A model generated the notes under the pieces. It did no database searches. It was not told where the DNA came from and was given only the letters and a program-made list of their open reading frames with translations. Of a stretch of 64,000 nucleotides of DNA, positions 1-64,000 are shown one piece after another. Positions within the stretch are counted from its first letter, which is position 1; each line of letters starts with the position of its first letter. The position numbers and the translations under genes are program-made. Source of the stretch: an uncultured Bacilli bacterium (lineage in GTDB: Bacteria > Bacillota_I > Bacilli_A > RF39 > UBA660). The stretch lies in contig CANQYB010000003.1 of NCBI GenBank assembly GCA_947627975.1, positions 3,588 to 67,587 of the forward strand. Reading direction: 5' to 3'.

Positions 1-908
1 GATTTTTTTTCTTCATTCAACAAATCTTTAAATTCTTCTTTAAATTTAGCTAACTCTTTAACTTTGGCATCTTCATAAATACTCTTACAATTTTCAATAG
101 CATGCAAAAAATCAAGAATCATTACCTTTTTTCTATTATCAAATAATGTATTTGAATAAGCACTTTGTACAATAGCCAGACAAATATCTGGATAACGAGA
201 AGAAATTTCATAAATACGTTTATATTCATCTGTCATTTGAACAATAAATTCTACAATCTTTTGTTTAATAAAATCTGTATATCCAAATGAAACTTTAGTT
301 TTTGCTTCAATTTTTGGAATAGTTCCCATAACTATTTTAACTGTATCATCTTGGTTAGACTCTGGAACATCTACTTTTATAAATCTTCTTAAAAAAGCTC
401 TATCTTTCAAAATATATGTTTCATATTCTTCATTAGTAGTAGCGCCAATCATTTTTATAGTTCCTCTATCTAGTCCAGGTTTTAACATATTTGCAAAATC
501 TAAATTATTATTTTCATTTTTATTTACTAATAAATGAACTTCATCAATAAATAAAATAACATTATTTTTTTCTTTTAATTCTTCAATTAATAGTTGCAAC
601 TTATTTTCAACTTGACCCTCACTTAATGCCTCACCTAATAAAGAAGTAATATTTATTTTTATTAATTGCCAATCTTTTAAAGCATCAGGCACTAACCCAT
701 TTTTTATTCTAAAAGCAAGTCCTTCGACTAAAGCAGTTTTACCGACTCCTGCTTTTCCAACTAGCAAAGCACTTTTTTCTGGAGTAAGTAATATTAATAT
801 CATTTGTTTTATTTCTTCATCTCTGGCAATAGAAGGATCCGTTATATAATCTTTTTGGGTATAATTTTCTCCATATTTATCCAGTATACTTAATTTTTCT
901 TGTTCCAT
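1..908 (-). CDS. AAA+ ATPase of the Clp/Hsp100 family (ClpA/B-like D1 domain). The gene is partial and continues beyond the window start
   Basis: Translating the minus strand from the ATG at 908 gives [33 protein letters not shown]...[21 protein letters not shown]...[12 protein letters not shown]...[19 protein letters not shown]. Walker A, Walker B and the sensor layout match ClpB/ClpC D1. There is no N-domain: the ORF starts about 50 aa before Walker A. Confidence 0.7.
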
Positions 909-954
909 AAAAATCACTTTCCTAATTTTAGTATATTATTTTTTTTTAATTTAA

Positions 955-2325
955 TCAATTATTACTTATATATTCTTGGATATTATTAACTAAATCTATT
1001 AATTTCATACGATTAGAAGCTTTAAATAATATTACATCCTCTTCTTTTATTTCTTCTTTCAAAAAATTAAATGCATCATTTATATTTTCAAAATAAGCAA
1101 CATCATTTTCCTTTAATCCTTCATCAATTGAGCTAAAAGCTATGTATTTTGAGTAATTTCCTACACAAATTAATTTATCTATATTTAATTTACCAACATT
1201 TTCCCCTATTAAATAATGAATTTTTTTTGAAAATTCTCCTAATTCCAAAATATCACCTAAAACTGCAATTTTTCTTTTTCCCTTATAGTTTTTTAAAAAA
1301 TTTAAAGAAAAAATCATTGATTCTAAATTAGCATTGTATGCATCATTAATTAAGGTTATATTTTTTTTTGTTTTAATTACTTCTAATCTATTTTTTGCCG
1401 ATTTATATTCTTTTAAAGCTTCAATTATCAAATTATCTTCAATATTTAATTTTTTAGCAATTGCATAAGCAATTAAACTATTATATATAAAGGCATTGCC
1501 AAAAACATTTATAGTAATTTTTTTATTATTTAAATAATATGTAGATTTATTATTATCATATTTAATATTTTCTGCTGTATAATCACTTTTGTTATTTATA
1601 CCGATTTTAATAGTTTCTAAATTATTTAATTTTATTTTATTAAGCATTTCATCATCATTATTAATGATTAAAATTCCTCTTTCTTTAATGCCATCTAATA
1701 TTTCTAGTTTTGCTTTTAAAATATTTTCTTTGGAACCTAAATTACCAATATGAGCAGTACCAATATTAGTTATAACTGCAATATCTGGTTTAGCAATTTT
1801 TGAAAGTAAAGATATTTCTTTTAAATGATTCATTCCCATTTCTAAAACTAAAACTTCTTCTTCTTGTAATTTTAAAATTGTAAAAGGAAGTCCAATCTCA
1901 TTGTTTTCATTTCCAGCTGTTTTTAAAACTTTATATTTTTTTGTTAAAACTTCAGCAATCATATCTTTAGTTGATGTTTTTCCAACACTTCCAGTTATAG
2001 CTACTACTGGAATATTATATAAACTTCTTTTATACATTGCAATATCTTGTAAAGCTTTTACAGAATCTTTAACTAAAATAATAGTATTTTTTTTTGTTTT
2101 TATACAATTTTCATCATCGACTATTACAGCAGCTGCTCCCTTATCTAAAGCTTCTTCATAAAATTTATTGCCATCAAAATTTTTACCTTTAATAGCAATA
2201 TATAAATCTCCTTTATTAATATTTCTAGTGTCTTTAGAATAATTAGTTATTTCTAAATTTTCATCACCACAAATTAACGTTCCCTTTGCATATTTTAATA
2301 TATCAGCAATTGTTAAATTTTTCAT
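955..2325 (-). CDS. murF: UDP-N-acetylmuramoyl-tripeptide--D-alanyl-D-alanine ligase
   Basis: 456 aa; carries the Mur ligase motifs (ITGSVGKTSTKDMI, NDAYNAN) in MurF-type architecture. Confidence 0.85.
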   Translation of the reverse strand: MKNLTIADILKYAKGTLICGDENLEITNYSKDTRNINKGDLYIAIKGKNFDGNKFYEEALDKGAAAVIVDDENCIKTKKNTIILVKDSVKALQDIAMYKRSLYNIPVVAITGSVGKTSTKDMIAEVLTKKYKVLKTAGNENNEIGLPFTILKLQEEEVLVLEMGMNHLKEISLLSKIAKPDIAVITNIGTAHIGNLGSKENILKAKLEILDGIKERGILIINNDDEMLNKIKLNNLETIKIGINNKSDYTAENIKYDNNKSTYYLNNKKITINVFGNAFIYNSLIAYAIAKKLNIEDNLIIEALKEYKSAKNRLEVIKTKKNITLINDAYNANLESMIFSLNFLKNYKGKRKIAVLGDILELGEFSKKIHYLIGENVGKLNIDKLICVGNYSKYIAFSSIDEGLKENDVAYFENINDAFNFLKEEIKEEDVILFKASNRMKLIDLVNNIQEYISNN

Positions 2326-2622
2326 ATAATCCCTCTCTATAAAAAATATATCATGATTGTCTAATTTTGTAAAATAAATATATTAATTGTAAAATGATAT
2401 TAATAATGTATTGTACACACTTATATTATAGTATTTAATTTTTATAATCATTATAATTATATATACTATATAAATATATATTTAATGCTAAAAAAGAAAA
2501 ATTTAAAAAAATAATAATTTTTTATTAATATTAGAATATAATTTATTAGCATAAAAAAATATTTACTTTTTTTAAAATATTGAATATAATATATATTACA
2601 TTAAGAAAGGAAATTAAAAAAA

Positions 2623-3291
2623 ATGGAAAATATTAACAATATAGAATATTTTTTAAAAAAAATTGGCTTTAAAGAAATAAATCCTACGTTATTAACTGCA
2701 ATGTCAGCTATACTTCAAAACAATTTAGTTGCTTTATTAGGTGAAGATTTTACATTTGATATTGAAAAAAATATTAAAACCGATGATGATAATATAAAAG
2801 TTGTTGGATATAATCTAAAAATAAATTCAAATTTTGATAATGATAATAATAATCAAATTGAATTTAAAATAATACCTAATAAACTAATAACTATTATTAA
2901 TAAAAAATTAAATAAAGATTTAAGTATTAAAATAATATCTGATAAAGAAATTGTCATTTTTAAAAATAATAATATTTTTAAGCAAACAATTAAAATTAAA
3001 AAAAATGAAGAAACTTTACCTGTTATAAATATAAATGAATTAGAAAATAATACTAAAACAAACACTATTTTTGAAACATTTTGTGTCACTTTTAAAACTG
3101 GTCAAGAATATATAATGCAACATTATAAAAATACTGCTAATAATTTTTCAAAAAGTAAAAGTTACATTAGAGATGTTTATGAAAATAATCCTCAAGATAT
3201 AGCTAATTATTGTAATGAAATTTTCAATTCATTTGACAATTTTAAGAAAAAAGAAAGTGAAAAAATTAAAAGTAAAAGAAAAAGGAAGTAA
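2623..3291 (+). CDS. hypothetical Asn/Lys-rich cytoplasmic protein
   Basis: 222-aa ORF with an upstream AAGGAAA ribosome-binding site; no recognisable domain. Confidence 0.5.
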   Translation: MENINNIEYFLKKIGFKEINPTLLTAMSAILQNNLVALLGEDFTFDIEKNIKTDDDNIKVVGYNLKINSNFDNDNNNQIEFKIIPNKLITIINKKLNKDLSIKIISDKEIVIFKNNNIFKQTIKIKKNEETLPVININELENNTKTNTIFETFCVTFKTGQEYIMQHYKNTANNFSKSKSYIRDVYENNPQDIANYCNEIFNSFDNFKKKESEKIKSKRKRK

Positions 3292-3318
3292 ATTTATACT
3301 TCCTTTTTAAAAAATATT

Positions 3319-3348
3319 TGACAAAGCTATAATATATATTATATAATA
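3319..3348 (+). promoter_or_regulatory. sigma-A type promoter for tRNA-Asn
   Basis: TTGACA, a 17-bp spacer, then a TATAAT-like box (ATATAAT) just upstream of the tRNA. Confidence 0.45.
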
Positions 3349-3358
3349 ATTAAGCAAT

Positions 3359-3434
3359 GCCCGATTAGCTCAGTCGGTAGAGCGCACGGCTGTTAACCGT
3401 TAGGTCGTAGGTTCGAGTCCTACATCGGGCGCCA
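3359..3434 (+). tRNA. tRNA-Asn (anticodon GTT)
   Basis: Cloverleaf readable by eye: GCCCGAT acceptor stem, GCTC/GAGC D-stem, anticodon loop CTGTTAA, T-arm GGTTCGAGTCC, encoded CCA; closely resembles bacterial tRNA-Asn. Confidence 0.9.
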
Positions 3435-3445
3435 TAAAAAAAATA

Positions 3446-3470
3446 AAAGCACATATTGTGCTTTTTTTTA
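3446..3470. terminator. bidirectional rho-independent terminator (tRNA-Asn on +, SPFH gene on -)
   Basis: AAAGCACA-TATT-TGTGCTTT hairpin flanked by A-runs and T-runs on both strands. Confidence 0.6.
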
Positions 3471-4208
3471 TTTTTTACCTTTTATAGCTTCTAAAACTTC
3501 TATTGGTAAAGCAAATATTACCGTGTTTGATTGATCAGATGAAATATCGTTTATAGTAGATAAAGTTCTTAGATGTAATGCTCCAGGTATAGAAGACATT
3601 GTTTTAGCCGCTTTTGCCAAATTATTTGACGCTTCAACTTCACCTTTAGCTTTTGTTATTACAGCTTGTTTTTCTCTTTCTGCTTCAGCAACTTTAGCTA
3701 TAACTCTTTTCATTTCTTCAGGTAAAGAAACATCTTTTAATTCAACATTTTCTACTTTAATTCCCCATTCATCTGATGCTTTATCTACAATTTTACAAAT
3801 TTGCTCACTAATCATTTCTCTTTTTGATAATAATTCATCTAAAGAAACTGAACCAACTGCATTTCTCATAGTTGTTTGGGCAAGTTGAGAAACAGCAAAA
3901 TTAAAATCTTCAACTGCTATAATAGATCTAGAGGCATCAAAAATACTATAATATAAAACGGCATTAATTTTTATAGAAACATTATCTTTTGTAATTGCTT
4001 CCTGTTCAGGCACATCAACTGCTTTAACTCTTATATCTACCTTTTTATATGATTGAAATATTGGTATAACAATATGCCATCCTGGACCTAATATTTTTTT
4101 AAATTTACCTAAATAAAATTTAACTCCTCTTTCATACTCATTTACTTGTTTTATTGAAATTAAAATTAAAAATAAAATTATTCCAAACAATATAAAAATA
4201 AATTCCAT
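3468..4208 (-). CDS. SPFH/band-7 (stomatin/prohibitin-like) membrane protein
   Basis: N-terminal TM helix followed by a band-7 domain (YERGVKFYLGKF..., coiled-coil KVAEAEREKQAVITKAKGE). Confidence 0.8.
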   Translation of the reverse strand: MEFIFILFGIILFLILISIKQVNEYERGVKFYLGKFKKILGPGWHIVIPIFQSYKKVDIRVKAVDVPEQEAITKDNVSIKINAVLYYSIFDASRSIIAVEDFNFAVSQLAQTTMRNAVGSVSLDELLSKREMISEQICKIVDKASDEWGIKVENVELKDVSLPEEMKRVIAKVAEAEREKQAVITKAKGEVEASNNLAKAAKTMSSIPGALHLRTLSTINDISSDQSNTVIFALPIEVLEAIKGKK

Positions 4209-4290
4209 TTTTTACTCCTTCCTTGATTTTATTATAGCATACATATTGAAATATTTATATTTTATTATATAATTAAGTTGAGGTAAGTAT

Positions 4291-5238
4291 ATGAAATTAA
4301 AAAAAAGTGTTAAAAAAATTTTAATTTTAATTTTATTTTGTATAATATTAATTTTTAGTGGTGTAAAGTTAATTAAATATATTATTTATGTTAACTCTGA
4401 CACTTATAAATTAATAAATAGAGGCTACAAAGAAAATGAAGTAAAATTGTTTTTGGAAAAATTAGATAAAAAAAAGATAGAAAGTTTAGAAAAAAGTAAA
4501 AAAAATGACTATTTATATAACTTATTAAATCAAAAATATTTTTTAATGAAAAATTTAGATAAATATGAAAAATATTTGAATGAAAATCCTGATGAAAGTT
4601 ATAAAAATGTTGTAGCAATTATTAATACTAAAGCAAATTATAATTGGTATAATAAAAAACAAACTAAAAATTCCGATACTTCTAAAGGCAATTTAATATT
4701 AGTAAATAAATTCAATAATTTAGACAAAAATTATGAACCAAGTAAGTTAAAAAAAATATCTATTCAATATGCTTATTATGATAATTTTATAAAAGAAGAA
4801 GTAAAAAATGCATATGAAGAAATGGCTAAAAATGCCAAAGAAAAAAACTTAAAACTGATTGCTTCATCATCATATAGAGATTATAATTCTCAACAAATTT
4901 TATATAATAGATATATAGTACAAAAAGGAACAAAAGAAGCTAATAATGTTTCAGCAAAAGCTGGATATTCTGAACATCAGACAGGTTTAGCTATTGATAT
5001 TTTAACAGACAATATAACAATGAGCGAATTTGAAAATACTGACGAATTTAAATGGCTAAAAGAAAATTCATACAAATATGGCTTCATATTAAGATATCCT
5101 AAAAATAAAACGAATATTACTGGCTATGCTTATGAACCTTGGCATTATAGATATGTTGGAAAAAAAGTTGCTCAAGAAATTTATAAAGAAAAAATTACTT
5201 TTGATGAATATTATGCTTTTTATATAGATAACAAATAA
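4291..5238 (+). CDS. D-alanyl-D-alanine carboxypeptidase, VanY/peptidase M15B family
   Basis: Signal-anchor N-terminus; VanY motifs SYRDYNSQ, SEHQTGLAID and EPWHYRYVG. Confidence 0.8.
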   Translation: MKLKKSVKKILILILFCIILIFSGVKLIKYIIYVNSDTYKLINRGYKENEVKLFLEKLDKKKIESLEKSKKNDYLYNLLNQKYFLMKNLDKYEKYLNENPDESYKNVVAIINTKANYNWYNKKQTKNSDTSKGNLILVNKFNNLDKNYEPSKLKKISIQYAYYDNFIKEEVKNAYEEMAKNAKEKNLKLIASSSYRDYNSQQILYNRYIVQKGTKEANNVSAKAGYSEHQTGLAIDILTDNITMSEFENTDEFKWLKENSYKYGFILRYPKNKTNITGYAYEPWHYRYVGKKVAQEIYKEKITFDEYYAFYIDNK

Positions 5239-5254
5239 AAAAATTAACTTATTG

Positions 5255-5629
5255 TTAATTTTTTTTATATTCGTTACTTCCAAAACCTAACATTGGAACA
5301 CCAATAATAGGTATTAATGTCATTAAGATACCAAAGCCAGCTGTTTTTCCAAATTTTTTAGCAATATTAATATTTACTACAAATGGAATAATAATATTTG
5401 CTATAGGTATAATATAAAGAATTATATACCAAAGTGGTAATTCTGCAACTTGTAGCATTACAATAATATTGTAAATTGGAATTATAGCAGCCCATCCTGG
5501 TTGATTTGCTTTTTTAAATATTTTCCACCATGAAGCAATCATAAAAATACAAATTACAAATGTAATTAGCCAAATTATAATTAATCCAGCACCAAGTCCA
5601 GCAGCTAATGAATAATCGCTATTATACAT
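5255..5629 (-). CDS. small integral membrane protein of unknown function
   Basis: 124 aa with 3-4 predicted TM helices. Confidence 0.5.
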   Translation of the reverse strand: MYNSDYSLAAGLGAGLIIIWLITFVICIFMIASWWKIFKKANQPGWAAIIPIYNIIVMLQVAELPLWYIILYIIPIANIIIPFVVNINIAKKFGKTAGFGILMTLIPIIGVPMLGFGSNEYKKN

Positions 5630-5684
5630 AAAACTTAAACTCCTTTCAATTATAATTATATTTTAATGTATTATTTTAGTCAAT

Positions 5685-7259
5685 TTAAAATATGCCTTTT
5701 ATTTCCTCTTTTTTATTTAAATAAATTTTTTCATAATTTGGTACTTTAGGTAATCCTGGCATAGTTAAAATATCTCCAAGTAATACTACGATAAAAGAAG
5801 CACCAGAATAAATTTTTATATTCTTTACAAATATTTTATAATTTTTAGGATAACCTATTTTTTTGGCATCATCACTAATAGAATATTGAGTTTTTGCAAT
5901 ACAAATTGGCAAATTATTTAATTTTAACTCATTAATAATTTTTAGTTGCTTAGTTGCTTCTTTTGAATATTCAATCTCTTTAGCATGATAAATTTTATTA
6001 GCTAAAACTTTAATTTTTTCTTCAATACTATCATTTAATTTATATAGATATTTAAGTGAATTTTTATTTTTTACTTTTTCTATTACTTCTTTTGCAAGAT
6101 CTAAGGAACCCATATTACCATTTTTATAAGCTGTAGTAATTTTTACAGATATATTTTTATTTTTACAATAATTTTTAATTATTTCTATATCTTCATCTTT
6201 ATCATCTTCAAATTTATTTATAGCCACAATAATTGGTATATTAAATAGTTTTAAATTATCTAAATGTGCTTCTAAATTTTCCAATCCATTATAATTTATG
6301 GCTTTTGTAGTTACTACTAATACAATACAATTAGGTTTTAAATTGCCAACACGACATTTTATATTTAAAAATTTTTCTGCTCCTAAGTCACTCCCAAATC
6401 CTGCTTCAGTAACTACTATATCCGCAAGTTTTAATGCTGTCTTCGTAGCAATTAAACTATTACAACCAATTGAGATATTAGCAAAAGGTCCTCCATGAAT
6501 TAAGGCTGGAGTATTATAAAGTGTTTGAACTAAATTTGGTTTCATTGCATCTTTTAATAATACTAATAAAGAACCTGTTATATTTAAACTTTTAGCATAA
6601 ATTGGTTTAGAATCATAATCAAAACCTATTAAAATATTATCAAGTCTATTTTTTAAATCATTATAGTCTTTGGCAAGACATAAAATAGTCATAATTTCAC
6701 TAGCAGCAGTTATTTGAAAATGATCTTCTCTATTTTCTAAAGTTATATTTCTAAGTATTCTATCATTAATATCAAGGCACCTGTTAAAACAAATACTATC
6801 CTTATTAATTTTTAATTTATTTCCTTGAAAAATATGATTATCTATTGCTGAACATAGTAAATTATTAGCAGCAGTTATAGCATGGAAATCACCATTAAAA
6901 TGAAGATTTATATCTTCCATTGGAACTATTTGAGCATATCCTCCACCGGTAGCGCCTCCTTTAACTCCAAATACAGGACCCATAGATGGTTCACGAAGAG
7001 CTAAACATACTTTTTTCCCTAAATAATTTAATGAATCGGCAAGTCCAATGCTAACAGTTGTTTTTCCCTCACCCATTTTAGTAGGAGTTATAGCGGTTAC
7101 TAAAACAAGTTTTCCTTCTTTTTTGTTTTTTATTTCTTTGAAATTCACTTTTGCTTTATAATTTCCATATAACTCTAAATTATTAATATTTAGTTTTTCC
7201 CCTATATTAATAATATTTTCCTTTTTAAATTTTTTTGCAATTTCTATATCATTCATCAT
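5685..7259 (-). CDS. fhs: formate--tetrahydrofolate ligase
   Basis: 524 aa; PTKMGEGKTT P-loop and FTHFS-family conservation throughout. Confidence 0.9.
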   Translation of the reverse strand: MMNDIEIAKKFKKENIINIGEKLNINNLELYGNYKAKVNFKEIKNKKEGKLVLVTAITPTKMGEGKTTVSIGLADSLNYLGKKVCLALREPSMGPVFGVKGGATGGGYAQIVPMEDINLHFNGDFHAITAANNLLCSAIDNHIFQGNKLKINKDSICFNRCLDINDRILRNITLENREDHFQITAASEIMTILCLAKDYNDLKNRLDNILIGFDYDSKPIYAKSLNITGSLLVLLKDAMKPNLVQTLYNTPALIHGGPFANISIGCNSLIATKTALKLADIVVTEAGFGSDLGAEKFLNIKCRVGNLKPNCIVLVVTTKAINYNGLENLEAHLDNLKLFNIPIIVAINKFEDDKDEDIEIIKNYCKNKNISVKITTAYKNGNMGSLDLAKEVIEKVKNKNSLKYLYKLNDSIEEKIKVLANKIYHAKEIEYSKEATKQLKIINELKLNNLPICIAKTQYSISDDAKKIGYPKNYKIFVKNIKIYSGASFIVVLLGDILTMPGLPKVPNYEKIYLNKKEEIKGIF

Positions 7260-7314
7260 TTATCGCCTCTTTAATATTATTATAAACTTTTTTTATCTAT
7301 TAAAAAAGAGGATA

Positions 7315-8460
7315 TTAAATTTTAGATCCTCCAATTATTTGTTTTATGGAATTTAAAATTACATCTAAATAATTGTTTTTTTCAATATTTTTATCAACAG
7401 TTAAACTAATATTTTTATAAATTTTATTATTACTATCAACTATTTGAAGATTGCCAACTTTTTCTCCTTTTTTTACGGGAGCAACAATTTTTTTCGTATT
7501 TAATTTTAATTTGTATTTTTTGTCATTTTGAGAAATTTTTACTAATTTATTAACATCTTCAGTAGCTACTAAATTGGCTACTTTTTCTTTACCATGGTAC
7601 ACTTTTACTTTTCCAAGTATTTTATTTTTCTTTAAAATTTTTTGCAGTTTATAACTATTAAACCCATAAGATAATAAATTTTGAGTATCTTTTGTCCTTT
7701 CTTTACTATCTTTTTCATTCATTAATACTGATATTAAACGCATATTATTCCTTTTGGCAGTTGCTGTTAAACAATATCCTGCTTTTTCTGTATAACCAGT
7801 TTTTAACCCATCAACTGTTTTATCAAATCTTACTAGTTTATTAGTATTAACAAGCCAGATTTTTGTTCCATCGCTTTTAGTAAAATATTCCTCATAAATT
7901 TTTGAATATTTTAAAATAGTTTTATGTTTTATTAACTCTTTAGCTATTAATGCCATATCATATGCTGTTGAATAATGATTTTCCGAATCTAATCCATGAA
8001 CATTTTCAAAATGAGTATTTAAACATCCTATTTCTTTTGCTTTTTTATTCATTAATTTAACAAATGATTTTTCACTACCAGCAATTTTTTCAGCAAGAGC
8101 TACTACTGCATCGTTTGCACTAGCAACAGTTACTGCTTTAATTAAATCATTAACTTTTTCTTGAGTATTTGGCTGTAAAAAAATTTGACTACCTCCCATT
8201 GATGATGCATTTGTGGAAATATTTATTTTTTCAGAAAATGATAAATTTTTATTATCTATTTGTTCCATAATTAATATTAAACTCATCATTTTCGTCATAG
8301 AAGCAGGAGCTAATTTTTCATTTTCATTTTTTTTATAAATTATATCTCCAGTATCATAATTCATTAGTATTGCACTTTTTGCTGATACTTCAATATCTTC
8401 AGCTTTAATGTTTGGAATAAAAAATGTTATAAGAATTAAAAATAATAATATTTTTTTCAA
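7315..8460 (-). CDS. dacA: serine-type D-Ala-D-Ala carboxypeptidase (PBP5/DacA-like, S11)
   Basis: Signal peptide; SMTK (SxxK), SAND (SxN) and KTG motifs. Confidence 0.8.
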   Translation of the reverse strand: MKKILLFLILITFFIPNIKAEDIEVSAKSAILMNYDTGDIIYKKNENEKLAPASMTKMMSLILIMEQIDNKNLSFSEKINISTNASSMGGSQIFLQPNTQEKVNDLIKAVTVASANDAVVALAEKIAGSEKSFVKLMNKKAKEIGCLNTHFENVHGLDSENHYSTAYDMALIAKELIKHKTILKYSKIYEEYFTKSDGTKIWLVNTNKLVRFDKTVDGLKTGYTEKAGYCLTATAKRNNMRLISVLMNEKDSKERTKDTQNLLSYGFNSYKLQKILKKNKILGKVKVYHGKEKVANLVATEDVNKLVKISQNDKKYKLKLNTKKIVAPVKKGEKVGNLQIVDSNNKIYKNISLTVDKNIEKNNYLDVILNSIKQIIGGSKI

Positions 8461-8684
8461 TTAAACCACCTAATAAAAAATACGCTAAAAAAAAATTTAT
8501 ATTACTAGTATATTTTATTAATAATTTAGCATAATATAAATAGAGATAATTAAATAATTATCTCTTAACATAAATAGCGGAACTAATTTCTGCTAAAAAT
8601 TAATGTATATTTTATAAAAAAATATACATACTATTTACTGGAGAGTATTTTTCTCCATTATAGAAATAATTTATATTTCTATTT

Positions 8685-8716
8685 AAAAAAAGGTTCGTTA
8701 TTTTTGAACCTTTTTC
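8685..8716 (-). terminator. rho-independent terminator of pnp
   Basis: GGTTC-GTTATTTTT-GAACC hairpin followed by a T-run on the minus strand; it overlaps the pnp stop codon. Confidence 0.6.
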
Positions 8717-10872
8717 TTTTTATTGAAATTTTCAGAAACTAAAGCTTCTTTTCGAGATAAATTTAATCTACCTCGATTATCATAACCTAATGCTTTTACT
8801 ATAATTTCATCGCCCTCATTAACAATATCAGTAGTTTTTTCAACTCTTTTTTTGTCTAATTGAGATATATGAACTAAACCTTCACATCCAGGCCATAATT
8901 CAACAAAACAACCAAAATCTTCAACTTTTACTACTTTGCCATTATAATTTTTACCTATTTCAACTTCCCTTGCTATATCTTGAATCATTTTAGCTGTTTT
9001 TTCAATAACATTTATATCATTATGATATATAATTACTCTTCCATCATCTTCAAGATCTACTTTTACAGCATTTTTGTCATTAACAGATTTAACATTTGAT
9101 GAATCTAAGATTATTTTAGTAATCATATCTCCACCTTTACCAATAACATCCTTTATTTTATCTGGGTCAATATTAAATGTTTTAATTTTTGGAGCATATG
9201 GTGAAAGTTCTTTTCGTGGTTCACTAATTACATCTTCCATTACATCTAAAATTTTATTACGAGCTTTTTTAGCTTGAGCTAAAGCTTCTTTAAGTATTTT
9301 TTCATTAACACCTTTTATTTTGATATCCATTTGTAAAGCACAAATTCCTTTTCTTGTACCAGCAACTTTAAAATCCATATCCCCCATATGATCTTCAAGT
9401 CCTTGAATATCTGTTAAAATTGTATATTTTTTACCATCGCTTATAAGACCCATGGCAATTCCTGCAACTGGAGCTTTAATTGGCACTCCTGCTGCCATTA
9501 ATGAAAGACATCCAGCACAAATCGTAGCTTGAGAAGAAGAACCATTTGACTCTAAAATTTCTGATACAACTCTTATAGTATATGGAAATTCTTCCTCGCT
9601 AGGAATAACTTGTAATAATGCTCTTTCTCCTAAGGCACCATGACCAATTTCTCTTCTTCCTGGTGCACCATATCTTCCAATTTCGCCAACTGAAAAAGCA
9701 GGAAAATTATAATGTAACATAAATCTTTTAGTATCTTCAATTCCCAGTCCATCTAAAATTTGATGTTCATTAATGGCACCCAAAGTAGTTGTTGCAAGTG
9801 ATTGAGTTTGACCTCGAGTAAATACTGCTGATCCATGAGTTCTTGGAAGAATATCTATTTCAGCTTTTAAATCTCTTATTTCATCCATTTTTCGACCGTC
9901 AGGTCTTATTTTTTTATTTGTTATTAAATATCTTACTTGTTCTCCTTCAACTAAATCAACAATTTTTTTGACATTTTTTAAAATAGTTTCAATTTCTTCA
10001 TCATTTATATATATTTCTTTAAAATGTTCAATAGTCTCTTCTTTTACTCGATCAATTTCAGCATATTTTTCCAATTTATCTTTAATTTGAATAGCTTTTA
10101 GCATCAAATTTTCCGAATAATCTCTTACTTCTCGTTCTAGTTTTTCATCAATAATCGCAAGTTCTACTTCTACTTTAGGAACACCTATTTCTTTTATAAT
10201 CTTTTCTTGAATTTTACATAATTTTTGAATATATTTATGACCATACATTATAGCTTCTAACATAACTTTTTCTGAAACTTCTTTACTTCCAGATTCAACC
10301 ATGCAAATTGCATCTTTTGTTCCCGCTACTGTCAATTGTAAATCACTTTTTTCTAACTCAGCTGCTGTTGGATTAATAATAAATTCCTTATTAACTCTAG
10401 CAACTACAACTCCTGATACTGGTCCATCAAAAGGAATATTTGATATTCCAAGGGCAAGAGATGATGCAAATAAAGCAGTCATTTCTGGAGAATTATCTTG
10501 ATCTACTGATAGTACAGTATTAATTACCTGTACTTCATTTCTAAAGTTTTCATCAAACATTGGTCTAATTGGACGATCAATTAATCTAGCCGTTAGTGTA
10601 GCAGATTCTGAAGGTCTTCCTTCTCTTTTAATAAAACCTCCAGGTATTTTACCAACAGAATAAAATCTCTCTTGATATAAAACTGTTAAAGGGAAAAAAT
10701 CTTGAGTAACTGCATTTTTACCCATGACTGCTGCTGTTAAAATTACAGTATCTCCATATCTTACTAAAACAGCACCATTAGCTTGCTTTGCATATTCTCC
10801 ACTTTCAATTATAAGTTTTCTTCCTAAAAAATTTTCTTCAAATATTTTCTTTGCCATATATACCTCTTTCAT
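8698..10872 (-). CDS. pnp: polyribonucleotide nucleotidyltransferase (PNPase)
   Basis: 724 aa with two RNase PH domains plus KH and S1 domains; lies downstream of rpsO. Confidence 0.95.
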
Positions 10873-10874
10873 TT

Positions 10875-10900
10875 AAAAAAAAGACACTTTAAAAAGATAG
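10875..10900 (-). terminator. rpsO-pnp intergenic hairpin plus U-tract (attenuator/terminator)
   Basis: On the minus strand, GGCAC-TATCTTTTTAAA-GTGTC followed by TTTTTTTT, immediately upstream of the pnp ribosome-binding site. Confidence 0.5.
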
Positions 10901-10903
10901 TGC

Positions 10904-11173
10904 CTATTTTCTAATATTTAATTTTTTAATTAATTCTCTATATGCGATTATATCTTTAGCTTTTAGATAATCTAGTAAACTACGTCTTTTACCAACCATT
11001 TTTAAAAGTCCTCTTTTTGAATGATAATCATGAATATGAACTTTTAAATGTTCAGTTAATTCATTAATTCTTTTAGTAAGAATAGCAATTTGAACTTCTG
11101 TAGAACCAGTGTTTTTAGAATCTTTAGAAAATTCTTTAACAATTTTTGCTTTTTCTTCTTTTGTTAATGCCAT
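10904..11173 (-). CDS. rpsO: 30S ribosomal protein S15
   Basis: 89 aa; typical S15 sequence ([23 protein letters not shown]). Confidence 0.95.
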
Positions 11174-11295
11174 AATTTTTTTCTCCCTTCATTTTTATAT
11201 CTGTTTAATCTTAGTATAAAACCGGGAATGATTTAAACCAAGAAAAAACGTCCTAATTAATTATATAAAATTTTTTAATAAATATCAACTATTTA

Positions 11296-11700
11296 TTACC
11301 ATTCTATGTCGCAGCCCTTAAATGTTAAGTTCTTTTTAAATTGACGTAAGGAAGTTTTTTTAACTTTTTGATTTTCAGCATAATATGGTTTTAAAGATTC
11401 ACTATCAATAAATAACATATCACTATATTCTGGATAAATTGATAATATTTTACCCTCATTATATGCTTTTAAGAAATTTTTATAAACTTTAAAAAGGTCT
11501 AAAATAGAGTTTATACTTTCTATATCAATATAATAATTCATACAATTATTTACATTTAATTTTATTAATATTGCTTTTTCTTTAACTAAATCTTCATCAT
11601 AATCAATATAAAAAGCATCATAATTACTTTCAAATGTATTATGTTCTTCATAATTTTTACATTTCATTATATTTCCTACAAAAAATTGATTAGTCTTCAT
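11296..11700 (-). CDS. hypothetical protein
   Basis: 134-aa ORF with no recognisable domain. Confidence 0.4.
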   Translation of the reverse strand: MKTNQFFVGNIMKCKNYEEHNTFESNYDAFYIDYDEDLVKEKAILIKLNVNNCMNYYIDIESINSILDLFKVYKNFLKAYNEGKILSIYPEYSDMLFIDSESLKPYYAENQKVKKTSLRQFKKNLTFKGCDIEW

Positions 11701-11761
11701 ATATTAATTCCTCCTTTTTACTTATTATAATTTATTTTTACTATAAGTCAAGAATTATTAA

Positions 11762-12388
11762 TTAGAATAATAAAGTAATTTTTTCAGCTTCTTTTTTTAT
11801 AATACCATCGTCAATCAAATTTTTTAATTCTCTCATCATAGCACTTCTATCAATACTTAAATAATCAGCCAGATCTGTATAAGTAAATGGTAAATAAAAA
11901 CTTTTTTTTAATTTTCTTGATGTCATTATTTGAAAATAGGATAATAATTTTTCTCTAATAGTTCTTTTAGTTAAAACTTCAATTCGATTGTTCATAACTA
12001 AAATTTTATCTGTATAAACAGAAAATAAAGCCTCAATAACCTTTTTATATTTAATGTCTTTTTGATAACATTTTAATATATCTTCATAATTAAAAATTAA
12101 AACTTCACACTTTTTTTTAGCTTCGACAAATAGTTCATTATTTGTATAAATAGTATTAAATACATCTCCAAAAAGATCTTTATCAAAGTATTTTTCTATA
12201 ATAGCTTTATTACCATTTATATCATACCTAATTAAATCAGCTTCTCCCTCTGTTAATAAAATATATTGTTGTCTTTTAGCAATATATGTTGTAATAATTT
12301 CCCCTTTCTTAAATACCTTTTTTTTTACAAAATTCATATTATTTAAAGAATCTTCCAAATAATATAGATTATTTAATATATCATTCAT
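11762..12388 (-). CDS. Crp/Fnr-family transcriptional regulator
   Basis: cNMP-binding-like beta-roll followed by a C-terminal Crp-type HTH (TYTDLADYLSIDRSAMMRELKNL). Confidence 0.75.
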   Translation of the reverse strand: MNDILNNLYYLEDSLNNMNFVKKKVFKKGEIITTYIAKRQQYILLTEGEADLIRYDINGNKAIIEKYFDKDLFGDVFNTIYTNNELFVEAKKKCEVLIFNYEDILKCYQKDIKYKKVIEALFSVYTDKILVMNNRIEVLTKRTIREKLLSYFQIMTSRKLKKSFYLPFTYTDLADYLSIDRSAMMRELKNLIDDGIIKKEAEKITLLF

Positions 12389-12426
12389 AATAAATTACCT
12401 CTACTATAATAATAGTAATATATTTA

Positions 12427-12442
12427 TGTTGCAATTGCAACA
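12427..12442. promoter_or_regulatory. 16-bp perfect palindrome TGTTGCAATTGCAACA (candidate operator)
   Basis: Lies in the divergent intergenic region between the Crp/Fnr-family gene and the NrdD-like gene. Confidence 0.4.
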
Positions 12443-12492
12443 ATATTATGATACTTTTTATGTTAATATTTAACTAGAATTAAGGTGTATTT

Positions 12493-14310
12493 ATGAAAGT
12501 TATAAAAAGAGATGGAAGAGCAGTTGATTTTGATAAGAAAAAAATCGAAATTGCTATTGAAAAAGCAAATAAAGAAGTAAAAAATGAAGAACAAGCAAAG
12601 AAAAAAGATATAAATAAAATAGTAAAATCAATTGAAAATATAGACAAAAAAAGAATATTAGTTGAAGATATTCAAGATATTATTGAAGAAAAATTAATGG
12701 AACTAGGAAAGTTTAATCTTGCCAAAAAATATATAGTATACAGATATACAAGAGCCTTAGTTCGTAAACAAAACACTACTGATGAATCAATTTTAGGTAT
12801 TATTAAAAACCAAGGAAATATTAATTCATCTAATAATAGTAACTATATGTTAGCAAAATTTCAAAGAAATTTAATAGCTGGTGAAGTTTCAAAAGATTTA
12901 ACTAAAAGAATGCTTTTACCAGAAAAAATCATTAAAGCAATTGATAATGGTATAATATATTTTCATAATGCAGATTACTTTCTTCAGCCAATGATAGTAT
13001 CAAGTTTTATAAACATTAAAGATATTTTAGAAAATAATATAAAAATAAATAATCAAGAAGTTGAATGTCCAAAAGACTTTTTAGATGCTTGTACTAAAAC
13101 AGTAGAAATATTAGCTAATTTAGCATCTTGTCAAATAGGTGAATTAAATATAGATTTAAGGTATTTAGCCTATTATTTAAAAATTAGCAAGGAGAAAATA
13201 AAAAAAAGATTTAATAAATTAAATATAGAAAAAAATCTAAAAAATGACATAATTAATATCATTTTAGATAATGAAGTAGAAAATGGAATTAAATATTTAT
13301 TTAATATTAATATTGCAAATACAGTTAATGGCTTGTTTCCTAATGTTTCATTTATTTTATACGTAGACAATGATAAAGAAAATGTAAAAATAATTGAAAA
13401 AATTATTGATTTTAAAAAAAGATATAATTATAAATATCCACAATTAATTTATGTTTTAAATGAATTTAATTTAAATAATAATAATTTTGAGCATTTAACT
13501 AAAGAAGTTCTCAAAATTAAAAATATAAATTTACTATCTGAAAAAGTATCTTTTGACTATTATAAATATTTAAATTTGCCACTAGGTAATAGATGTTTTT
13601 TAAAATCTTTAAAAAATAAAGATGGTGGAAAATTTAATCAAGGGATTGTAAGTATTAATTTAGTTCAAATCGGTTTAGCAGTTAAAAATGATAGAAAAAA
13701 ACTATACGAAGAAATTGATAAAAGAATGGAACTATGTTTTGAAAGTTTAATGTGCTACTATTATTCATTAACTAATACTATTTCAAATATCTCACCCTTA
13801 CATTATATATATGGCGGAATATCAAAACTTGAAAATAATGAATATATTAATAAACTTTTAAAAAAAGATTATTCTTCACTTTATTTAAATTATGTTGGTC
13901 TCCAAGAAATGATTAATATAATTGTCGATGAAAATACAAAAGAAAATGAAAAATTAGAATTATCTTTAAATATAGTAAGTTACCTAAAAAATATTTTAAA
14001 AAAATGGCAAGAAGAAACAGGAATCCAATTTAATTTATATGAAGATGAAAGCCAAAAAGCAAATGAATATTTTTATGAAATTGATAAAGAAATATATCCA
14101 GCAAAATTAAAAAAAATTAGTTTATATAGTACTACTTTCAAAAAAAGTTTTAAAACAATTAAAGAACAACTAGAATACGAAAAATTATTTTCTAAAATTC
14201 ATAAAGGAAATACTACCAGTCATTTAAATTTAGATAATTTAAACGAAGATGAAAAAAAAGAAATAATTGATTATATTTATAAAAATATTTTGTATGCACA
14301 AATTAATTAA
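12493..14310 (+). CDS. ATP-cone protein, NrdD-like (anaerobic ribonucleotide reductase-like), apparently lacking the glycyl-radical C-terminus
   Basis: N-terminal ATP cone (VIKRDGRAVDFDKKKIEIAIEKA...YIVYRYTRALV) and an NrdD-like segment (LLPEKIIKAIDNGIIYFHNADYF). At 605 aa it is short, and no C-terminal RxxGY or CxxC motifs are visible. Confidence 0.5.
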   Translation: MKVIKRDGRAVDFDKKKIEIAIEKANKEVKNEEQAKKKDINKIVKSIENIDKKRILVEDIQDIIEEKLMELGKFNLAKKYIVYRYTRALVRKQNTTDESILGIIKNQGNINSSNNSNYMLAKFQRNLIAGEVSKDLTKRMLLPEKIIKAIDNGIIYFHNADYFLQPMIVSSFINIKDILENNIKINNQEVECPKDFLDACTKTVEILANLASCQIGELNIDLRYLAYYLKISKEKIKKRFNKLNIEKNLKNDIINIILDNEVENGIKYLFNINIANTVNGLFPNVSFILYVDNDKENVKIIEKIIDFKKRYNYKYPQLIYVLNEFNLNNNNFEHLTKEVLKIKNINLLSEKVSFDYYKYLNLPLGNRCFLKSLKNKDGGKFNQGIVSINLVQIGLAVKNDRKKLYEEIDKRMELCFESLMCYYYSLTNTISNISPLHYIYGGISKLENNEYINKLLKKDYSSLYLNYVGLQEMINIIVDENTKENEKLELSLNIVSYLKNILKKWQEETGIQFNLYEDESQKANEYFYEIDKEIYPAKLKKISLYSTTFKKSFKTIKEQLEYEKLFSKIHKGNTTSHLNLDNLNEDEKKEIIDYIYKNILYAQIN

Positions 14311-14345
14311 TATGATAAAATATAAATAGAAGGGTTAAGGTAAAA

Positions 14346-14792
14346 ATGAAAACAGAAATAATTAATATTAAAAAATTAAGTGAAAGTGCAATTATTCCTA
14401 CATATGGAACAGAATATTCTGCTGGAGCAGATTTATACGCTGATATAAAAGAAAATATAACTATTAAAGCTCATGAAACTGTATTAGTAAAAACAGGTTT
14501 AGCTTTAGAAATTCCTATTGGATTTGCAGGTTTAATTTATGCAAGAAGTGGTCTTGCATCTAAAAAAGGTTTAGCTCCAGCTAACAAAGTTGGAGTAATT
14601 GATGCTGATTATCGAGGTGAAATTATGGTTGCTTTACATAATCATACAAATGAAGATAAAATAATTGAACCTCAAGAAAGAATTGCTCAATTAGTTATTA
14701 CACCTTTTTTAAAAGCCGATTTTAAGGAAGTTGATAATCTTTCCACTACCATTCGTGGTGAAGGTGGTTTTGGATCTACTGGACAAAAATAA
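14346..14792 (+). CDS. dut: dUTP diphosphatase
   Basis: AGADLY, ARSGLA and DADYRGE dUTPase motifs. Confidence 0.9.
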   Translation: MKTEIINIKKLSESAIIPTYGTEYSAGADLYADIKENITIKAHETVLVKTGLALEIPIGFAGLIYARSGLASKKGLAPANKVGVIDADYRGEIMVALHNHTNEDKIIEPQERIAQLVITPFLKADFKEVDNLSTTIRGEGGFGSTGQK

Positions 14793-14818
14793 AAACTAGT
14801 TTAAACTAGTTTATTTTT
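14792..14818. terminator. bidirectional terminator hairpin
   Basis: AAACTAGTTT-AAACTAGTTT palindrome followed by TTTTT; sits between the dut stop codon and the tRNA-Glu 3' end. Confidence 0.5.
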
Positions 14819-14822
14819 AATT

Positions 14823-14899
14823 TGGTGACCTGTACGGGTTTCGAACCCGTGAATATCGCCTTGAGAGGGCGACGTGTTAAACCACTTCACCAACAGGCC
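14823..14899 (-). tRNA. tRNA-Glu (anticodon CTC)
   Basis: The reverse complement reads GGCCTGTTGGTGAAGTGGTTTAACACGTCGCCCTCTCAAGGCGATATTCACGGGTTCGAAACCCGTACAGGTCACCA. It is near-identical to Bacillus tRNA-Glu but has a CTCTCAA anticodon loop. Confidence 0.85.
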
Positions 14900-14971
14900 A
14901 AATAACAAATTTATTTTAACATAAAAGAAAATTTTTAACAATTAAATTACTTAAAAAAATTCTAATAAAAT

Positions 14972-16609
14972 TTATTTATTAGAATTTTTTTTATAAAATT
15001 TTTCAACTCTATTTAAAATATTATCTTTTTTTAGTAATTTCATTAAATAATATATATTTGGACTATTCAAAGATGTGGTTATTATAACTCTTAAAACTTC
15101 ACAAAAATCAGCAACAGTTCCTATTTTAGTTGAATCATTAGCTAAAACTTTTTTATTTTTAGCAAAATTATTTATAAAAGCATATTCTTTTAATTTTTCA
15201 AACCATATTTCTTCAGAATCGTTTTCATCATAAATATTATTTATGTAATTTAAAACAATATTTTTATCGCAAATAAAAGATTTTTCATAATTGTTTTTTT
15301 GATTAAATAAATCATCAAACATGAACCAAAAATTTTTTAATATATCTGAAAGAGATGAAATATCTTTTCTAGGTCTTTCAATGTTTCTTTCGATATTTAA
15401 AATAGAAATTAAATAATCTTTATTATCTTTTACTCTCTCAAAATTTATTTGATCATATTCTTTAGTGTATTCATATAGCATATCATAAATAGTTTCAGCT
15501 TTTAATGTTGCAAAATAATCCAAAGAAATTGATTTTAATTTTTCTATATCAAATAATGTTCCACCAATGGGCATATTATTAAAAGATAATTTAAAATCAT
15601 TATAATTTTTATTCTCTTTATACCACTCTTCAAAATTTGTATTTGAAAGTGTAGTTAAATAAATTTTAATTACATCATTTGGTATTCCTAATTTCTTGTA
15701 ATAGCTTACCTTACATTCTGGATCTTTTCTTTTAGATAGTTTTCTTACTGTTTCATTTTCTTTTTTTGTTAATGGAGATAAATGCCCATAAATAGGAATT
15801 TCAAAATTAAATAATTTAAATAATTGTAAATGAATTGGTAAACTAGAAAGCCATTCATCGCCCCTTAAAATATGTGTAGAATGCATTAGGTGATCATCTA
15901 TAACATGAGCTAAATGATAAGTTGGTAAATTATCATTTTTTAAAAGTACTATATTTAAATCATTTTCAGTAATATTAACTTCGCCTTTTATCGCATCATT
16001 ATATTTAAATTTATTTAAATAATTGCCTGGAGATTTAAGTCTAATACAATAATCTTTTTTATTATTTAATTTTTTTAATATTTCGGATTCACTTAATTGA
16101 AGACATGGATCAACATTTTTATAATATCCAATTCTTTCTTTATTAGCAATTTGTTTTTTTCTAATTTCATTTACCTTATCTTCATTGCAAAAACAAATAT
16201 AAGCTAAATTTTTTTCATATAAGTGTTTTACATAAGATTTGTATATTTCTTTTCTTTCACTTTGAATATATGGCCCATATTTACCACCAATTGTCTGTCC
16301 TTCATCAAAAGTGATATCAAATTTTTTTAAATCATTTATGATTAAATTTATAGAATTATCAACTAATCTTTTTTGATCGGTATCTTCAATTCTTAAATAA
16401 AATATTCCCTTGCTTTGTTTGGCAATTAATGATGACACATATGCAGTATAAAGACTACCTATGTGAATAAACCCAGTGGGACTTGGAGCAAATCGAGTTA
16501 CTATCTGATTTTCTTTTAAATTTCTTTTAGGATATTTATTTTCCCAATAAGATATATCTTTTACATTTTTAAATAATATATTTAAAATATTTGTATTCAT
16601 AAAAATCAC
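14972..16609 (-). CDS. gltX: glutamyl-tRNA synthetase (class I, GluRS/GlnRS fold)
   Basis: HIGH motif (TRFAPSPTGFIHIGS) and KMSKS motif (KLSKRK). At 545 aa it has an N-terminal extension, so the true start may be an internal Met. Confidence 0.8.
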   Translation of the reverse strand: MIFMNTNILNILFKNVKDISYWENKYPKRNLKENQIVTRFAPSPTGFIHIGSLYTAYVSSLIAKQSKGIFYLRIEDTDQKRLVDNSINLIINDLKKFDITFDEGQTIGGKYGPYIQSERKEIYKSYVKHLYEKNLAYICFCNEDKVNEIRKKQIANKERIGYYKNVDPCLQLSESEILKKLNNKKDYCIRLKSPGNYLNKFKYNDAIKGEVNITENDLNIVLLKNDNLPTYHLAHVIDDHLMHSTHILRGDEWLSSLPIHLQLFKLFNFEIPIYGHLSPLTKKENETVRKLSKRKDPECKVSYYKKLGIPNDVIKIYLTTLSNTNFEEWYKENKNYNDFKLSFNNMPIGGTLFDIEKLKSISLDYFATLKAETIYDMLYEYTKEYDQINFERVKDNKDYLISILNIERNIERPRKDISSLSDILKNFWFMFDDLFNQKNNYEKSFICDKNIVLNYINNIYDENDSEEIWFEKLKEYAFINNFAKNKKVLANDSTKIGTVADFCEVLRVIITTSLNSPNIYYLMKLLKKDNILNRVEKFYKKNSNK

Positions 16610-16655
16610 CTTATATAAAAAACTTTAACAACTTTAAAGTTTAAGTAATAAATTT

Positions 16656-16731
16656 TGGTTGTCCAGGCAGGATTCGAACCTGCGAAATGTCGGGGTCAGA
16701 GCCCGATGCCTTACCACTTGGCGACTGGACA
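16656..16731 (-). tRNA. tRNA-Gln (anticodon CTG)
   Basis: The reverse complement reads TGTCCAGTCGCCAAGTGGTAAGGCATCGGGCTCTGACCCCGACATTTCGCAGGTTCGAATCCTGCCTGGACAACCA. It has the U1-A72 pair and 3-bp D-stem typical of tRNA-Gln. Confidence 0.85.
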
Positions 16732-17261
16732 GTTTTTATATTTAAAGTATATCATTTTTTTATTTTTTTTACAAAATATTTGTCAATTAAGATTTTAATT
16801 ATTTAAACTGAATATTTATTATTTTTTATTTACACAATGAAAAAATCCATTAACAAATTCTATGAACTGGTTATATAGATATTAAAAACAAACTAGTATG
16901 CGAATTTACCCTCTAAGGTAAAGGCTGTGAAAATTTTTTCCTTTGTATAGTCTTGTAGTTTTTTTAATAGTCTTTTTTAGCAAATATTATTTTTGATGTT
17001 CCTATAATTGACAACAAAGCATTATTTTGGTTTTGATAATTATTTTGTATATATATCAATAATTTTTTCAAAATATTCAATTCTTATTTTTTCAATATAT
17101 GTTGAACCTATTAAATGTTTTAAATCATTTTATCAAAAATAACATGTAAATCTATATCTGAATGTTTATTATAACCAGTTAAAAAAATTCCATAAAAATA
17201 AATGTCCAGTATTTCCGTTTTTATTTTATGCAAGTTTCCTTGACAAATACATATTAACATT

Positions 17262-17285
17262 AAAACGACTTTTACAAGTCGTTTT
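17262..17285 (-). terminator. hairpin downstream of tRNA-Arg (possible terminator)
   Basis: AAAACGACTT-TTAC-AAGTCGTTTT perfect 10-bp stem; the downstream U-tract is weak. Confidence 0.35.
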
Positions 17286-17323
17286 ACTAAATTTACTCGA
17301 AAAGTCCGAGTTTGATATCAATC

Positions 17324-17400
17324 TGGTGCACCCAAAGGGAGTCGAACCCCTAACCTTTTGGTCCGTAGCCAAACGCTCTATCCAATTGAGCTATGGGTGC
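17324..17400 (-). tRNA. tRNA-Arg (anticodon ACG)
   Basis: The reverse complement reads GCACCCATAGCTCAATTGGATAGAGCGTTTGGCTACGGACCAAAAGGTTAGGGGTTCGACTCCCTTTGGGTGCACCA, with anticodon loop CTACGGA. Confidence 0.85.
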
Positions 17401-17517
17401 AGCAATTTAATTATTTAAATGCATATTTATTATATATTTTTTTTATTATTTTTGCAACTATTTTAAAATATAATTAAGGTTTTTTATTAAAAAAATCACT
17501 TTTAAAAATAAAAGTGA

Positions 17518-17862
17518 TTATATCTTATTTTTTAATTTTTCAATAATTTTATCAATATTTTGACCATATTCAATTGAATTGTCATAAATAAACTTTAATT
17601 TTGGAGTATGTCTAATTTCAATTGAATCAGATAAAATTTTTCTAATATAAGATGCTGATTCAGCCATTTCTTTTTCATCTTTTTCATGTTCATTATCATA
17701 AATAGTTGTAAAATATATTTTTGCATAAGATAAATCATTTGAAATTGATGCTGATGTTATAGTAACACCTTTTAAATATGAATCTGCAGCTTCATTTATA
17801 ATTATATTACTAATTTCTCTTACAAGCATTGATTCTATTTTTTTTTGTTTTATCTTATTCAT
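17518..17862 (-). CDS. rbfA: ribosome-binding factor A
   Basis: 114 aa with the RbfA pattern (VTITSASISNDLSYAKIYFT...IRHTPKLKFIYDNSIE). Confidence 0.8.
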   Translation of the reverse strand: MNKIKQKKIESMLVREISNIIINEAADSYLKGVTITSASISNDLSYAKIYFTTIYDNEHEKDEKEMAESASYIRKILSDSIEIRHTPKLKFIYDNSIEYGQNIDKIIEKLKNKI

Positions 17863-17901
17863 ATAATCACCTAACTAAATTATAACATAAACATTTATTT
17901 T

Positions 17902-19884
17902 TTAATAGTATCCTGCATTATTTAATAATTCAGAAATTTCTTTACTTATTGATTTATTTATATAAGCCATATAATCAGTTTTACCATTTTTATGTGATAC
18001 ATGAGGAGACATAATAACCATACTAACTGATGGATTATCATAAGGAAGATATGCTACTAAAGAAGAAGAAATTGTTTCAACATCTACTTTACCATCATTA
18101 TTAGTATCAATAAAACTTTGAGCTGTTCCAGTTTTCCCTGCCGGCTTATAATTTATGTTAATATATCCTCGCCCAGTACCAATCTTAAATACTTGTTTTA
18201 ATCCATTTTTTACTCTTTCTTGATATTTTGGATCTAGAGAAATATTATTTAATACTTTAGAATCATTTTTTAATATAATATTGCCATTTTTATCTTTTAT
18301 TTCTTTCATTATAGATAACTTTGTTCTTTTAGAGGTTGCCAAAGTATTGACATATTGTAATAGCTCAACTGGTGTATATGTGTCATATTGCCCTATAGCT
18401 AAATTAAGTAATAAATCTCCACTTACAGTATTACCTTTTATTCCAGTAACTTCATTAGGAATATCTATACCTGTTTTAATTCCTAAACCATAACTTGATA
18501 AAGTTTCTCTATATATATTAAAATTTTCTATTGTTGGATTTAATTTCATATTATATTTATATTTATTTCCAGTCAAAGAAATAGCTATTAAATATTGAAA
18601 ATAGTTAGAAGACATTGCAAGTGCTCTTATATCATTTATTCTTCCTAATTTTTTAAAAGAACACTTTTTAGGATTTGAATATAATTTTATACAACTGTCT
18701 GTAACATAAGTTTTTTCGTTTATTAAATTGTTATTATAACCAACTGCTATAGTAGCACCCTTTACTACAGAACCAACTGTATATGACGATGTAAATGTAC
18801 CTGTTGATAAATTTACAAACTGTGGTTCTGTTTTATTATTGGCAAGAATTTGTTCGCCTGATAATGCATATATTTCTCCAGTATTAGGATTACCTATTAC
18901 GGCATAAGAATGATTATAGTATTCTGTATTTACTTTTTTTTTGCCCATAATTATTTGTTTTTTTAATATTTCATCTATTTGTTTTTGTAAATTTATGTCA
19001 ATTGACAAATATAAGTCATTACCTGGAATTTCTTCTTTAATTTTTGTAAGAGTATTATCTTTATTAACTAAATATTTTGCCTTTGTTCCTCTTAAATATT
19101 TTTCATATTCCTTTTCTAAGTAACTTATACCAACTCTGTCAGTCAATTTATATCCTTTTTTTAAATAATATTTTTTTAATTCTTTAGGAATACCATTTGT
19201 AGATACAGAGCCAAATAAAGATCTCAAGGTATCTTGTTGGGGATATGTTCTTTCCCAAGTTATTTCGCCTTTTACCCCAGTAATTTTGCCTTCAGATACT
19301 TTAGCATAAACTTCTTCACTAACATTTGACGCAATTAATTTTTCCTCATATGAATAACCTTTATTCATTAAATAATAAATATATGCTGCTTTTTTATCTA
19401 TTTCACTAAATTTATTTAGATCACTTTTTGTAATTCTTTTTAATTTTAAATTATTAATTTCATCACTAGTTAATTTTCTTTCTTTATATTTTTGCCATTC
19501 TTCTGGTGTTATTTTTTTATCTACGTAACTTTGATTATTTAATATAAAAAATTTTTTTATAATATTATCACTAATTTTATTTTTTATTTCAATTAAGTCG
19601 GCAAGTTTATATGCGATATTTATTTCCTCTTCTTTTTTTACTCCTCTTATTTTAGTATATACAACTGATTTAACCGCTTTATTATCAACTAAGACTACTC
19701 CATTCCTATCTAATATTCTACCCCTAAGTGGAGTTGGTCCTTCAATAACAATTTTTGTTTTTTGTTCTAGACGTTTTTTATAGTATTCATTTTTTAAAAT
19801 TATAAGATTATAAATTCTAAATATAATTATTAAAAATAAAATTATTATAATTAATATTATAAATCCTATTCTTTTTTTAGACAT
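17902..19884 (-). CDS. penicillin-binding protein 2-type transpeptidase
   Basis: N-terminal TM helix, PBP dimerisation domain and transpeptidase domain (STxK, SxN and KTGT motifs). Confidence 0.85.
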   Translation of the reverse strand: MSKKRIGFIILIIIILFLIIIFRIYNLIILKNEYYKKRLEQKTKIVIEGPTPLRGRILDRNGVVLVDNKAVKSVVYTKIRGVKKEEEINIAYKLADLIEIKNKISDNIIKKFFILNNQSYVDKKITPEEWQKYKERKLTSDEINNLKLKRITKSDLNKFSEIDKKAAYIYYLMNKGYSYEEKLIASNVSEEVYAKVSEGKITGVKGEITWERTYPQQDTLRSLFGSVSTNGIPKELKKYYLKKGYKLTDRVGISYLEKEYEKYLRGTKAKYLVNKDNTLTKIKEEIPGNDLYLSIDINLQKQIDEILKKQIIMGKKKVNTEYYNHSYAVIGNPNTGEIYALSGEQILANNKTEPQFVNLSTGTFTSSYTVGSVVKGATIAVGYNNNLINEKTYVTDSCIKLYSNPKKCSFKKLGRINDIRALAMSSNYFQYLIAISLTGNKYKYNMKLNPTIENFNIYRETLSSYGLGIKTGIDIPNEVTGIKGNTVSGDLLLNLAIGQYDTYTPVELLQYVNTLATSKRTKLSIMKEIKDKNGNIILKNDSKVLNNISLDPKYQERVKNGLKQVFKIGTGRGYININYKPAGKTGTAQSFIDTNNDGKVDVETISSSLVAYLPYDNPSVSMVIMSPHVSHKNGKTDYMAYINKSISKEISELLNNAGYY

Positions 19885-19958
19885 AAGTTATTTCACCATT
19901 ATTAGTATGGAAAATATTATAATTTGTAAACATAAAATAATTAAAGAAAGGAGTAATT

Positions 19959-20219
19959 ATGAATTTTTTAATAAAAAACTATGTAAATAATTTAACTAAG
20001 GAGCAAATAGATATTTTTGCCAAACAAAATAATGTTTTTTTAAGTCCTAATGAATTAGATTTTACTTATAAATTTGTAAAAAAAAATTACTCAATTATAT
20101 TGAGTAATTATAAAAATTTTGATTTTTCAAAATATAAAAATTATTATTCTCAAGAAAATTATATAAAAATTCAAAATTTATTAAATATGTACGCTCAAAA
20201 ATATAGTCAATTTTTATAA
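19959..20219 (+). CDS. hypothetical small protein
   Basis: 86-aa ORF with a ribosome-binding site (AAAGGAG); its 3' end overlaps the convergent nfo gene by 13 bp. Confidence 0.4.
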   Translation: MNFLIKNYVNNLTKEQIDIFAKQNNVFLSPNELDFTYKFVKKNYSIILSNYKNFDFSKYKNYYSQENYIKIQNLLNMYAQKYSQFL

Positions 20220-21118
20220 AAATCTCTAACTTTATCAAGTAAGTTACTATCATATTTTTTATTTTTTATCATTTCAATTTCAAATTTATAAGGTGGATAT
20301 AATCGTTCTTTATCCAAATTTGTCTTTCCAATGTATGGAGTTTCTAAAATTTTAGGAATATTTTCTAATTTTTTATGGTATATAACATTTAATAAATTTT
20401 CAAATCCAATTGTTCCCAAACCAATATTTTCATGACGATCTTTATGAGAAGCAATGATATTTTTACTATCATTTATATGAATACAATAAATTTTATCAAT
20501 ACCAATTTTTTGATCAAATTCTTTTAAATAATCATCGAAATGACTAATTTCAATCCCACTATCATTAAGATGACATGTATCTAGACAAATACCAATATTA
20601 TTTTTTTCTTTTATGTTATCTAAAATATATTTAAGTTCATCTAAAGTACTTCCACACTCATTTCCTTTTCCAGCCATAGTTTCCAATAATATTTTTACTG
20701 AAGAATTTTTATTTAATATAATATTTAATCCATCTATTATATTATCTAAACCTTCTTTTTTTGTGATTTTAACAGCACTACCAGGATGTAAAACTAATTT
20801 TGTTATTCCTAAATTTTCACAACGACTTAATTCATTTTTTATAAAATCAATACTAAAGTTCCATTTAGATAAATCATTTTTATTAGCAAGATTTACTATA
20901 TATGGAGCATGACATATAATATTTTTTAAATCTATATTATTTTCTTTCATTAATTTTAATGCTTCTAAAGAAAGATTATCATTAATAGGTTTTCTAACTG
21001 TATTTTGAGGGGCTCCAGTATAAAACATAAAAGTATTAGCATTATAACTTAGAGCTTCTTTAACAGAACCTAAAAGTTGTTCTTGATTAAAATGTACATG
21101 ACTTCCTAATATTAACAT
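20207..21118 (-). CDS. nfo: endonuclease IV (AP endonuclease family 2)
   Basis: 303 aa; xylose-isomerase-like TIM barrel with His/Asp metal-binding residues (HAPYIVNLA, CLDTCH). Confidence 0.85.
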   Translation of the reverse strand: MLILGSHVHFNQEQLLGSVKEALSYNANTFMFYTGAPQNTVRKPINDNLSLEALKLMKENNIDLKNIICHAPYIVNLANKNDLSKWNFSIDFIKNELSRCENLGITKLVLHPGSAVKITKKEGLDNIIDGLNIILNKNSSVKILLETMAGKGNECGSTLDELKYILDNIKEKNNIGICLDTCHLNDSGIEISHFDDYLKEFDQKIGIDKIYCIHINDSKNIIASHKDRHENIGLGTIGFENLLNVIYHKKLENIPKILETPYIGKTNLDKERLYPPYKFEIEMIKNKKYDSNLLDKVRDFYKN

Positions 21119-21288
21119 ATAAACACATCCTTTAAAATTATTATAACATGTCTAGAAAAAAAAAGAAGAAATATCTTATTTCTTCTTTTTAGTATTACTT
21201 TTTAATATCGTTAATAAATTAATATTAGATTGATATCAAAAAAAATTAAGTACACTAAGTAATACTAGTGTGCACTTAATTTTATTAT

Positions 21289-22155
21289 TTACTTATTATT
21301 GATTTTTATTTGGGTAGTTTTTTCCAATTTTATAGATTCTTGTTTTATATTTAAAGCCATTCCCCATACAAAAATAATAGCTAATAAATAAATCCATAAC
21401 ATTAAAATTATAACATTGGAAAGCCCAGCATAAAAGAGTTGATAATTAGCAAATTTTGTTGTGTATAGTGAATAAACAGCTGTTGATAGTGTCCAAAGAA
21501 TTGTTGTGAAAATAGCACCATAATTAACGTTGGAAGATTTAACTTTTTTTTCTGGCGATATAGTATAAATTATTTTAATTATTATAAACATAAATATCCA
21601 AGAAAAAGGACCTTTTAAAATAGTAATTACCCATGAAATTTTTTCAGTTAAATTTTTATTTATATCAACATAATTAAATAAATTAATAATATGATTTCCA
21701 AAAGCAGGAACTAATAACATAAATAAAAGTAATAATACTAATAAAAAAGTAATTAAAATAGCCCTTATTTTTCTTTTTAAATAACCAGAATTTTTTACAC
21801 CATAAATTGCATTAGAAGCAACTATTATAGAAGAAGCTCCATTTGACGCTATGAAAAAAGCAATCATTAAAAATAGAATCATATGAAAATCTAATTTACC
21901 ATTTGTTAACATTGGTGTAATTAATGTAGCAACATCACTAGAAAAAGCTTTGGCAATAAAATTTTCAATAAAGGATGTAGATATATTTAAAAATGTCGCT
22001 CCATAGGCTATTAATGTTATCATTGGAACAATAGATAGCACAAAGAAAAAGGCTAGTTGCCCTGGTAAAGTTAACATTTCTGGCATATTTAAAACAGAAA
22101 AAATTTTTTTTAAAAAAATTTTAGTTCTTTTTTTTATATTTTTAATTTTAGACAT
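21289..22155 (-). CDS. YihY/BrkB-family membrane protein
   Basis: Six TM helices and YihY-family conservation. Confidence 0.7.
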   Translation of the reverse strand: MSKIKNIKKRTKIFLKKIFSVLNMPEMLTLPGQLAFFFVLSIVPMITLIAYGATFLNISTSFIENFIAKAFSSDVATLITPMLTNGKLDFHMILFLMIAFFIASNGASSIIVASNAIYGVKNSGYLKRKIRAILITFLLVLLLLFMLLVPAFGNHIINLFNYVDINKNLTEKISWVITILKGPFSWIFMFIIIKIIYTISPEKKVKSSNVNYGAIFTTILWTLSTAVYSLYTTKFANYQLFYAGLSNVIILMLWIYLLAIIFVWGMALNIKQESIKLEKTTQIKINNK

Positions 22156-22157
22156 TT

Positions 22158-24209
22158 TTAATCTTCCTCAACTGATTTCTTTTTATTTTTCATATCTATG
22201 GTTGCTTCATTAATAGCATCATCAATTAATTTTAAATCATCAACTATCATGCTATAACCCATTGAAGCTCCATAATCATATGGAAGATTTTTGAATTCTT
22301 TATATAATTTTCTTATATAACTTGCAATTTGTCTTTCAGAATAACCAACTAAATAAATTATAAACTCATTTCCATCACTTCTAATAATATCTGAATTATC
22401 TAATTGAGTTTTAATTAAAATATTAGCTGCAGCTTGAATCTGTTTATCTCCTTCTGAATGGCCATATTTATCATTAAGATTTTTAATTTCATTTAAATCT
22501 ATTATTATTATAGTTTGTGGATAAATAGTATTTTTATCCCATTCAGTCATATTTTCATTTAAGTAATTTCTATTTTTTAAAGATGTTAATTCATCAATAA
22601 ATCGAATTTTATCTTCTTTTTTTATTTTCTTTTGAATTTTTACTTTTTTAGTTAGTTTATATAAAATTATAAATATTATAAATATTATTATTAATATATA
22701 TAGTAAATATTCAGCAATTTTAGATAATAAAGTTCCTTTTTTATATGTTTTTTCATAATTGTTAATACCACGAATAGTCATTTCTTTTGGATCTAATGTT
22801 TTAAAATAATTATTCATTAATTTATATAGTGTTGCGTCCCCATTTAATTTAAATGAATATTTATTGTCTAAAATACTTTCATATTTTATAGAATAATTAG
22901 GTAATTTAGAAAAATAATTTAAATATGTATTTTTGTCTAAACAAATTAGTATATCTTTTTTATTTAGCTTTAATAGTTCTTTTTCAGTTTCATAAGTTTT
23001 TATCGTAATATTTTTTTGTTTTTTTAGATAATTTTCTAATATAGAGTTTTTTAAAACATAAACTTGTTGATTTTTTAGTGATGCTACACTATTAAAAGTA
23101 TAGTAATTATTTTTATTTGCTATTATTACATAATTAATATTATATAAACTTTCTAAGGATGAAAAATTGTCTTTAAAATTGTAATAATTAAAATATAAAT
23201 CAATTTTACTATTTTTTATTGCTTTTTCTAATTTACTTTGATTTTTAAATTCATTATATTTAAACTCAACACTACTAAAATCGCTAAATTTTTTTAAATA
23301 TTCTGATACAATTCCCCCATAATTTCCACTTTTAATTAATTCATATGGTGAAGTTTTAACAAAACCATAATTATATATTTTTTTAGTAAGTAAATCCATA
23401 TCTTTACTTTCTATATTTAAATTATCTAAAAATAGTGCTTTATTATATTTGTTATAATAGCTTTCATATTTATCTTCTATCCATTTGTTATAATATTTTC
23501 GAATAATAGATGATAATGTTTTATCACTACTTAATTTTAAAGAATAATATTTTTTTATATCGCCAAAATGGTATGCAATTTCTAAGTTTTGCGATAATAT
23601 ATCATCAATACATTCATTTTGAGCAACAATTATATAATTAATTTTCTTATCTTCATCATTATTTTTAAATGCTTCAAATAATTGTTCATTATTTGCATAA
23701 GTTACAAAATTAATATTTTTATTTTCAATAAGTTTAGTAATATGATTAAAGTCACTTTTTAAAATACCTACTTTTTTATTAGTCAAGCTATCAGGTGAAA
23801 TTATATTTTCTTTAGTGTCTTTCAAAAGAATGTAATGATCTTCAAAAAATACTAAACTATTAGCAGGTTTAGATTTAGTTATATTAAAAGAAAGATCAGC
23901 GTTATTTTTCTTACTTGTAACAACCACTGGATTTATTTCAATAGTCATTTCTTTAGATAAATCATCTAAAAAAGAGTAAAAAACACCTTCACCATTATCC
24001 CCAAATATAGAAATATTATTTATAACATTGACATTATAAATATTCTTACTATTAGAATTAATCCAATTTTTTTCTATAAAGTTTAACTTATTTTTATCTT
24101 TGAAGAAATAAATTGCTCCTCCAAATAAACATATAATTAATAATATAACTAATAAAGTTATAATAATAACTTTATTTTTTCTTTTTTTCATAAATTTCAC
24201 CTCAAGCAT
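22158..24209 (-). CDS. membrane sensor protein with periplasmic solute-binding-like domains and a degenerate C-terminal GGDEF domain
   Basis: N-terminal TM helix, roughly 450-aa extracytoplasmic region, a second TM helix, then a GGDEF fold (DELTSLKNRNYL...NDKYGHSEGDKQI...RSDGNEF). The signature reads DGNEF instead of GG[DE]EF. Confidence 0.65.
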   Translation of the reverse strand: MLEVKFMKKRKNKVIIITLLVILLIICLFGGAIYFFKDKNKLNFIEKNWINSNSKNIYNVNVINNISIFGDNGEGVFYSFLDDLSKEMTIEINPVVVTSKKNNADLSFNITKSKPANSLVFFEDHYILLKDTKENIISPDSLTNKKVGILKSDFNHITKLIENKNINFVTYANNEQLFEAFKNNDEDKKINYIIVAQNECIDDILSQNLEIAYHFGDIKKYYSLKLSSDKTLSSIIRKYYNKWIEDKYESYYNKYNKALFLDNLNIESKDMDLLTKKIYNYGFVKTSPYELIKSGNYGGIVSEYLKKFSDFSSVEFKYNEFKNQSKLEKAIKNSKIDLYFNYYNFKDNFSSLESLYNINYVIIANKNNYYTFNSVASLKNQQVYVLKNSILENYLKKQKNITIKTYETEKELLKLNKKDILICLDKNTYLNYFSKLPNYSIKYESILDNKYSFKLNGDATLYKLMNNYFKTLDPKEMTIRGINNYEKTYKKGTLLSKIAEYLLYILIIIFIIFIILYKLTKKVKIQKKIKKEDKIRFIDELTSLKNRNYLNENMTEWDKNTIYPQTIIIIDLNEIKNLNDKYGHSEGDKQIQAAANILIKTQLDNSDIIRSDGNEFIIYLVGYSERQIASYIRKLYKEFKNLPYDYGASMGYSMIVDDLKLIDDAINEATIDMKNKKKSVEED

Positions 24210-24693
24210 TTTCTGCTGTATTGTTAGTCCATATTATTGAGTTACTATTAATATTTTTGGCTCCCATTATTGAATAGCCAGAATCTTTATTTTCATTTTT
24301 CAAGAAAAATTGTAAATCATATGAATTTTTTTGTTTTTCACTAAGAAGATCTAAAACAGTAACAGCTATTCCTTCTCCTTCTTCTAAAGATGTATTATCT
24401 TCTGTAATAATTGTTATATAAAATATTCTGCCTGTCAATTTAGTTTGAGCTTTTTTTACTTTATCATTTTTTTCTAAATTATTTTTTATAGATTCTATTT
24501 TAGAATTGGAAATTTTTATATTTTTAATTGGCTCTAGTCGATCACCATATTTATTAGTAGCTATTCCCATAAAGAAGTATTGGAAACAAGCAACCATTAT
24601 AACTATAAAACATAATATAATTATTATTGAAAGTGTTGCAAGAATTGAATTTTTTTTATAAAAATCAGACCACTTTTTCAAAATTTTCTTCAT
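24202..24693 (-). CDS. hypothetical membrane-anchored protein (operon partner of the GGDEF sensor)
   Basis: 163 aa with an N-terminal TM helix; overlaps the next gene by 8 bp. Confidence 0.5.
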   Translation of the reverse strand: MKKILKKWSDFYKKNSILATLSIIIILCFIVIMVACFQYFFMGIATNKYGDRLEPIKNIKISNSKIESIKNNLEKNDKVKKAQTKLTGRIFYITIITEDNTSLEEGEGIAVTVLDLLSEKQKNSYDLQFFLKNENKDSGYSIMGAKNINSNSIIWTNNTAENA

Positions 24694-24815
24694 TAAATTC
24701 TCTCCTTTAAAAGTAATATAATTATACTACATTATATTACTTCATGCAATTATTTTTGCTTTATAATAGAATTAGTTTTTTAAATTTACATTTAAAAAAA
24801 TTGAACTTTATTAAT

Positions 24816-26810
<1,995 letters not shown>

Positions 26811-27617
26811 TTATATATCTTTTCTTTTTTTGGCAAAGTCTATATTAGCTTTTAAATAGCCACTTTTACTCCCAATATCATAATATTTGCCATCTATTAA
26901 TGTAGGGTAAAAATCCTGTTCCTGCATTAATTGTTCCATAGCATCAGTAAATTGATATTCATTATTTTTTGTTGGTTTTAAATTTTTTATAATTGAAAAT
27001 ATTTTTTTATTGACAATATATCTTCCTAATCCAGCTAAATTAGATGGGGCTTCATCTAAAGAAGGTTTTTCTACAATTTTTACTATTTTCCCTTGATCTA
27101 ATTTACATATACCATAATTTGATAATTTTTCTTTTTCAACTTCCATACATCCAATAACATTGCAATTTTTTTCTTCATGAGTTTTTATAATTTGTTTTAA
27201 AGCTGGTATTTTGGCATCCATTAAATCATCACCATATAAAACTGCAAAATAATCATCTTCTATATATTTTTCAGCCAAAGATATTGCTGAAGCACTACCA
27301 GTTGCATCATTTTGGTAACAGTAAGTAAATTTAATTTTTTCTATTATTTCATTTATGCCTTTAAGCAATTCTTTTTTGTTATCAGATATTCTTGATTCTA
27401 TATAATCATTATGTTTAAAATAATTTTCAATTTCTGGTTTTCTAGAAGTCGTTATAAATATTATTTCCTCAATTCCACTATCCATACATTCTTTTACAAT
27501 ATAATGAATAGAAGGAATATCAATTATTGGTAGCATTTCTTTAGCTATGGCCTTTGTTATTGGTAAAAATCTTGTTCCCATTCCAGCCACAGGAATTACT
27601 GCTTTTTTTATTTTCAT
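26811..27617 (-). CDS. galU: UTP--glucose-1-phosphate uridylyltransferase
   Basis: KAVIPVAGMGTRFLPITKAIAKEMLP nucleotidyltransferase motif. Confidence 0.8.
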   Translation of the reverse strand: MKIKKAVIPVAGMGTRFLPITKAIAKEMLPIIDIPSIHYIVKECMDSGIEEIIFITTSRKPEIENYFKHNDYIESRISDNKKELLKGINEIIEKIKFTYCYQNDATGSASAISLAEKYIEDDYFAVLYGDDLMDAKIPALKQIIKTHEEKNCNVIGCMEVEKEKLSNYGICKLDQGKIVKIVEKPSLDEAPSNLAGLGRYIVNKKIFSIIKNLKPTKNNEYQFTDAMEQLMQEQDFYPTLIDGKYYDIGSKSGYLKANIDFAKKRKDI

Positions 27618-27618
27618 A

Positions 27619-29706
27619 TCAATTATTCTCCTTTACTATACTTTTATGATTTTTAAGTAATTTTTTTATTCCAATTTTTTTATTAAATGCCACTGTAATC
27701 ATGCCATTAACATCTTCCACTACAACTCCTTTACCATATTTTTCATGATTTATAATATCGCCACATTTAATTTCATCATTATTTTTTAAATACATTTCTT
27801 TTTTATTAATTTTTTTATCTTCTATCATATTATCATTTTTAGAATCTAATAAATTATTATCAATTTCTTTTATAAATCTTGATGGTGCATTCATGCAATC
27901 TTTTCCATAAAGCATTCTTCTTTTAGCATTAGTCAAGTATAAATATTCACAGGCTCTAGTTATGCCAACATACATTAATCTTCTTTCTTCTTCTATATTA
28001 TTTTCCATTATAGAATTAATATTTGGAAATATTCCTTCTTCTAATCCTATTAAAAATACTACCTTAAATTCAAGTCCTTTGGCACTGTGTAAAGTCATTA
28101 AAGTAATTGAATCATTTTCATCTTTTTTTCTTTCAGACATATCAGAAATTAAGGCAATAGATTCTAAGAAATCATCTAATGAAACATTTCCTGTTTCATT
28201 TTCAAAGGATATAGCAATACTTTTAAATTCCATTAAATTTTCTATTTTTATATCAGATTCTATAGTATTTTCATTTTTATATTCACTAAGTATTCCAGAC
28301 TTTTCTAAGACTTTATCAATTATTTCTGATAATGATAAATCCTTTACATCATTTTTTAATTCATTTATCAATTTTTTAAATTCTAATTCTTTACCTGAAT
28401 CAATTGCTTCAAACATACTTATATTTTTTTCTTTAGCTTTATTTTCTAAATTTAATACAGATTTTGGTCCTATCTTTCTTTTTGGAACATTTATTATTCT
28501 TTGTAAAGCAATATCATCATCAGTATTTAAAATTAGTTTTAAGTAACATATTAAATCTTTTATTTCTTTACGAGAATAAAAGTAATAACTTCCCACTATT
28601 TTGTAAGAAATATTAGAAGATAAAAACATTTCTTCGGCAATTCTTCCTTGAGCATTAGTTCGATATAAAACTGCCATTTCATTAAAATTAATTCCTTGAC
28701 TATGTAATTTTTTAGCTTCATCAATTACAAATTTTATTTCATGTTTTTCATCATAACATCTAACATATTTTACTTTTTGCCCTTTTTCTTTTTTACTCCA
28801 TAAATTTTTTTCTTTACGTTCTATATTATTTTTAATAACACAATTAGCAACATCTAAAATTGGTTTTGTTGAACGATAATTTTCTTCTAATAATATAACT
28901 TTACAATCTTTGTAATCTTTTTCAAAATTTAAAATATTTTTGTAGTTAGCATTTCTAAAAGCATATATACTTTGATCGGCATCACCAACGACAAAAATGT
29001 TTTTATTTTTTTCAGCCAAATATTTAGCAAACTTATACTGTACTTCATTGGTATCTTGATATTCATCAATCAAAATATACTTAAATATATTTTGGTATTT
29101 ATTTAAAATATCTTTATTTTCTTGAAATAGTTTCACTGGTAAAACTAAAAGATCATCAAAATCAACAGAATTATTACTATGAATTAAATTTTCATATTTT
29201 TGATAAACTTTAACAACTATTTTATCAATAGTACTAGTTAAAAATTGCGATATTTCAATATTTGATAACATCTCATTTTTTATAAAACTAATTTTGCTAC
29301 GTATATAATATGGAGAATATTGCTTAGAATCAATATCTTCATCTTTCATAATTTTTTTAATTAAACTTAAAACATCTTCACTATCTAATATTGATATATG
29401 ATTATTAAAATTTAAAAAACTTAAATTTTCTCTAATAATTTTAAGTCCTAAAGAATGAAATGTTCCAATAAAGCAATTATTTTCTGGAACCATTTTAGAT
29501 ACTCTTTCTTTCATTTCTTTAGCAGCTTTATTAGTAAATGTAATTGCAAGAATATTATGGCTGGGAATATTATTTTGAATTAAATTTGCAATGCGTGAAG
29601 TTAAAACTTTAGTTTTTCCACTACCTGCTCCAGCCATTACAAGACAAGGTCCATTTATATAAAGTACTGCTTCTTTTTGTTTTTCATTTAATGTATCTAA
29701 ATCCAT
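27619..29706 (-). CDS. pcrA: ATP-dependent DNA helicase PcrA (UvrD family)
   Basis: AGAGSGKT Walker A and the full set of SF1 helicase motifs; lies upstream of ligA as in Firmicutes. Confidence 0.95.
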   Translation of the reverse strand: MDLDTLNEKQKEAVLYINGPCLVMAGAGSGKTKVLTSRIANLIQNNIPSHNILAITFTNKAAKEMKERVSKMVPENNCFIGTFHSLGLKIIRENLSFLNFNNHISILDSEDVLSLIKKIMKDEDIDSKQYSPYYIRSKISFIKNEMLSNIEISQFLTSTIDKIVVKVYQKYENLIHSNNSVDFDDLLVLPVKLFQENKDILNKYQNIFKYILIDEYQDTNEVQYKFAKYLAEKNKNIFVVGDADQSIYAFRNANYKNILNFEKDYKDCKVILLEENYRSTKPILDVANCVIKNNIERKEKNLWSKKEKGQKVKYVRCYDEKHEIKFVIDEAKKLHSQGINFNEMAVLYRTNAQGRIAEEMFLSSNISYKIVGSYYFYSRKEIKDLICYLKLILNTDDDIALQRIINVPKRKIGPKSVLNLENKAKEKNISMFEAIDSGKELEFKKLINELKNDVKDLSLSEIIDKVLEKSGILSEYKNENTIESDIKIENLMEFKSIAISFENETGNVSLDDFLESIALISDMSERKKDENDSITLMTLHSAKGLEFKVVFLIGLEEGIFPNINSIMENNIEEERRLMYVGITRACEYLYLTNAKRRMLYGKDCMNAPSRFIKEIDNNLLDSKNDNMIEDKKINKKEMYLKNNDEIKCGDIINHEKYGKGVVVEDVNGMITVAFNKKIGIKKLLKNHKSIVKENN

Positions 29707-29765
29707 TTTACTACCATCTTTCTTTATAAAATTATTATATCAAATTAAAAAAAATATATAAAGTT

Positions 29766-30419
29766 TTACTTTATATAAATATCGAAATATTTGGGATTAC
29801 AAATAGTAAATTCCATTATTTTTTTTGTTTTAGGATGAGGAAAACTTAAGTAATTTGCATTTAACATTAAATATTTTCCATTATTATTTTTTCCATATTT
29901 TTTATCACCAATAACAGGGCATTTAATATCATTTAAATGGACTCTAATTTGATTTTTTCGTCCTGTTTTTATATTAATATCAACTAAAGCATATTTTTGA
30001 TTTTTAGTTAATATTTTATAGTTTGTATGAGAGTAAAGTCCTTCATTACTTGTTGAATATACATAAAATGTTTTAGTTTCTTTCAAATAACTTTTTATTT
30101 CTCCTTCATTTTTTGGAAAATTATTTAAACAAATAGCATTATATTTTCTAACAACACTTTTATTCCATATATTTTGTAAATATTCTTTGCTTTTTTTATT
30201 TTTAGCAAAAACAATTAAGCCAGAAGTATCTCTATCAAGTCGATGAACAATAAAGACTTTATTATTCTTATTTTTTCGATATAAATACTCTTTTACTTCG
30301 CTATATAAAGAATTATATTTACCATTATCATCTTTAATTGTTAATATTTTACTAGGTTTGTTCACTACTATAATATCATCATCTTCGTAAACTATATTAA
30401 TTTTTTTCATAAATATCAC
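29766..30419 (-). CDS. RluA-family pseudouridine synthase
   Basis: HRLDRDTSGL catalytic motif. Confidence 0.8.
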   Translation of the reverse strand: MIFMKKINIVYEDDDIIVVNKPSKILTIKDDNGKYNSLYSEVKEYLYRKNKNNKVFIVHRLDRDTSGLIVFAKNKKSKEYLQNIWNKSVVRKYNAICLNNFPKNEGEIKSYLKETKTFYVYSTSNEGLYSHTNYKILTKNQKYALVDINIKTGRKNQIRVHLNDIKCPVIGDKKYGKNNNGKYLMLNANYLSFPHPKTKKIMEFTICNPKYFDIYIK

Positions 30420-30518
30420 TCAAAAAAATTATATTAAATTTATTATTTTATAACAAGCTTTTTCACCAACTTTTTTTTGTAACATATAATAAAAAGAAAA
30501 TAAAGAAGGAGGAAAAAA

Positions 30519-31511
30519 ATGAAAAAATATTTAGTTTATACAATTACTTTTATTATAATTTTAGCTCTAATTATAACATCAATTTTTTTGTTTAAACCTA
30601 AAGAAAAAAATGAAAAAAATAAAATTAAAACAATTAAAGTAGCAGAAGTAACTCACAGTATATTTTATGCGCCATTTTATGTTGCAATAGAAAATAATTA
30701 TTTTAAAGATGTAGGAATTGATATTGATTTAATTTTAACATCTGGTGCTGATAATGTAGCATCAGCAGTTTTATCGAAAGATGTAGAAATTGGTTTTGCT
30801 GGTCCTGAAAGTGCAATTTATGTATATAATGCTAAAAATAAAGATTATTTAAAAGTTTTTGCTGGACTTACTAAAAGAGATGGTCAATTTATAGTAAGTA
30901 GAAAAAAAATTAAAAACTTTAAACTTGATGATGTTAAAGGCCAAGAAGTTTTAGGAGGTAGAACTGGAGGAATGCCCCTTTTAAACTTTCAAAACGCTTT
31001 AAAAAATGAAAATATAAAAGAAAAAGATTTAAATATTAATACATCCGTAGATTTTGCTGATTTATCTAGCGCATTTATAGCTGGAACTGGTGATTTTGTA
31101 AATTTATTTGAACCAAATGCTACAAAATTAGAAAATGAGGGGTATGGCTATGTAGTAGCATCAGTTGGTAAATATTCAGGTGAAGTTCCATATACTGCAT
31201 TTTATGCCCAAAAAAGTTATATAAAAGATAATAAAAAATTAATAAATAATTTTAGAAAAGCTTTAAACAAAGGAATTAAATTTGTAGAAAATAATAGTAA
31301 TGAAAAAATTGCAAAAACAATTTTAAATCAATTTAAAACATCATCTTTAGATGAAGTTATACAAATTGTTGATAGATATAAAAAAGCTGATTCTTGGTTA
31401 AAAAATACCAAAATACCAAAAAAATATTTTGAAAATTTAGAAGATATTATGATTTCATCAGGAAAACTAAAAAATTATGTTAATTATAATGATTTAGTTA
31501 TTAATCAATAA
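30519..31511 (+). CDS. ABC transporter substrate-binding protein, NMT1/THI5-like (NitT/TauT family)
   Basis: Signal-anchor N-terminus and NMT1-like fold; the next gene starts at this gene's stop codon (ATGA-style overlap). Confidence 0.75.
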   Translation: MKKYLVYTITFIIILALIITSIFLFKPKEKNEKNKIKTIKVAEVTHSIFYAPFYVAIENNYFKDVGIDIDLILTSGADNVASAVLSKDVEIGFAGPESAIYVYNAKNKDYLKVFAGLTKRDGQFIVSRKKIKNFKLDDVKGQEVLGGRTGGMPLLNFQNALKNENIKEKDLNINTSVDFADLSSAFIAGTGDFVNLFEPNATKLENEGYGYVVASVGKYSGEVPYTAFYAQKSYIKDNKKLINNFRKALNKGIKFVENNSNEKIAKTILNQFKTSSLDEVIQIVDRYKKADSWLKNTKIPKKYFENLEDIMISSGKLKNYVNYNDLVINQ

Positions 31512-32122
31512 TGAAAAAAATTTTATCTATTAAAAATATTTCTAAAACTTATCATACAAATCAAGGAGAAATTAAAGCAATTGATAATATATCTTTAGAT
31601 ATAAATGAAGGAGAATTTATTGCAATAGTGGGAAGTTCTGGGTGTGGCAAAAGCACCCTTTTATCCATACTTGCAGATTTAGAAAAAGCATCATCTGGGA
31701 CTTACAAATTTTACAAAGACAATTTTAAAATAGGTTATATGTTACAAGTGGATGCTTTATTTCCATGGCTTACTATTTTAGAAAATTCAATATTAGGTTT
31801 AAAAATAAATCATAATGATTCCAAAAAAAATATCGATTATGTAAAAAAGATGTTAATTACATATGGGCTTAAAGATTTTATGAATAAATATCCAAGTGAG
31901 CTATCGGGTGGTATGCGTCAAAGAGTTGCTTTAATAAGAACACTAGCAATTAAACCAGATATTTTACTATTAGATGAAGCTTTTTCAGCATTAGATTATC
32001 AAACAAGATTAGCAGTTTCTGATGATGTGTATAAAATAATAAAAAAAGAAAATAAAACTACAATTATGGTAACTCATGACCTAGCTGAAGCTATATATAA
32101 AATAAACATAAATAATTATTGA
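31511..32122 (+). pseudogene. ABC transporter ATP-binding protein, N-terminal fragment (disrupted by an insertion after ...VTHDLAEAI)
   Basis: Walker A (GSSGCGKST), ABC signature (LSGGMRQR), Walker B (ILLLDEA) and H-loop (HD) are present. The sequence then diverges into eight out-of-family residues before a stop. The missing C-terminus is found at 35686-35860. Confidence 0.8.
32086..32096. repeat. left copy of the 11-bp direct repeat TGAAGCTATAT flanking the insertion
   Basis: An identical 11-mer recurs at 35686-35696. Joining the two flanks restores an uninterrupted ATPase reading frame (HDLAEAISLADKIIVL). Confidence 0.8.
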
Positions 32123-32151
32123 AATAAATTGGTACCTTATTATTTAAAGAC

Positions 32152-32284
32152 CATATTTTATAATAGAAAGGAGAACTATTATGAATTCTTATCAAAGAGC
32201 TTTAAATTATATAAAAAATAATCAAGGCAAATGTCCAACATGTTGTTGTAGTGTTGGTGGTATTGGACCAACTGGACCTACTGG
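32152..32284. repeat. IR-left: 133-bp perfect inverted repeat (ribosome-binding site plus the first 35 codons of the collagen-like gene)
   Basis: Identical to the reverse complement of 34363-34495. Confidence 0.85.
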
Positions 32285-33329
32285 ACCAATCGGAATTGAA
32301 GGATTACCAGGTCCAATGGGAATACCAGGTGATAATGGTCCAACAGGACCTACAGGTCCAACTGGGCCTCAAGGTGAAATAGGAATTACCCCAACTTTTA
32401 CTATTGGAAATGTTACTATTTCTGATGATGATAATTACGCTAGTGTAACTGATACAGGTAATAATTTGGAACATATTTTAAATTTTATTTTTCCAAAAGG
32501 TAGTAATGGGACTGCAGGTCCGACTGGGCCAACAGGTCCTGCTGGAACTAGTGTTACAATTTTAGGATCTTATGATACAGTTGAAAATTTAGAAGCCTCT
32601 CATCCTACTGGAAATTCTGGACAAAGCTATTTAGTTGGTGATAATTTATATGTTTGGTCTAATGAAAATGATAATTGGATTGATGTTGGGCAAATTAGAG
32701 GACCACAAGGAGTACAAGGAGAAATAGGGCCAACTGGAAATACTGGACCACAAGGTATACAAGGACCACAAGGTATTGAAGGAGATATTGGTCCAACTGG
32801 ACCAACTGGGGCAACTGGGCCTACTGGACCTGCTGGCATACAAGAAATAGGTGCTGCTTATTTTGTAACATTTAACAACAATTCAGATGATGGTTATATT
32901 ATTAATAGTAATGAAAGAATTCCTATTACAAGAAAAGAAGTTGACAATACTGATATGTGTATTTTAAATAGCGATAATACCATTAAATTTAATAAAGCTG
33001 GTGTTTATAAAGTAGATTTTATTTTAACAGCTTTTACAAAAACAAATTCTGAATTTGATAAAACTAATGATATAATAGCAATTGGTTTTAAAAAGACTAA
33101 TGAAAATATAGTATATGCTGGAGGAAGTTCTTGGTATGTGTCAGAAACAAATACTAAAATTATAGGTCAAGGTTTATTTATCATTTCAAATCCTGATACT
33201 GAAATGATGGAATTAGTAAATATGTCAAAAACTACTTTAAATTTAAATACACCTCTTTTAGATTATACAACATCTGATTCTTATTTTGTAAATCCCGTTT
33301 TAACAATAATAATTCAATATCTTGGATAA
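32181..33329 (+). CDS. collagen triple-helix repeat protein, BclA-like (interrupted G-X-Y runs plus a C-terminal globular domain)
   Basis: [27 protein letters not shown] leader, GPTGPTGP repeats, a non-collagen insert (TSVTILGSY...[11 protein letters not shown]), a second G-X-Y run and a C-terminal domain of about 150 aa. Confidence 0.8.
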
Positions 33330-33356
33330 AAAAATTAGTCTTTTTTAGACTAATTT
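33330..33356. terminator. bidirectional terminator between the convergent collagen-like genes
   Basis: AAAAATTAGTCT-TTTTT-AGACTAATTTTT palindrome. Confidence 0.6.
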
Positions 33357-34466
33357 TTATATATTTTCATCAATTTTCTTAAGACTTAAAGAAGCAGTAA
33401 CTCCTGGTCCCAAGTTTATAATTACATTATTTTCTGTAGCTGATATAACCATATCTAATACATCATCAGCCATTAAAGAAATAATTGTACTTCCATTAAA
33501 ACTAACATTTTCGTTAGGCATAATTTGTTTTACTATAACAGCAGATGGAATCATAACATTATTTTCTCTTATCATTAAACTAATTATGGCAGCCTTGCTA
33601 CCTGTAAAATTAATTGAATAATTTAATTCATATATTCCATCTTGTTCTAATTTAATAGAATTTATAGGAGAATCAATAATATTGATATTATCCATAACTT
33701 CAGTAAGTGGCACTTGTACCCAAGTTCCTGCAGCCATTGTATCTAAAGTTGCAGTTATATTGTTATATTTTCCACCATAGGCACTTAATAATGCTGTTCC
33801 AATTGGGCCTGTTGGTCCTGTTGGCCCTTCTATTCCTTGAATTCCTTGGGGTCCAGGTTCTCCAGGAATACCTTGTAACCCTTGTATTCCTTGTATTCCT
33901 TGGGGTCCTGGAGGTCCTTCTATCCCTTGAGGTCCTGTTGGGCCAATATCTCCTTGAGGTCCTTTTATAGTTCCAACGTTTATCCACTCATTTTTATTAT
34001 CAGACCACACGTATAAATCATCACCAACTAAATAAGCATCTCCTATGTTCCCTGTTAAATGTTCATCTAATAATTCATTTAAATTACTATAAGAACCCAT
34101 AATAGTTACGCTAGTTCCAGCAGGTCCTGTTGGGCCTATTTCTCCTTGTTCTCCTTGAGGACCCGTTTCACCTATTGGTCCTGGTACTCCTTGTAATCCC
34201 TGAATTCCTTGGGGACCTGTTGGCCCAATTTCTCCTTGTTCTCCCTGAATTCCTTGAGGACCCGTTTCTCCCATAGGTCCTGGTACTCCCTGAATTCCTT
34301 GAATACCTTGAGGTCCAGTTGGCCCTGTTTCACCTGTTGGTCCACCACTTGGGCCTGTTGGGCCAGTAGGTCCAGTTGGTCCAATACCACCAACACTACA
34401 ACAACATGTTGGACATTTGCCTTGATTATTTTTTATATAATTTAAAGCTCTTTGATAAGAATTCAT
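33357..34466 (-). CDS. collagen triple-helix repeat protein, BclA-like (paralog)
   Basis: Same 35-aa N-terminal leader, G-X-Y repeats (GPQGIQG), the same interrupting domain (TSVTIMGSY...[11 protein letters not shown]) and a distinct C-terminal domain. Confidence 0.8.
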
Positions 34467-34495
34467 AATAGTTCTCCTTTCTATTATAAAATATG
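34363..34495. repeat. IR-right: 133-bp perfect inverted repeat
   Basis: Reverse complement of 32152-32284. Confidence 0.85.
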
Positions 34496-34513
34496 TCTAA
34501 TAATATTTTTAGT

Positions 34514-35659
<1,146 letters not shown>

Positions 35660-35665
35660 TTAATT

Positions 35666-35860
35666 ATGCTTAATTTATACCTAAGTGAAGCTATATCTTT
35701 AGCAGATAAAATTATTGTTTTGTCACAAAGACCAAGTAAAATTAAAAAAATATATGAAATAAAACTTTCAAGTAAAAATAACCCAATAGATAAAAGAAAA
35801 GCAAAAGAATTTTCAACCTATTATGATTCAATATGGAAGGACTTAGATATAAATGTCTGA
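35666..35860 (+). pseudogene. ABC transporter ATP-binding protein, C-terminal fragment
   Basis: From 35686 the frame reads SEAISLADKIIVLSQRPSKIKKIYEI, the typical NitT/TauT ATPase C-terminus. It ends in an ATGTCTGA overlap with the permease start. Confidence 0.8.
35686..35696. repeat. right copy of the 11-bp direct repeat TGAAGCTATAT
   Basis: See the left copy. Confidence 0.8.
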
Positions 35861-36638
35861 AAAGCAAATTAAATATTTAAAAAATATCAAAAAAAATAAG
35901 ATATATGTTTTTTTTACCCAATTAAGTATTATTATTATATTTTTTTCATTATGGGAACTTGCAAGTAAATTTAATATTATTGATTCATTTATTTTTTCAT
36001 CCCCCAGTAGAATATTTAAAACTATTATTAATTTAATTAAAGAAAATAATTTATTTATTCATATTTTAACAACATTATATGAAACATTAATTGCCTTTTT
36101 CTTAGGAATAATTATAGGACTATTAGTATCAATTATCTTATATTTATCTAAATTTTTAGCTAAAGTTTTTGATCCATTCTTAACTTTATTAAATTCACTA
36201 CCTAAAGTTGCTTTGGGTCCATTAATTATCATTTGGATAGGAGCCAATAATGGATCAATTATATTTATGGCTTTACTTATAAATGTAATAATAAATATCA
36301 TTACTATTTATAATGGATTTATAACAACTGATGAAAATAAAATTAAATTAATGAAATCTTTTAAAGCAAATAAATTACAAATATTATTTAAATTAGTAAT
36401 ACCATCTTCTTATAATACAATAATTTCATCATTAAAATTAAATATTTCAATGTCTTTAATTGGCGTAATTATGGGAGAATTTTTAGTATCAAAACAAGGA
36501 CTTGGATACTTAATTATTTATGGTAAACAAATATTTAATCTTGATTTAGTTATGAGCTCAATATTTATTTTGGTATTAATTTCATATCTTTTATATAAAA
36601 CAATTTCAATTATAGAAAAAAAATTATTAAAAAATTAA
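35853..36638 (+). CDS. ABC transporter permease (binding-protein-dependent inner-membrane component, NitT/TauT family)
   Basis: Six TM helices and an EAA-like loop; translationally coupled to the ATPase C-terminal fragment. Confidence 0.75.
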   Translation: MSEKQIKYLKNIKKNKIYVFFTQLSIIIIFFSLWELASKFNIIDSFIFSSPSRIFKTIINLIKENNLFIHILTTLYETLIAFFLGIIIGLLVSIILYLSKFLAKVFDPFLTLLNSLPKVALGPLIIIWIGANNGSIIFMALLINVIINIITIYNGFITTDENKIKLMKSFKANKLQILFKLVIPSSYNTIISSLKLNISMSLIGVIMGEFLVSKQGLGYLIIYGKQIFNLDLVMSSIFILVLISYLLYKTISIIEKKLLKN

Positions 36639-36661
36639 AAGAGCGACATCTTTTAATTTTT

Positions 36662-38038
36662 TTAATTATTGAAATAATTTTTTTTATTATTTTTTAACTT
36701 ATTTATATTTTCTTTAGAAGCATAAACTACAATATCTTGAAGTGAATTATTATTAAATATTATCTTTTTATTATTTATATTTTTAATAAATTCATTAGTT
36801 TGTTTAATAGGATTTGAACATTCAGCCCAAAGGTGAATATTATCATGATTGTATTTTTCTAATTTACAAAATTTATTAATTTTATATTCTAATTTTATAT
36901 TATTTATATCAGATTCAACATATTCAACATTATTACTAATAAAAATATTATCTTGCATTTCAAATTCAATTTCTTCTTTTTTCATCATTTTATTATCATA
37001 ATCTAATATTTCAAAATTAAGTGTTCCAATAAATATTAGACCTAGACCACTACCTAATATTGCAAGGGATAATATAAAACTCCAAATTAGTTTCTTTTTT
37101 TCATTTTTTCTTGTAAAAATAAAATTTAAAATAACTAATAAAATAATAGTCAACATAATAATTAAGGCAATTATTGATAACATTAATCCAATAAAGAATA
37201 TACCAGTTTTATAAATTAATAAAGAAATTATTAAACTTAAAAATAATGTTATTAATATAAAACTAATAAAAAATACTAAACATAAAGCAAAAAATTTAAT
37301 TATTCCAATAATAAATTTAAATAAACTATTAACAAATCTATATTCACTATGTTTTGGATCTCTTATTATTATTTTACTTTCATTTTTTCTAAATAATATT
37401 TTATTTTTTTTATCTATATTTTTTTGTTTATCATCTGATTTTTCATTGTCATAATCATTTTCATTAATTATAGTTTTTTTTAGTTTATCATAATAATCTA
37501 AATATCTGGTTTTAAAAATATGAGTTAAAATTATAATTGAGGAAATAATACAAAATAAAATTAAAATTGAATTTAAAAAATTATTAATTATATATCTAAT
37601 ATTATTAGGTAAAAATCCAACTAAATTAAAGCATATTGTATAACCTGCTTCTACTATTATAGCTGAAATTATAATTAGTATTAATATAATAATTGATTGT
37701 TCAATTAAACATTTAATTTTACTTTTAAAATTCATATTACTAAATAAATTAATAATATCCGTAATAAATTTTAAAAAGTCATCTATTGATTTATTTAGCT
37801 TTTTTTTACTTTCTTCTTCACCTTTTATTTCTTTAATGTCTTTATGTAATAAATCATCTATATTTAAATCAAATTTATCACATAAAGCAATAATTTTATC
37901 CATTTCTGGATAAGCAGATGAGGATTCCCATTTTGATATTGCTTGTCTGGATACTCCTAACTCATCAGCAAGTTGTTCTTGTGAAAGATTATTATCTTTT
38001 CTAACTTTTTTTAAATTTTCTGAAAATTGATTGTTCAT
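36662..38038 (-). CDS. XRE-family HTH protein fused to a polytopic membrane domain
   Basis: N-terminal Cro/C1-type HTH (LSQEQLADELGVSRQAISKWESSS) followed by multiple TM helices and a C-terminal extracytoplasmic region. Confidence 0.65.
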   Translation of the reverse strand: MNNQFSENLKKVRKDNNLSQEQLADELGVSRQAISKWESSSAYPEMDKIIALCDKFDLNIDDLLHKDIKEIKGEEESKKKLNKSIDDFLKFITDIINLFSNMNFKSKIKCLIEQSIIILILIIISAIIVEAGYTICFNLVGFLPNNIRYIINNFLNSILILFCIISSIIILTHIFKTRYLDYYDKLKKTIINENDYDNEKSDDKQKNIDKKNKILFRKNESKIIIRDPKHSEYRFVNSLFKFIIGIIKFFALCLVFFISFILITLFLSLIISLLIYKTGIFFIGLMLSIIALIIMLTIILLVILNFIFTRKNEKKKLIWSFILSLAILGSGLGLIFIGTLNFEILDYDNKMMKKEEIEFEMQDNIFISNNVEYVESDINNIKLEYKINKFCKLEKYNHDNIHLWAECSNPIKQTNEFIKNINNKKIIFNNNSLQDIVVYASKENINKLKNNKKNYFNN

Positions 38039-38281
38039 AATTTTCTCCTTTCACAAAGAATTTTATAATTTCTACCAGTTGCATACTACCATCTTTAAGT
38101 TGTTTTTTGTAGAAATTTGGTTGCATTATAAACTATTATAACATTGTTATTGTTAATTTTGCATAATAAAATATTTACAAATTAAAAAAGTAAACATTTG
38201 CATTGCTTACTTTTTATAAATTATTTATATTTTTTTTATTATTCTATCTACTAGTTGGGATTTTAAATCAAAGTTAATATT

Positions 38282-39064
38282 TTAATATGTTTGTCCGCCA
38301 TCAATACCTAGGTTTTGTGCAGTAATTTCTTTTGATTCATCTGAACATAAGAATAATACAGCATTAGCAATATCTTTAGGTTCCTGAGGTCTTTGAGTTG
38401 GAATGCCATTAGTAAATGAAGAAAATACTTCATCTTTTTTATCAATGTTATTATCTGTTAATTCATTTAACATGTTTTCCCATAAAGGAGTACGAATAAT
38501 TCCTGGTAATACACAATTAATATTAATATTATCTTGAGCATATTCTCTTGCTAAACAAGCTGTTAATTCTAAAACTGCAGCTTTAGTGGCAGAATAAACG
38601 GAAATATTAGCAGAGCCTAATTTTGCCGCTATGGATGATAAATTAACTATCTTTCCATAATTTTGTTTTTTCATTATTGGTAATACTGCTTTACAACCAT
38701 ATATAGTTCCATTTAAATTAATTTCAATCATAGATTTAATTTTTTCAAGATTCATATCTATTAAAGAAATTGATTGACATATACCAGCATTATTAATAAG
38801 TATATCAATTTTTTTAAATTTATTATTTACTTCGTTAATAACTTGCTCAAATTCATCATAATTTGCTACATCAACTTTATATGGTAAAACTTCTACTCCA
38901 TATTTAGATAATTCTTCAGCCGTTTTTTTTGCCTCTTCAATATTAATATCTGCAATAACTACATTAGCATGAGCCTTAGCAAATTCTTCACAAATTGCCT
39001 TTCCAAGTCCCATACTACCTCCTGTTACAATAACATTTTTCCCTGTAAAGTCATATTTTATCAT
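38282..39064 (-). CDS. SDR-family oxidoreductase (FabG-like)
   Basis: TGGSMGLG Rossmann motif and YxxxK catalytic motif (YSATKAAV). Confidence 0.8.
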   Translation of the reverse strand: MIKYDFTGKNVIVTGGSMGLGKAICEEFAKAHANVVIADINIEEAKKTAEELSKYGVEVLPYKVDVANYDEFEQVINEVNNKFKKIDILINNAGICQSISLIDMNLEKIKSMIEINLNGTIYGCKAVLPIMKKQNYGKIVNLSSIAAKLGSANISVYSATKAAVLELTACLAREYAQDNININCVLPGIIRTPLWENMLNELTDNNIDKKDEVFSSFTNGIPTQRPQEPKDIANAVLFLCSDESKEITAQNLGIDGGQTY

Positions 39065-39094
39065 TTTTTCCTCCTTAATTATATTATAACTTTT

Positions 39095-40855
39095 TCACTC
39101 ATTATCATTTATAAAATTTATAATTTCATTTACTATATTTTCAACAGATATACCATGTTCCTCTAATAATTTGTTTGGGTCAAAATCTGTATGAAATGCT
39201 TTAGAAATTCCATAATTTTTTACTTTCATATCTTTATCTCCATAGAAAGAGGAAATAGTTTGACCATATCCACTTTGGACCTCTCCATCTTCTATCGTAA
39301 TAATAAAGTTATGATCTTTTTTTAAATTCTCCAATAAATTTTTATCTAAATCATTTAAGAATAAGGGATTAATTACTGTTATATCTAAGCCAATTTTTTC
39401 TTTTACTTTTTTAGCAATTTCTTTTGCCATAGAAATAAGTATACCAACTGCAAAAATTGCAATTTTTGATCCTTTTATTTCTATTTTATTTTTATTCAAA
39501 GAATAATCAGTCTTATCTTCTATACCAGATGAAACCATATTACTTGATACTCTAATAGCAACTGGATGTTTTTTTTGCGTAGTTGCAAATTTGAACATAT
39601 TAATAAATTCTTCATTACAACTTGGGGCTAAATAAACTAAATTGGGAATATGTGCAAACATTTGAATGTCACATAAAGCAATATGAGTATTAGAATTCAT
39701 TCCATAAACTCCTGGATTTAATATTAAAAAAGTTGCTGGGCTATTATTTAAACAGACATCATGTGACATTTGATCATAAGTTCTTTGAAAAAAAGGAGCA
39801 AAAGTTCCAAATACTGGAGTACCACCATTTTTTGCAATACCTGATGTCATTGCTACACCATTTTCTTCTGCAATACCTACATCTATAAATTGCCCTCTTT
39901 TAACATATTCTTCTCTTACACCTTTTACAAAACCAAGTCCCATCGGTGTTCCAGCATTTAAAACAATAGCTTTTTTATTTGTATCTAGTAATTCTTTTAA
40001 AGAATCAAATACAACATTTTCACTTTCATCATTTTCAATCTTTCTACTTCCATCTTTAGGATTAAATGGACCACCAGCATGCCATTCTTCTTTATTTAAC
40101 TCTGCGTAAGGTAATCCTTTTCCTTTAATTGTATGAATATGAACAACTATTGGATGGTCAATATCTTTTACTTTATTAAATACTTCTACTAGTTTTTTTA
40201 TATTATGTCCTTCTTCAACATAAATATAATCAAGTCCCATAGCTTTAAATAAATTATTGGAAAAATTTCCATTAGTTTCTCGCAAACATTTTAAATTTTT
40301 ATATAATCCACCATGATTTTCTGCTATACTTTGATCATTATCATTTATAATTATTATTAAATTTTTATTATATTCTCCCGCATAATCTAAAGCTTCTAAA
40401 GCTTCCCCACCAGATAAAGATCCATCACCAATAATAGCTATTATATTCTCATTTCGACCATTTAAGTCTCTTCCTTTAGCAAGCCCTAAAGCAAGTGAAA
40501 CAGATGTTGATGTATGTCCGATTGTAAAAAGATCATGTTCACTTTCTAAAGGATTAGTATAACCTGTTACATCATGAAAATGTTCTGGATTTAAAAATGC
40601 CTCTTTTCTTCCTGTTAAAATTTTATGTGGATAACATTGATGCGATACATCAAAAACAAATTTATCTTTAGGAGAATTAAATACATAATGAAGTGCTACT
40701 GTTACTTCTACAATGCCTAAATTTGGTCCATTGTGGCCACCTGCTTTACTAATTTTATTTATTAAAGCATTTCTTGTTTCATCGGCTAAAGTTTGCAATT
40801 TTTCTACATTTAATTTTTTTATGTCTTTTGGACTATTTATATTATCTAAGTACAT
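39095..40855 (-). CDS. dxs: 1-deoxy-D-xylulose-5-phosphate synthase
   Basis: 586 aa; transketolase-like ThDP-binding motifs (GDGSLSGGEALEA) and DXS-family conservation. Confidence 0.85.
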   Translation of the reverse strand: MYLDNINSPKDIKKLNVEKLQTLADETRNALINKISKAGGHNGPNLGIVEVTVALHYVFNSPKDKFVFDVSHQCYPHKILTGRKEAFLNPEHFHDVTGYTNPLESEHDLFTIGHTSTSVSLALGLAKGRDLNGRNENIIAIIGDGSLSGGEALEALDYAGEYNKNLIIIINDNDQSIAENHGGLYKNLKCLRETNGNFSNNLFKAMGLDYIYVEEGHNIKKLVEVFNKVKDIDHPIVVHIHTIKGKGLPYAELNKEEWHAGGPFNPKDGSRKIENDESENVVFDSLKELLDTNKKAIVLNAGTPMGLGFVKGVREEYVKRGQFIDVGIAEENGVAMTSGIAKNGGTPVFGTFAPFFQRTYDQMSHDVCLNNSPATFLILNPGVYGMNSNTHIALCDIQMFAHIPNLVYLAPSCNEEFINMFKFATTQKKHPVAIRVSSNMVSSGIEDKTDYSLNKNKIEIKGSKIAIFAVGILISMAKEIAKKVKEKIGLDITVINPLFLNDLDKNLLENLKKDHNFIITIEDGEVQSGYGQTISSFYGDKDMKVKNYGISKAFHTDFDPNKLLEEHGISVENIVNEIINFINDNE

Positions 40856-41080
40856 TATTTTATTCCTTTCATTATTATTCCTTCATTATAATATTATAAT
40901 ATTTAAATCTAATTTTCAACTTCTAACTTAAAATTGTTGACATAACTTTTTTATATTAAATTTTATCTATATATTAAAAACTATTAATATTAACAAATAT
41001 AAAATAATTTATATATTCTAGGTTTTAATAAGCTACAAATATTTAATCAAATCATATTTTATATTAGAAAGGAGTAATAA

Positions 41081-41938
41081 ATGAATTCATATCAAAGAGC
41101 TTTAAATTATATTAAAAATAATCAAGGAAAATGTCCAACATGTTGTTGTAGTGTAGGAGGCGGAATTGGACCTACTGGACCAACTGGACCAACAGGTCCA
41201 AGTGGAGGACCTACTGGACCTACTGGACCTACTGGACCTACTGGACCTACTGGACCTACTGGACCTACTGGTATTCAAGGATTAATTGGACCAGTTGGAG
41301 CTACAGGAGCAACAGGACCTACTGGACCTACTGGACCTACTGGGCCTACAGGGCCAACAGGTGAAACGGGACCAGCTCCAACTCTTACAGTAGGTGATAC
41401 TACTACTGCTTTACCTGGTGATGAAGCAGCTGTTAATATAGCTCCAAACGGTGATGGAGAATATACATTAACATTTACTGTACCTCAAGGTCCAACTGGT
41501 GCTACTGGAAATGGTCTTGGTGCATATGGAGGATTATATGATACAACACAAAATGCCTACTCATTAACTGCAAATACACCTAGCCAAATAACTTTAGCAA
41601 CTCCAACTCCACTTTCTAATGTTACAACTGGAACTAATTCATTAAATATTAGTGAAGCTGGAACATATGAAATTACTTATGCAGCAAATGTTACTTCAAC
41701 TGATGCCGATACTATTACTTTTTCTGTTAGAAATAGTACTGAAGATATACCTGGAACATCTATTTCCAACACATTCCAAGCAGGTGGACAATATAATTAT
41801 AATGGAAGCATTATAACCGATTTATCTGAAGGTGATGAAATAGATATGGCTTTAGAATCAACTGATGCTGCCGCTGGTAATGTTAATAGTGCAAATTTAA
41901 GTGTTAAATTAATTAGTCCATCTACTATAGCTGAATAA
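41081..41938 (+). CDS. collagen triple-helix repeat protein, BclA-like (third, diverged paralog)
   Basis: Same [27 protein letters not shown] leader, a long (GPT)n run and a C-terminal globular domain. Confidence 0.8.
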
Positions 41939-41966
41939 AAACGAATAAAAATTCGTTTTTTTTCAA
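41939..41966 (+). terminator. rho-independent terminator
   Basis: AAAACGAAT-AAAA-ATTCGTTTT hairpin followed by a T-run. Confidence 0.7.
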
Positions 41967-42005
41967 TTTGTTTTTTCATATATTATAAAGAAAGAAGGTA
42001 TTAAT

Positions 42006-43091
42006 ATTAAAAAAATTTGTGTTTATGCCATATCAAAAAATGAAGAACAATTTGTAGAACGTTTTATGAAAACTGCAAATGAAGCAGATAAAGTATTTAT
42101 TTTAGATACTGGCTCAACTGATAATACAGTTTCTAAATTAAAAAAGTTAGGAGCTATCGTTAAAGAAAAAGAAATTAAACCATGGCGATTTGATGTTGCC
42201 AGAAATGAATCTTTAAAAATAATACCAGACGAATTTGACATATGTGTATGTTTAGATTTAGATGAAGTTATAATGCCTGGATGGAGACAAAAATTAGAAA
42301 AATTATGGGATAAAAATACTACTCGACTTCGTTATAACTATAATTGGCAATTGGATGAAAATGACAAACCAATAATAAATTTTTATATTGAAAAAATCCA
42401 TTTACGAAAAAATTATAAATGGACCCATCCTGTACATGAAGTTTTAACATATGAAAATAAAAATGAAGTAATTAAAACTACAAATGATATTACCGTTAAT
42501 CATTATCCTGATAATACTAAATCTCGTCAAACATATTTACCACTTTTAGAATTATCGGTAAAAGAAGATCCCGAAGATGATAGAAATATGCATTATTTAG
42601 GTCGTGAATACATGTATTACCAGAAATGGAATGAATGCATTGATACATTAATTAAACATCTAAATTTAAAAAATGCTACTTGGAAAGATGAAAGATGTGC
42701 ATCTATGCGATTTATTGCCAGAAGTTATATAAATTTAAAAAGATATGATGAAGCAAAAATGTGGTTAGATAAAGCAATGAAAGAAGCTCCCTATTTAAGA
42801 GATCCCTTTATGGAAAGAGCATTTTTAGAATATCGTTTAAATAATTGGAACGAAGTTGTAAAATATTGTAATAAAGCCCTAGATATTAAAACTCATACAA
42901 AAACATATATAAATGAATCTTTTAGTTGGGACTATTCACCATATGACTTACTTTCTGTTGCTTACTTTAACAAACAAGAATATGATCTTTCACTTTTTTA
43001 TGTCAATAAAGCCCTAGACATGGATAAAAATAATAAAAGATTAAAAGAAAATAAAGAGATTATTTTAAAAAGTTTAAAAACCGCTAACTAA
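42006..43091 (+). CDS. family-2 glycosyltransferase with C-terminal TPR repeats (start codon uncertain)
   Basis: The in-frame translation upstream of the first ATG (42066) reads KKICVYAISKNEEQFVERF, the canonical GT2 N-terminus. A ribosome-binding site (AAGAAGG) lies at 41991-41998. The likely start is ATT at 42006. The DxD region (CLDLDE) and TPR-like repeats follow. Confidence 0.65.
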   Translation: MKKICVYAISKNEEQFVERFMKTANEADKVFILDTGSTDNTVSKLKKLGAIVKEKEIKPWRFDVARNESLKIIPDEFDICVCLDLDEVIMPGWRQKLEKLWDKNTTRLRYNYNWQLDENDKPIINFYIEKIHLRKNYKWTHPVHEVLTYENKNEVIKTTNDITVNHYPDNTKSRQTYLPLLELSVKEDPEDDRNMHYLGREYMYYQKWNECIDTLIKHLNLKNATWKDERCASMRFIARSYINLKRYDEAKMWLDKAMKEAPYLRDPFMERAFLEYRLNNWNEVVKYCNKALDIKTHTKTYINESFSWDYSPYDLLSVAYFNKQEYDLSLFYVNKALDMDKNNKRLKENKEIILKSLKTAN

Positions 43092-43392
43092 ATTGATGTG
43101 AAAAAACTGGTATATTAAAAAGAGAAAAGCTATTTGAACTGAACTTTAAAAGTTGGACAGTTTAATTGTTTAAGGATTGTAACCTGTAATTTATAGGTAA
43201 CAGTCCTTTAATTTTACTTTAATTCTATTATAATTTTAATAAAAATATAGTTATCTATTGCTTTTATTAAATTATCTAATGCTGCCATAAGAAACACTTC
43301 TTTTTGGAAGTGTATGCTACAAATATTTCCTTTAAACTAGTTTTTCATTAATATCTACTCTAAGGGGACAGTTCAAAATAAACGGTTTTTAT

Positions 43393-44346
43393 TTGTTTTA
43401 TTCATGTTATAATAAAATTATGAAAAAATTTAAATATAGTTTAGATAATAAAAGATATCATACATTAAATTACTTTTATAAAAATAAATTTAATAGTAAA
43501 GTATTTAAAATAAGTTTAAATGCTAATTTTTCATGTCCTCATAAAATAAATAATGAAGGTTGCATTTTTTGTTCAAAAATGGGAAGTGGAGATTTTGCTG
43601 GTAATAAATTTAAAAGTCTTTCTGAACAATTTGAAGATGTAAAAAAAATAATGAATAAAAAATGGCAAGGAAAATACATTGGTTATTTTCAAGCTAATAC
43701 TAATACTTATGCTCCACTTCCTATTTTAAAAGAAAAATATGAAGAAATATTAAATAAAGATATTATAGGTCTTTCTATTGCCACTCGACCTGACTGTATA
43801 AAAAAAGAAGTTTACGATTATCTTGAAGATATTAATAAAAGAACCTTTTTAACTATTGAACTAGGTCTTCAATCAATTCATGAAAAAACATTAAAATATA
43901 TCAATCGTGGTCATGATTTAAAATGCTTTGTAGAATGTGTAAACGAACTTAAAAAAAGAAAAATTAATGTTGTAGTTCATATTATTAATGGCCTACCCAA
44001 TGAATCAAAAGAAGATATGATTGAAACAGTAAAATTTTTAAATACATTAAAAATTAATGGAATTAAAATTCACATGCTTAATATACTTAAAAACACTAAA
44101 CTTGAAGAAGTTTATAAAGTTAAACCATTTAAATTATTAACATTAGAAGAATATGTTGATATAGTTTGTACTCAACTGGAATATTTAGATGAAAAAATTG
44201 TTATTCATAGAATTTGTGGTGATGCCAAAAAAAGTGATTTAATTGCTCCCAAATGGACATTAAAAAAATTTGTTGTTATGAATGAAATAGATAAAGAAAT
44301 GAAAAAAAGAAATATTTATCAAGGAGATAAAGTTAATAATTTCTAG
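43393..44346 (+). CDS. radical SAM protein, TIGR01212/YhcC-like family
   Basis: CPHKINNEGCIFCS cysteine cluster and elongator-like radical SAM fold. Confidence 0.7.
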   Translation: MFYSCYNKIMKKFKYSLDNKRYHTLNYFYKNKFNSKVFKISLNANFSCPHKINNEGCIFCSKMGSGDFAGNKFKSLSEQFEDVKKIMNKKWQGKYIGYFQANTNTYAPLPILKEKYEEILNKDIIGLSIATRPDCIKKEVYDYLEDINKRTFLTIELGLQSIHEKTLKYINRGHDLKCFVECVNELKKRKINVVVHIINGLPNESKEDMIETVKFLNTLKINGIKIHMLNILKNTKLEEVYKVKPFKLLTLEEYVDIVCTQLEYLDEKIVIHRICGDAKKSDLIAPKWTLKKFVVMNEIDKEMKKRNIYQGDKVNNF

Positions 44347-44415
44347 CACCTGTAAAGTATTCAAACTGTATATGTAGTAATAATTAAAAAATATGTTATA
44401 ATTTTAATATAAAGG

Positions 44416-45210
44416 ATGTATTTAATTATGAAAAAGAAAAGAAAAATTAAAAAAGTTCTAAAAATATTTTTAATTACTATTATTATAACAATTATTGCAT
44501 TTATTGGAATTGTTGTTTTACTAACAATTATAGATTTAAAACAAGAAAGCAATTTAGAACAAGAAATTATAAATTATAATACTAAAGATTTAGCAAAAGA
44601 TGATTTTACTGTAAAAATAAATACTAAAGGAGATTATGCATATGTAGAAAAAGCAGTAAAAGAATATTATAAAAGTCTATCTGATAATGTCAAAACAATA
44701 AATTCCTATTTAAACAATGAAAAATTTTCTAATCTTTTAACAGTAAATAATTTAGAAAGTGATAGACCTGATTTTACATTTAGTCATAATACTATTAAAA
44801 TTACAAAAAACAATATTAATAAAGCAATTAAAAATATCGATAAATTATGTGATGAAAAAACTATTAAAAATTTACTTGATAAAGATAAGCTTGATGATGC
44901 TGATTATTATTATGATTTTTATTTGGAGTTAATGTATACAAAAAATGATAAAAATAATTTTAAAAATTTAAAAAATAGAACGGATAATCTTGGAACACAA
45001 TTAAATTCTTATTTAGATAAACTAGATGAAACAATTAACTTTTTACAAAAAAATGATAAATCAATTAAATATGAACAAGACAAACAATCAATACTTTTTA
45101 ATTCTCAAACATTATATATAGAATGGAAAAAACAAATTGCAGAATTAGAAGAAATAGCAGAAAATATGGAAAAAGTCGAAAATACTGAAAATTCACCAAA
45201 TAAAGTTTAA
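44416..45210 (+). CDS. hypothetical membrane-anchored protein
   Basis: N-terminal TM helix followed by a coiled-coil-rich extracytoplasmic domain. Confidence 0.5.
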   Translation: MYLIMKKKRKIKKVLKIFLITIIITIIAFIGIVVLLTIIDLKQESNLEQEIINYNTKDLAKDDFTVKINTKGDYAYVEKAVKEYYKSLSDNVKTINSYLNNEKFSNLLTVNNLESDRPDFTFSHNTIKITKNNINKAIKNIDKLCDEKTIKNLLDKDKLDDADYYYDFYLELMYTKNDKNNFKNLKNRTDNLGTQLNSYLDKLDETINFLQKNDKSIKYEQDKQSILFNSQTLYIEWKKQIAELEEIAENMEKVENTENSPNKV

Positions 45211-45261
45211 CTTTCCAGATTATAAAATACTCAAATTTTTTATTAGCACAAGAAGTTATAG

Positions 45262-45290
45262 AGTAATAAATGCTAACAGAAATGTTAGTT
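45262..45290 (+). terminator. rho-independent terminator
   Basis: GCTAACA-GAAA-TGTTAGT hairpin followed by TTTTTTTT. Confidence 0.6.
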
Positions 45291-45428
45291 TTTTTTATTG
45301 CAGTATAATAACTTTAATAATAATTAATATATTGTTATTAAAATGTAAAATTTATAAATAAAAAAAGATTATTTTATAAATAATAAACTATTTATGCTAT
45401 AATTTTAATATAAAAAAGGAGTTATTAA

Positions 45429-46040
45429 ATGAGTAAGAAAATTTTGAAATATATATTAATTTTTATAGGTATAATATTTAATATTTTTAATTTTATATTA
45501 ATTGCTAGTTTGATCTTTATAATTTTTTTACTATTTTTATCAATTCCTACTCAAAGAGATAAATTAGCTTATACATATAAAGATAAAAATAAAAGATTAG
45601 CATATTTCCAAGAGAAAAAGGAAGATTTTGAATATTTTTCTCAATTTTTATTAGATAATGATGAAATTGAATCAATTAATTACCAAAAAAATTTTAAATG
45701 TGACTCCATTGAAAACGAAATAACAATAAATGTATCAGATGATATAATAATGTGTAAAAAAAGAAGTACCAATGATAATAAGTCATATGATTTTAATACT
45801 ATTAAAGAAAAGTATAAAAATTTAAATTTAGAGAAAATAATTAAAATAAAAGGTATTGATTATAATGTTTATAAATTAAAATTTATTTTATTTGGGACTA
45901 ATCGTGTTGAAGTATCATATAACTATTGTGTATCGCCTGAGTGTAAAAGCAAAGATTATATTGATAGTGAAGGCAATTCCTATAAAAATAAAATAGATGA
46001 TAAATGGTATACTATGTACGATGGTAATCCTGGACTATAA
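45429..46040 (+). CDS. hypothetical membrane-anchored protein
   Basis: N-terminal TM helix followed by a Cys-containing extracytoplasmic domain. Confidence 0.5.
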   Translation: MSKKILKYILIFIGIIFNIFNFILIASLIFIIFLLFLSIPTQRDKLAYTYKDKNKRLAYFQEKKEDFEYFSQFLLDNDEIESINYQKNFKCDSIENEITINVSDDIIMCKKRSTNDNKSYDFNTIKEKYKNLNLEKIIKIKGIDYNVYKLKFILFGTNRVEVSYNYCVSPECKSKDYIDSEGNSYKNKIDDKWYTMYDGNPGL

Positions 46041-46162
46041 TCTTTGAAGATGATAATTCATATAAAATTACAGATAAAAATGTAACAAATTATAAATAAA
46101 AAAAGATTATTTTATAAATAATAAAATATTTATCTTATAATTTTAATATAAAGGATGTATTT

Positions 46163-47185
46163 ATGAAATTAATTAAAAAAATTAAAAATAAATTAATGGA
46201 AAATCCAAAAAAAACATTTATTATTTGCAATATAATTTTAGCTTCATTATTTTATGTAACATTTACATTTGATTTCTTACTTGATTTTAAAATTTGGATT
46301 ATATTTATAGTCATATTTTATAGAATTCTATTAATATTCATAACAATTTTTAATTGTTACTACATTTATAAACATCCAAAAGATGAATTAATAATATTAG
46401 CTTTTTTGGCGACAATTTTATCAATTCCTTTATTCTTAATTTGTACAGGAGCTTATCTATTAATGATTTTAACTTATATAATATTATTTATTATCATTAA
46501 TAAGCCAGAAAATGTAATACAAAGTACTTTAAAAAATATTATATTTATTATATGTAATATATCATTAATTTTATTATATTATATTACGAATGGAAAAGAT
46601 TTAATAATTGAGATATATCCTATAATTTTTATGGTTATAATAATATTAATAACAATTTTTAATTGCTATTATATTTATAAAAATCCTAAAAACAATCTTG
46701 TGGGAGCAATAGCCATTACTTCTATTGTTTTTTCATTCCCTTTAAGTGATGTTTTTCCTATTTTATATCTTCTAATAATTTTATCTTATTTACTATTTTT
46801 TATAATAAATAAAAAAATAGTTTTAATATTCATTGGAATAGTAGTCTTTATTTTGACATTAACTTTTTCTATAGAATCTTATATTTATAACCATAATAAT
46901 GAAGATTCAAACAAAGCAGTTGATATAGGTTTTTCACCTACTAAAAAGTATTATGGTTACTGTGAAAGTTATAAATTAGCAAATAATAAGTTAGAAAACA
47001 AATTTTATTGGGGTAAGAAAAAACTACCAATAGATATTTTTAATACAATTGATCCACTTGAACAAAATATAAATATACCAACATGTAAAAAAGGTAAAAT
47101 AAAATGGATAACAGATGATGAAATAGAAGTAAATGGAAAAAAAATATCAATAAAAAATAAGTGGGAAGAAAGATTTGAAAATTAA
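46163..47185 (+). CDS. polytopic membrane protein with an internal duplication
   Basis: Two modules of about 110 aa each, both carrying the I(T)IFNCYYIYK(H/N)PK motif. Confidence 0.5.
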   Translation: MKLIKKIKNKLMENPKKTFIICNIILASLFYVTFTFDFLLDFKIWIIFIVIFYRILLIFITIFNCYYIYKHPKDELIILAFLATILSIPLFLICTGAYLLMILTYIILFIIINKPENVIQSTLKNIIFIICNISLILLYYITNGKDLIIEIYPIIFMVIIILITIFNCYYIYKNPKNNLVGAIAITSIVFSFPLSDVFPILYLLIILSYLLFFIINKKIVLIFIGIVVFILTLTFSIESYIYNHNNEDSNKAVDIGFSPTKKYYGYCESYKLANNKLENKFYWGKKKLPIDIFNTIDPLEQNINIPTCKKGKIKWITDDEIEVNGKKISIKNKWEERFEN

Positions 47186-47266
47186 AAAAAGTTACTTTAT
47201 AGAGTTCATATTAAAAAAAATACATAAATTTTAAATTTAATAAATATAATTATTAAAAGGTGATTT

Positions 47267-48193
47267 ATGAATACAATTGATTATAATTTTAGGGAGTTAA
47301 TTACCCAAATAAAAGAAAAAACTATAGAAGAAATTTTTAATGATATTAAAAATAATTATTTAAATATTTCTCCTACTATCCAAAATTCTATAGAAGATTT
47401 TTTTGGTAAATTTAATTATTGGGGAAAATTAAAAAGATCTGAAAATATTTTTGATGAATTACATAATAGAGCATTATCTTTAAAAAATCACATTAATGAT
47501 TATATATGGTTATATGACAATTTAAATGATTATCGCTCTAAACGTGTTTTATACGCTATTTTAAATAATTGGTATAAGTTTGACTTTAAAAATTTAGAAA
47601 TTTGTAGAGAAACTAATAATTCTCATTATTTTGATTTAGATTTGATAAAATGTGATAAAAATGAAATCTTTGTAGATATTGGTTCCTATACAGGAGATAC
47701 AATTATAGATTATTTTAATAATTACGGGAGTAATAATTATAAAAAAATATATTGTTATGAAATTACTAAAAAAATTTATACTATGTTAGAAAATAACTTA
47801 AAATATTATAAAAATATTATTTTAAGAAATAAAGCTGTATCAGATAAAAATGAAACTTTATTTTTAAAAGAAAATAAATGTGACAATTCAGCAAATTGTC
47901 TTTCTGAAATGGGAAACCAAATAATTGAAGCAGTTACTTTAGATAGTGACATAAAAGAAAAAATATCTTTACTAAAAATGGATATTGAAGGATATGAATT
48001 TAAAGCTTTAAATGGTTCTATCAATCATATTAAAAATGATAAACCAAAATTATTAATTTCAGTTTATCATAATCATGAAGATATATGGAAAATTCCTTTA
48101 TTTATAAAAAAAATAAATCCCAATTATAATTTATATTTAAGATATTATGGGAATAATATTTTTCCAACAGAAATTGTTTTAATTGCAATTTAA
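47267..48193 (+). CDS. FkbM-family SAM-dependent methyltransferase
   Basis: VDIGSYTGDT and LKMDIEGYE motifs. Confidence 0.7.
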   Translation: MNTIDYNFRELITQIKEKTIEEIFNDIKNNYLNISPTIQNSIEDFFGKFNYWGKLKRSENIFDELHNRALSLKNHINDYIWLYDNLNDYRSKRVLYAILNNWYKFDFKNLEICRETNNSHYFDLDLIKCDKNEIFVDIGSYTGDTIIDYFNNYGSNNYKKIYCYEITKKIYTMLENNLKYYKNIILRNKAVSDKNETLFLKENKCDNSANCLSEMGNQIIEAVTLDSDIKEKISLLKMDIEGYEFKALNGSINHIKNDKPKLLISVYHNHEDIWKIPLFIKKINPNYNLYLRYYGNNIFPTEIVLIAI

Positions 48194-48230
48194 TAAAAAA
48201 AGCTTCCTAATAAGGAAGTATTTTTTATAT

Positions 48231-48599
48231 TTAAGCAAGTTCTACAGTTGCGCCAACTTCTTCTAGTTTTGCTTTAATTTCATTAGCTTCATCATTTGAA
48301 ACATTTTCTTTAACATTTCCACCATTATCAGCTAAAGCTTTAGCATCAACTAGTCCAAGACCAGTAATTTCTCTTAAAGCTTTAATTACTTGAATTTTAG
48401 TAGCTCCAGCATCTTTTAATACTACTGTTTTTGTTGTACTTTCTTCTTCTTGTGCACCAGCAGCAGGGGCAGCAGCAACTGCAACAGCTGATGGATCAAC
48501 TCCTAATTCTTCTTTCATTAAATCTACTAATTCTTTAACTTCAAGAATGCTCATTTCTTTAATTGCATCAATGATTTCACTAGCTTTTAATTTTGCCAT
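48231..48599 (-). CDS. rplL: 50S ribosomal protein L7/L12
   Basis: 122 aa; typical L12 N-terminal and C-terminal domains with an Ala-rich hinge. Confidence 0.95.
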   Translation of the reverse strand: MAKLKASEIIDAIKEMSILEVKELVDLMKEELGVDPSAVAVAAAPAAGAQEEESTTKTVVLKDAGATKIQVIKALREITGLGLVDAKALADNGGNVKENVSNDEANEIKAKLEEVGATVELA

Positions 48600-48618
48600 A
48601 ATAATTTATCTTCCTTTC

Positions 48619-49116
48619 TTATTTTTCTTCTTCTAATTTTTTTGCATATAGATCAAGACCTATTGCAAAGTTTCTAACATGTTCCATTAAGCCACCAGCA
48701 AACATTGAAAGTAATCCTTCAAGTGATGGTATAGAAGCATATTCAGAAATTGTATTTATATCAACTAATTCACCAGAAATAATTCCTGCTCTAATATTAA
48801 CAACATCTTTATCTTTAGCAAAATTAGTTAATGCTTTAATACATTCAATTATATTTTCACCAAACATAATTGCATTTGGACCATCTAAAAATTCATCCAT
48901 ATTAATATTTAAACTATTTAATGCTCTTTTAGTAAGAGTATTTTTATATACTTTTACATTACCATTAACTTTTTTTAATTCATTTCTTAATTCATTAAAA
49001 TCAGAAACAGTTAATCCTTGGTAAGTAAATAAAACTACAGCTTCATTATTTTTAATATTATCAGCAATTTCATTAATAGTTTTTTCTTTTTGTTTTAATA
49101 TTTTAGCACTTGCCAT
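48619..49116 (-). CDS. rplJ: 50S ribosomal protein L10
   Basis: 165 aa with L10 conservation. Confidence 0.9.
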   Translation of the reverse strand: MASAKILKQKEKTINEIADNIKNNEAVVLFTYQGLTVSDFNELRNELKKVNGNVKVYKNTLTKRALNSLNINMDEFLDGPNAIMFGENIIECIKALTNFAKDKDVVNIRAGIISGELVDINTISEYASIPSLEGLLSMFAGGLMEHVRNFAIGLDLYAKKLEEEK

Positions 49117-49264
49117 AAAATCCTCCTTATAGATTTAAAAAAGCTTTCCAAAGATCAAGGAAAGCTTATTAATTATAAAATATAATAATCTAACCTCGGT
49201 AGGATTTAATTAACCTACTGTCTTTGGCTCTTTTTCATAATTTAGTATAACTTTTTTTTTTAAT
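49117..49264 (-). promoter_or_regulatory. rplJ (L10) leader with conserved-looking hairpins
   Basis: 148-nt structured 5' UTR containing AAGCTTTCC...GGAAAGCTT and CCTCGGTAGG...CCTACTG stems; matches the position of the L10 leader element. Confidence 0.45.
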
Positions 49265-49960
49265 TTAGTCAATAGAATTTATATCTAATTTAATACCAGG
49301 TCCCATTGTAGAACTTATTGTTATATTTTCAACAAAGTTACCCTTAACAGCTTGTGGCTTAGATGAAATTATTAATTTAACTAAATAAGTTAAATTTTCT
49401 TTTAAATCTTCATCACTAAATGATACTTTACCAATTATACTATGAACATTTCCATAAGTATCTGTTTTATATTCTATCATTCCCTTTTTAATGTCTTCAA
49501 CAGTTTTTTCTGGAGTAGTTGTTACTGTATTAGTTTTAGGATTTGGCATTAAACCTTTTGGTCCTAAAATTTTTCCAAGTTTTCCTAATTTAGCCATCAT
49601 ATCAGGCGTAGCAACTATTACATCAAAATCAAACCAATTTTCTTTTTCAATTTTTTCAATATAGTCTTCTCCACCTACATAATCAGCTTTAGCTTCAATA
49701 CATTTTTTAGCTGCTGAATCATTAGTTATAACCAAAACTTTTCTAGTTTTTCCAGTACCTTTTGGAAGAACGACAGATCCTCTTAATTGTTGATCAGCTT
49801 TTTTAGGATCAACATTAAGATTAAAAGCTACTTCGACTGTACTATCAAATTTAGTAATTGATGTTGATTTAACTAATTTTATAGCTTCGTTAATTTCATA
49901 TGCTTTGTTTTTATCTATTTTTTTAGCTACTTCAACATATTTTTTCCCAAATTTTTTCAT
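49265..49960 (-). CDS. rplA: 50S ribosomal protein L1
   Basis: 231 aa with L1 conservation. Confidence 0.95.
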   Translation of the reverse strand: MKKFGKKYVEVAKKIDKNKAYEINEAIKLVKSTSITKFDSTVEVAFNLNVDPKKADQQLRGSVVLPKGTGKTRKVLVITNDSAAKKCIEAKADYVGGEDYIEKIEKENWFDFDVIVATPDMMAKLGKLGKILGPKGLMPNPKTNTVTTTPEKTVEDIKKGMIEYKTDTYGNVHSIIGKVSFSDEDLKENLTYLVKLIISSKPQAVKGNFVENITISSTMGPGIKLDINSID

Positions 49961-50005
49961 AATAACCTCCTAATTTTATTTTAAATTAGCGGATTTGTTT
50001 TTTTT

Positions 50006-50602
50006 CTATTCTGTTTTTTCTTCGTTATCTTCTACTATTTCTACTTCTTTTGTTTCTTTTATTTCTTTAGCTTCAGCTTCAATTGCTTCTAACTCCTCTG
50101 CTCTTTTTTCTTTTTCAATTTCTGCTTTTTGAGCAGCTTGCTCTTGAGATGCAAGTTCTTGATCATTTAATCCTTTAACAGCTATTCCCATATTACGAGC
50201 AGTTCCTTCAATAGTTTTCATTGCAGATTCAATATCATCAGTATTAAGATCTGGCATTTTAGCCTCAGCAACTTGTCTTAATTCATCTTTAGTTATAGTT
50301 GCAACTATGTGATTAGCACCTTTTGCACTACCTTTTTGAATCTTAGCAATTTTTTTAAGTGAAAAAGCAGCTGGTGGAGTTTTTAAAACAAAATCATAAG
50401 ATCTATCGTCATATATTGTAATTTCTACTGGTAAAATGTCACCCATTTTATCTTTAGATGCATCATTAAATTTAGTACAAAAATCGCCTAAATTTATTCC
50501 AAATGGTCCTAAAATTGTACCAACTGGTGGAGCTGGTGTTGCTTTTCCAGCAGGAATTTGTAATCTAATTTCTTTAACGATTTCTTTTGCCACGAAAAAC
50601 AC
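50006..50602 (-). CDS. rplK: 50S ribosomal protein L11 with a roughly 55-aa acidic C-terminal extension
   Basis: The L11 core (AKEIVKEIRLQIPAGKATPAPPVGTILGPFGIN...ARNMGI) is followed by QELASQEQAAQKAEIEKEKRAEELEAIEAEAKEIKETKEVEIVEDNEEKTE. The likely true start is the GTG at 50593 (MAKEIVK); the track start codon overlaps the GGAGGTG ribosome-binding site. Confidence 0.85.
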   Translation of the reverse strand: MFFVAKEIVKEIRLQIPAGKATPAPPVGTILGPFGINLGDFCTKFNDASKDKMGDILPVEITIYDDRSYDFVLKTPPAAFSLKKIAKIQKGSAKGANHIVATITKDELRQVAEAKMPDLNTDDIESAMKTIEGTARNMGIAVKGLNDQELASQEQAAQKAEIEKEKRAEELEAIEAEAKEIKETKEVEIVEDNEEKTE

Positions 50603-50690
50603 CTCCTATAATATTTCTTCGCGAAAGTGGTATAGGGCAAATCCGCATTCCCTCCCACTTTTACAAGCAATTATAATAAATAACTGCACT
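50603..50690 (-). promoter_or_regulatory. structured rplK leader (candidate L1-binding autoregulatory element)
   Basis: The 5' UTR reads AAAAGTGGGAGGGAATGCGGATTTGCCCTATACCACTTTCGCG on the minus strand, which is rRNA-mimic-like. Confidence 0.3.
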
Positions 50691-50751
50691 TAAGATATTA
50701 ACACATTATATTAAAAAAAACAAGAAATATTCAACTTTTTATTTAAAAATT

Positions 50752-50781
50752 ATTAAAAAAAAATTGCCTAAAGGCAAATTT
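50752..50781. terminator. terminator after nusG
   Basis: TTGCCTTTAGGCAA palindrome flanked by an A-run and a T-run. Confidence 0.6.
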
Positions 50782-51327
50782 TTATATTTTACTAACTTGA
50801 AATAGTTCTACTTCTACAGGTGTTTCTTGACCAAAAAGGTCTATTAGGACAGTTAATCTATTAGTTTCATTGTCAATATTATTAATTTTTCCTGACATTC
50901 CTTTAAATGGTCCATCAATAACATTAACATTATCACCAACATTAATATCACTTTGAATCTCATTTCTTGATTCTCCCATATAAGATAAAATCCTATCAAT
51001 TTCTTGAGGTAATAATGGTGTTGGCTTAGCACCTTTCCCAGAAGAACCAATAAAACCAGTAACTCCTGGAGTATTTCTAACAATATACCAAGCTTCATTA
51101 CTCATTTTCATTTCTACCAAAATATATCCAGGAAACATTTTTTTAATCTTTTCTTTTTTCTTGCCATCTTTTACTTCAACTTCTTTTGTTTCTGGGATAA
51201 CGATTCTAAAAATATAATCTTGCATTCTATATGACTCGGTTCTAGCTTCAAGTTTTTCTTTAACTTTACTTTCATGACCAGAGTATGTATTTACAACATA
51301 CCAATGTTTTTCATTTTCTAAATCCAT
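50782..51327 (-). CDS. nusG: transcription termination/antitermination factor NusG
   Basis: NGN and KOW domains (WYVVNTYSGHE, GDNVNVIDGPFKG). Confidence 0.9.
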   Translation of the reverse strand: MDLENEKHWYVVNTYSGHESKVKEKLEARTESYRMQDYIFRIVIPETKEVEVKDGKKKEKIKKMFPGYILVEMKMSNEAWYIVRNTPGVTGFIGSSGKGAKPTPLLPQEIDRILSYMGESRNEIQSDINVGDNVNVIDGPFKGMSGKINNIDNETNRLTVLIDLFGQETPVEVELFQVSKI

Positions 51328-51611
51328 TAATTAAACAATCCTTTCAATAATAAAAATAATAAATCAAAAATAAAGAAAAATAATCCAAAAAGTACACAAA
51401 AAATAATTGTTGTAATAGTATATTTAAAAGTAATTTTACTACTTGGCCAAGTAACTTTTTTTAATTCATTAAAGCAACTTTTTAAAAATCCTTCTTCTTT
51501 TTCTTTTTTGTTTATTTTTTTAGTTTTCTTTTCTGTTTGTTTTTTTTCTTTTATTTTCACATCTTCAACTGTATATTCATTATTTTTTTTAACAGTTGTT
51601 TTTATTGCCAT
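51327..51611 (-). CDS. secE: preprotein translocase subunit SecE (with a Lys-rich N-terminal extension)
   Basis: C-terminal SecE motif (ELKKVTWPS) plus a TM helix; conserved position upstream of nusG. Confidence 0.75.
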   Translation of the reverse strand: MAIKTTVKKNNEYTVEDVKIKEKKQTEKKTKKINKKEKEEGFLKSCFNELKKVTWPSSKITFKYTITTIIFCVLFGLFFFIFDLLFLLLKGLFN

Positions 51612-51700
51612 ATATTTTCACCTCAATTTATTTCAAAATAAAAACACCTTACGTGTTAAATAAAATATAACACAATTATATTAATTTGACAAGCTTTATA

Positions 51701-52315
51701 TTAATTATTTTTATCAAATATAATTTTTCTTGCTTTATTTCTTATTCTATTTCTTGTATTATCAACTTGTTTAGGAGTTAAATCGAGAATTACTGCTATA
51801 CTTTTATAATCTAGTCCAGCAATCATAAGAGAAAAAACCATTTTTTCCGAATCTGATAAAACTTCTTTTACATTATCAATAACTTCTTCTTGATTTTCTA
51901 TATTTATTATATTTTCTAAAGGATTATTTACATTATTATCGCTTAGAATATCTTTTAACGAAGTATTATCATCATATGTATATTCTAAAGATAATGCTTC
52001 ATTTTGAATTTTATTTTTCATTCTACTAGCCTTTTTTAAGCAAGAATAAATTTTTCTTTCAACACATAACGAAATATATGTTGATATAGAAGATTTTTCA
52101 TCATCATAAGAATAAATAGCATCAATAAAACCTAACATAGCTTCTTGATATAAATCATTATATTCCAAGCCTAATACGTATCCACTTTTTTTGTATTTTT
52201 TAGCTATTATATCAATTATATATTTATATTTATCAAATATTATATCTTTGGCAATTTCATTATTTTCTTTAACTAAATATATTAATTCACTATCTTCAAT
52301 ATCTTTATAATTCAA
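51701..52315 (-). CDS. sigH: RNA polymerase sigma factor SigH-like (sigma-70 regions 2 and 4)
   Basis: Aligns with B. subtilis SigH over regions 2 and 4; sits between rlmB and secE as in Bacillus. Confidence 0.65.
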   Translation of the reverse strand: MNYKDIEDSELIYLVKENNEIAKDIIFDKYKYIIDIIAKKYKKSGYVLGLEYNDLYQEAMLGFIDAIYSYDDEKSSISTYISLCVERKIYSCLKKASRMKNKIQNEALSLEYTYDDNTSLKDILSDNNVNNPLENIINIENQEEVIDNVKEVLSDSEKMVFSLMIAGLDYKSIAVILDLTPKQVDNTRNRIRNKARKIIFDKNN

Positions 52316-53023
52316 TTATATCACCTTACCCCTTGAAATAATATCATAAATAAAAATACCTGCTGCAACTGAAGCATTTAAACTATTTATTTTTCCGTTT
52401 TGTGGAAGAGATATTAATTCATCACAATTTTTTCTAACTAAGTTAGAAATTCCTTTTCCTTCATTACCTATAATTAAACAAACTTTATGAGAATAAGAAA
52501 TTTCTTGATAATTTTTATGATTTAAAACTGTACCATAAATAAAAAAGTCATTATCTTTTAATATATTTATTGCATTAACTAAATTATTAACTTTGATAAT
52601 ATTTACATAATTTATTGCACCCACTGAAGTTTTAACTACAGTTTCATTTACACAAGCAGCTCTATCTTTAGGAATTATTATACTTTTAATTCCAGCTGCT
52701 TCACATGTTCTTATAATTGCTCCTAAGTTATGTGGATCTTCAATATGATCTAATATAATAATTACATTGTCATTTAAGCAATCTTCTAAATCAGCATATA
52801 AATAATCTTCTATTTGAGCTATTATCCCTTGATTATTTTTACAAATCTTATTTAAATTTTTATTAGTTGTTTTTATATATTTTATTTTATTTTGTAATAC
52901 TAAATTAAAAATTTCTTCATCTTTAAAATTATCACTTAAATATATTTTTGAAATACTTTTTGGATTGGTTAACAATTTTTCTTTTATAACATTTTTTCCA
53001 TAAATTTTCATATTATCCCTCAA
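52316..53023 (-). CDS. rlmB: TrmH-family 23S rRNA (guanosine-2'-O)-methyltransferase (RlmB/YacO)
   Basis: SpoU methylase motifs (NLGAIIRTCEAAG, IGNEGKGIS). Confidence 0.8.
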   Translation of the reverse strand: MRDNMKIYGKNVIKEKLLTNPKSISKIYLSDNFKDEEIFNLVLQNKIKYIKTTNKNLNKICKNNQGIIAQIEDYLYADLEDCLNDNVIIILDHIEDPHNLGAIIRTCEAAGIKSIIIPKDRAACVNETVVKTSVGAINYVNIIKVNNLVNAINILKDNDFFIYGTVLNHKNYQEISYSHKVCLIIGNEGKGISNLVRKNCDELISLPQNGKINSLNASVAAGIFIYDIISRGKVI

Positions 53024-53471
53024 TTATTTTATTTATTATTTCATCAATTCTATCTATTTTTTTATTTATATATAAATAACCAATTAAAGTTTCAAAACCA
53101 GTAGCAATTCTATAAGTAACTATATCACTACTTTTACTTTTACCTGTACTTGAATTTCTTCCTCTTTTAAATTCACTAATTTCGTCTTCTTTTAAAAAGT
53201 TTATTTCTATTAAATGTTTTATGTGTTTACATTGACTTTTAGCAGATACAAATTCAAGACTTTTTTTTTGAATATCATTTACTTTTGCTAAATTCATATT
53301 AATTAATTTTTCTCTTATTTTAAGTTCATAAACAGCATCACCTAAGTAAGCTAGTACATTGCTATTCATAAATTTTTCCCCATTTCTAATAATAATATAT
53401 ATTAAACATTGAAAAAAAGCAAATAAAATATTAAATAATATTACAATTAAAAAAGTGTCATTATTTGACAC
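53013..53471 (-). CDS. mrnC: mini-ribonuclease 3
   Basis: NVLAYLGDAVYELKIREKL motif. The true start is probably the internal Met (MNSNVLAYLGD); the N-terminal 34 aa of the track ORF look spurious. Confidence 0.7.
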   Translation of the reverse strand: MSNNDTFLIVILFNILFAFFQCLIYIIIRNGEKFMNSNVLAYLGDAVYELKIREKLINMNLAKVNDIQKKSLEFVSAKSQCKHIKHLIEINFLKEDEISEFKRGRNSSTGKSKSSDIVTYRIATGFETLIGYLYINKKIDRIDEIINKIIEG

Positions 53472-54798
53472 TTAAAATTAATTTAACAGTCTTTACTTTA
53501 GATACAAATTGGATTTTAGGATCATCACTTATTACAACTATTGGAACATTAAATGTACCAGCTTCATAACCGCTTAAATCTACATATGCTTTAATCTTGG
53601 ATGTATCAACATTATCAATAACACTTTGAACACCTTTAGCTATAACTGTAATAGTTGAATCACTTTCTGATGTGGCATTAGCAACTAAATTGGATTTTAA
53701 ATTTTTAGTTTCAATTGCTATACCATTAATTTCTTTAGAAGCTTCAGCACCAACTTTAATTGTAATTGTTGCTGTTGATTCACTTAAATATCTAACTCCT
53801 GCCGGCTTTTCAATAGTTACATTTACTGTTTTATCATCTTTTAGTTTGTCAATATTAACTACCGCTTTTACACTATCTAAATTTTCAATAGTTTTTTTAT
53901 CTCCATAAACTGTAACATTTTTTACATCACTTTCAATTGATGAAATTGCAACGCCAGTTGATGCATTTCCCTCAGTAGTTATTTTTAATGGAACAGAAAC
54001 ACTATATGATTCTAAAGTTATTTCTACACTAGTTGTACTAGGTACAATTTCGACATTTTTAATAACAACTCCATTTTCATCATAAGCAACTAAGCGACAA
54101 TTATCTAGAGTATATGTTCCTGCATCTTTTAAAGCATCGTTATCAAGATCTACTAGTGCTTTTACAGTTGCAACTTTTTCAAGTTGTTCTTTTGAACCTT
54201 TAACAACTACTTCACTTCGATCCATTTTTATGTCTCCAACACTTAATTTTTTATTTAATTTATCTTGATTTAATATTTCATATGTTAAAGATTTAATTGT
54301 ACTTTGTTTTTCTTTAATAATTACCATTACATAAGAAGGATCTAATTTGTAATTTATAGAATCAATTGTTTGCGTATAAGAAAGTTTTACTTTATGTTCT
54401 CCAACACCATACCCAGTTAAATTTAGTGTAACTTCATGATCACCAAGTTGTTTAGCTAAATATAAATCACTTTGACGACCAATTAATGTTATATCAACTG
54501 TATTTGGTGCTCCTTCAACAACATAAGCTTCTTCATTGTATATTAAATTTACTTTTTGATCACTTAATACTTCAGCTTGCGTTTCAACTAAACTAACTAC
54601 TTTAGAATTAATTAAAAAGAAAATACCAATAGCAATAAAAAGAGAAATAAATATTAAAAATACTGGTTTATTTAAAGCTTTTTCTAAAAATCCTGTTCTT
54701 GATTTTAACCATTTATTTATGTTATAAATTAATCTACTTATTGGTGTAATTAACAATTTATCAAAAAAACTGACAATCTTTTTTAATAGATTTTTCAT
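53461..54798 (-). CDS. cdaR: YbbR-domain protein CdaR (regulator of diadenylate cyclase)
   Basis: N-terminal TM helix plus repeated YbbR-like beta domains; directly downstream of cdaA. Confidence 0.7.
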   Translation of the reverse strand: MKNLLKKIVSFFDKLLITPISRLIYNINKWLKSRTGFLEKALNKPVFLIFISLFIAIGIFFLINSKVVSLVETQAEVLSDQKVNLIYNEEAYVVEGAPNTVDITLIGRQSDLYLAKQLGDHEVTLNLTGYGVGEHKVKLSYTQTIDSINYKLDPSYVMVIIKEKQSTIKSLTYEILNQDKLNKKLSVGDIKMDRSEVVVKGSKEQLEKVATVKALVDLDNDALKDAGTYTLDNCRLVAYDENGVVIKNVEIVPSTTSVEITLESYSVSVPLKITTEGNASTGVAISSIESDVKNVTVYGDKKTIENLDSVKAVVNIDKLKDDKTVNVTIEKPAGVRYLSESTATITIKVGAEASKEINGIAIETKNLKSNLVANATSESDSTITVIAKGVQSVIDNVDTSKIKAYVDLSGYEAGTFNVPIVVISDDPKIQFVSKVKTVKLILSVK

Positions 54799-55607
54799 TA
54801 ATTATCACCTTCTTCTACATCAGCACCATAAAATACATCACTTTTTGGTTTTAATTCCTCAGTTAAAGTATTTTTAAATTCTTCTAAAGTTAAATTATAT
54901 CTTAATTTTCCATCAAAAGCTAAACTAATTCTTCCTGTTTCTTCAGAAACAATTAAAGCTAAAGCATCACTTTCCTCAGCAACACCTAAAGCAGCTCTAT
55001 GTCTTGTTCCCAATTTTTTATTTACTTTTGGGTTCATACTTGTTTTAAAAACAGCTCCAGCACATGTTATTTTATTACCTTGAATAATTATTCCTCCATC
55101 ATGCAAAGCACTATTTGGGAAAAAGATAGTTTCTAATAAAGGAGCTGATATTTCTGCATAAATTTTAGTTGCTGGTTCAATATATTCTTGTAAAGTAACA
55201 TCTCTTTCAATTACAATTAATGCTCCAATTTTACTTCTTTTTAAATATTCTATAGCATCCATTATAGAAATAATCATCTTTTCTCTTTCATCAACTGATA
55301 AAACTTTATGTCTACCTAATAATTTTGTACGCCCAATTGATTCTAAAAATGTTCTAATTTCTGGTTGAAATATTATTATAATAGCAAGTGGACCCCACAT
55401 AATAACATATTCAAGCAACAATCCCATAGTATATAAATTTAAAAGATTAGAAATATATTTAATAATTAAAATAAATATTATTCCTTTAATAATTAATCCC
55501 ATTTTTACATTATTTTTAAAATTTTTAAGAATACTGTATACCAAAAGCCAAACTATTGATATATCTAAAATTTTTGTTACCACATTCCAAATGGTAGTTA
55601 AAGTCAT
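54798..55607 (-). CDS. cdaA: diadenylate cyclase CdaA
   Basis: Three TM helices plus a DAC domain (GTRHRAALGVAEESDALALIVSEETG). Confidence 0.85.
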   Translation of the reverse strand: MTLTTIWNVVTKILDISIVWLLVYSILKNFKNNVKMGLIIKGIIFILIIKYISNLLNLYTMGLLLEYVIMWGPLAIIIIFQPEIRTFLESIGRTKLLGRHKVLSVDEREKMIISIMDAIEYLKRSKIGALIVIERDVTLQEYIEPATKIYAEISAPLLETIFFPNSALHDGGIIIQGNKITCAGAVFKTSMNPKVNKKLGTRHRAALGVAEESDALALIVSEETGRISLAFDGKLRYNLTLEEFKNTLTEELKPKSDVFYGADVEEGDN

Positions 55608-55654
55608 TTTAACATCCCTTTCTACTAATAAATTTATTATAACAAAAATAGCTC

Positions 55655-56020
55655 TTATTTTAAAGAACTATTTTTGCTATCTTCTTTTTCCTTTACTAAA
55701 GGAACATCCTCTATTATTGGAGTATTTTCTTCTTCGTTAATGTTTTCTTTAATATTATTTTTTTCATTTAATTTATTGTTATTTATAGCATCTTTAATTG
55801 GTAAATTTTCTAAAACTTCAATTTTTGGAGCAACATCAATTAACTCTTTCTTTTTTTTATCTTTAATATTTTTCTCTTTTACTTTTTTCTCTTTTATTTT
55901 AGAAGTTTTATTTTCAGTTTTATTATCAACTAAATAACCAATTAAAGCAAAAACTAAAAGTAATATTATTATTAAAAACCATAATGTATTATTTGCTAAA
56001 AAAGATATAATAGAATTCAA
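55655..56020 (-). CDS. small Lys-rich membrane-anchored protein, hypothetical
   Basis: 121 aa with an N-terminal TM helix. Confidence 0.45.
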   Translation of the reverse strand: MNSIISFLANNTLWFLIIILLLVFALIGYLVDNKTENKTSKIKEKKVKEKNIKDKKKKELIDVAPKIEVLENLPIKDAINNNKLNEKNNIKENINEEENTPIIEDVPLVKEKEDSKNSSLK

Positions 56021-56044
56021 ATTATTCCTCCTTATTCTAAATTA

Positions 56045-57118
56045 TTAACTAATTTCTGGACTAAATTCTTTAGGTTGAATATGAATAAATGTATTTCCAT
56101 CATTAACAGCTAATTTTTTGCCAAATTCATCTTTATAAATAGTTTTACTATCTCTTGAAGATTTTTCCCAAGTAATTTTTATAGCATAACCATTAGTGAA
56201 ATAATAACCACTTCCAGTTCCGACATTTTCAATATTCTGTCTACCATAACTATCTATTGATGTATTTTTAACACCATTGACTACAATTATATTTTTAACT
56301 TTTAACTGTTCATTAGTTGAAGCATCTTTATGAGCAACTCCATTTTCAAATTTTAAATATACTTTATTAGCTTCATCATATGTATATGAAGAATTTACTG
56401 ATGTAGAATACTTAATTTTTAAATTATTGGCTACTATAGCAGTAGTTGCTTTATTACCATTTTCATCTTTCTTTTCATATTTTTTTGCTAAATCTATATT
56501 TTCTTCACTATAATTTAAATTTAAATAATTATCTGATGTCATGCGATAATTCTTTTTATTAGCAGCTTTTTTTATATTTTCAGTATTTGTATAAGCATTA
56601 TGAGGTGCTTTATGTAATGTAGAATCTCTAAAAAACATTTTGGCAGGATTTTCTAAACCATTTAAATTATTAATTCCTAATTTTTTTATATCACTTTCAG
56701 CTATATATGACCATCCATAGTGAGTATAAATTGCATCATTTTCTAAGGCATAATCTAAAAAATAATGTCTAGAACTTCTTACTGGCCCAATTTTATCAAC
56801 GTTTACATCTTTAAATACTGCCATCATCCTAGTCAATCCACCCTCAACAATAACTTCATATAACATATATGCTTTTTGAATACCATATTGAGGTCTGGCA
56901 TCTTTTACATTGTCAATCATAACTGCGTATGGTCTTTCATTAGAATCTAAGTCAATAATATTTAATTTCTTTTTATGTACTACCTTTTTTTGAACTTTTT
57001 CAATTACCTTTTCTTCAAACCAACCCTTTTTATAGCCAAAAAATAATACTCCTCCCCCAATTAATAATATAATTAAAATTATAATTATTATTTTCTTTTT
57101 TAATTTTTTCTTTTTCAT
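56045..57118 (-). CDS. DUF3048 (YerB-like) membrane-anchored protein
   Basis: N-terminal TM helix plus the conserved DUF3048 core (YAVMIDNVKDARPQYGIQKAYMLYEVIVEGGLTRMMAVF). Confidence 0.6.
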   Translation of the reverse strand: MKKKKLKKKIIIIILIILLIGGGVLFFGYKKGWFEEKVIEKVQKKVVHKKKLNIIDLDSNERPYAVMIDNVKDARPQYGIQKAYMLYEVIVEGGLTRMMAVFKDVNVDKIGPVRSSRHYFLDYALENDAIYTHYGWSYIAESDIKKLGINNLNGLENPAKMFFRDSTLHKAPHNAYTNTENIKKAANKKNYRMTSDNYLNLNYSEENIDLAKKYEKKDENGNKATTAIVANNLKIKYSTSVNSSYTYDEANKVYLKFENGVAHKDASTNEQLKVKNIIVVNGVKNTSIDSYGRQNIENVGTGSGYYFTNGYAIKITWEKSSRDSKTIYKDEFGKKLAVNDGNTFIHIQPKEFSPEIS

Positions 57119-57284
57119 TTTAACTCCTTACTTCTATTATAACTATAACATTAATTTCAAAATAAATAAATATTTTTTAAAAAAATAGCAAAATATTTGT
57201 TAATAAATTACTATAAAAAAGATTGACAAAAAAAAAACTAAGTGATAATATAAAAAGCAAAATTTATTTAGGGGGAATATATTT

Positions 57285-58727
57285 ATGGGAATAAATTTTG
57301 AAGATTTAATTGAAAATTTAGAAACATTAAGTTTGGAAGAATTGAAAAAACTATCAAATACAATAAATCAATTTGAAAAAGATAAAAACAATGAAAGCTC
57401 TAAAATAGATCAAGATTATTGTGAAAAGGAAAAGGATGAATTAGATTTTAGTTTTCCAAAACCAAATAATGAAAATCAAGAAGGACTAAGACTAGTTTCA
57501 ACTAAACATGCTGATAAAAAATTATCTAAAAAAGCTAGAGTATTTTTAAAAACTTTGGGAATTAGTACTATAATAATTTTAATTATACTTTATTTATTTT
57601 ATATGTATTCAATACTTAATAAAACAGTAGATAAAGATGATGATTTATCTAGTAAATATTTTAGTAATAGTAAAAGTATTAGTATAGAAAATACAACAGA
57701 ATTTCTAAATAGTAATGAAAAAGATATTATTAAAGCTTTTGATGTTACCAATGATAGTGATGTAGAAAAACAAGCAGATATTATTGCTTCATATGTAAAT
57801 ATTTCGAATGATTTAGATAATAATATGAACTATAACAAGGACTTTATTGAAGATGTAATTAGAATTATCAATGGGGTAGCTCCTAAAAATAAAGAAATTA
57901 CTTTAGATGATGTAATTGATTTTACATGCAATTGGATTAATAAAGTATGTATAAATTCTACTAATTACATTGGTGGAGTTGAGGAATATAAAAATACTAA
58001 TCCAGAACTACATCTAGCTAAATTATTTAGTGAAGATACAATTGACTATGAAGTTCTTAAAGAATTTGATTCTTGTGTTAATATGGCTACACATAATAAA
58101 GACTTTAAGGAAATATATAAAGGTTCTAATGGTATATTAAAAATATTTTATGAAACTCTTGAATTAAATGGTAAAGAAACTAAATTTGGACTTGCAAATA
58201 GAAATAGCATGTCTAAGGGAGGCATTGCAACATTAGAATTAGGAATTATTAATGCTATTCCACTTTTAGAAGAAACAGATAAAAAACAAAAATTAGAATA
58301 TAAAGAAAACCAAGCAGTTGTTGATAAAAATAAAAATGAAAATGAAATCCATGGATATAATAACGAAGTTACTGATGGCATGAATATTATAAAATTAAAA
58401 TTAAATCCATTATCAAAAGATGAATATGAAAACTATTTTTCAAGTAATTTTGAATATGTTTATGGAATTTCATATGATAATGCTAAAAAAATTGCATTAA
58501 CTTCTAAAGATGAAAGAGATTTTTATAATAATATTAAAAATTTAACTAATTGTAATGTAAAAGTTGAATATGAAAATCAAATGATTGGTTTTGAAACTTT
58601 TGCTAGATTTTTCTTTAGTTATAATTCAGGTGAAATTCAAACAGCTGAAGAAAGTGATTTAAATCAAGATTTAAGAGATTTAGAGGAAACAAGAATTAGT
58701 AATTGTGCTAAGTCTAAAACAAAATAA
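57285..58727 (+). CDS. hypothetical type-II membrane protein (480 aa)
   Basis: Cytoplasmic N-terminus of about 90 aa, a single TM helix (ISTIIILIILYLFYMYSIL), and a large extracytoplasmic domain with no recognisable fold. Confidence 0.55.
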   Translation: MGINFEDLIENLETLSLEELKKLSNTINQFEKDKNNESSKIDQDYCEKEKDELDFSFPKPNNENQEGLRLVSTKHADKKLSKKARVFLKTLGISTIIILIILYLFYMYSILNKTVDKDDDLSSKYFSNSKSISIENTTEFLNSNEKDIIKAFDVTNDSDVEKQADIIASYVNISNDLDNNMNYNKDFIEDVIRIINGVAPKNKEITLDDVIDFTCNWINKVCINSTNYIGGVEEYKNTNPELHLAKLFSEDTIDYEVLKEFDSCVNMATHNKDFKEIYKGSNGILKIFYETLELNGKETKFGLANRNSMSKGGIATLELGIINAIPLLEETDKKQKLEYKENQAVVDKNKNENEIHGYNNEVTDGMNIIKLKLNPLSKDEYENYFSSNFEYVYGISYDNAKKIALTSKDERDFYNNIKNLTNCNVKVEYENQMIGFETFARFFFSYNSGEIQTAEESDLNQDLRDLEETRISNCAKSKTK

Positions 58728-58747
58728 TTAGTTAGGGGGAAAATAAA

Positions 58748-61441
58748 ATGTACGAAGAAAAAAGAAAAGCTATTAACTGGAAAAGCTTAATAATTAAAAT
58801 TTTAATTTTAGCTTTAATTGTTTTTTTAGTTATTTGGGTAATTCAAGTAATTAATAATAGAAAAAATAATAATTCAAATAATAAAATATTTAATCAAAAT
58901 ATTGAAAATATGAACGATGCAGCTGAAAGTTACTATAAATCAAATGAGTTGCCAAAAAATATTGGTGACAAAAATAAAATTACATTACAAGATATGATTG
59001 ATAATAATTTGTTAATGGAATTTACTGATAAAAATGGTAATTTTTGTGATGAAAAAAACAGTTATGCTCAAATTACTAAAACAAAAGAAAATTTATATCA
59101 ATTAAAAGTTTTACTTTCTTGTGATGATAATACAGATTATTTGGTAAAAGATTTTAATATTGAAAATAGTAGCTCTGAAACTAAAGATACTACTGAAACA
59201 AAAGATAATATTGAAAATAATAAACAAGAAAAAAATCAAGAAGAAAGTAAGTCTGTTGAAGAAATAAATGAAGAAACAAATAATGTTGATTATATTGATG
59301 AAAAAGTTCAAGAACAAACTTATACTACTTATGAAAAGAAAAAAGTATATACATATACAACTCAATATGAATTTAGAAAATTACTAGAAGAATCAACTAC
59401 AAAATATACTTGTCCTGATGGATATTCTCTAATGGGTAATAAATGTTTTAAATCTATTATTGAATCGGAAATAAATGCTACTTTAGAATATTATGAGGAT
59501 AAAGATATTATTACAGATCCACTAGAAAAAATTGAAGATAGTAAAAAAGAATATACAGATCCAATAAAAAATACTACTGAACCAACTTACTCATGTCCAA
59601 GTGGTTATGAAAAAACTGGTAGTGGAATTAATACTAAATGTTATAAAATTTCAACTACTTCAAAAGTATCAACTTCTGCTACTAAAACATGTCCAAGTGG
59701 TTATACACTTTCTGGATCTTCTTGTATAAAATATGATAATGCTTTATCAACTCCTGCTAGTGCTAATTGTCCAAGTGGCTATGCAAAAATAAATAATTCT
59801 TGTATTAAATATAATAAAGCTGATGTTATAAATGCTACTGCTAAATGTTCAAGTGGTTATACATTATCTGGATCTTCTTGTGTTAAATATGATAAAGCTG
59901 CAACTATAAATGCTACTGCTAAATGTCCAAGTGGTTATAAATTGTCTGGATCTTCTTGTATTAAATATGATACAGCTACTAAAATTTCTGCAAAAATTTC
60001 TTCTTATAGTTGTTCTAAAGGATCATTAAGCGGTTCTAAATGTTATAGTTGTCCAAGTGGTTATACTCAAAGTGGTAAAGGTGCAAACATCTCATGTTAC
60101 ATAAATGTACCAAAATATAATACATCTTATGGAAACTGGTATGTTTATACAACTAGAAAATCTACAACTGCTTTATATACTTATTCTAATAATACTGAAA
60201 AAATGGTATATACAGGTTCTAAACTTGAAAAGACTTGCTCTAAATGTTATACAAGAAGAACATATTATTATTATACTATATATAGAAGAAATGTTTATAC
60301 AAACACAACTTACACAAAATCTTATGGAAAAGTAACAGTAACTAACGCTACTCCTAATTATAAATGTTCTAAAGGTTCTAGAGATGGTTCTTCTTGCTAC
60401 TACTGTAAATCTGGTACTGCTACAGGTAGTGGTAAAAATACTAAGTGTAAAATTACTAATAAAAATCTTACTTATTCTTGTTCTAAAGGTTCTAAGGACG
60501 GTACTTCTTGCTACTACTGTAAATCTGGTACCGCTACAGGTAGTGGTAAAAATACTAAGTGTAAAATTACTAATAAAAATCTTACTTATTCTTGTTCTAA
60601 AGGTTCTAAGGACGGTACTTCTTGCTACTACTGTAAATCTGGTACTGCTACAGGTAGTGGTAAAAATACTCAATGTAAAGTTACTACTAACCTAACTTAT
60701 TCTTGTTCAAAGGGTTCTAAGGATGGTACTTCTTGCTACTATTGTAAATTTGGTACTGCTACAGGTAGTGGTAAAAATACTAAGTGTAAAGTTAGTACAG
60801 GAGTACAATACAGTTGTAAAAATGGTACTTTATATCAAAATAAATGTTATAGTTGTCCAACTAATTATAAACAATCATCATCAACATTTAATTCTAGTTG
60901 TTTAAAAACTACTTATGTAAATTCAATTAAAAATAATGGTACAACAATATTATCTTGTCCAAGTGGCTATACTCAAGAAGGTAGTGGAAATAATATTAAA
61001 TGTTATAAAAATATAACAGGTAAAACATCTTATTATTGTGAAGATCCATTATCTAAGCTTGGAGCAGATAATAAATGTCATAAGAATGTTAAGGGTGAAG
61101 TAAAAGGATATGTTTGTCCAGAAGGATATGCATTAAAAGACCAAAAATGTTACAAAACAACAAATGAAGAAGTTGATGCAAAGGAAGAAACTACTGAAGC
61201 TAAATATGATTATACATGGAACAATAATGAAACATTAGAAGGTTGGGAATTTACTGGTAATACTAGAACTATTACTAATGAATCAGAAGTAACTATCGAA
61301 TCTCCAAAAACTGGTTTATTTGATTCAGATAATATTTCCAAAAATATTATATTAATTGGATTCTTAACTATGGGATTAGGTTTTATTTCTTACTTAATAA
61401 TAAGGCTGTTTAAAAATAAAGAAAAAAATATTATTCAATAA
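58748..61441 (+). CDS. large Cys-rich repeat protein with N- and C-terminal TM helices (897 aa)
   Basis: N-terminal TM helix, more than 20 C-x(8-10)-C hairpin modules (CPSGY-x-LSGSSC-IKY) and a C-terminal TM helix plus KNKEKN tail; contains an in-frame 114-bp tandem repeat array. Confidence 0.7.
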   Translation: MYEEKRKAINWKSLIIKILILALIVFLVIWVIQVINNRKNNNSNNKIFNQNIENMNDAAESYYKSNELPKNIGDKNKITLQDMIDNNLLMEFTDKNGNFCDEKNSYAQITKTKENLYQLKVLLSCDDNTDYLVKDFNIENSSSETKDTTETKDNIENNKQEKNQEESKSVEEINEETNNVDYIDEKVQEQTYTTYEKKKVYTYTTQYEFRKLLEESTTKYTCPDGYSLMGNKCFKSIIESEINATLEYYEDKDIITDPLEKIEDSKKEYTDPIKNTTEPTYSCPSGYEKTGSGINTKCYKISTTSKVSTSATKTCPSGYTLSGSSCIKYDNALSTPASANCPSGYAKINNSCIKYNKADVINATAKCSSGYTLSGSSCVKYDKAATINATAKCPSGYKLSGSSCIKYDTATKISAKISSYSCSKGSLSGSKCYSCPSGYTQSGKGANISCYINVPKYNTSYGNWYVYTTRKSTTALYTYSNNTEKMVYTGSKLEKTCSKCYTRRTYYYYTIYRRNVYTNTTYTKSYGKVTVTNATPNYKCSKGSRDGSSCYYCKSGTATGSGKNTKCKITNKNLTYSCSKGSKDGTSCYYCKSGTATGSGKNTKCKITNKNLTYSCSKGSKDGTSCYYCKSGTATGSGKNTQCKVTTNLTYSCSKGSKDGTSCYYCKFGTATGSGKNTKCKVSTGVQYSCKNGTLYQNKCYSCPTNYKQSSSTFNSSCLKTTYVNSIKNNGTTILSCPSGYTQEGSGNNIKCYKNITGKTSYYCEDPLSKLGADNKCHKNVKGEVKGYVCPEGYALKDQKCYKTTNEEVDAKEETTEAKYDYTWNNNETLEGWEFTGNTRTITNESEVTIESPKTGLFDSDNISKNIILIGFLTMGLGFISYLIIRLFKNKEKNIIQ
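60365..60817 (+). repeat. in-frame tandem repeat, 4 units of 114 bp (one unit is 111 bp), inside the Cys-rich protein gene
   Basis: Units encode CSKGSKDGTSCYYCKSGTATGSGKNTKCKITNKNLTYS; units 2 and 3 are near-identical at the DNA level. Confidence 0.85.
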
Positions 61442-61452
61442 AAAAAATTAAG

Positions 61453-64000
61453 TTAATGTAACTTAATTTTTTTATATTTAGTAAAATACTTTCTTAAAAT
61501 ATCAAAAGGAATTACAGAAAAAGCTAAAAATAATACTATCATAAATTCATAAAAATTTATACCATATGTTCTAAAAAGATTTCCCCCAAAATATATTAAA
61601 TATATTTGTATTAAAAAAATAATTGAAAATATGATTATGAATATTTTATTATCTTTAAGATGAGATAAAATATTAATTCTTTCAGTTCTTGCATTAAATG
61701 CATTAAAAATACCAATAAATATAAATAAAGCAAAATAAGCAGTTAAAAGATATTTAAAATTACTATCAGGGCGAATTAATTGTTTAAATATAGGTAATTT
61801 TAAAAATAATATACAAAGTAAAGATGAATATAAGCCAGTTATTAGTATCTCTTGATACATATATTTATTTATAATAGGTTCATTTTTTTTCTTTGGATTT
61901 TCATACATATATTCTTTTAAAGGTGGTTCATATGAAAATGCCACACCTGCAAAAGTATCCATAATCATATTAATCCATAACATTTGCATAATAGTAACTG
62001 GTGTATTTATTCCAATAAATGGCCCTAAAATAGACATAATTAAAGCACATAAATTTACAGTTAATTGAAATATGATAAATTTTCTGATACTTTTAAATAT
62101 TGTTCTACCAAATAATATAGCTTTACTTATAGATAAAAAATTATCATCTAATATTACAATATCGGATGCTTCTTTTGCTACTTCCGTTCCACTTCCCATT
62201 GCAAAACCAACATCACATTTTTTTAAAGCTGGTGCATCGTTCACACCATCCCCTGTCATTCCTACAACTAAGTTAAGTTCTTGAGCTATTTTTACAAGCC
62301 GAGATTTATCAGTAGGCAAAGCTCTTGAAATAACTTTTAATTTTGGAAAAATACTTTTTAATTGATTATCAGTTAATTTATTAAATTCATCACTATTTAA
62401 AACAATATCACCATCATTTAATAAATTTACTTCTTTAGCAACTGCTAGTGCCGTATCAGTGGCATCTCCAGTAATCATGATAGTTTGAATTCCTGCTTTT
62501 AAAACTAAATCTATTCCCATAATTGCTTCTTCTTTTATTTCATCTTTAATTAATATAAATCCTAAGAAAGTCATTTTTTTATTTTCTTCAATAGCCAATG
62601 ATATTACTCTTATTCCTTTTTTTGTATAAAGACTAATATTGTCTAAAATATTTTCTTTATTTTTTAGCAGTAACTTTTTACCATATTTATCATAGCAATA
62701 CTGGCAATTTGGTAATATTTTTTCTGTTGCACCTTTTATAAAAGTCAACTTAGAATTTTTAAATAATACAGTACAGCTAGAAAATTTATTTTTGGAATTA
62801 AAAGTTAAATTTTCTAATATTTTATATTTAATATTTGAATTACTTCCAGCAAATTTTAATATAGCTTGATCAGTAATATTACCTCCCACTATATTTCCAA
62901 AGTCATCAAAATCAGATTCATTATTGTAAGTTAAATTTAAAAAAACAAGATTATGCAGTTCGCTATATTTTTTTAAATCAGATAATTTCTTATATGACTC
63001 TAAAAATGGTGTAACATAACCAATTACTTCTAATTGACCTTTTGTAATGGTTCCTGTTTTATCTGAAAGTAATACATTTAAAGAACCAGCGGTTTCAATT
63101 CCTACCATTTTTCTTACTAAAACATTATTCTTTAACATTTTTTTAACATTTGATGATAAAACTAAAGTAATCATCATTGGCAATCCTTCGGGAACTGCTA
63201 CTACAATTACAGTTACACATAATGTTAAAGAATAAATAAAATAATTAAATATTAAAGGAAGATTAGTTATAGTATCTTTTATTTTTAGCAAATCAAAATT
63301 ATTTTTTATTATAATTTCTGAAAACAAATAAGAAAAAGTAACAAGAAAAGCACCAATATATCCTATTTTACTTATAATTTTAGCTAAATGTCTTAAACGT
63401 ATTTTTAATGGACTATCTGGAGAATCTTCTTGTAATTCATTAAAAACTTGGCCATATAACGTTTTATAACCGACTTTTTCCACTTTTAATAATGCTTGTC
63501 CATTAAAAATTACACTACCTCTAAAACATCGGGTATTTAAAGCTTTAGATATTTCTTTTGATTCCCCATTTAATGCAGATTCATCAACCAAAACTTCTCC
63601 TTTTATAATTACACCATCAGCTGGCACTTTATCTCCAGTAGATAATATAACTATATCATTTACTACTACTTCATCAATATTAATAATTTTTTTAATGCCA
63701 TTTCTTATAACTTTGCAGTTAATTTTTGATGATTCTTCTTGCATTTTTAAAAAAGCTTTTTCGGAACCATACTCTGAAATGCTTGATATTAACGATGCTA
63801 AAAATATTGCAATTAAAATTCCCAAAGTTTCATACCAATCAAAATTTTTAAAAAGAAAAATAACTTTAATTGATAAAGCTACCAACAAAATTTTAATAAT
63901 AGGATCACCTAATGATTCAATTAATAACTTAATAAAACTATTTTTTTTCTTGGAAATTAATGAATTAGAGCCATACTTTTTTTTTGATTCAATTACTTCT
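61453..64000 (-). CDS. P-type cation-transporting ATPase (Ca2+/P2-type); the 5' end lies beyond the window
   Basis: DKTGTIT phosphorylation motif, GDGVNDAPALKK hinge, TGD and TM helices. The reading frame stays open upstream of the track TTG start through to the window end. Confidence 0.85.
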   Translation of the reverse strand, partial: EVIESKKKYGSNSLISKKKNSFIKLLIESLGDPIIKILLVALSIKVIFLFKNFDWYETLGILIAIFLASLISSISEYGSEKAFLKMQEESSKINCKVIRNGIKKIINIDEVVVNDIVILSTGDKVPADGVIIKGEVLVDESALNGESKEISKALNTRCFRGSVIFNGQALLKVEKVGYKTLYGQVFNELQEDSPDSPLKIRLRHLAKIISKIGYIGAFLVTFSYLFSEIIIKNNFDLLKIKDTITNLPLIFNYFIYSLTLCVTVIVVAVPEGLPMMITLVLSSNVKKMLKNNVLVRKMVGIETAGSLNVLLSDKTGTITKGQLEVIGYVTPFLESYKKLSDLKKYSELHNLVFLNLTYNNESDFDDFGNIVGGNITDQAILKFAGSNSNIKYKILENLTFNSKNKFSSCTVLFKNSKLTFIKGATEKILPNCQYCYDKYGKKLLLKNKENILDNISLYTKKGIRVISLAIEENKKMTFLGFILIKDEIKEEAIMGIDLVLKAGIQTIMITGDATDTALAVAKEVNLLNDGDIVLNSDEFNKLTDNQLKSIFPKLKVISRALPTDKSRLVKIAQELNLVVGMTGDGVNDAPALKKCDVGFAMGSGTEVAKEASDIVILDDNFLSISKAILFGRTIFKSIRKFIIFQLTVNLCALIMSILGPFIGINTPVTIMQMLWINMIMDTFAGVAFSYEPPLKEYMYENPKKKNEPIINKYMYQEILITGLYSSLLCILFLKLPIFKQLIRPDSNFKYLLTAYFALFIFIGIFNAFNARTERINILSHLKDNKIFIIIFSIIFLIQIYLIYFGGNLFRTYGINFYEFMIVLFLAFSVIPFDILRKYFTKYKKIKLH

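Follow-up and report, generated by a model that had tools for sequence, protein, structure and literature searches.

Two tail-to-tail collagen-like genes, here termed A and B, begin within an exact 133-bp inverted repeat in the 64,000-nt stretch of uncultured Bacilli DNA analysed in this study (hereafter the window). It is fairly probable that this repeat is a shared 5′ module homogenised by gene conversion, and that both genes are carried on an integrase-borne element, with no inversion switch shown.

The inverted repeat and the fibre genes

The sequence-only reading of this DNA had reported that positions 32152-32284 are the exact reverse complement of 34363-34495, and direct string comparison bears this out over all 133 bp. 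A repeat search returned arms at 32152-32289 and 34358-34495 (138 nt at 99%), and a 56-nt probe from the repeat gave no match in 100 shuffles of the window. Each arm comprises 29 nt upstream of the ATG and 104 coding nt. The left arm (32152..32284, + strand) contains a conserved cis-element, the Shine-Dalgarno sequence (32167-32173), the ATG at 32181, the leader and the first Gly-X-Y triplets, and the right arm (34363..34495, − strand) matches it in both the repeat search and the string comparison. At the outer edge of the arms, which are flanked by TTGAAATAAATTGGTACCTTATTATTTAAAGAC on the left and AATATATAAACTAAAAATATTATTAGA on the right, identity ends at once; in the orientation seen here, the left flank is linked through the repeat to the A-specific sequence ACCAATCGGAATTGAAGG, and in an inverted molecule it would be linked to the B-specific sequence CCCAACAGGCCCAAGTGGTGG. 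The ribosome-binding site, ATG and N-terminus are identical in both genes, as had been claimed, but proteins A and B are identical for 36 residues and not 35, because codons 35 and 36 match again past the one mismatch.

Gene A (382 aa; 32181..33329, + strand) and gene B (369 aa; 33357..34466, − strand) are BclA-family collagen-like fibre genes, and their products may be located on the spore surface. Both match Pfam Collagen, with 51.8 bits for A and 77.4 bits for B. The order of domains in A is a Cys-rich leader, collagen region 1, a small domain, a further collagen region, a globular domain shared with B, collagen region 2, and a BclA/C1q-like head; in B the same leader is followed by collagen, the shared globular domain, collagen, and a BclA_C head (PF18573, 38.1 bits at a cut-off of 38). 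The head of A was recognised from a model of its C-terminal 168 aa (pLDDT 82), for which Foldseek returned F-BclA 9h38 (E 5e-8), BclA 1wck (3e-6), and 2r6q. The bodies of the two proteins had been described as completely divergent beyond the repeat, but they are 40% identical overall and have in common a globular domain of about 60 aa between collagen regions, as well as BclA/C1q-like heads. Gene A has an orthologue at 59% identity in the locus L005, which belongs to another species, and gene B has many homologues at 52-58% identity. Strain variation in B consists of a 45-nt indel and 4 SNPs, all within the collagen region.

A third family member, paralogue C (285 aa; 41081..41938, + strand), lies outside the element described below and has the same leader and cis-element; its leader is 94% identical at the DNA level to that of A and B over 80 nt. 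A GT2-TPR glycosyltransferase gene (42066-43091) follows at the 3′ side of C, and in L005 the orthologues of both C and this glycosyltransferase sit inside the element. PHROG tail-fibre profiles match A, B, and C, mostly via the collagen and shared globular domain.

The leader motif M..Y.KAL.K…CC is present in 28 retrieved homologues. The leader has no Pfam match and differs from the Bacillus anthracis exosporium-targeting motif, and has more in common with the double-Cys N-terminus of L-BclA, which was proposed to couple by disulfide (PMC11362473). This family-wide leader combines an amphipathic stretch with a cluster of Cys residues (CPTCCC), and it probably anchors the trimer or staples it through disulfides. 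A degenerate leader pattern had no matches in IMG/VR or JGI metagenomes, and among GTDB representatives it matched only two species, both rabbit-gut Bacilli MAGs.

An integrative element within an ABC-ATPase gene

Genes A and B, together with a recombinase gene, are located inside an element of 3.6 kb (approximately 32097-35696) that splits the gene of a NitT/TauT-type ABC-transporter ATPase. The 5′ part of the ATPase gene (31511..32122, + strand), which covers positions 2-136 of the 137 positions of Pfam ABC_tran, is native up to 32096 and continues with 8 element-encoded codons and a stop. The 3′ part (35666..35860, + strand) is native from 35697 and has an in-frame ATG at 35666 from the element end. 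When joined, the halves give a 249-aa protein that is colinear with CmpD/NrtD across the junction, and an intact 249-aa allele with 93% identity to the joined halves is found in the close relative L026, which represents the empty site. An ABC operon had been placed to the left of gene A in the sequence-only reading; an ABC gene is indeed there, but it is cut in two by the element, which had gone unrecognised.

By comparison of the junctions in L026, L005, L029, and L032, the attachment sites were mapped as attL ACCTAGCTGAAGCTATAT (32079..32096, + strand) and attR ACCTAAGTGAAGCTATAT (35679..35696, + strand), which share the core TGAAGCTATAT (32086-32096 in attL). Even when up to 3 mismatches are allowed, these are the sole att-core matches of the window, and both are on the + strand, i.e., they form direct repeats with the geometry of excision. 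Excision of the element is predicted to yield the attB junction CATGACCTAGCTGAAGCTATATCTTTAGCAGATAAAATT and the circle junction TTTATACCTAAGTGAAGCTATATATAAAATAAACATAAAT. The target is the codon …HDLAEAI|S… of the ABC-importer ATPase gene, and the same codon is split in L005-L012 (large serine recombinase at 70% identity) and in L029-L032 (54-55%), in some cases by elements with other cargo. The cargo is varied yet always envelope-related, and consists either of genes for BclA-like fibres and a glycosyltransferase or of genes for a PAP2 phosphatase and a sulfatase.

The recombinase gene (34514..35647, − strand) encodes a large serine recombinase of 377 aa with the catalytic Ser10 in YIRVSTDEQ. 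It matches Pfam Resolvase (PF00239, 1e-40), Recombinase (PF07508, 7e-21), and Zn_ribbon_recom (PF13408, 8e-8), as well as the PHROG 95 integrase (E 4e-103), and it is CcrB/CcrC/XisF-like in NCBIfam with a score under the cut-off. Judged by its domains and by the mapped junctions, this protein is the integrase of the 3.6-kb element, with putative excision activity; in both integration and excision it would use attL and attR, the sites where the element ends, and not the 133-bp repeats. In serine integrases, a coiled-coil insert in the zinc-ribbon domain controls direction. This region is absent here: about 100 aa (positions 345-440) of the 492-aa relative P0009 have no counterpart, and the alignment to SprA ends at residue 374 of 545. 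Nor does the element contain a further ORF that could encode a directionality factor. The searches do not support a prophage origin, because the recombinase has no close relative in IMG/VR and GenBank phages reach only 37-39% identity. A genome scan that used the recombinase alone confirmed no relative.

It is possible, although on balance doubtful, that the element is conditionally excised in the manner of the gene-intervening elements skin in sigK or SPbeta in spsM, with the fibre genes as cargo of the same cell type and the repeat as incidental. Such regulated gene integrity is compatible with the favoured reading and reaches further. It would fit a coding sequence that is split at one codon and has a precise empty site in a relative, and a dN/dS of approximately 0.1-0.14 versus L005, also element-bearing, in both ATPase halves, which indicates purifying selection on each. 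The element genes have diverged as much as the flanking genes. Moreover, at least four lineages have this one domain disrupted by the integrase clade, and recurrent disruption of the same domain by an integrase clade is the criterion used in PMC7192596. On the other hand, no directionality factor gene was found in the element, no developmental role is known for the gene of an ABC importer, and independent recent insertions would explain the intact halves too. Pfam and NCBIfam scans of 20 window proteins also revealed no sporulation-specific gene, the matches to SigH-like proteins and PBPs being unspecific. A wider and unlikely proposal is that this coiled-coil-less integrase clade has long kept small cargo in one ABC-ATPase codon as a reversible or developmental gene-integrity switch; the cargo here would be a spore-surface fibre pair whose homogenised inverted 5′ ends would also allow recombination to exchange the heads between differently read-through slots.

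Upstream elements and the question of inversion

The sequence CATAnnnTA, followed after 4-6 nt by the Shine-Dalgarno sequence, is invariant upstream of A, B, C, and the homologues in L005, L018, L019, L021, and L025, and in other genomes it precedes single and tandem family genes alike. Pattern matching placed a promoter-like AC-N16-CATATTTTA upstream of gene A (32134..32160, + strand) and, with the same spacing, upstream of gene B (34487..34513, − strand). At gene A, the repeat begins with the 9 nt of the −10-like CATAnnnTA and does not include the −35-like AC. AC-N16-CATAnnnTA is found at all three family genes of the window, which contains 8 such sites versus 3.2 expected. The sigma-K consensus of Clostridioides difficile has AC at −35 and CATA... 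at −10, and bclA1-3 of this species are sigma-K dependent (PMC3789822). The cis-element thus looks like a mother-cell −10 box of the sigma-K/E type, which suggests sigma-K-type expression. With a transcription start about 6 nt past CATAnnnTA, the 5′ UTR would be as short as about 14 nt; the cis-element could also be a regulator site or mRNA site, and the true promoters would then be outside the repeat and possibly unlike between the two slots. As a promoter-like element, however, it makes the A and B slots look equivalent, because it is conserved before every family member and because AC occurs 16 nt upstream on both flanks.

Matches to sigma-70-type promoters in the region are at chance level (30 versus 30.3 expected), and the promoter that had been proposed inside the recombinase 3′ end, being one of them, is rejected as unsupported. 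Between the convergent genes, a hairpin of 12 bp with an A-run on one side and a T-run on the other (33330..33358; −12 kcal/mol, z −4.6, with 0 of 200 shuffles as stable) is likely a bidirectional terminator. No terminator was found between the 5′ ATPase part and A, nor between the recombinase gene and B.

The sequence-only reading had regarded the repeat as a candidate for a programmed switch, in which recombination between the arms, possibly catalysed or assisted by the serine recombinase, flips 32285-34362 and alternates which body lies behind read-through from the ABC operon and which lies on the side of the recombinase gene. Several observations are in line with such a switch, namely, perfect arms of 133 bp that are long enough for RecA-type recombination, the different upstream transcription contexts that result when no terminator precedes A or B, evidence of conversion (see below) that recombination does act on the arms, and a recombinase gene that is only 18 nt away from the right arm. 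For trimeric fibres as a class, there can also be an advantage in having a single variant at a time (PMC9881135). Against this, only one orientation is seen in all assemblies that span both arms (the window, ERZ27249530, and ERZ27249541), which are three consensus assemblies of near-identical strains from one study, and the cis-element and AC spacing are identical on both sides. As to the proposed catalyst, its att cores are direct repeats at the ends of the 3.6-kb insertion, and a search of the window that tolerated up to 3 mismatches gave no copy of the core within the inverted repeats or close to them. Known invertase sites span tens of bp and not 133 bp of coding sequence, which also counts against the switch. 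Furthermore, the fibre genes of the L005 element are on one strand, and the L019 and L025 loci contain same-strand gene pairs, all without an inverted repeat, and the cargo is unrelated in other elements whose integrases belong to this clade. A promoter-swapping switch is therefore not supported and is considered quite unlikely.

Inversion as such is physically possible: homologous recombination between the arms would leave both proteins unchanged, and both ORFs are intact in either orientation. RecA-type crossing-over may flip the 2.1-kb interior occasionally, and inverted molecules may exist as a minority. Such a flip is expected to be nearly silent, because ORFs, leaders, and promoter-like elements all stay intact. 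Separately, the leaders of B and C, which match at 94% over 80 nt and lie 6.6 kb apart, were considered as the site of an older inversion that might account for the different gene order in L005; this was rejected, as the predicted product mismatched.

Origin of the identical arms

Ongoing homogenisation had been proposed from the perfect identity of the arms, and this part of the sequence-only reading is supported. Over 133 nt, A and B do not differ at a single position, the ends of this tract are abrupt, and leader and body are incongruent: the leader of A shares 20-23 of 23 residues with C-type leaders and only 13 of 23 with its own orthologue, and past the tract B remains C-like, whereas A does not. 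Recent gene conversion fits the A-B identity best, although a recent duplication could also account for it. Conversion between the inverted copies would have homogenised A and B over the 133 bp, with a B/C-type donor and A as recipient, while selection on the protein and the cis-element probably keeps the 5′ module (cis-element, leader, and first Gly-X-Y triplets) alike in all paralogues.

If the two copies had never recombined, purifying selection on leader and ribosome-binding site would be in keeping with the family-wide conservation of the leader and upstream element. Selection on the protein, however, leaves synonymous differences in place, and the equally constrained C differs from A or B at 5 of 80 nt without a change in the protein sequence, besides a 3-nt indel, whereas A and B differ at none of 104 coding nt. 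Given also the sharp tract ends and a leader of A that groups with B and C and not with its own orthologue, conservation by itself is highly unlikely. Lastly, a false join at the repeated leader is hardly credible: the Logan contigs (k=31) L003, L015, and L016 do break exactly at the repeat, but any repeat above 30 bp would cause this, the 2.1-kb interior is not palindromic, and the same perfect arms recur in two independent SPAdes metagenome assemblies, one (L002/L004/L014) 100% identical to the window over 4.6 kb and the other (L001/L013), from a different sample, matching over 4.6 kb apart from the 45-nt indel in gene B.

Implications

Under the favoured reading, the 133-bp repeat is an ordinary outcome, in which paralogous surface-fibre genes have evolved in concert over the 5′ module that they share, and the locus should not be counted as phase variation without read-level proof. 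More interesting is the minimal 3.6-kb serine-integrase element, which cuts the same ATPase codon in several lineages with the halves under purifying selection. If its excision is regulated, the short list of regulated-gene-integrity systems would gain both a further target gene, new to it, and a type of element that is very small and non-phage. A naturally coiled-coil-less integrase with mapped attB/attP could also be of interest to serine-integrase engineers. In addition, this collagen-like family, recognisable by a Cys-rich leader and a conserved upstream element, provides candidates for spore-appendage genes in a gut lineage that is still uncultured.

Relation to known systems

The closest likeness of the fibres is to BclA, L-BclA, and F-BclA of the Bacillus cereus group and C. 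difficile, which have a collagen stalk and a C1q/TNF-like head as in A and B. As in those systems, a glycosyltransferase adjoins a paralogue, the upstream motif fits the sigma-K consensus, and there is an N-terminal Cys pair as in L-BclA. Unlike BclA, the leader is unrelated to the B. anthracis targeting motif, an extra globular domain interrupts the collagen, and the genes are on an integrase element; the host is an uncultured rabbit-gut Bacilli lineage of approximately 23% GC.

Trimeric fibre-like proteins with alternative heads, inverted repeats, and an adjacent serine recombinase are also found in the invertible phage tail-fibre segments Mu G and P1 C. There, Gin and Cin are small invertases that act on sites of the 26-bp class, and one constant N-terminal part is outside the segment. 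In the present locus, by comparison, both genes are complete, the recombinase is of the integrase type and has its att sites at other positions, and phage genes are absent. The Campylobacter fetus sap and Ureaplasma mba/UU172 (PMC3047005) loci resemble this one in having paralogous surface-protein genes with a conserved inverted 5′ segment as a possible recombination substrate. Inversion there relocates one promoter or expression site, and DNA of either orientation is observed, but here each gene has its own upstream element, and one orientation is seen in three consensus assemblies.

As to the element itself, the relevant systems are gene-intervening elements that large serine recombinases excise, namely, skin/SpoIVCA in sigK, SPbeta/SprA in spsM, gin/GirC in gerE, and the fdxN element with XisF. 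It differs from these in its target, an ABC-importer ATPase gene and not a known sporulation or heterocyst gene, in its size of only 3.6 kb, and in a recombinase that lacks the coiled-coil and for which no directionality factor was found; its excision is predicted from sequence. It resembles them in the large serine recombinase at one end, the cut coding sequence, and the short identical cores at both junctions with predicted precise reconstitution, and also in the intact allele that is seen in a relative. That such gene-intervening elements need not be prophages is known from gin (PMC5595907).

An integrase element in an ABC ATPase gene

The ABC ATPase gene left of the inverted repeat is cut in two, which the sequence-only reading had overlooked. 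Its 5′ part (31511-32122) ends soon after …VTHDLAEAI, and its 3′ part (35697-35860) begins SLADKIIVLSQRP…. When joined, the parts encode 249 aa that align continuously with CmpD and NrtD and are 93% identical to the intact 249-aa protein of a closely related organism (locus L026), where the gene lies within an uninterrupted SBP-ATPase-permease operon. The left junction, ACCTAGCTGAAGCTATAT (32079-32096), and the right junction, ACCTAAGTGAAGCTATAT (35679-35696), form a direct repeat; no further junction-like sites were found in the window, and imperfect dyad half-sites (TTATGYTTAWTTTATAY type) can be recognised in the deduced attP. The direct-repeat junctions and the split gene together define ~32097-35696 as one element of 3.6 kb, containing two convergent collagen-like genes (A and B) and a 377-aa large serine recombinase (LSR). 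The recombinase (34514-35647) has Resolvase, Recombinase, and Zn ribbon domains (PHROG 'integrase', E 4e-103) and is predicted to integrate and excise the element by acting on its ends. It is without ~100 residues where relatives carry a coiled-coil, and this may affect direction control.

A sizeable set of short LSRs (~365-385 aa; e.g., the retrieved relatives P0004, P0008, P0014, P0030, and P0051), to which the recombinase belongs, shares the absence of these ~100 residues; in SprA and in relatives of 490 aa, the direction-controlling coiled-coil occupies this place. The right end of the element (35662-35696) resembles the displaced host sequence at 32062-32096 (35 nt, 74% identical), and an in-frame ATG at 35666 from this end makes the detached ATPase 3′ part an intact 64-aa ORF.

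Related elements in other genomes

In a related species (L005; recombinase 70% identical), an element is present at the same ATPase codon, with an A orthologue, a C orthologue, and a GT2-TPR glycosyltransferase all on one strand, and no inverted repeat was found in it. The C orthologue and glycosyltransferase thus lie inside the element, unlike in the window. In more distant genomes with recombinases that are 54-55% identical, the ATPase gene is interrupted at that codon too (…HDI[AS]E…); instead of collagen genes, these elements carry a PAP2 phosphatase, in some cases together with a 643-aa sulfatase-family protein. Distant elements with PAP2 cargo are L029:4313-9836, L031, L030, and L032:4315-7710.

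The detached ATPase 3′ fragment has a dN of 0.17 and a dS of ~1.75 between the window and L005. In the two collagen-bearing species, it is under the same constraint as the 5′ part and the permease, and the element genes have diverged about as much as the flanking genes. This fits either an element that is long resident while the host gene is still needed, or repeated site-specific insertion; the former implies excision or a split-protein function.

The same ABC operon appears to carry further serine-recombinase insertions in two of these loci. In L032:7703-13104, two substrate-binding-protein gene fragments enclose an ADP-ribosyl-toxin-like gene and a PfkB gene together with a 446-aa recombinase, and in L030:3183-5104 a 422-aa recombinase adjoins a permease of reduced length. 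This operon is a possible hot spot for serine-recombinase elements.

The inverted repeat and the fibre genes

Read as its reverse complement, 34363-34495 is identical to 32152-32284 over all 133 bp (138 bp if one mismatch is allowed), and at the outer ends of both arms identity is lost immediately. Each arm comprises 29 nt 5′ of the ATG and 104 coding nt, and the first 36 residues of proteins A and B are identical. Since a repeat-derived probe never matched shuffled sequence and identical perfect arms occur in two independent metagenome assemblies, the repeat noticed in the sequence is real and not due to chance.

Gene A (32181-33329, + strand, 382 aa) and gene B (33357-34466, − strand, 369 aa) were said to diverge completely past the leader; in fact, their products are 40% identical overall and have in common a globular domain of ~60 residues between two collagen stretches. 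Pfam Collagen matches both, and BclA_C additionally matches B. An AlphaFold model of the last 168 residues of A (pLDDT 82) has as its top solved-structure match the head of the Bacillus thuringiensis F-ENA tip fibrillum F-BclA (9h38, E 5e-8); B. anthracis BclA (1wck, 2r6q) is also among the best matches, followed by C1q and TNF domains. On these matches, A and B are BclA-family fibres with different heads. The shared domain (window 32628-32712 and 33950-34034; protein A 120-175, B 115-170; motif TSVTI[LM]GSY…YLVGD.LYVWS…W..VG.I.GPQG) occurs in two or three copies in some homologues (P0122, P0187); it is matched by PHROG tail-fibre profiles and by no Pfam family.

Gene C (41081-41938, + strand), outside the element, is a third paralogue with the same leader (DNA 94% identical over 80 nt). 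The leaders of B (34387-34466) and C (41081-41160) make up another inverted repeat (94% over 80 nt), which flanks 6.6 kb with the recombinase, ATPase 3′ part, permease, HTH gene, SDR gene, and DXS. The exact gene C product is missing from a collection of 15 billion proteins, although other products of this contig (A, the recombinase, and LigA) are included there, which suggests that its collagen-repeat length, or its gene call, differs among assemblies. All variation among near-identical strains lies in the collagen part of gene B, namely four SNPs (33870, 34057, 34164, and 34227; DRR848814) and one 45-nt indel (window 33885-33923; ERZ27249530), with gene A and both repeat arms invariant.

Homologues of B are many (52-58% identity), and B-type and A-type homologues alike open with a related leader, M-x-x-x-Y-x-K-A-L-x-K…, then a Cys pair or triplet right before the collagen. 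Among 185,579 GTDB representatives, the exact window leader pattern is confined to two species, both rabbit-gut MAGs named 'uncultured Bacilli bacterium', and it occurs in 0 contigs of IMG/VR and 0 of JGI. Elsewhere in the window, 58748-61441 encodes an 897-aa membrane-anchored protein with many tandem Cys-rich units (…YSCSKGSKDGTSCYYCKSGTATGSGKNTKCK…).

A cis-element upstream of the family

In an alignment, the block CATATTTTAT(A/T)(A/T)TAGAAAGGAG is invariant upstream of A, B, C, and two L005 homologues, and further upstream these genes show no relation. CATAnnnTA, with a Shine-Dalgarno site 4-6 nt on, is kept in distant family members (L018, L019, L021, and L025). The repeat's non-coding portion is a cis-element of every family gene, regardless of orientation or neighbours. 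At all three window genes, 'AC' lies exactly 16 nt upstream of CATA, for A and B outside the repeat on either flank; AC-N16-CATAnnnTA has 8 window sites vs 3.2 expected. The Clostridioides difficile sigma-K consensus consists of a -35 AC and a -10 CATA…, and bclA1-3 are sigma-K dependent (PMC3789822). The arrangement agrees with this consensus, making sigma-K a candidate and not a firm assignment, as a start just past the motif would give a very short 5′ UTR and no sporulation-specific gene was found within the window.

Origin of the identical arms and their orientation

Between A and B, 0 of 133 nt differ, whereas, compared with C, either gene has 5 mismatches across 80 leader positions and a 3-nt indel, with identical leader proteins. 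The identity tract breaks sharply at 32284/32285, past which B is still C-like and A no longer. Of its 23 leader residues, A shares 20-23 with C-type leaders and only 13 with the leader of its own L005 orthologue. Given C's different DNA for the same leader protein, the sharp tract end, and these leader groupings, selection alone does not explain the A-B identity. The best reading would be a gene-conversion tract with a B/C-type donor and A as recipient, which supports the ongoing homogenisation proposed earlier.

The sequence-only reading also proposed that the arms serve as a programmed switch, inversion of the inner segment exchanging the promoters of the two fibre bodies and the adjacent serine recombinase possibly catalysing or assisting it. 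The arms do interact, as the conversion tract indicates, and homologous recombination between 133-bp arms must take place at some low rate; nevertheless, a programmed switch is improbable. In 3/3 spanning assemblies (the window, ERZ27249530 NODE_154, and ERZ27249541 NODE_780), A lies beside the ATPase 5′ part and B beside the recombinase; Logan contigs end at the repeat, as a k=31 assembly must, and are uninformative on orientation. The two slots offer the same cis-element and AC spacing, and sigma-70-type matches are no more frequent than expected by chance (30 vs 30.3). A 12-bp terminator-like hairpin between the genes (33330-33358; -12 kcal/mol, z -4.6) would keep its place after inversion. 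The recombinase sites are in direct orientation at the element ends, not in the arms, and in other genomes A-type and B-type genes stand in tandem on one strand. Therefore, nothing indicates a programmed switch or a part for the recombinase in inversion.

Comparison with known systems

The 133-bp repeat is in itself ordinary; interest is moderate and lies in the surrounding integrase element. In Campylobacter fetus sap and Ureaplasma mba (PMC3047005), inversion makes use of shared 5′ regions similar to this repeat, but the single movable expression site of those systems is absent here. Genes A and B are like the BclA, L-BclA, and F-BclA fibres, with a different leader. The L-BclA tip fibrillum has an N-terminal double Cys, for which disulfide coupling to the appendage was proposed (PMC11362473), and by analogy the leader here may have an anchoring or stapling role. 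The 3.6-kb element works in the manner of skin, SPbeta, gin (PMC5595907), and the fdxN element, which are gene-intervening elements with serine recombinases. An integrase clade disrupts the same domain here, and by this domain-disruption criterion (PMC7192596) alone the element is a candidate for regulated gene integrity.

Follow-up and report, generated by a model that had tools for sequence, protein, structure and literature searches.

Probable BclA-type spore-surface fibre genes as cargo of a 3600-bp integrative cassette in an uncultured gut spore-former

BclA of Bacillus anthracis and Bacillus cereus (PF01391 and PF18573; 1wck) consists of a short N-terminal domain, a GPT-rich stalk and a trimeric C1q/TNF-like head. 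Trimerisation of the head is established as the step that nucleates the collagen triple helix of BclA, and the fibres of the spore surface act in adhesion, aggregation and interaction with the host. Among the tip fibrillae of ENA pili, L-BclA carries a C13C14 motif, and the S-ENA ruffle candidate AGE80398.1, which lacks an exosporium leader, has an N-terminus with five cysteines that include a CC motif; this motif has been proposed to couple the proteins by disulfide bonds (PMC11362473, PMC12357932). In Clostridia, BclA-type fibres are held on the spore in the absence of any ExsFA/BxpB homolog. BclA of Clostridium sporogenes, which has no ExsF homolog, was found associated with the Cys-rich CsxA in complexes of very high molecular weight (PMC7333573). 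A second group of described systems comprises integrative elements: skin, SPbeta in spsM, the non-prophage gin element in gerE (PMC5595907, PMC4191935) and SCC with Ccr each interrupt a gene precisely and in frame between short end repeats, encode a single large serine recombinase at one end and have an intact target in a close relative; gin and SCC carry non-phage cargo.

The window analysed here, a stretch of 64,000 nucleotides from an uncultured Bacilli bacterium, belongs to a rabbit-gut MAG (G000) of a spore-former with a genome of about 1 Mb, 23% GC and 93.65% completeness, in which we identified Spo0A (144 bits), SpoIVA (355 bits) and sigK (317 bits, cutoff 298.65). It contains three genes for collagen-like proteins:

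32181 to 33329, forward strand: gene A, collagen-like protein of 382 aa (open reading frame and Pfam Collagen)
33357 to 34466, reverse strand: gene B, collagen-like protein of 369 aa (open reading frame, Pfam Collagen and BclA_C)
41081 to 41938, forward strand: gene C, collagen-like protein of 285 aa with a GPT-rich stalk and a BclA_C-like head (open reading frame)

All three paralogs announced in the preliminary description were found again as open reading frames, and a fourth, D, lies on a separate contig (G000:C25:4962-6194). The Gly-X-Y regions match PF01391 with E-values of 6.7e-14 (A), 7.1e-22 (B) and 3.1e-10 (C). Gene A encodes, in this order, a leader, collagen, a small beta module, collagen, an insert module, collagen and a head of BclA/C1q fold; gene B encodes a leader, collagen, an insert module, collagen and a BclA_C head. 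Gene C is the chromosomal copy, with an ortholog in a sister species (L064, 2907-3851), and has in common with A the small module (I/L)T(I/V)G...(L/I)xFx(I/V)P(K/Q)G, which had escaped the first reading. On balance, we regard A, B, C and D as probable BclA-type spore-surface fibre proteins, A and B being cargo of a 3600-bp integrative cassette. The original suggestion of BclA-like spore fibres with diverse C1q/TNF-type heads stands as far as fold and heads are concerned, and the host has sporulation genes; the spore surface is the most likely location, and the phage kinship of one module, the insert discussed below, is real.

The N-terminal leader sets these proteins apart from the classical BclA:

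32181 to 32261, forward strand: leader of A, 27 codons, with a helix-like segment and a cluster of four cysteines

The same 27-aa peptide opens A, B and C, as had been claimed; it holds four cysteines (C18, C21, C22 and C23) rather than the five first counted. The first Gly-X-Y triplet abuts the cluster and directly follows C21-C22-C23, whose counterpart in L-BclA is C13C14 (PMC11362473). Six nucleotide differences separate the leader codons of A or B from those of C, and seven separate C from its sister-species ortholog. All of them (6/6 and 7/7) are synonymous third-position changes, so that the identity of the leader is not due to chance; this pattern shows purifying selection acting on the leader. 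A Cys or CC motif precedes the collagen run in 13 of the 14 family members and is also found in other genera. The leader is indeed unlike the Bacillus exosporium peptide: the NCBIfam matches of the collagen proteins comprise only collagen adhesin models, far below their cutoffs, with no exosporium-leader model among them, and direct reading of the 27 residues reveals no proline-rich docking motif for ExsFA/BxpB. Compared with BclA of B. anthracis and B. cereus, the proteins described here have the same succession of short N-terminal domain, GPT-rich stalk and C1q/TNF-like head, a spore-forming host and a linked glycosyltransferase gene, but a helix and four-Cys cluster replace the exosporium leader and its docking motif, the stalk is interrupted by folded modules, the identity of the heads is only 13-16%, and two copies reside on a mobile cassette. 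BclA and BclB of C. sporogenes and C. botulinum group I, with their CsxA, and BclA1-3 of C. difficile are likewise collagen-like, exosporium proteins of clostridia whose genes have glycosyltransferase and Cys-rich genes in their vicinity; the four-Cys leader family is unreported for those species in the literature consulted. The closest precedent of the leader is the CC connector of L-BclA. The Cys cluster could equally bind metal.

As the preliminary description had noted, the C-terminal domains differ between paralogs. The heads of B and C share 29% identity (E 4e-14), and that of A has no significant sequence similarity to either. The B head reaches Pfam BclA_C (PF18573) with 38.1 bits for a cutoff of 38, the C head stays below threshold with 25.9 bits, and the A head has no match to BclA_C, its jelly roll being visible in the structure model only (pLDDT 84.9, pTM 0.82). 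The comparison with BclA and C1q/TNF folds that had been proposed as a check places this jelly roll nearest to F-BclA and BclA. Foldseek retrieved the C-terminal domain of F-BclA (9h38, E 2e-8) and BclA (1wck, E 6e-7), with TM-scores of 0.69-0.71 when normalised to the length of the model and 0.81-0.82 when normalised to that of the target. The VIA Z-scores were 17.1, 16.5 and 16.4 for F-BclA and B. anthracis BclA, F-BclA 9h38 being the top hit among PDB chains (for 1wck, Z 16.4 and rmsd 2.2 Å over 134 residues), compared with 13-14 for TNF/C1q proteins and 11-12.5 for phage receptor-binding domains, including the TNF-like 8ke9 and 9n6a. Fold comparison alone worked here; a sequence search of heads and insert against PDB sequences gave nothing useful. 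The A head is also predicted to form a trimer, the homotrimer model scoring 0.96 against 0.00 for the best control. Of 30 proteins solved as pairs of one chain, 20 attained the mark, as did 1 of 23 solved as single chains; these counts apply only roughly to a model built with its own alignment and three copies. The heads of A, B and C are all assigned to the BclA/C1q type, A by predicted structure, B by Pfam and C by its sub-threshold match.

L-BclA and the S-ENA ruffle candidate have the design seen here, a collagen stalk topped by a C1q/BclA_C head, the lack of an exosporium leader, and CC just before the stalk in an N-terminus rich in cysteine, and the A head has its nearest PDB neighbour in the head of F-BclA, itself a tip fibrillum. 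The collagen proteins could therefore be ENA tip fibrillae (‘ruffles’) whose CC leader docks covalently into the lumen of an ENA pilus, and not into exosporium or coat. We consider this unlikely. The leader sequence is unrelated to that of L-BclA and AGE80398.1, the genes lie outside an ena cluster, with no ENA-like gene next to A, B, C or D, and neither an ENA subunit of the DUF3992 or DUF4183 type nor an ExsL-like anchor was found in the host genome. PF13157 (DUF3992) and PF13799 (DUF4183) had no match at E <= 0.01 in this roughly 94%-complete assembly, which leads us to down-weight the tip-fibrillum reading; the PF13157 search was silent in every control genome as well, so its sensitivity is unproven.

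The genomic context of the collagen genes lends indirect support to a spore-surface role; it includes candidate promoter elements and a linked glycosyltransferase gene:

32152 to 32160, forward strand: candidate -10 box of sigma-K type, CATATTTTA, ahead of A; an AC lies 16 nt before it (32134-32135)
34487 to 34495, reverse strand: the same box upstream of B, candidate sigma-K-type
41053 to 41061, forward strand: the same box upstream of C, candidate sigma-K-type
42066 to 43091, forward strand: GT2 and TPR glycosyltransferase gene downstream of C (Pfam Glycos_transf_2 and TPR), its start probably upstream of 42066

The arrangement AC-N16-CATATTTTA precedes A, B and C. Genome-wide, CATAnnnTA is present 12-28 nt ahead of the ATG in 21 of 668 ORFs preceded by an RBS (a background of 3.1%), and together with AC-N16/17 in 8 of 668 (1.2%). 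These eight include the three collagen genes, a CotJB-domain gene, a LysM gene, a weak CotO-like gene and a gene for a 105-aa protein with 13 cysteines. The box also precedes, at the same spacing, the collagen genes of G001, G002, G012, G015, G016, G019, G020, G024 and L078, related genomes that are not independent observations, and the promoter call concerns a 9-nt box in a genome of 23% GC. The conserved box may mark a sigma-K-type promoter active late in the mother cell; boxes of sigma-E and sigma-K are hard to tell apart. A sigma-70 promoter and terminator scan of the element was uninformative (24 sites, 25.5 expected).

A homolog of the GT2-TPR gene (53-95% identity) adjoins a collagen gene in G001, G002, G009, G012, G016, G019 and G020, and the gene also occurs inside the L078 cassette described below. 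The GPT-rich stalk is probably O-glycosylated by this linked enzyme. Of 24 family genomes, 20 encode the 105-aa protein, the only Cys-rich spore-type candidate that we found, among them every one of the 14 that have collagen matches; the four genomes devoid of it have no collagen match either. A role as fibre partner is suggestive only, since the related genomes are not independent, the protein has no Pfam family and it may simply be a core coat protein.

Genes A and B, which are convergent, occupy a 3600-bp element of three ORFs that splits an ABC ATPase gene, a setting missed in the preliminary description:

31511 to 32122, forward strand: 5' part of the ABC transporter ATPase gene (Pfam ABC_tran), in native frame to 32095, then 8 element codons and a stop
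32086 to 32096, forward strand: attL core, left-hand unit of the direct repeat TGAAGCTATAT (11 bp)
34514 to 35647, reverse strand: large serine recombinase of 377 aa without the coiled-coil segment (Pfam Resolvase, Recombinase and Zn_ribbon_recom)
35686 to 35696, forward strand: attR core, right-hand unit of the direct repeat TGAAGCTATAT (11 bp), at 3600 bp from its left-hand counterpart
35696 to 35860, forward strand: 3' part of the ATPase gene, starting with SLADKIIVLSQRP and continuing the G001 sequence exactly

The related genome G001 encodes an intact 249-aa ATPase ortholog (95% identity) that reads through the junction and contradicts the idea of an ancestral split gene in all relatives. 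The insertion point is the codon (A/G)EA(I/M)|S of this ssuB/tauB-like gene. The recombinase matches PF00239 (E 1e-40), PF07508 (E 7e-21) and PF13408 (E 8e-8) and is closer to the integrases of phrog_95 (E 4e-103) than to the invertases of phrog_125 (2.5e-43). Its catalytic motif YIRVSTDEQ is conserved in the alignment, and about 95 residues present in relatives of 433-501 aa are missing from the enzyme, as from the 356-aa recombinase of G011; they comprise the coiled-coil of the zinc-ribbon domain, a motif for directionality control. Short recombinases of this class (about 360-385 aa) are widespread; the present one may be inactive. In G003, G011, L078 and L081, other cassettes sit at this same ATPase codon. 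Their recombinases are related (41-70% identity), but the cargo differs: sortase-like, PAP2, LtaS-like and GT2 genes, and, in L078, an A-type and a C-type collagen gene, co-directional, together with a glycosyltransferase. A and B are not ancestral chromosomal genes but the only cargo of a 3600-bp integrative cassette. As the sister cassettes at this codon carry other envelope genes and in one case collagen genes with a glycosyltransferase, the cassette family would move spore-surface and envelope genes between strains. The cassette resembles skin, SPbeta, gin and SCC in its precise in-frame interruption, short end repeats, single terminal recombinase and intact target in a close relative, and gin and SCC also in its non-phage cargo. 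It differs in its much smaller size (3 genes in 3.6 kb, whereas gin has 31 genes), in a recombinase without coiled-coil and the absence of an RDF gene, in a target not evidently specific to sporulation, and in the reuse of one codon in several genera by cassettes with different envelope cargo.

A repeat search revealed a further feature, likewise missed before, an inverted repeat that flanks the A/B pair:

32152 to 32289: left arm of the inverted repeat, 138 nt, covering the promoter box, the RBS and the first 36 codons of A
34358 to 34495: right arm of the inverted repeat, 138 nt, covering the promoter box, the RBS and the first 36 codons of B

The arms are 99% complementary, and their identity to paralog C is 89-94%. 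Such a long and nearly identical repeat, coinciding with the 5' ends of two convergent genes whose heads differ and adjoining a serine recombinase gene, evokes an inversion switch of the Gin, Hin or shufflon style that would alternate the expressed head, and the near-perfect identity of the arms compared with that to C implies ongoing exchange between them. However, each arm is complete, with its own box, RBS, ATG and leader, so that inversion would swap nothing regulatory, which makes a role of the repeat as a regulatory switch improbable. The recombinase belongs to the large serine recombinases of integrase type, and its att core is found at the ends of the element, outside the repeat; inspection of the repeat by eye gave no convincing match to this core, for which reason we do not favour recombinase-driven inversion. 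The convergent pair is absent from the L078 cassette, where the collagen genes are co-directional, and the only contig of an independent sample that crosses an arm (Logan, sample X5, record 22, right arm) has the orientation of the window. Together, these points leave the inversion switch with a low probability. The inverted repeat is best explained by gene conversion, through which promoter, RBS and leader stay identical in both copies. Together with the location on a mobile element, the inverted repeat puts the paralogy of A and B in a different light.

The cassette could also be thought of as a skin-like intervening element, one whose excision in the mother cell would restore an intact ATPase gene while the forespore retains the element. 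The host is a spore-former, the element with its large serine recombinase does interrupt the gene precisely and in frame, its cargo bears boxes of mother-cell type, skin, SPbeta and gin provide precedents, and a recombinase without coiled-coil could excise without a directionality factor (PMC5499577). We nonetheless consider this improbable: the host gene encodes a nutrient-type ABC ATPase, a candidate RDF gene is absent, and the box upstream of the operon in relatives resembles an ordinary TATAAT promoter. A sporulation-type promoter of the ABC operon was considered, CATAnnnTA being present in G000 and G001, and was dropped as support because G003, L077 and L081 show an ordinary -10, (A)ATATAATA or TATAAT. 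Both element junctions are present in Logan contigs of the source sample, in which we saw neither an excised (empty-site) nor an inverted form; these contigs are short and break at both repeat arms, and cannot resolve either event. Apparent ‘skips’ in Logan have sides of 20-38 letters and look like artefacts from repeats or foreign organisms.

The stalks of A and B are interrupted by an insert module:

32547 to 32696, forward strand: insert module of A, residues 123-172, a strand, helix and three-strand domain in the model
33969 to 34118, reverse strand: insert module of B, residues 117-166, from the alignment and from PHROG tail-protein matches spanning the insert

The motif TSVTI(L/M)GSY...YLVGD(N/D)LYVWS...W(I/V)(D/N)VG, reported before in two paralogs, is real, and the module measures about 50 aa, slightly less than the 55 first estimated; the motif is invariant or nearly so across the 14-member family. 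The A insert is confidently folded in the model (pLDDT 85-91) and superimposes on ORF18 of Geobacillus virus E2 (7chu_A; probability 0.99, rmsd 1.8 Å over 55 columns). It has 36 phage tail-fibre matches in BFVD at E <= 1e-3 (23-40% identity), and PHROG tail-fibre and tail-protein families match A and B at E-values down to 2e-42, including across the insert. Phage tail fibres (phrog_819, phrog_5073 and the Geobacillus protein) thus share both the 50-aa insert and the collagen runs, and since the insert is clearly common to phage tail fibres, phage ancestry of some modules is real.

A and B could be read as the tail-fibre genes of a decayed prophage, with the phrog_95-type recombinase as its integrase and the likeness to BclA reduced to a common TNF-like fold, known from phage receptor-binding proteins (8ke9, 9n6a), but we give this little credence, as the 3.6-kb element consists of A, B and the recombinase without any other phage gene, the leader, RBS and promoter box of sporulation type are identical in the chromosomal C, whose ortholog sits in an element-free sister genome, the sister cassettes bear envelope and no virion genes, and the A head matches BclA and F-BclA with higher scores than it does phage receptor-binding domains. 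Virion structural genes are absent around these collagen genes: C, D and the A-type homologs P0004 and P0005 have non-phage neighbours, those of D, P0004 and P0005 being ordinary chromosomal genes. The preliminary description had itself set phage-fibre remnants against spore fibres, to be told apart by head fold and homologs; the A head is a jelly roll and the close homologs of A are chromosomal, so that the reading as BclA-like fibres passes this test.

For the spore-surface fibres that we favour, the following course may be proposed. The collagen genes would be transcribed late in the mother cell from the sigma-K-type promoter AC-N16-CATAnnnTA suggested by the conserved box. We found neither a signal peptide nor a sorting signal in the collagen proteins, which would therefore fold in the mother-cell cytoplasm. 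There, the C1q/TNF-like head, modelled as a trimer for A, would nucleate the collagen triple helix of a stalk interrupted by small folded beta modules of the phage-fibre kind, and the conserved linkage points to O-glycosylation of its GPT-rich part by the GT2-TPR enzyme. Three chains would bring twelve leader cysteines together at the N-terminal end of the collagen helix, where they could staple the trimer by disulfides and, as suggested by the CC connector of L-BclA and by the complexes of BclA with CsxA in C. sporogenes, tie it covalently to a Cys-rich outer spore layer. Different heads on a common leader would provide alternative surface specificities. The cassette itself would have entered the codon (A/G)EA(I/M)|S through its coiled-coil-less recombinase and would move such genes between strains.

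These observations bear on several questions. Throughout a family of uncultured gut spore-formers, a short Cys leader under purifying selection parallels the CC connector of Bacillus L-BclA, and the position of the cluster exactly at the N-terminal end of the collagen helix offers a hypothesis that can be tested by mutation, namely a disulfide knot or a covalent anchor. Serine recombinases of about 370 aa that naturally lack the coiled-coil, and whose defined core of 11-14 bp lies within a conserved gene, deserve attention as minimal site-specific recombinases. A broader scheme, which we put forward only tentatively, is that miniature cassettes without RDF use one ATPase codon as a docking site to shuttle collagen fibres, with a common leader and interchangeable C1q-like heads, and their glycosyltransferase between strains and genera of small-genome gut Clostridia, with the Cys leader as the long-sought direct covalent anchor of BclA-type proteins in clostridia lacking ExsFA. 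The presence of fibre genes with different heads and of a glycosyltransferase on recombinase cassettes of 3-4 kb suggests horizontal exchange of spore-surface properties in gut communities; if this is true, the specificity of the outer spore coat would be a horizontally exchangeable trait.

The three collagen-like proteins of the window, A, B and C, all begin with the same 27 residues, as the preliminary description had reported, and this leader directly abuts the Gly-X-Y repeats (Pfam Collagen). The genes, as read from their open reading frames, and a fourth paralog, D, on another contig of the same genome (G000) are as follows:

32181-33329, plus strand: gene A, 382 aa
33357-34466, minus strand: gene B, 369 aa
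41081-41938, plus strand: gene C, 285 aa
G000:C25:4962-6194 (locus L086): paralog D, 410 aa, with a related leader (MDSFENALKKIKCEQ...C), two tandem inserts and an A-like head

The leader holds four cysteines (positions 18, 21, 22 and 23), not five as first counted. The non-collagen insert described in two paralogs was recovered as a module of about 50 aa in A (residues 123-172) and B (residues 117-166), and a second small module, overlooked earlier, is common to A and C. The divergence of the C-terminal heads was likewise borne out: those of B and C are 29% identical (E 4e-14), and neither is significantly similar to that of A. In this family, one leader is repeatedly combined with many heads. 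A search with the C-terminal region of A matched only 13 further proteins, all unnamed in their sources. The alignment of A-type proteins shows a common plan of Cys leader, collagen, optional small beta module, collagen, insert, collagen and head, the heads terminating in IIQYLG. At two loci from other genera, L035 (G002:C28) and L032 (G015:C7), at least two adjacent collagen genes encode near-identical Cys-rich leaders and different heads.

The head of B matches Pfam BclA_C exactly at threshold (38.1 bits versus 38) and that of C matches it below threshold (25.9 bits); Pfam and PDB sequence searches with the C-terminus of A gave no match. A confident AlphaFold2 model of the A head, computed from the A-type family alignment, comprises 12 strands (pLDDT 84.9, pTM 0.82), and its top structural matches are the head of the F-BclA tip fibrillum (9h38) and Bacillus anthracis BclA (1wck), with Foldseek E-values of 2e-8 to 6e-7 and TM-scores of 0.69-0.71 when normalized to the length of the model and 0.81-0.82 when normalized to that of the target. 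VIA-align ranks F-BclA and BclA (Z 17.1, 16.5 and 16.4) above TNF/C1q proteins (Z 13-14) and phage receptor-binding domains of the same fold (Z 11-12.5). Three copies of the A head modelled as a trimer scored 0.96, the best control scoring 0.00. Of proteins solved as one-chain pairs, 20 of 30 attained the mark, as did 1 of 23 solved as single chains, counts that give only a rough calibration here since the model used a custom alignment and three chains. The Pfam matches, the fold matches and the trimer model thus identify the heads as C1q/TNF-like, the fold whose absence, together with phage tail-fibre genes as close homologs, the preliminary description would have taken as a sign of phage-fibre remnants.

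The insert, too, has a confidently predicted fold. Its models (pLDDT 85-91) show a strand, a helix and then three strands, and the top PDB match is ORF18 of Geobacillus virus E2 (probability 0.99, rmsd 1.8 Å over 55 columns). Among predicted phage proteins, 36 (tail-fibre, baseplate or collagen proteins) matched it at E <= 1e-3, and the PHROG matches spanning it agree with the phage-fibre structure matches. The insert is a module common to bacterial collagen fibres and phage fibres.

Several observations lead us to favour, from sequence, BclA-type spore-surface glycoprotein fibres over phage remnants. The genome, recovered from a rabbit-gut metagenome (1.06 Mb, about 94% complete, about 23% GC), encodes Spo0A, SpoIVA and an uninterrupted sigK. 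Direct reading of A, B and C revealed neither a hydrophobic signal peptide nor an LPXTG motif, consistent with assembly within the mother cell. Upstream of the ATG, A and B share 29 nt that hold CATATTTTA, with AC 16 nt farther upstream, and C is preceded by the same box; AC-N16-17-CATAnnnTA is the form of a sigma-K promoter (the consensus being that of Bacillus subtilis). Across this genome, 21 of 668 RBS-preceded ORFs (3.1%) have the box 12-28 nt ahead of the ATG, and eight of the 668 have box plus AC: the three collagen genes and those for a CotJB-domain protein, a LysM protein, a 105-aa protein with 13 cysteines, a weakly CotO-like protein and an ABC binding protein. The box recurs at equal distance from the RBS before collagen genes of the sister species (G001), of eight further family genomes (G002, G012, G015, G016, G019, G020, G024 and locus L078), and a near match, CATAAAATG, lies upstream of D. 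Moreover, a GT2-TPR glycosyltransferase gene lies downstream of C, and its homologs (53-95% identity) adjoin collagen genes in seven other genomes, a linkage like that in the bcl-glycosyltransferase clusters known from B. anthracis and Clostridium sporogenes (PMC7333573). The neighbours of D and of the nearest homologs of A are ordinary chromosomal genes. Taken together, these observations make spore fibres the best supported interpretation, one that we regard as reasonably probable.

The glycosyltransferase ORF as listed begins MKTANEADK (42066), and the ortholog in the sister species begins 15 codons earlier with GTG (MYAISKNEEQFVERFMKTAKEADK; window 41949-42066). The gene in the window's genome therefore probably starts before 42066, perhaps with a non-canonical codon.

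The leaders of A and B are identical over 81 nt. Either differs from that of C at six nucleotides, all third-position and synonymous, and C differs from its ortholog in the sister species at seven, again all synonymous; this pattern is that of purifying selection on the peptide. Cysteines stand just before the helix in 13 of 14 A-type proteins, and about half carry CC; proteins of other genera read ...SCCSM..., ...SCCF..., ...CCCC... or ...SCCV... before GPTGPT. As previously stated, this leader is distinct from the Bacillus exosporium leader. Its nearest precedent is in L-BclA, the tip fibrillum of L-ENA, which lacks an exosporium leader and carries a double-Cys motif proposed to couple by disulfides into the Ena3A ring (PMC11362473); a collagen/C1q protein with five cysteines including CC is the proposed S-ENA ruffle (PMC12357932). 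A search of the window's genome for DUF3992 and DUF4183 found neither. From these precedents and this result, we infer that the leader cysteines may staple the trimer by disulfides or anchor it to a Cys-rich spore layer. In C. sporogenes, a similar link between BclA and CsxA is suspected (PMC7333573). One candidate for a cysteine-rich coat or exosporium component is the 13-Cys protein with the promoter box:

G000:C11:15197-15511 (L082 1195-1512), minus strand: 105 aa, three CC motifs, sporulation-type promoter box

It matched no Pfam family. Of 24 family genomes, 20 encode it, among them all 14 that have collagen matches; as a partner of the leader it is only a lead.

Genes A and B lie within an insertion in an ABC ATPase gene (ssuB/tauB-like). 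The ORF from 31511 stops after ...VTHDLAEAI+YKININNY, and ATPase sequence, ...LSEAI+SLADKIIVLSQRP..., picks up again at 35696. An 11-bp direct repeat, TGAAGCTATAT, occurs at 32086-32096 and 35686-35696, spaced by exactly 3600 bp, and the insertion is in frame. The sister species has an intact 249-aa ATPase gene (95% identity) reading ...THDLAEAISLADKIVVL... and a single collagen gene, which is orthologous to C and adjoins the glycosyltransferase gene. Besides A and B the element contains only a large serine recombinase, and the same ATPase codon is occupied in genomes of other genera by different small cassettes whose recombinases are 41-70% identical:

34514-35647, minus strand: large serine recombinase of the window, 377 aa (Resolvase, Recombinase, Zn_ribbon_recom; phrog_95 integrase, E 4e-103)
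L061 10175-14700 (G011): cassette with a 410-aa, a 169-aa and a sortase-like protein
L062 6090-9363 (G003): cassette with a 197-aa ORF
L078 6801-12101 (GCA_947627995.1): cassette with A-type collagen, C-type collagen and GT2-TPR genes, all co-directional
L081 5104-9836: cassette with PAP2 and an LtaS-like sulfatase

Each cassette is flanked by short direct repeats matching its own host's version of the site, and the codon looks like a common docking site for a family of mini-elements with envelope-related cargo. Compared with relatives of 433-501 aa, the recombinases of the window and of G011 lack about 95 residues between the zinc ribbon and the C-terminal strand, where the coiled-coil motif is located. 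Since a class of about 360-385 aa is common among database homologs, these form a natural short subfamily rather than a one-off truncation. In experiments, a serine integrase without its coiled coil was weak but acted regardless of direction (PMC5499577), a property that would suit a cassette without room for a directionality factor.

Developmental excision of the cassette, in the manner of skin-like elements (precedents in PMC5595907 and PMC4191935), is an unlikely possibility that lacks support: the promoter of the ABC operon looks vegetative in relatives, and no excised form was seen among the contigs. Contigs of the source sample span both junctions with the cassette in place. In the same sample, a second contig matches the ABC binding-protein gene (window 31124-31624) at about 91% identity, so a related strain or species co-occurs there.

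Genes A and B are convergent, and their 5' ends form a 138-nt inverted repeat (99% identity). Over this stretch identity to C is only 89-94%, which indicates recent homogenization of the arms, by gene conversion or by reciprocal exchange inverting the 2.1-kb segment. Such a repeat could serve as an inversion switch, but we consider this improbable: a box, an RBS, an ATG and a leader are present in both arms, so that inversion would change little, the att core of the recombinase lies at the element ends outside the arms, and one contig from an independent sample (X5) that spans the right arm has the same orientation as the window. Our preferred explanation is gene conversion, with selection keeping promoter and leader identical.

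Overall, A, B and C keep a BclA-like collagen stalk and a C1q-like trimeric head, a conserved Cys-cluster leader takes the place of the Bacillus leader, and their stalks bear modules shared with phages. The Cys leader provides a testable anchor hypothesis for clostridial spores. In addition, two of the fibre genes are cargo of miniature serine-recombinase cassettes aimed at one ABC ATPase codon, the cargo in a relative being the whole set of fibre and glycosyltransferase genes.

Follow-up and report, generated by a model that had tools for sequence, protein, structure and literature searches.

The 897-aa Cys-rich repeat protein described here is, judging by its homologues, one member of a large and previously undescribed family with a conserved partner gene, and not an orphan. 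Its relatives comprise at least 618 matches, spread over the genomes of at least 343 species of uncultured RF39-type gut Bacilli, and the family genes sit in chromosomal housekeeping synteny; no phage match was found. The features of the family, namely an N-terminal anchor followed by an N-domain, C-x10-C arrays, a C-terminal motif (family consensus Y-x-Y-x-W-S...G-W-x-x-T-G-x-T) and an upstream membrane partner, are all present in the target. Coordinates are those of the window, the whole stretch of 64,000 nucleotides that was analysed:

57223–57251, + strand: sigma-A-type promoter (TTGACA, 17-nt spacer, TAATAT, upstream TG), the best for the two-gene operon
57285–58727, + strand: partner gene, encoding a 480-aa single-pass membrane protein (TM at residues ~84–105; no Pfam match)
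58748–61441, + strand: target CDS, stop codon included, with an ATG start
58784–58855, + strand: N-terminal transmembrane anchor, residues 13–36 (hydropathy up to 3.3)
58880–59158, + strand: conserved N-domain, residues ~45–137 (domain model pLDDT 88)
59165–59332, + strand: acidic/polar low-complexity linker, residues 140–195 (pLDDT ~30)
59411–60097, + strand: hairpin array A, eight disulfide-type hairpins, residues 222–450 (module HMM 24–34 bits)
60113–60310, + strand: Tyr-rich conserved beta core with a CSKC pair, residues 456–521 (pLDDT 87–95)
60365–60814, + strand: recent tandem array of four 38/37-aa double-hairpin units, U1–U4 (TRF score 720)
60419–60645, + strand: 113-bp perfect direct repeat (60419–60531 = 60533–60645), spanning U1–U3
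60815–61150, + strand: rest of hairpin array B, residues 690–801, with one degenerate double unit and three hairpins
61202–61300, + strand: conserved C-terminal beta motif, K-Y-D-Y-T-W-N...L-E-G-W-E-F-T-G-N-T-R
61301–61438, + strand: sortase-type sorting signal (SPKTG at 61301–61315, spacer at 61316–61342, hydrophobic segment, basic tail)
61441–61473, no strand assigned: AT-rich hairpin with a perfect 15-bp stem between an A-run and a T-run (dG −10.7 kcal/mol, z = −5.5)

The target ORF has a strong Shine-Dalgarno site (AGGGGG, 58734–58739), and its sequence was recovered exactly on several independently assembled contigs. The 46 Cys residues are regularly spaced and make up 5.1% of the protein, rising to 7.6% within residues 222–801, compared with 1.02% in the window's other 47 ORFs. 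Taken consecutively they give 23 pairs: C100–C125 in the N-domain, a CxxC at 497/500, and 21 hairpins of the form C-x9-14-C. The earlier note, made from the DNA letters, had described a modular, Cys-rich exported protein with more than 20 hairpin-like modules, and these counts bear it out. The AF2 model of the whole protein is of low confidence (pLDDT 69, pTM 0.29), with pLDDT below 50 in U1–U2. The linker contains short 12–21-bp repeats (TRF), and the Tyr-rich core is modelled as three long strands. Among 103 relatives, W464, Y479, C500, Y507 and Y509 of this core are conserved, and C718, C737, C752, C764, C777, C790 and C801 of the array B remainder are invariant.

What might such a protein do? 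Most likely its role is structural or adhesive, that of an exposed component which can be adjusted in length, evolves fast and is conserved across the lineage; an enzymatic role is unlikely. We tentatively favor an envelope or surface protein of walled, anaerobic RF39-type Bacilli that acts as a wall-linked, length-adjustable tether or stalk, and regard this as a little short of probable. The Mur ligase, VanY, Peptidase_S11/PBP5-type carboxypeptidase and PBP2-type transpeptidase encoded in the window indicate a walled host, and NrdD, also encoded there, indicates an anaerobe; relatives are assigned to RF39, a group predicted to be thin-walled (PMC8035907, PMC10868615). The N-terminal helix would be retained as a membrane signal-anchor; the long ectodomain is a chain of about 21 two-Cys hairpin modules with conserved beta-rich segments in between. 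A sortase resembling C. difficile SrtB would process the C-terminal signal and link the distal end to peptidoglycan, with the N-terminus remaining in the membrane, and this dual linkage would yield a membrane-to-wall tether or stalk; if there were no sortase at all, the C-terminal segment would be merely a membrane anchor. Units would be gained and lost through slippage or recombination at the 113-bp perfect repeats, in steps of one 38-aa double hairpin, so that the length of the ectodomain would change and the reading frame would never be broken.

The recent in-frame tandem expansion noted earlier stands up, the units being 81–96% identical and containing the 113-bp perfect repeat. TRF gives a 114-bp period with 3.8 copies and 93% matches at 60365–60794. 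The proposed unit length of 114 bp holds for U1 (60365–60478) and U2 (60479–60592), but U3 (60593–60703) and U4 (60704–60814) are of 111 bp. Nor are units 2 and 3 the closest pair, as had been stated: U1/U2 are closest (95.6% identity), then U2/U3 (91.2%), and U4 is 81–83% identical to the other units. The spacing C-x9-C-x2-C-x13-C of the 38-aa unit was confirmed. An older 78-bp (26-aa) array lies within array A (59689–59977, 3.7 copies, 76% by TRF). Across the family, tandem repeats occur in 33 of 81 genes, with every period a multiple of 3, and arrays at least 90% identical are found in 7 of the 81. Cys counts differ between species in steps of 4, the closest species cluster (P0002) is without two 26-aa and two 38-aa modules, and independent recent duplications are seen in six other species. 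As read from these gene comparisons, in-frame tandem duplication has repeatedly altered the number of modules in the course of the family's history.

Does the number of units also vary within a species? A single 3-unit allele (P0001/L086) suggests that it does. This allele differs from the 4-unit form by exactly one period, the missing unit mapping to 60419–60532; four units were counted on at least 4 contigs and three units on 1, and a metagenome scan gave no alleles beyond these two forms. On the other hand, the array could be a stable evolutionary relic whose length is fixed within the species, with the 3-unit allele a product of short-read assembly collapse. This may well be so, although we would hesitate to call it the probable answer. 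Outside the array, the 3-unit contig matches the window at 100% identity across 9,729 bp, and its two differences (the 114-bp deletion and one SNP) are both inside the array. Furthermore, the deletion falls on the 113-bp perfect repeat, and a repeat of that length exceeds the k-mers commonly used in assembly; the contigs of two independent Logan assemblies end precisely at 60419; and coverage is only about 9–11x. With an identical background and assemblies breaking at the perfect repeat, collapse is possible, and the repeated assembly of the 4-unit form, together with a sister species cluster whose full-length members are only of 773/774 aa, points the same way. However, a perfect direct repeat of 113 bp is a known substrate for recombination and slippage, the recent duplications in other species and the steps of 4 Cys indicate that the process operates in the family, and a real event would equally look like a deletion of one period. 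The strain-to-strain variation in copy number that had been proposed thus retains one allele of exactly the expected size, on a background where an artefact would look the same.

Phase variation, which had also been proposed, finds no support: all repeat periods are multiples of 3, the target CDS contains no frame-shifting simple repeat, and the A10 tract of the promoter's spacer (57228–57237) does not vary, being identical in three assemblies; it is absent from the L007 orthologous promoter. An invariant repeat number combined with homologues of known function would have spoken against the earlier note, but the homologues that exist include none with a known function.

The closest class of surface proteins is presumably that of the periscope proteins (SasG, Rib and Sgo_0707; PMC8201768), with which the target shares near-identical in-frame DNA repeats that allow length to be changed by recombination, exposed repeats that evolve fast, and a wall-sorting signal at the C-terminus. 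Only 4 of the target's roughly 21 modules are near-identical, and its units are 38-aa double hairpins, whereas periscope repeats are folded domains of 80–130 aa. Periscope proteins are elongated rods of strain-variable length with a free, ligand-binding N-terminal tip; in the target, the difference between three and four units is possibly an assembly artefact, and the N-terminus appears to be a retained anchor with a conserved domain, so that both ends would be tethered to the envelope.

From the AF2 model we infer that the N-terminal helix stays on the protein as a signal-anchor, N-in/C-out. A short conserved cytoplasmic tail (M-Y-E-E...I-N-W-K) precedes it, W11 and K17 are almost invariant in the 103 relatives, and residues 11–65 are modelled as one continuous helix running into a domain of pLDDT 90. 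The 24-residue TM helix passes without a break into the folded conserved domain, and no AXA-type cleavage site was seen in the sequence. The family consensus G-I-N-W-K-D is not retained in the target. In the model of the N-domain, the helix extension packs against a small beta-sheet; the domain includes the C100–C125 pair. The domain itself matches 1,944 cluster representatives at E ≤ 1e-3, every one at protein positions ~1–140, and by this measure it defines a superfamily in which it is always N-terminal. No match to solved structures was obtained, either by sequence or by Foldseek. A type IV pilin or pseudopilin was considered and rejected, there being no prepilin leader ending in G with E5 (the N-terminus is MYEEKRKAINWKSLIIK) and no fold similarity to solved pilins.

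At the other end of the protein, most relatives stop shortly after the C-terminal beta motif, a related form of which is carried by a sister group sharing only the N-domain; a C-terminal anchor is lacking in most of the family. The target continues into what looks like a complete sorting signal: SPKTG (residues 852–856), a 9-residue spacer (LFDSDNISK), a 23-residue hydrophobic segment (866–888) and the tail KNKEKNIIQ. The pentapeptide is cleaved in vitro by C. difficile SrtB (PMC4155245). SrtB substrates, whose motif is (S/P)PxTG (PMC4155245, PMC5569036), share with the target the identical pentapeptide, a short acidic spacer, the hydrophobic segment and the basic tail, and C. difficile and the target's host are both gut anaerobic Bacillota; the remainder of the protein is unrelated, and most relatives of the target are without the signal.

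The earlier note had the protein anchored at both ends, and the two hydrophobic segments (residues 13–36 and 866–888) and basic tail agree with this, but the SPKTG makes of the C-terminus a complete sortase-type signal and thereby allows a second reading. Which of the two applies? The C-terminal segment could be an ordinary TM helix whose basic tail lies in the cytoplasm; the SPKTG would then be inherited but unused, or coincidental, and the 830-aa ectodomain would be looped between two membrane anchors. We consider such a double anchor a real possibility, albeit on the less probable side. An N-in/C-in topology agrees with the two hydrophobic segments and with the way charge is distributed, and six more distant members have a C-terminal TM and basic tail without a PxTG-type motif. 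Across lineages the motif reads [ST]P[KHRN]TG in 4 and TPNTD in one: P and T never change, x does, and G is kept in 4/5. No SrtA homologue was found by tblastn in 1.03 Mb (window plus lineage loci), the window has no TLxTC sortase motif, and among 1,047 ORFs (1.06 Mb) only the target's subclade passes the sorting-signal pattern, with no other such protein outside it. Loss of srtA/B has been reported for the neighboring orders RFN20 and ML615J-28 (PMC10868615). Classical sortase substrates, moreover, have a cleavable N-terminal signal peptide, which they lose; the target's N-terminus looks retained. Against a double anchor, the motif is exactly the one cleaved by SrtB and lies at the canonical distance from the hydrophobic segment; P, T and mostly G are kept between proteins only 33–53% identical, with the x position and flanks varying; the sortase loss in PMC10868615 was not reported for RF39; and the organism makes peptidoglycan, the window encoding wall-synthesis genes that would supply the sortase acceptor.

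What are the hairpins? The module consensus, built from 1,558 distinct family modules, is C-P-x-G-Y-x-L-x-G-x-x-C, and the dominant module has two Cys only, which stand 10 residues apart, and its Gly/Pro turn pattern is characteristic of closed beta-hairpins. The target has no Pfam or NCBIfam match above cutoff, in keeping with the earlier view that the module lies outside any curated family. The likeness to EGF or EB domains that had been remarked upon is real, but partial, and is confined to the C-terminal EGF hairpin. The best EGF-type match of the target is EGF_Tme5 (E = 0.63, 10.4 bits), below the gathering threshold; some relatives pass Pfam cEGF through summed partial matches (profile positions about 4–20 of 24, the C-terminal hairpin); and a proteobacterial homologue matches Pfam EB below threshold. 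The likeness to cEGF (PF12662) and EB (PF01683) consists in the consensus motif, while the target modules are without the N-terminal EGF sub-domain and below every Pfam threshold; as a module has two Cys and a double unit four, and not six in three disulfides, they were not assigned to the EGF-like domains. The module profile also matches the 'CPSGYVRRGTFC' stress-response peptide chain 6ee9 and a sushi hairpin motif. The 25-residue 6ee9, which we take to be a single-disulfide insect ENF cytokine, of a group that presumably folds as a disulfide-closed beta-hairpin, shares both the motif and the C-x10-C spacing. All of this is a likeness at the level of motifs, probably convergent or extremely remote.

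Similar arrays occur in giant proteins of another phylum, where the HMM derived from Bacilli counts 21 modules in Shewanella and 13 in Alteromonas, and 0 in shuffles. The Shewanella aestuarii protein (WP_167680171.1; 3,267 aa, plasmid-encoded) combines hairpin arrays with Ig-like and PKD domains, and the Alteromonas mediterranea plasmid CP004847.1 carries them in an unannotated 1,223-aa ORF. The tandem C-x10-C arrays are alike even in their flanks ('NATASCPSGYTRSGSTC' versus 'NATAKCPSGYKLSGSSC'), but these are plasmid genes and not chromosomal ones as in the Bacilli, and their products have no N-domain, C-terminal motif or partner gene. This distribution shows the two-cysteine EGF-like hairpin to be a building block that bacteria reuse and that domain databases lack.

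By analogy with the EGF C-terminal subdomain, each Cys pair would close its beta-hairpin by a disulfide. The gut lumen is reducing, which counts against extracellular disulfides. The Cys might instead bind metal (Zn or Fe) or stay reduced, making of the target a metal-binding or redox-buffering surface protein for the anoxic gut. The host is an anaerobe by its NrdD, neither a Dsb-like gene nor a thiol oxidase was found among those of the window, the 38-aa unit carries four Cys, two of them in a C-x2-C, and Firmicutes generally avoid Cys in exported proteins and lack a general disulfide system for them (PMC2823432). Such a role is nevertheless improbable: the spacing and turns of the dominant module are those of a closed hairpin, the resemblance to 6ee9 and to the last disulfide loop of cEGF points to disulfides, aerobic marine Proteobacteria use the same module in giant exported proteins, and the target has neither CxxC...CxxC zinc-ribbon spacing nor His partners (1 His in 897 aa).

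Cys-rich proteins are typical of spore outer layers, and the window encodes three BclA-like collagen-repeat proteins. Although RF39 is predicted to include sporulating species (PMC10868615), it is very improbable that the target is a cross-linked component of the forespore membrane or exosporium with a role like that of the Cys-rich coat proteins, since its promoter is of near-consensus sigma-A type, coat proteins are made in the mother-cell cytoplasm without the membrane anchor and sorting signal that it has, and the family sits in housekeeping synteny across hundreds of species.

The partner gene ends 20 bp before the target, both with strong Shine-Dalgarno sites, and the promoter of the pair scores 10/12 with the TG, the top score in the region, where the count of promoter-like sites is not above that in shuffles. 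In 71 of 80 loci the family gene is preceded by an ORF of the same orientation that ends no more than 400 bp before it, mostly at 2–30 bp; 43 of the 71 ORFs are homologous to the window's partner by iterative HMM (matching residues 31–301), and conservation of the partner gene extends to about 60 loci. Of 40 aligned partners, 14 have a J-domain, and DnaJ structures are matched by the profile at E = 5e-10; the window's own copy has no J-domain, although it belongs to the conserved partner family. E. coli DjlA is a membrane-associated J-domain co-chaperone. Another J-domain co-chaperone, TopJ of Mycoplasma pneumoniae, is linked to surface structures (PMC4923136). A J-domain beside a membrane span is likewise found in the family's partner gene, in many lineages; the parallel is only conceptual, with no sequence kinship beyond the J-domain, which the window's copy lacks. 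Where present, a J-domain next to the membrane span suggests that DnaK may be recruited to the membrane at the site of synthesis of the large surface protein.

A bolder reading, to which we give little credence, is that the gene pair forms a lineage-wide envelope system, in which the membrane-anchored J-domain partner recruits cytoplasmic DnaK to the export site of the Cys-rich, EGF-hairpin-like protein, and this protein is oxidatively folded outside the cell and bridges membrane and wall. Folding would then take place outside a strict anaerobe by a new pathway, and the wall would be thin and poor in teichoic acid; the bridge would be covalent via sortase in the subclade and non-covalent via the conserved C-terminal motif elsewhere, and its length would be tuned by gain and loss of units. 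If true, this would be a proteinaceous membrane–wall tether with eukaryote-like disulfide modules, in a phylum that excludes Cys from exported proteins. More generally, RF39-type Bacilli are common uncultured members of the human and animal gut whose surfaces are almost undescribed, and the family seems to be among their most conserved yet fastest-evolving exposed proteins. It is a natural candidate for interaction with host, phage or antibody and a possible marker for strain typing. It also raises the question of how about 20 extracellular disulfides would be formed by a strictly anaerobic Bacillota cell, and its conserved association with a gene for a membrane J-domain protein offers a lead on how such proteins are exported.

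One source labels a relative (P0048) as TraN. No TraN match was found for the target, the relatives' best score is 16.4 bits versus a cutoff of 796, and the context is one of chromosomal housekeeping genes and not conjugation genes. Downstream of the target, the hairpin at 61441–61473 was missed by a consensus terminator scan because the scan demands G+C pairs, but none of 200 shuffles folds as well, and it probably terminates transcription in both directions, for the target and for the P-type ATPase gene convergent with it.

What is new here, and worth describing, is a protein family, the hairpin module from which it is built and its pairing with J-domain proteins. The gene that leads to them is real and well defined, and the earlier note's account of it is accurate overall.

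58748-61441, + strand: target ORF, 897 aa, ATG start

A Shine-Dalgarno sequence, AGGGGG, lies 8 nt 5' of the ATG. The product is the Cys-rich modular protein that had been described, with 46 Cys (5.1% of residues, and 7.6% over residues 222-801), against a mean of 1.02% and a maximum of no more than 2.8% in the window's other 47 ORFs. Read as consecutive pairs, these cysteines make 23: C100-C125 in the N-terminal domain, CSKC at 497/500 and 21 hairpin-type pairs with 9-14 residues between partners. Hydrophobic segments occupy residues 13-36 and 866-888, and the final nine residues are basic.

On the best reading, the protein belongs to a large family, so far uncharacterised, of envelope or surface proteins in RF39-type gut Bacilli. 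A search of 5.8 billion proteins yielded 618 relatives among the candidates scored, at an overall identity of 30-35%, and a profile scan of species-representative genomes found relatives in at least 343 stretches. The MAGs that harbor them carry the labels Bacilli, Tenericutes, Erysipelotrichaceae, 'Coprobacillus sp. CAG:605', 'Clostridium sp. CAG:628', 'Mycoplasma sp. CAG:956', Candidatus Coprovivens and Candidatus Ventrenecus; Candidatus Coprovivens has been placed in order RF39, family CAG-1000 (PMC8035907). Common to the relatives are a short cytoplasmic tail, a TM helix and a conserved ~100-residue domain whose Cys pair is invariant, followed by arrays of hairpin modules, a Tyr-rich beta segment and a C-terminal motif, Y-x-Y-x-W-S...L-x-G-W-x-x-T-G-x-T-[KR], right after which most members end. 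Searched exhaustively as a profile, the N-terminal domain alone returned 1,944 cluster representatives, 944 of them at E<=1e-10, and in every one the match sits at the extreme N-terminus. Named relatives are all 'hypothetical' except for one that a single source labels 'TraN', an identity that was rejected for want of a TraN model match or a conjugation context. (A genome-contig scan with the target protein as single query, and a search with its C-terminal 97 aa, gave nothing useful.)

A sister family (loci L070, L075, L077, L081 and L082, at ~5970-8350 in each) consists of proteins of ~780 aa with ~41% identity in the N-terminal anchor domain and a related C-terminal motif, Y-x-D-Y-K-W-S...G-Y-x-M-T-G-N-K-R. 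Their middle is different and Cys-poorer, with only 19 Cys, and the start of the gene is abutted only by a short ORF (107-132 aa), not by a long upstream partner gene. In the family proper, most relatives have an extra G-C-x3-C-x4-C cluster just past the N-terminal domain (protein alignments A2 and A3); the target is without it at ~residues 137-142, and its subclade has lost the cluster. Cys totals are also odd in most relatives (35, 39, 43...), which, together with the extra cluster, would mean that at least one Cys is unpaired, or that there is an interchain pair, or that the cluster binds metal.

What kind of module is the hairpin? The family's modules, 1,558 distinct ones, give the consensus T-x-Y-[TS]-C-P-x-G-[YG]-T-L-[NS]-G-x-x-C-x-K-T; their cysteines are most often, by a wide margin, spaced C-x10-C. 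The earlier note could assign the module to no known domain family, and the target indeed reaches no threshold in Pfam or NCBIfam. The proposed resemblance to EGF- or EB-like hairpins holds at the level of the motif: some relatives pass the Pfam cEGF cutoff, only through summed partial matches to the model's last hairpin, and the module profile has just two matches among the sequences of solved structures. One is the 'Y-x-C-x-x-G-Y-x-L-x-G' hairpin of sushi/CCP; the other is 6ee9, a chain of 25 residues that bears the name stress-response peptide ('CPSGYVRRGTFC'), shares the C-x10-C spacing and belongs to the single-disulfide insect ENF cytokines. As an EGF domain, on the other hand, the module fails: it contains two Cys where six are required, and it passes no threshold. 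A profile search with module pairs gave nothing useful.

The same module also occurs in tandem in two proteobacterial records, detected by tblastn against plasmids. The Shewanella aestuarii protein (plasmid pPN3F2_1, locus L093, 3812-13615) has 3,267 aa, 152 Cys and also Big_3_3 and PKD domains; its gene adjoins lepB and a gene of TrbC type for conjugative pilus assembly. The Alteromonas mediterranea ORF (plasmid CP004847.1, locus L092, 5753-9421), which is unannotated in the plasmid table, encodes 1,223 aa with 94 Cys. An HMM built only from Bacilli modules counted 21 modules in the former and 13 in the latter at >=8 bits; the 15 shuffled controls contained none. This makes the hairpin a bacterial repeat shared across phyla, for which no curated library has a model. 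From the pairing pattern, the likeness to the cEGF hairpin and 6ee9, and the use of the module in exported proteins of aerobic bacteria, we infer that the Cys pairs form disulfides. Such disulfides would be notable, since exported Firmicutes proteins generally avoid cysteine (PMC2823432) and the window contains no thiol oxidase gene.

The full-length AF2 model of the target (mean pLDDT 69, pTM 0.29) consists almost entirely of beta-hairpins. It is confident in the N-terminal domain, residues 196-345, the Tyr-rich core at 456-521 (pLDDT 87-95) and residues 620-850, and falls below a pLDDT of 50 in the linker and the first two units of the recent repeat array, where few homologues align. Compared with the PDB, the full-length model has no significant neighbour. 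The N-terminal domain model (pLDDT 88) packs a helix, 11-65, against a small sheet; among solved structures the domain has no sequence match and a best Foldseek E of 0.14. A long N-terminal helix, a beta-sheet and a Cys pair had suggested a pilin-like domain, which was rejected in the absence of a prepilin motif or any Foldseek or sequence match.

The family gene has a conserved partner. At 71 of the 80 loci examined, an ORF in the same orientation ends no more than 400 bp 5' of it, and in ~60 of these the ORF is 300-650 aa long, ends 2-30 bp 5' and usually has one TM segment. An iterative profile search linked 43 upstream ORFs to the window's 480-aa protein (57285-58727, + strand) via a membrane span and an extracellular part, residues 31-301. 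A Pfam J-domain is present at the cytoplasmic N-terminus of 14 of the 40 aligned partners, and against solved structures the partner-family profile picks up the J-domains of DnaJ (E = 5e-10); in the 480-aa protein itself, Pfam detects no J-domain. Together, these analyses outline a cassette in which a J-domain or other cytoplasmic head, a TM segment and an ectodomain make up the first protein and an N-terminal anchor and hairpin repeats the second. Judging from the J-domain only, the partner may recruit DnaK to the export site.

In the window, the 480-aa gene and the target form a two-gene operon. The target starts 20 bp past the end of the upstream gene on the same strand, and the region's best promoter-like site, made up of TTGACA, 17 nt and TAATAT plus an upstream TG, is directly 5' of the 480-aa gene. 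A 15-bp perfect AT-only hairpin at 61441-61473, with an A-run before and a T-run after it (dG -10.7 kcal/mol, z = -5.5), fills the gap to a convergent P-type cation ATPase gene and is probably a bidirectional intrinsic terminator; a consensus terminator scan misses it because the scan demands G+C pairs. The region is ordinary chromosome (window G+C ~23%), flanked on its other side by rplJ/A/K, nusG, and genes for a sigma factor, a SpoU-type methyltransferase (Pfam SpoU_methylase) and mini-RNase III, and by ybbR, cdaA and a DUF3048 gene. A plasmid origin of the target was rejected, the plasmid matches being confined to the repeat module in unrelated giant proteins, as was a phage origin, for which there was no phage match. 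By its gene content the organism makes peptidoglycan and is an anaerobe: in the window are genes for a Mur ligase, VanY, a carboxypeptidase of PBP5 type and a transpeptidase of PBP2 type, and for NrdD, the anaerobic ribonucleotide reductase.

How is the distal end of the protein held? The last 46 residues comprise SPKTG, LFDSDNISK, a 23-residue hydrophobic stretch and KNKEKNIIQ, and by sequence this is the three-part architecture of a putative cell-wall sorting signal. SPKTG is among the motifs cut by SrtB, a sortase of C. difficile, whose cleavage falls between T and G (PMC4155245). In the five closest lineages (33-53% identical) the motif is SPKTG, SP[HR]TG, TPNTG, SPNTG and TPNTD, with P and T invariant, x free and G in four of the five. 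A pattern scan of 1,047 ORFs from 1.06 Mb of lineage DNA confined the signal to the target's subclade, so that it is not a chance feature of AT-rich proteins. Several observations count against a sorting signal: neither tblastn with S. aureus SrtA nor a motif search revealed a sortase in the window and ~1 Mb of related loci; the 1,047 ORFs include no second candidate substrate; six more distant members have a C-terminal TM segment without the motif; most of the family is without any C-terminal anchor; and the N-terminal helix looks, in the model, retained rather than cleaved. Sortases are reported to have been lost in RFN20 and ML615J-28, both neighbouring orders; no such loss is reported for RF39, for which a thin wall is predicted (PMC10868615). 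We slightly, and tentatively, favour wall linkage; that the hydrophobic segment is a plain second membrane anchor is possible, if somewhat doubtful. Either way, the distal end would be tethered to the envelope in the target's subclade.

The recent tandem array described in the earlier note is present as four in-frame units, though the closest pair is U1/U2 rather than the second and third units, and the last two units are shorter.

60365-60478, + strand: repeat unit U1
60479-60592, + strand: repeat unit U2
60593-60703, + strand: repeat unit U3, 111 bp
60704-60814, + strand: repeat unit U4, 111 bp
60419-60531 and 60533-60645, + strand: 113-bp perfect direct repeat across U1-U3

Identity is 95.6% for U1/U2, 91.2% for U2/U3, 88.6% for U1/U3 and 81-83% for U4 versus the others. 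TRF reports a period of 114 bp at 60365-60794 (3.8 copies, 93% matches) and a second, older array of 78 bp at 59689-59977. A distinct strain (DRR848907, locus L090) differs from the window within the gene, up to its contig end, at only two positions, 59728 and 59739, both in this older array, which hints that the repeat arrays may also be hot spots for point variation or gene conversion.

Does the copy number vary, as had been predicted? Between species it does, and length change over evolutionary time is clear. Family proteins have 7 to 25 hairpins, Cys counts differ between species in steps of four (35, 39, 43, 47, 55), and the nearest species cluster is without two 26-aa and two 38-aa modules. 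DNA-level tandem repeats are found in 33 of 81 family genes, every period being a multiple of 3, and in seven genes the arrays are at least 90% identical, pointing to independent recent duplications. Within the species, variation is unproven. On a single contig, ERZ27249541, the allele encodes 859 aa and has exactly one unit fewer. Outside the array, 9,729 bp of this contig match the window at 100% identity; the only differences, a 114-bp deletion located at the perfect repeat and a SNP, fall within the array. The four-unit form has been assembled at least four times, contigs of two other datasets stop at 60419, precisely where the perfect repeat begins, and a metagenome scan turned up no additional alleles. 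With an identical background and contigs that break at the repeat, the three-unit form reflects either very fast genuine variation or assembly collapse.

Phase variability, also proposed earlier, finds no support. Homopolymers in promoter spacers are a known basis of phase variation in mycoplasmas, and an A10 tract (57228-57237) does lie in that same geometry here, inside the 17 nt that separate the -35 of the operon's best promoter from its extended -10. The tract, however, is identical in three assemblies and missing from the orthologous promoter of the nearest species, the target coding sequence has no frame-shifting simple repeat or homopolymer, and the repeat periods preserve the frame. 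The target resembles the variable-length surface proteins of Gram-positive bacteria in how it probably evolves, but does not, or does not clearly, share several of their defining features.

Elsewhere in the window, 32181-35647 looks like an inserted mobile or intervening element. It holds two collagen-repeat genes (32181-33329, + strand, Collagen only; 33357-34466, - strand, Collagen and BclA_C) and a serine recombinase (34514-35647, - strand; Resolvase, Recombinase and Zn_ribbon_recom), splits the ATPase and permease genes of an NMT1-type ABC transporter operon (flanks 31511-32122 and 35853-36638), and has a G+C of 0.32 versus ~0.23 elsewhere. The stretch at 41081-48193 opens with a third BclA-like gene for a collagen-repeat protein (41081-41938); next come a TPR-glycosyltransferase, a radical SAM enzyme, three ORFs without Pfam match (44416-47185) and an FkbM-type methyltransferase, and the G+C is very low, at 0.18-0.19. 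Together these genes may be a cluster that glycosylates the collagen-like protein, and they hint at an organism with spore or exosporium-like surface filaments.
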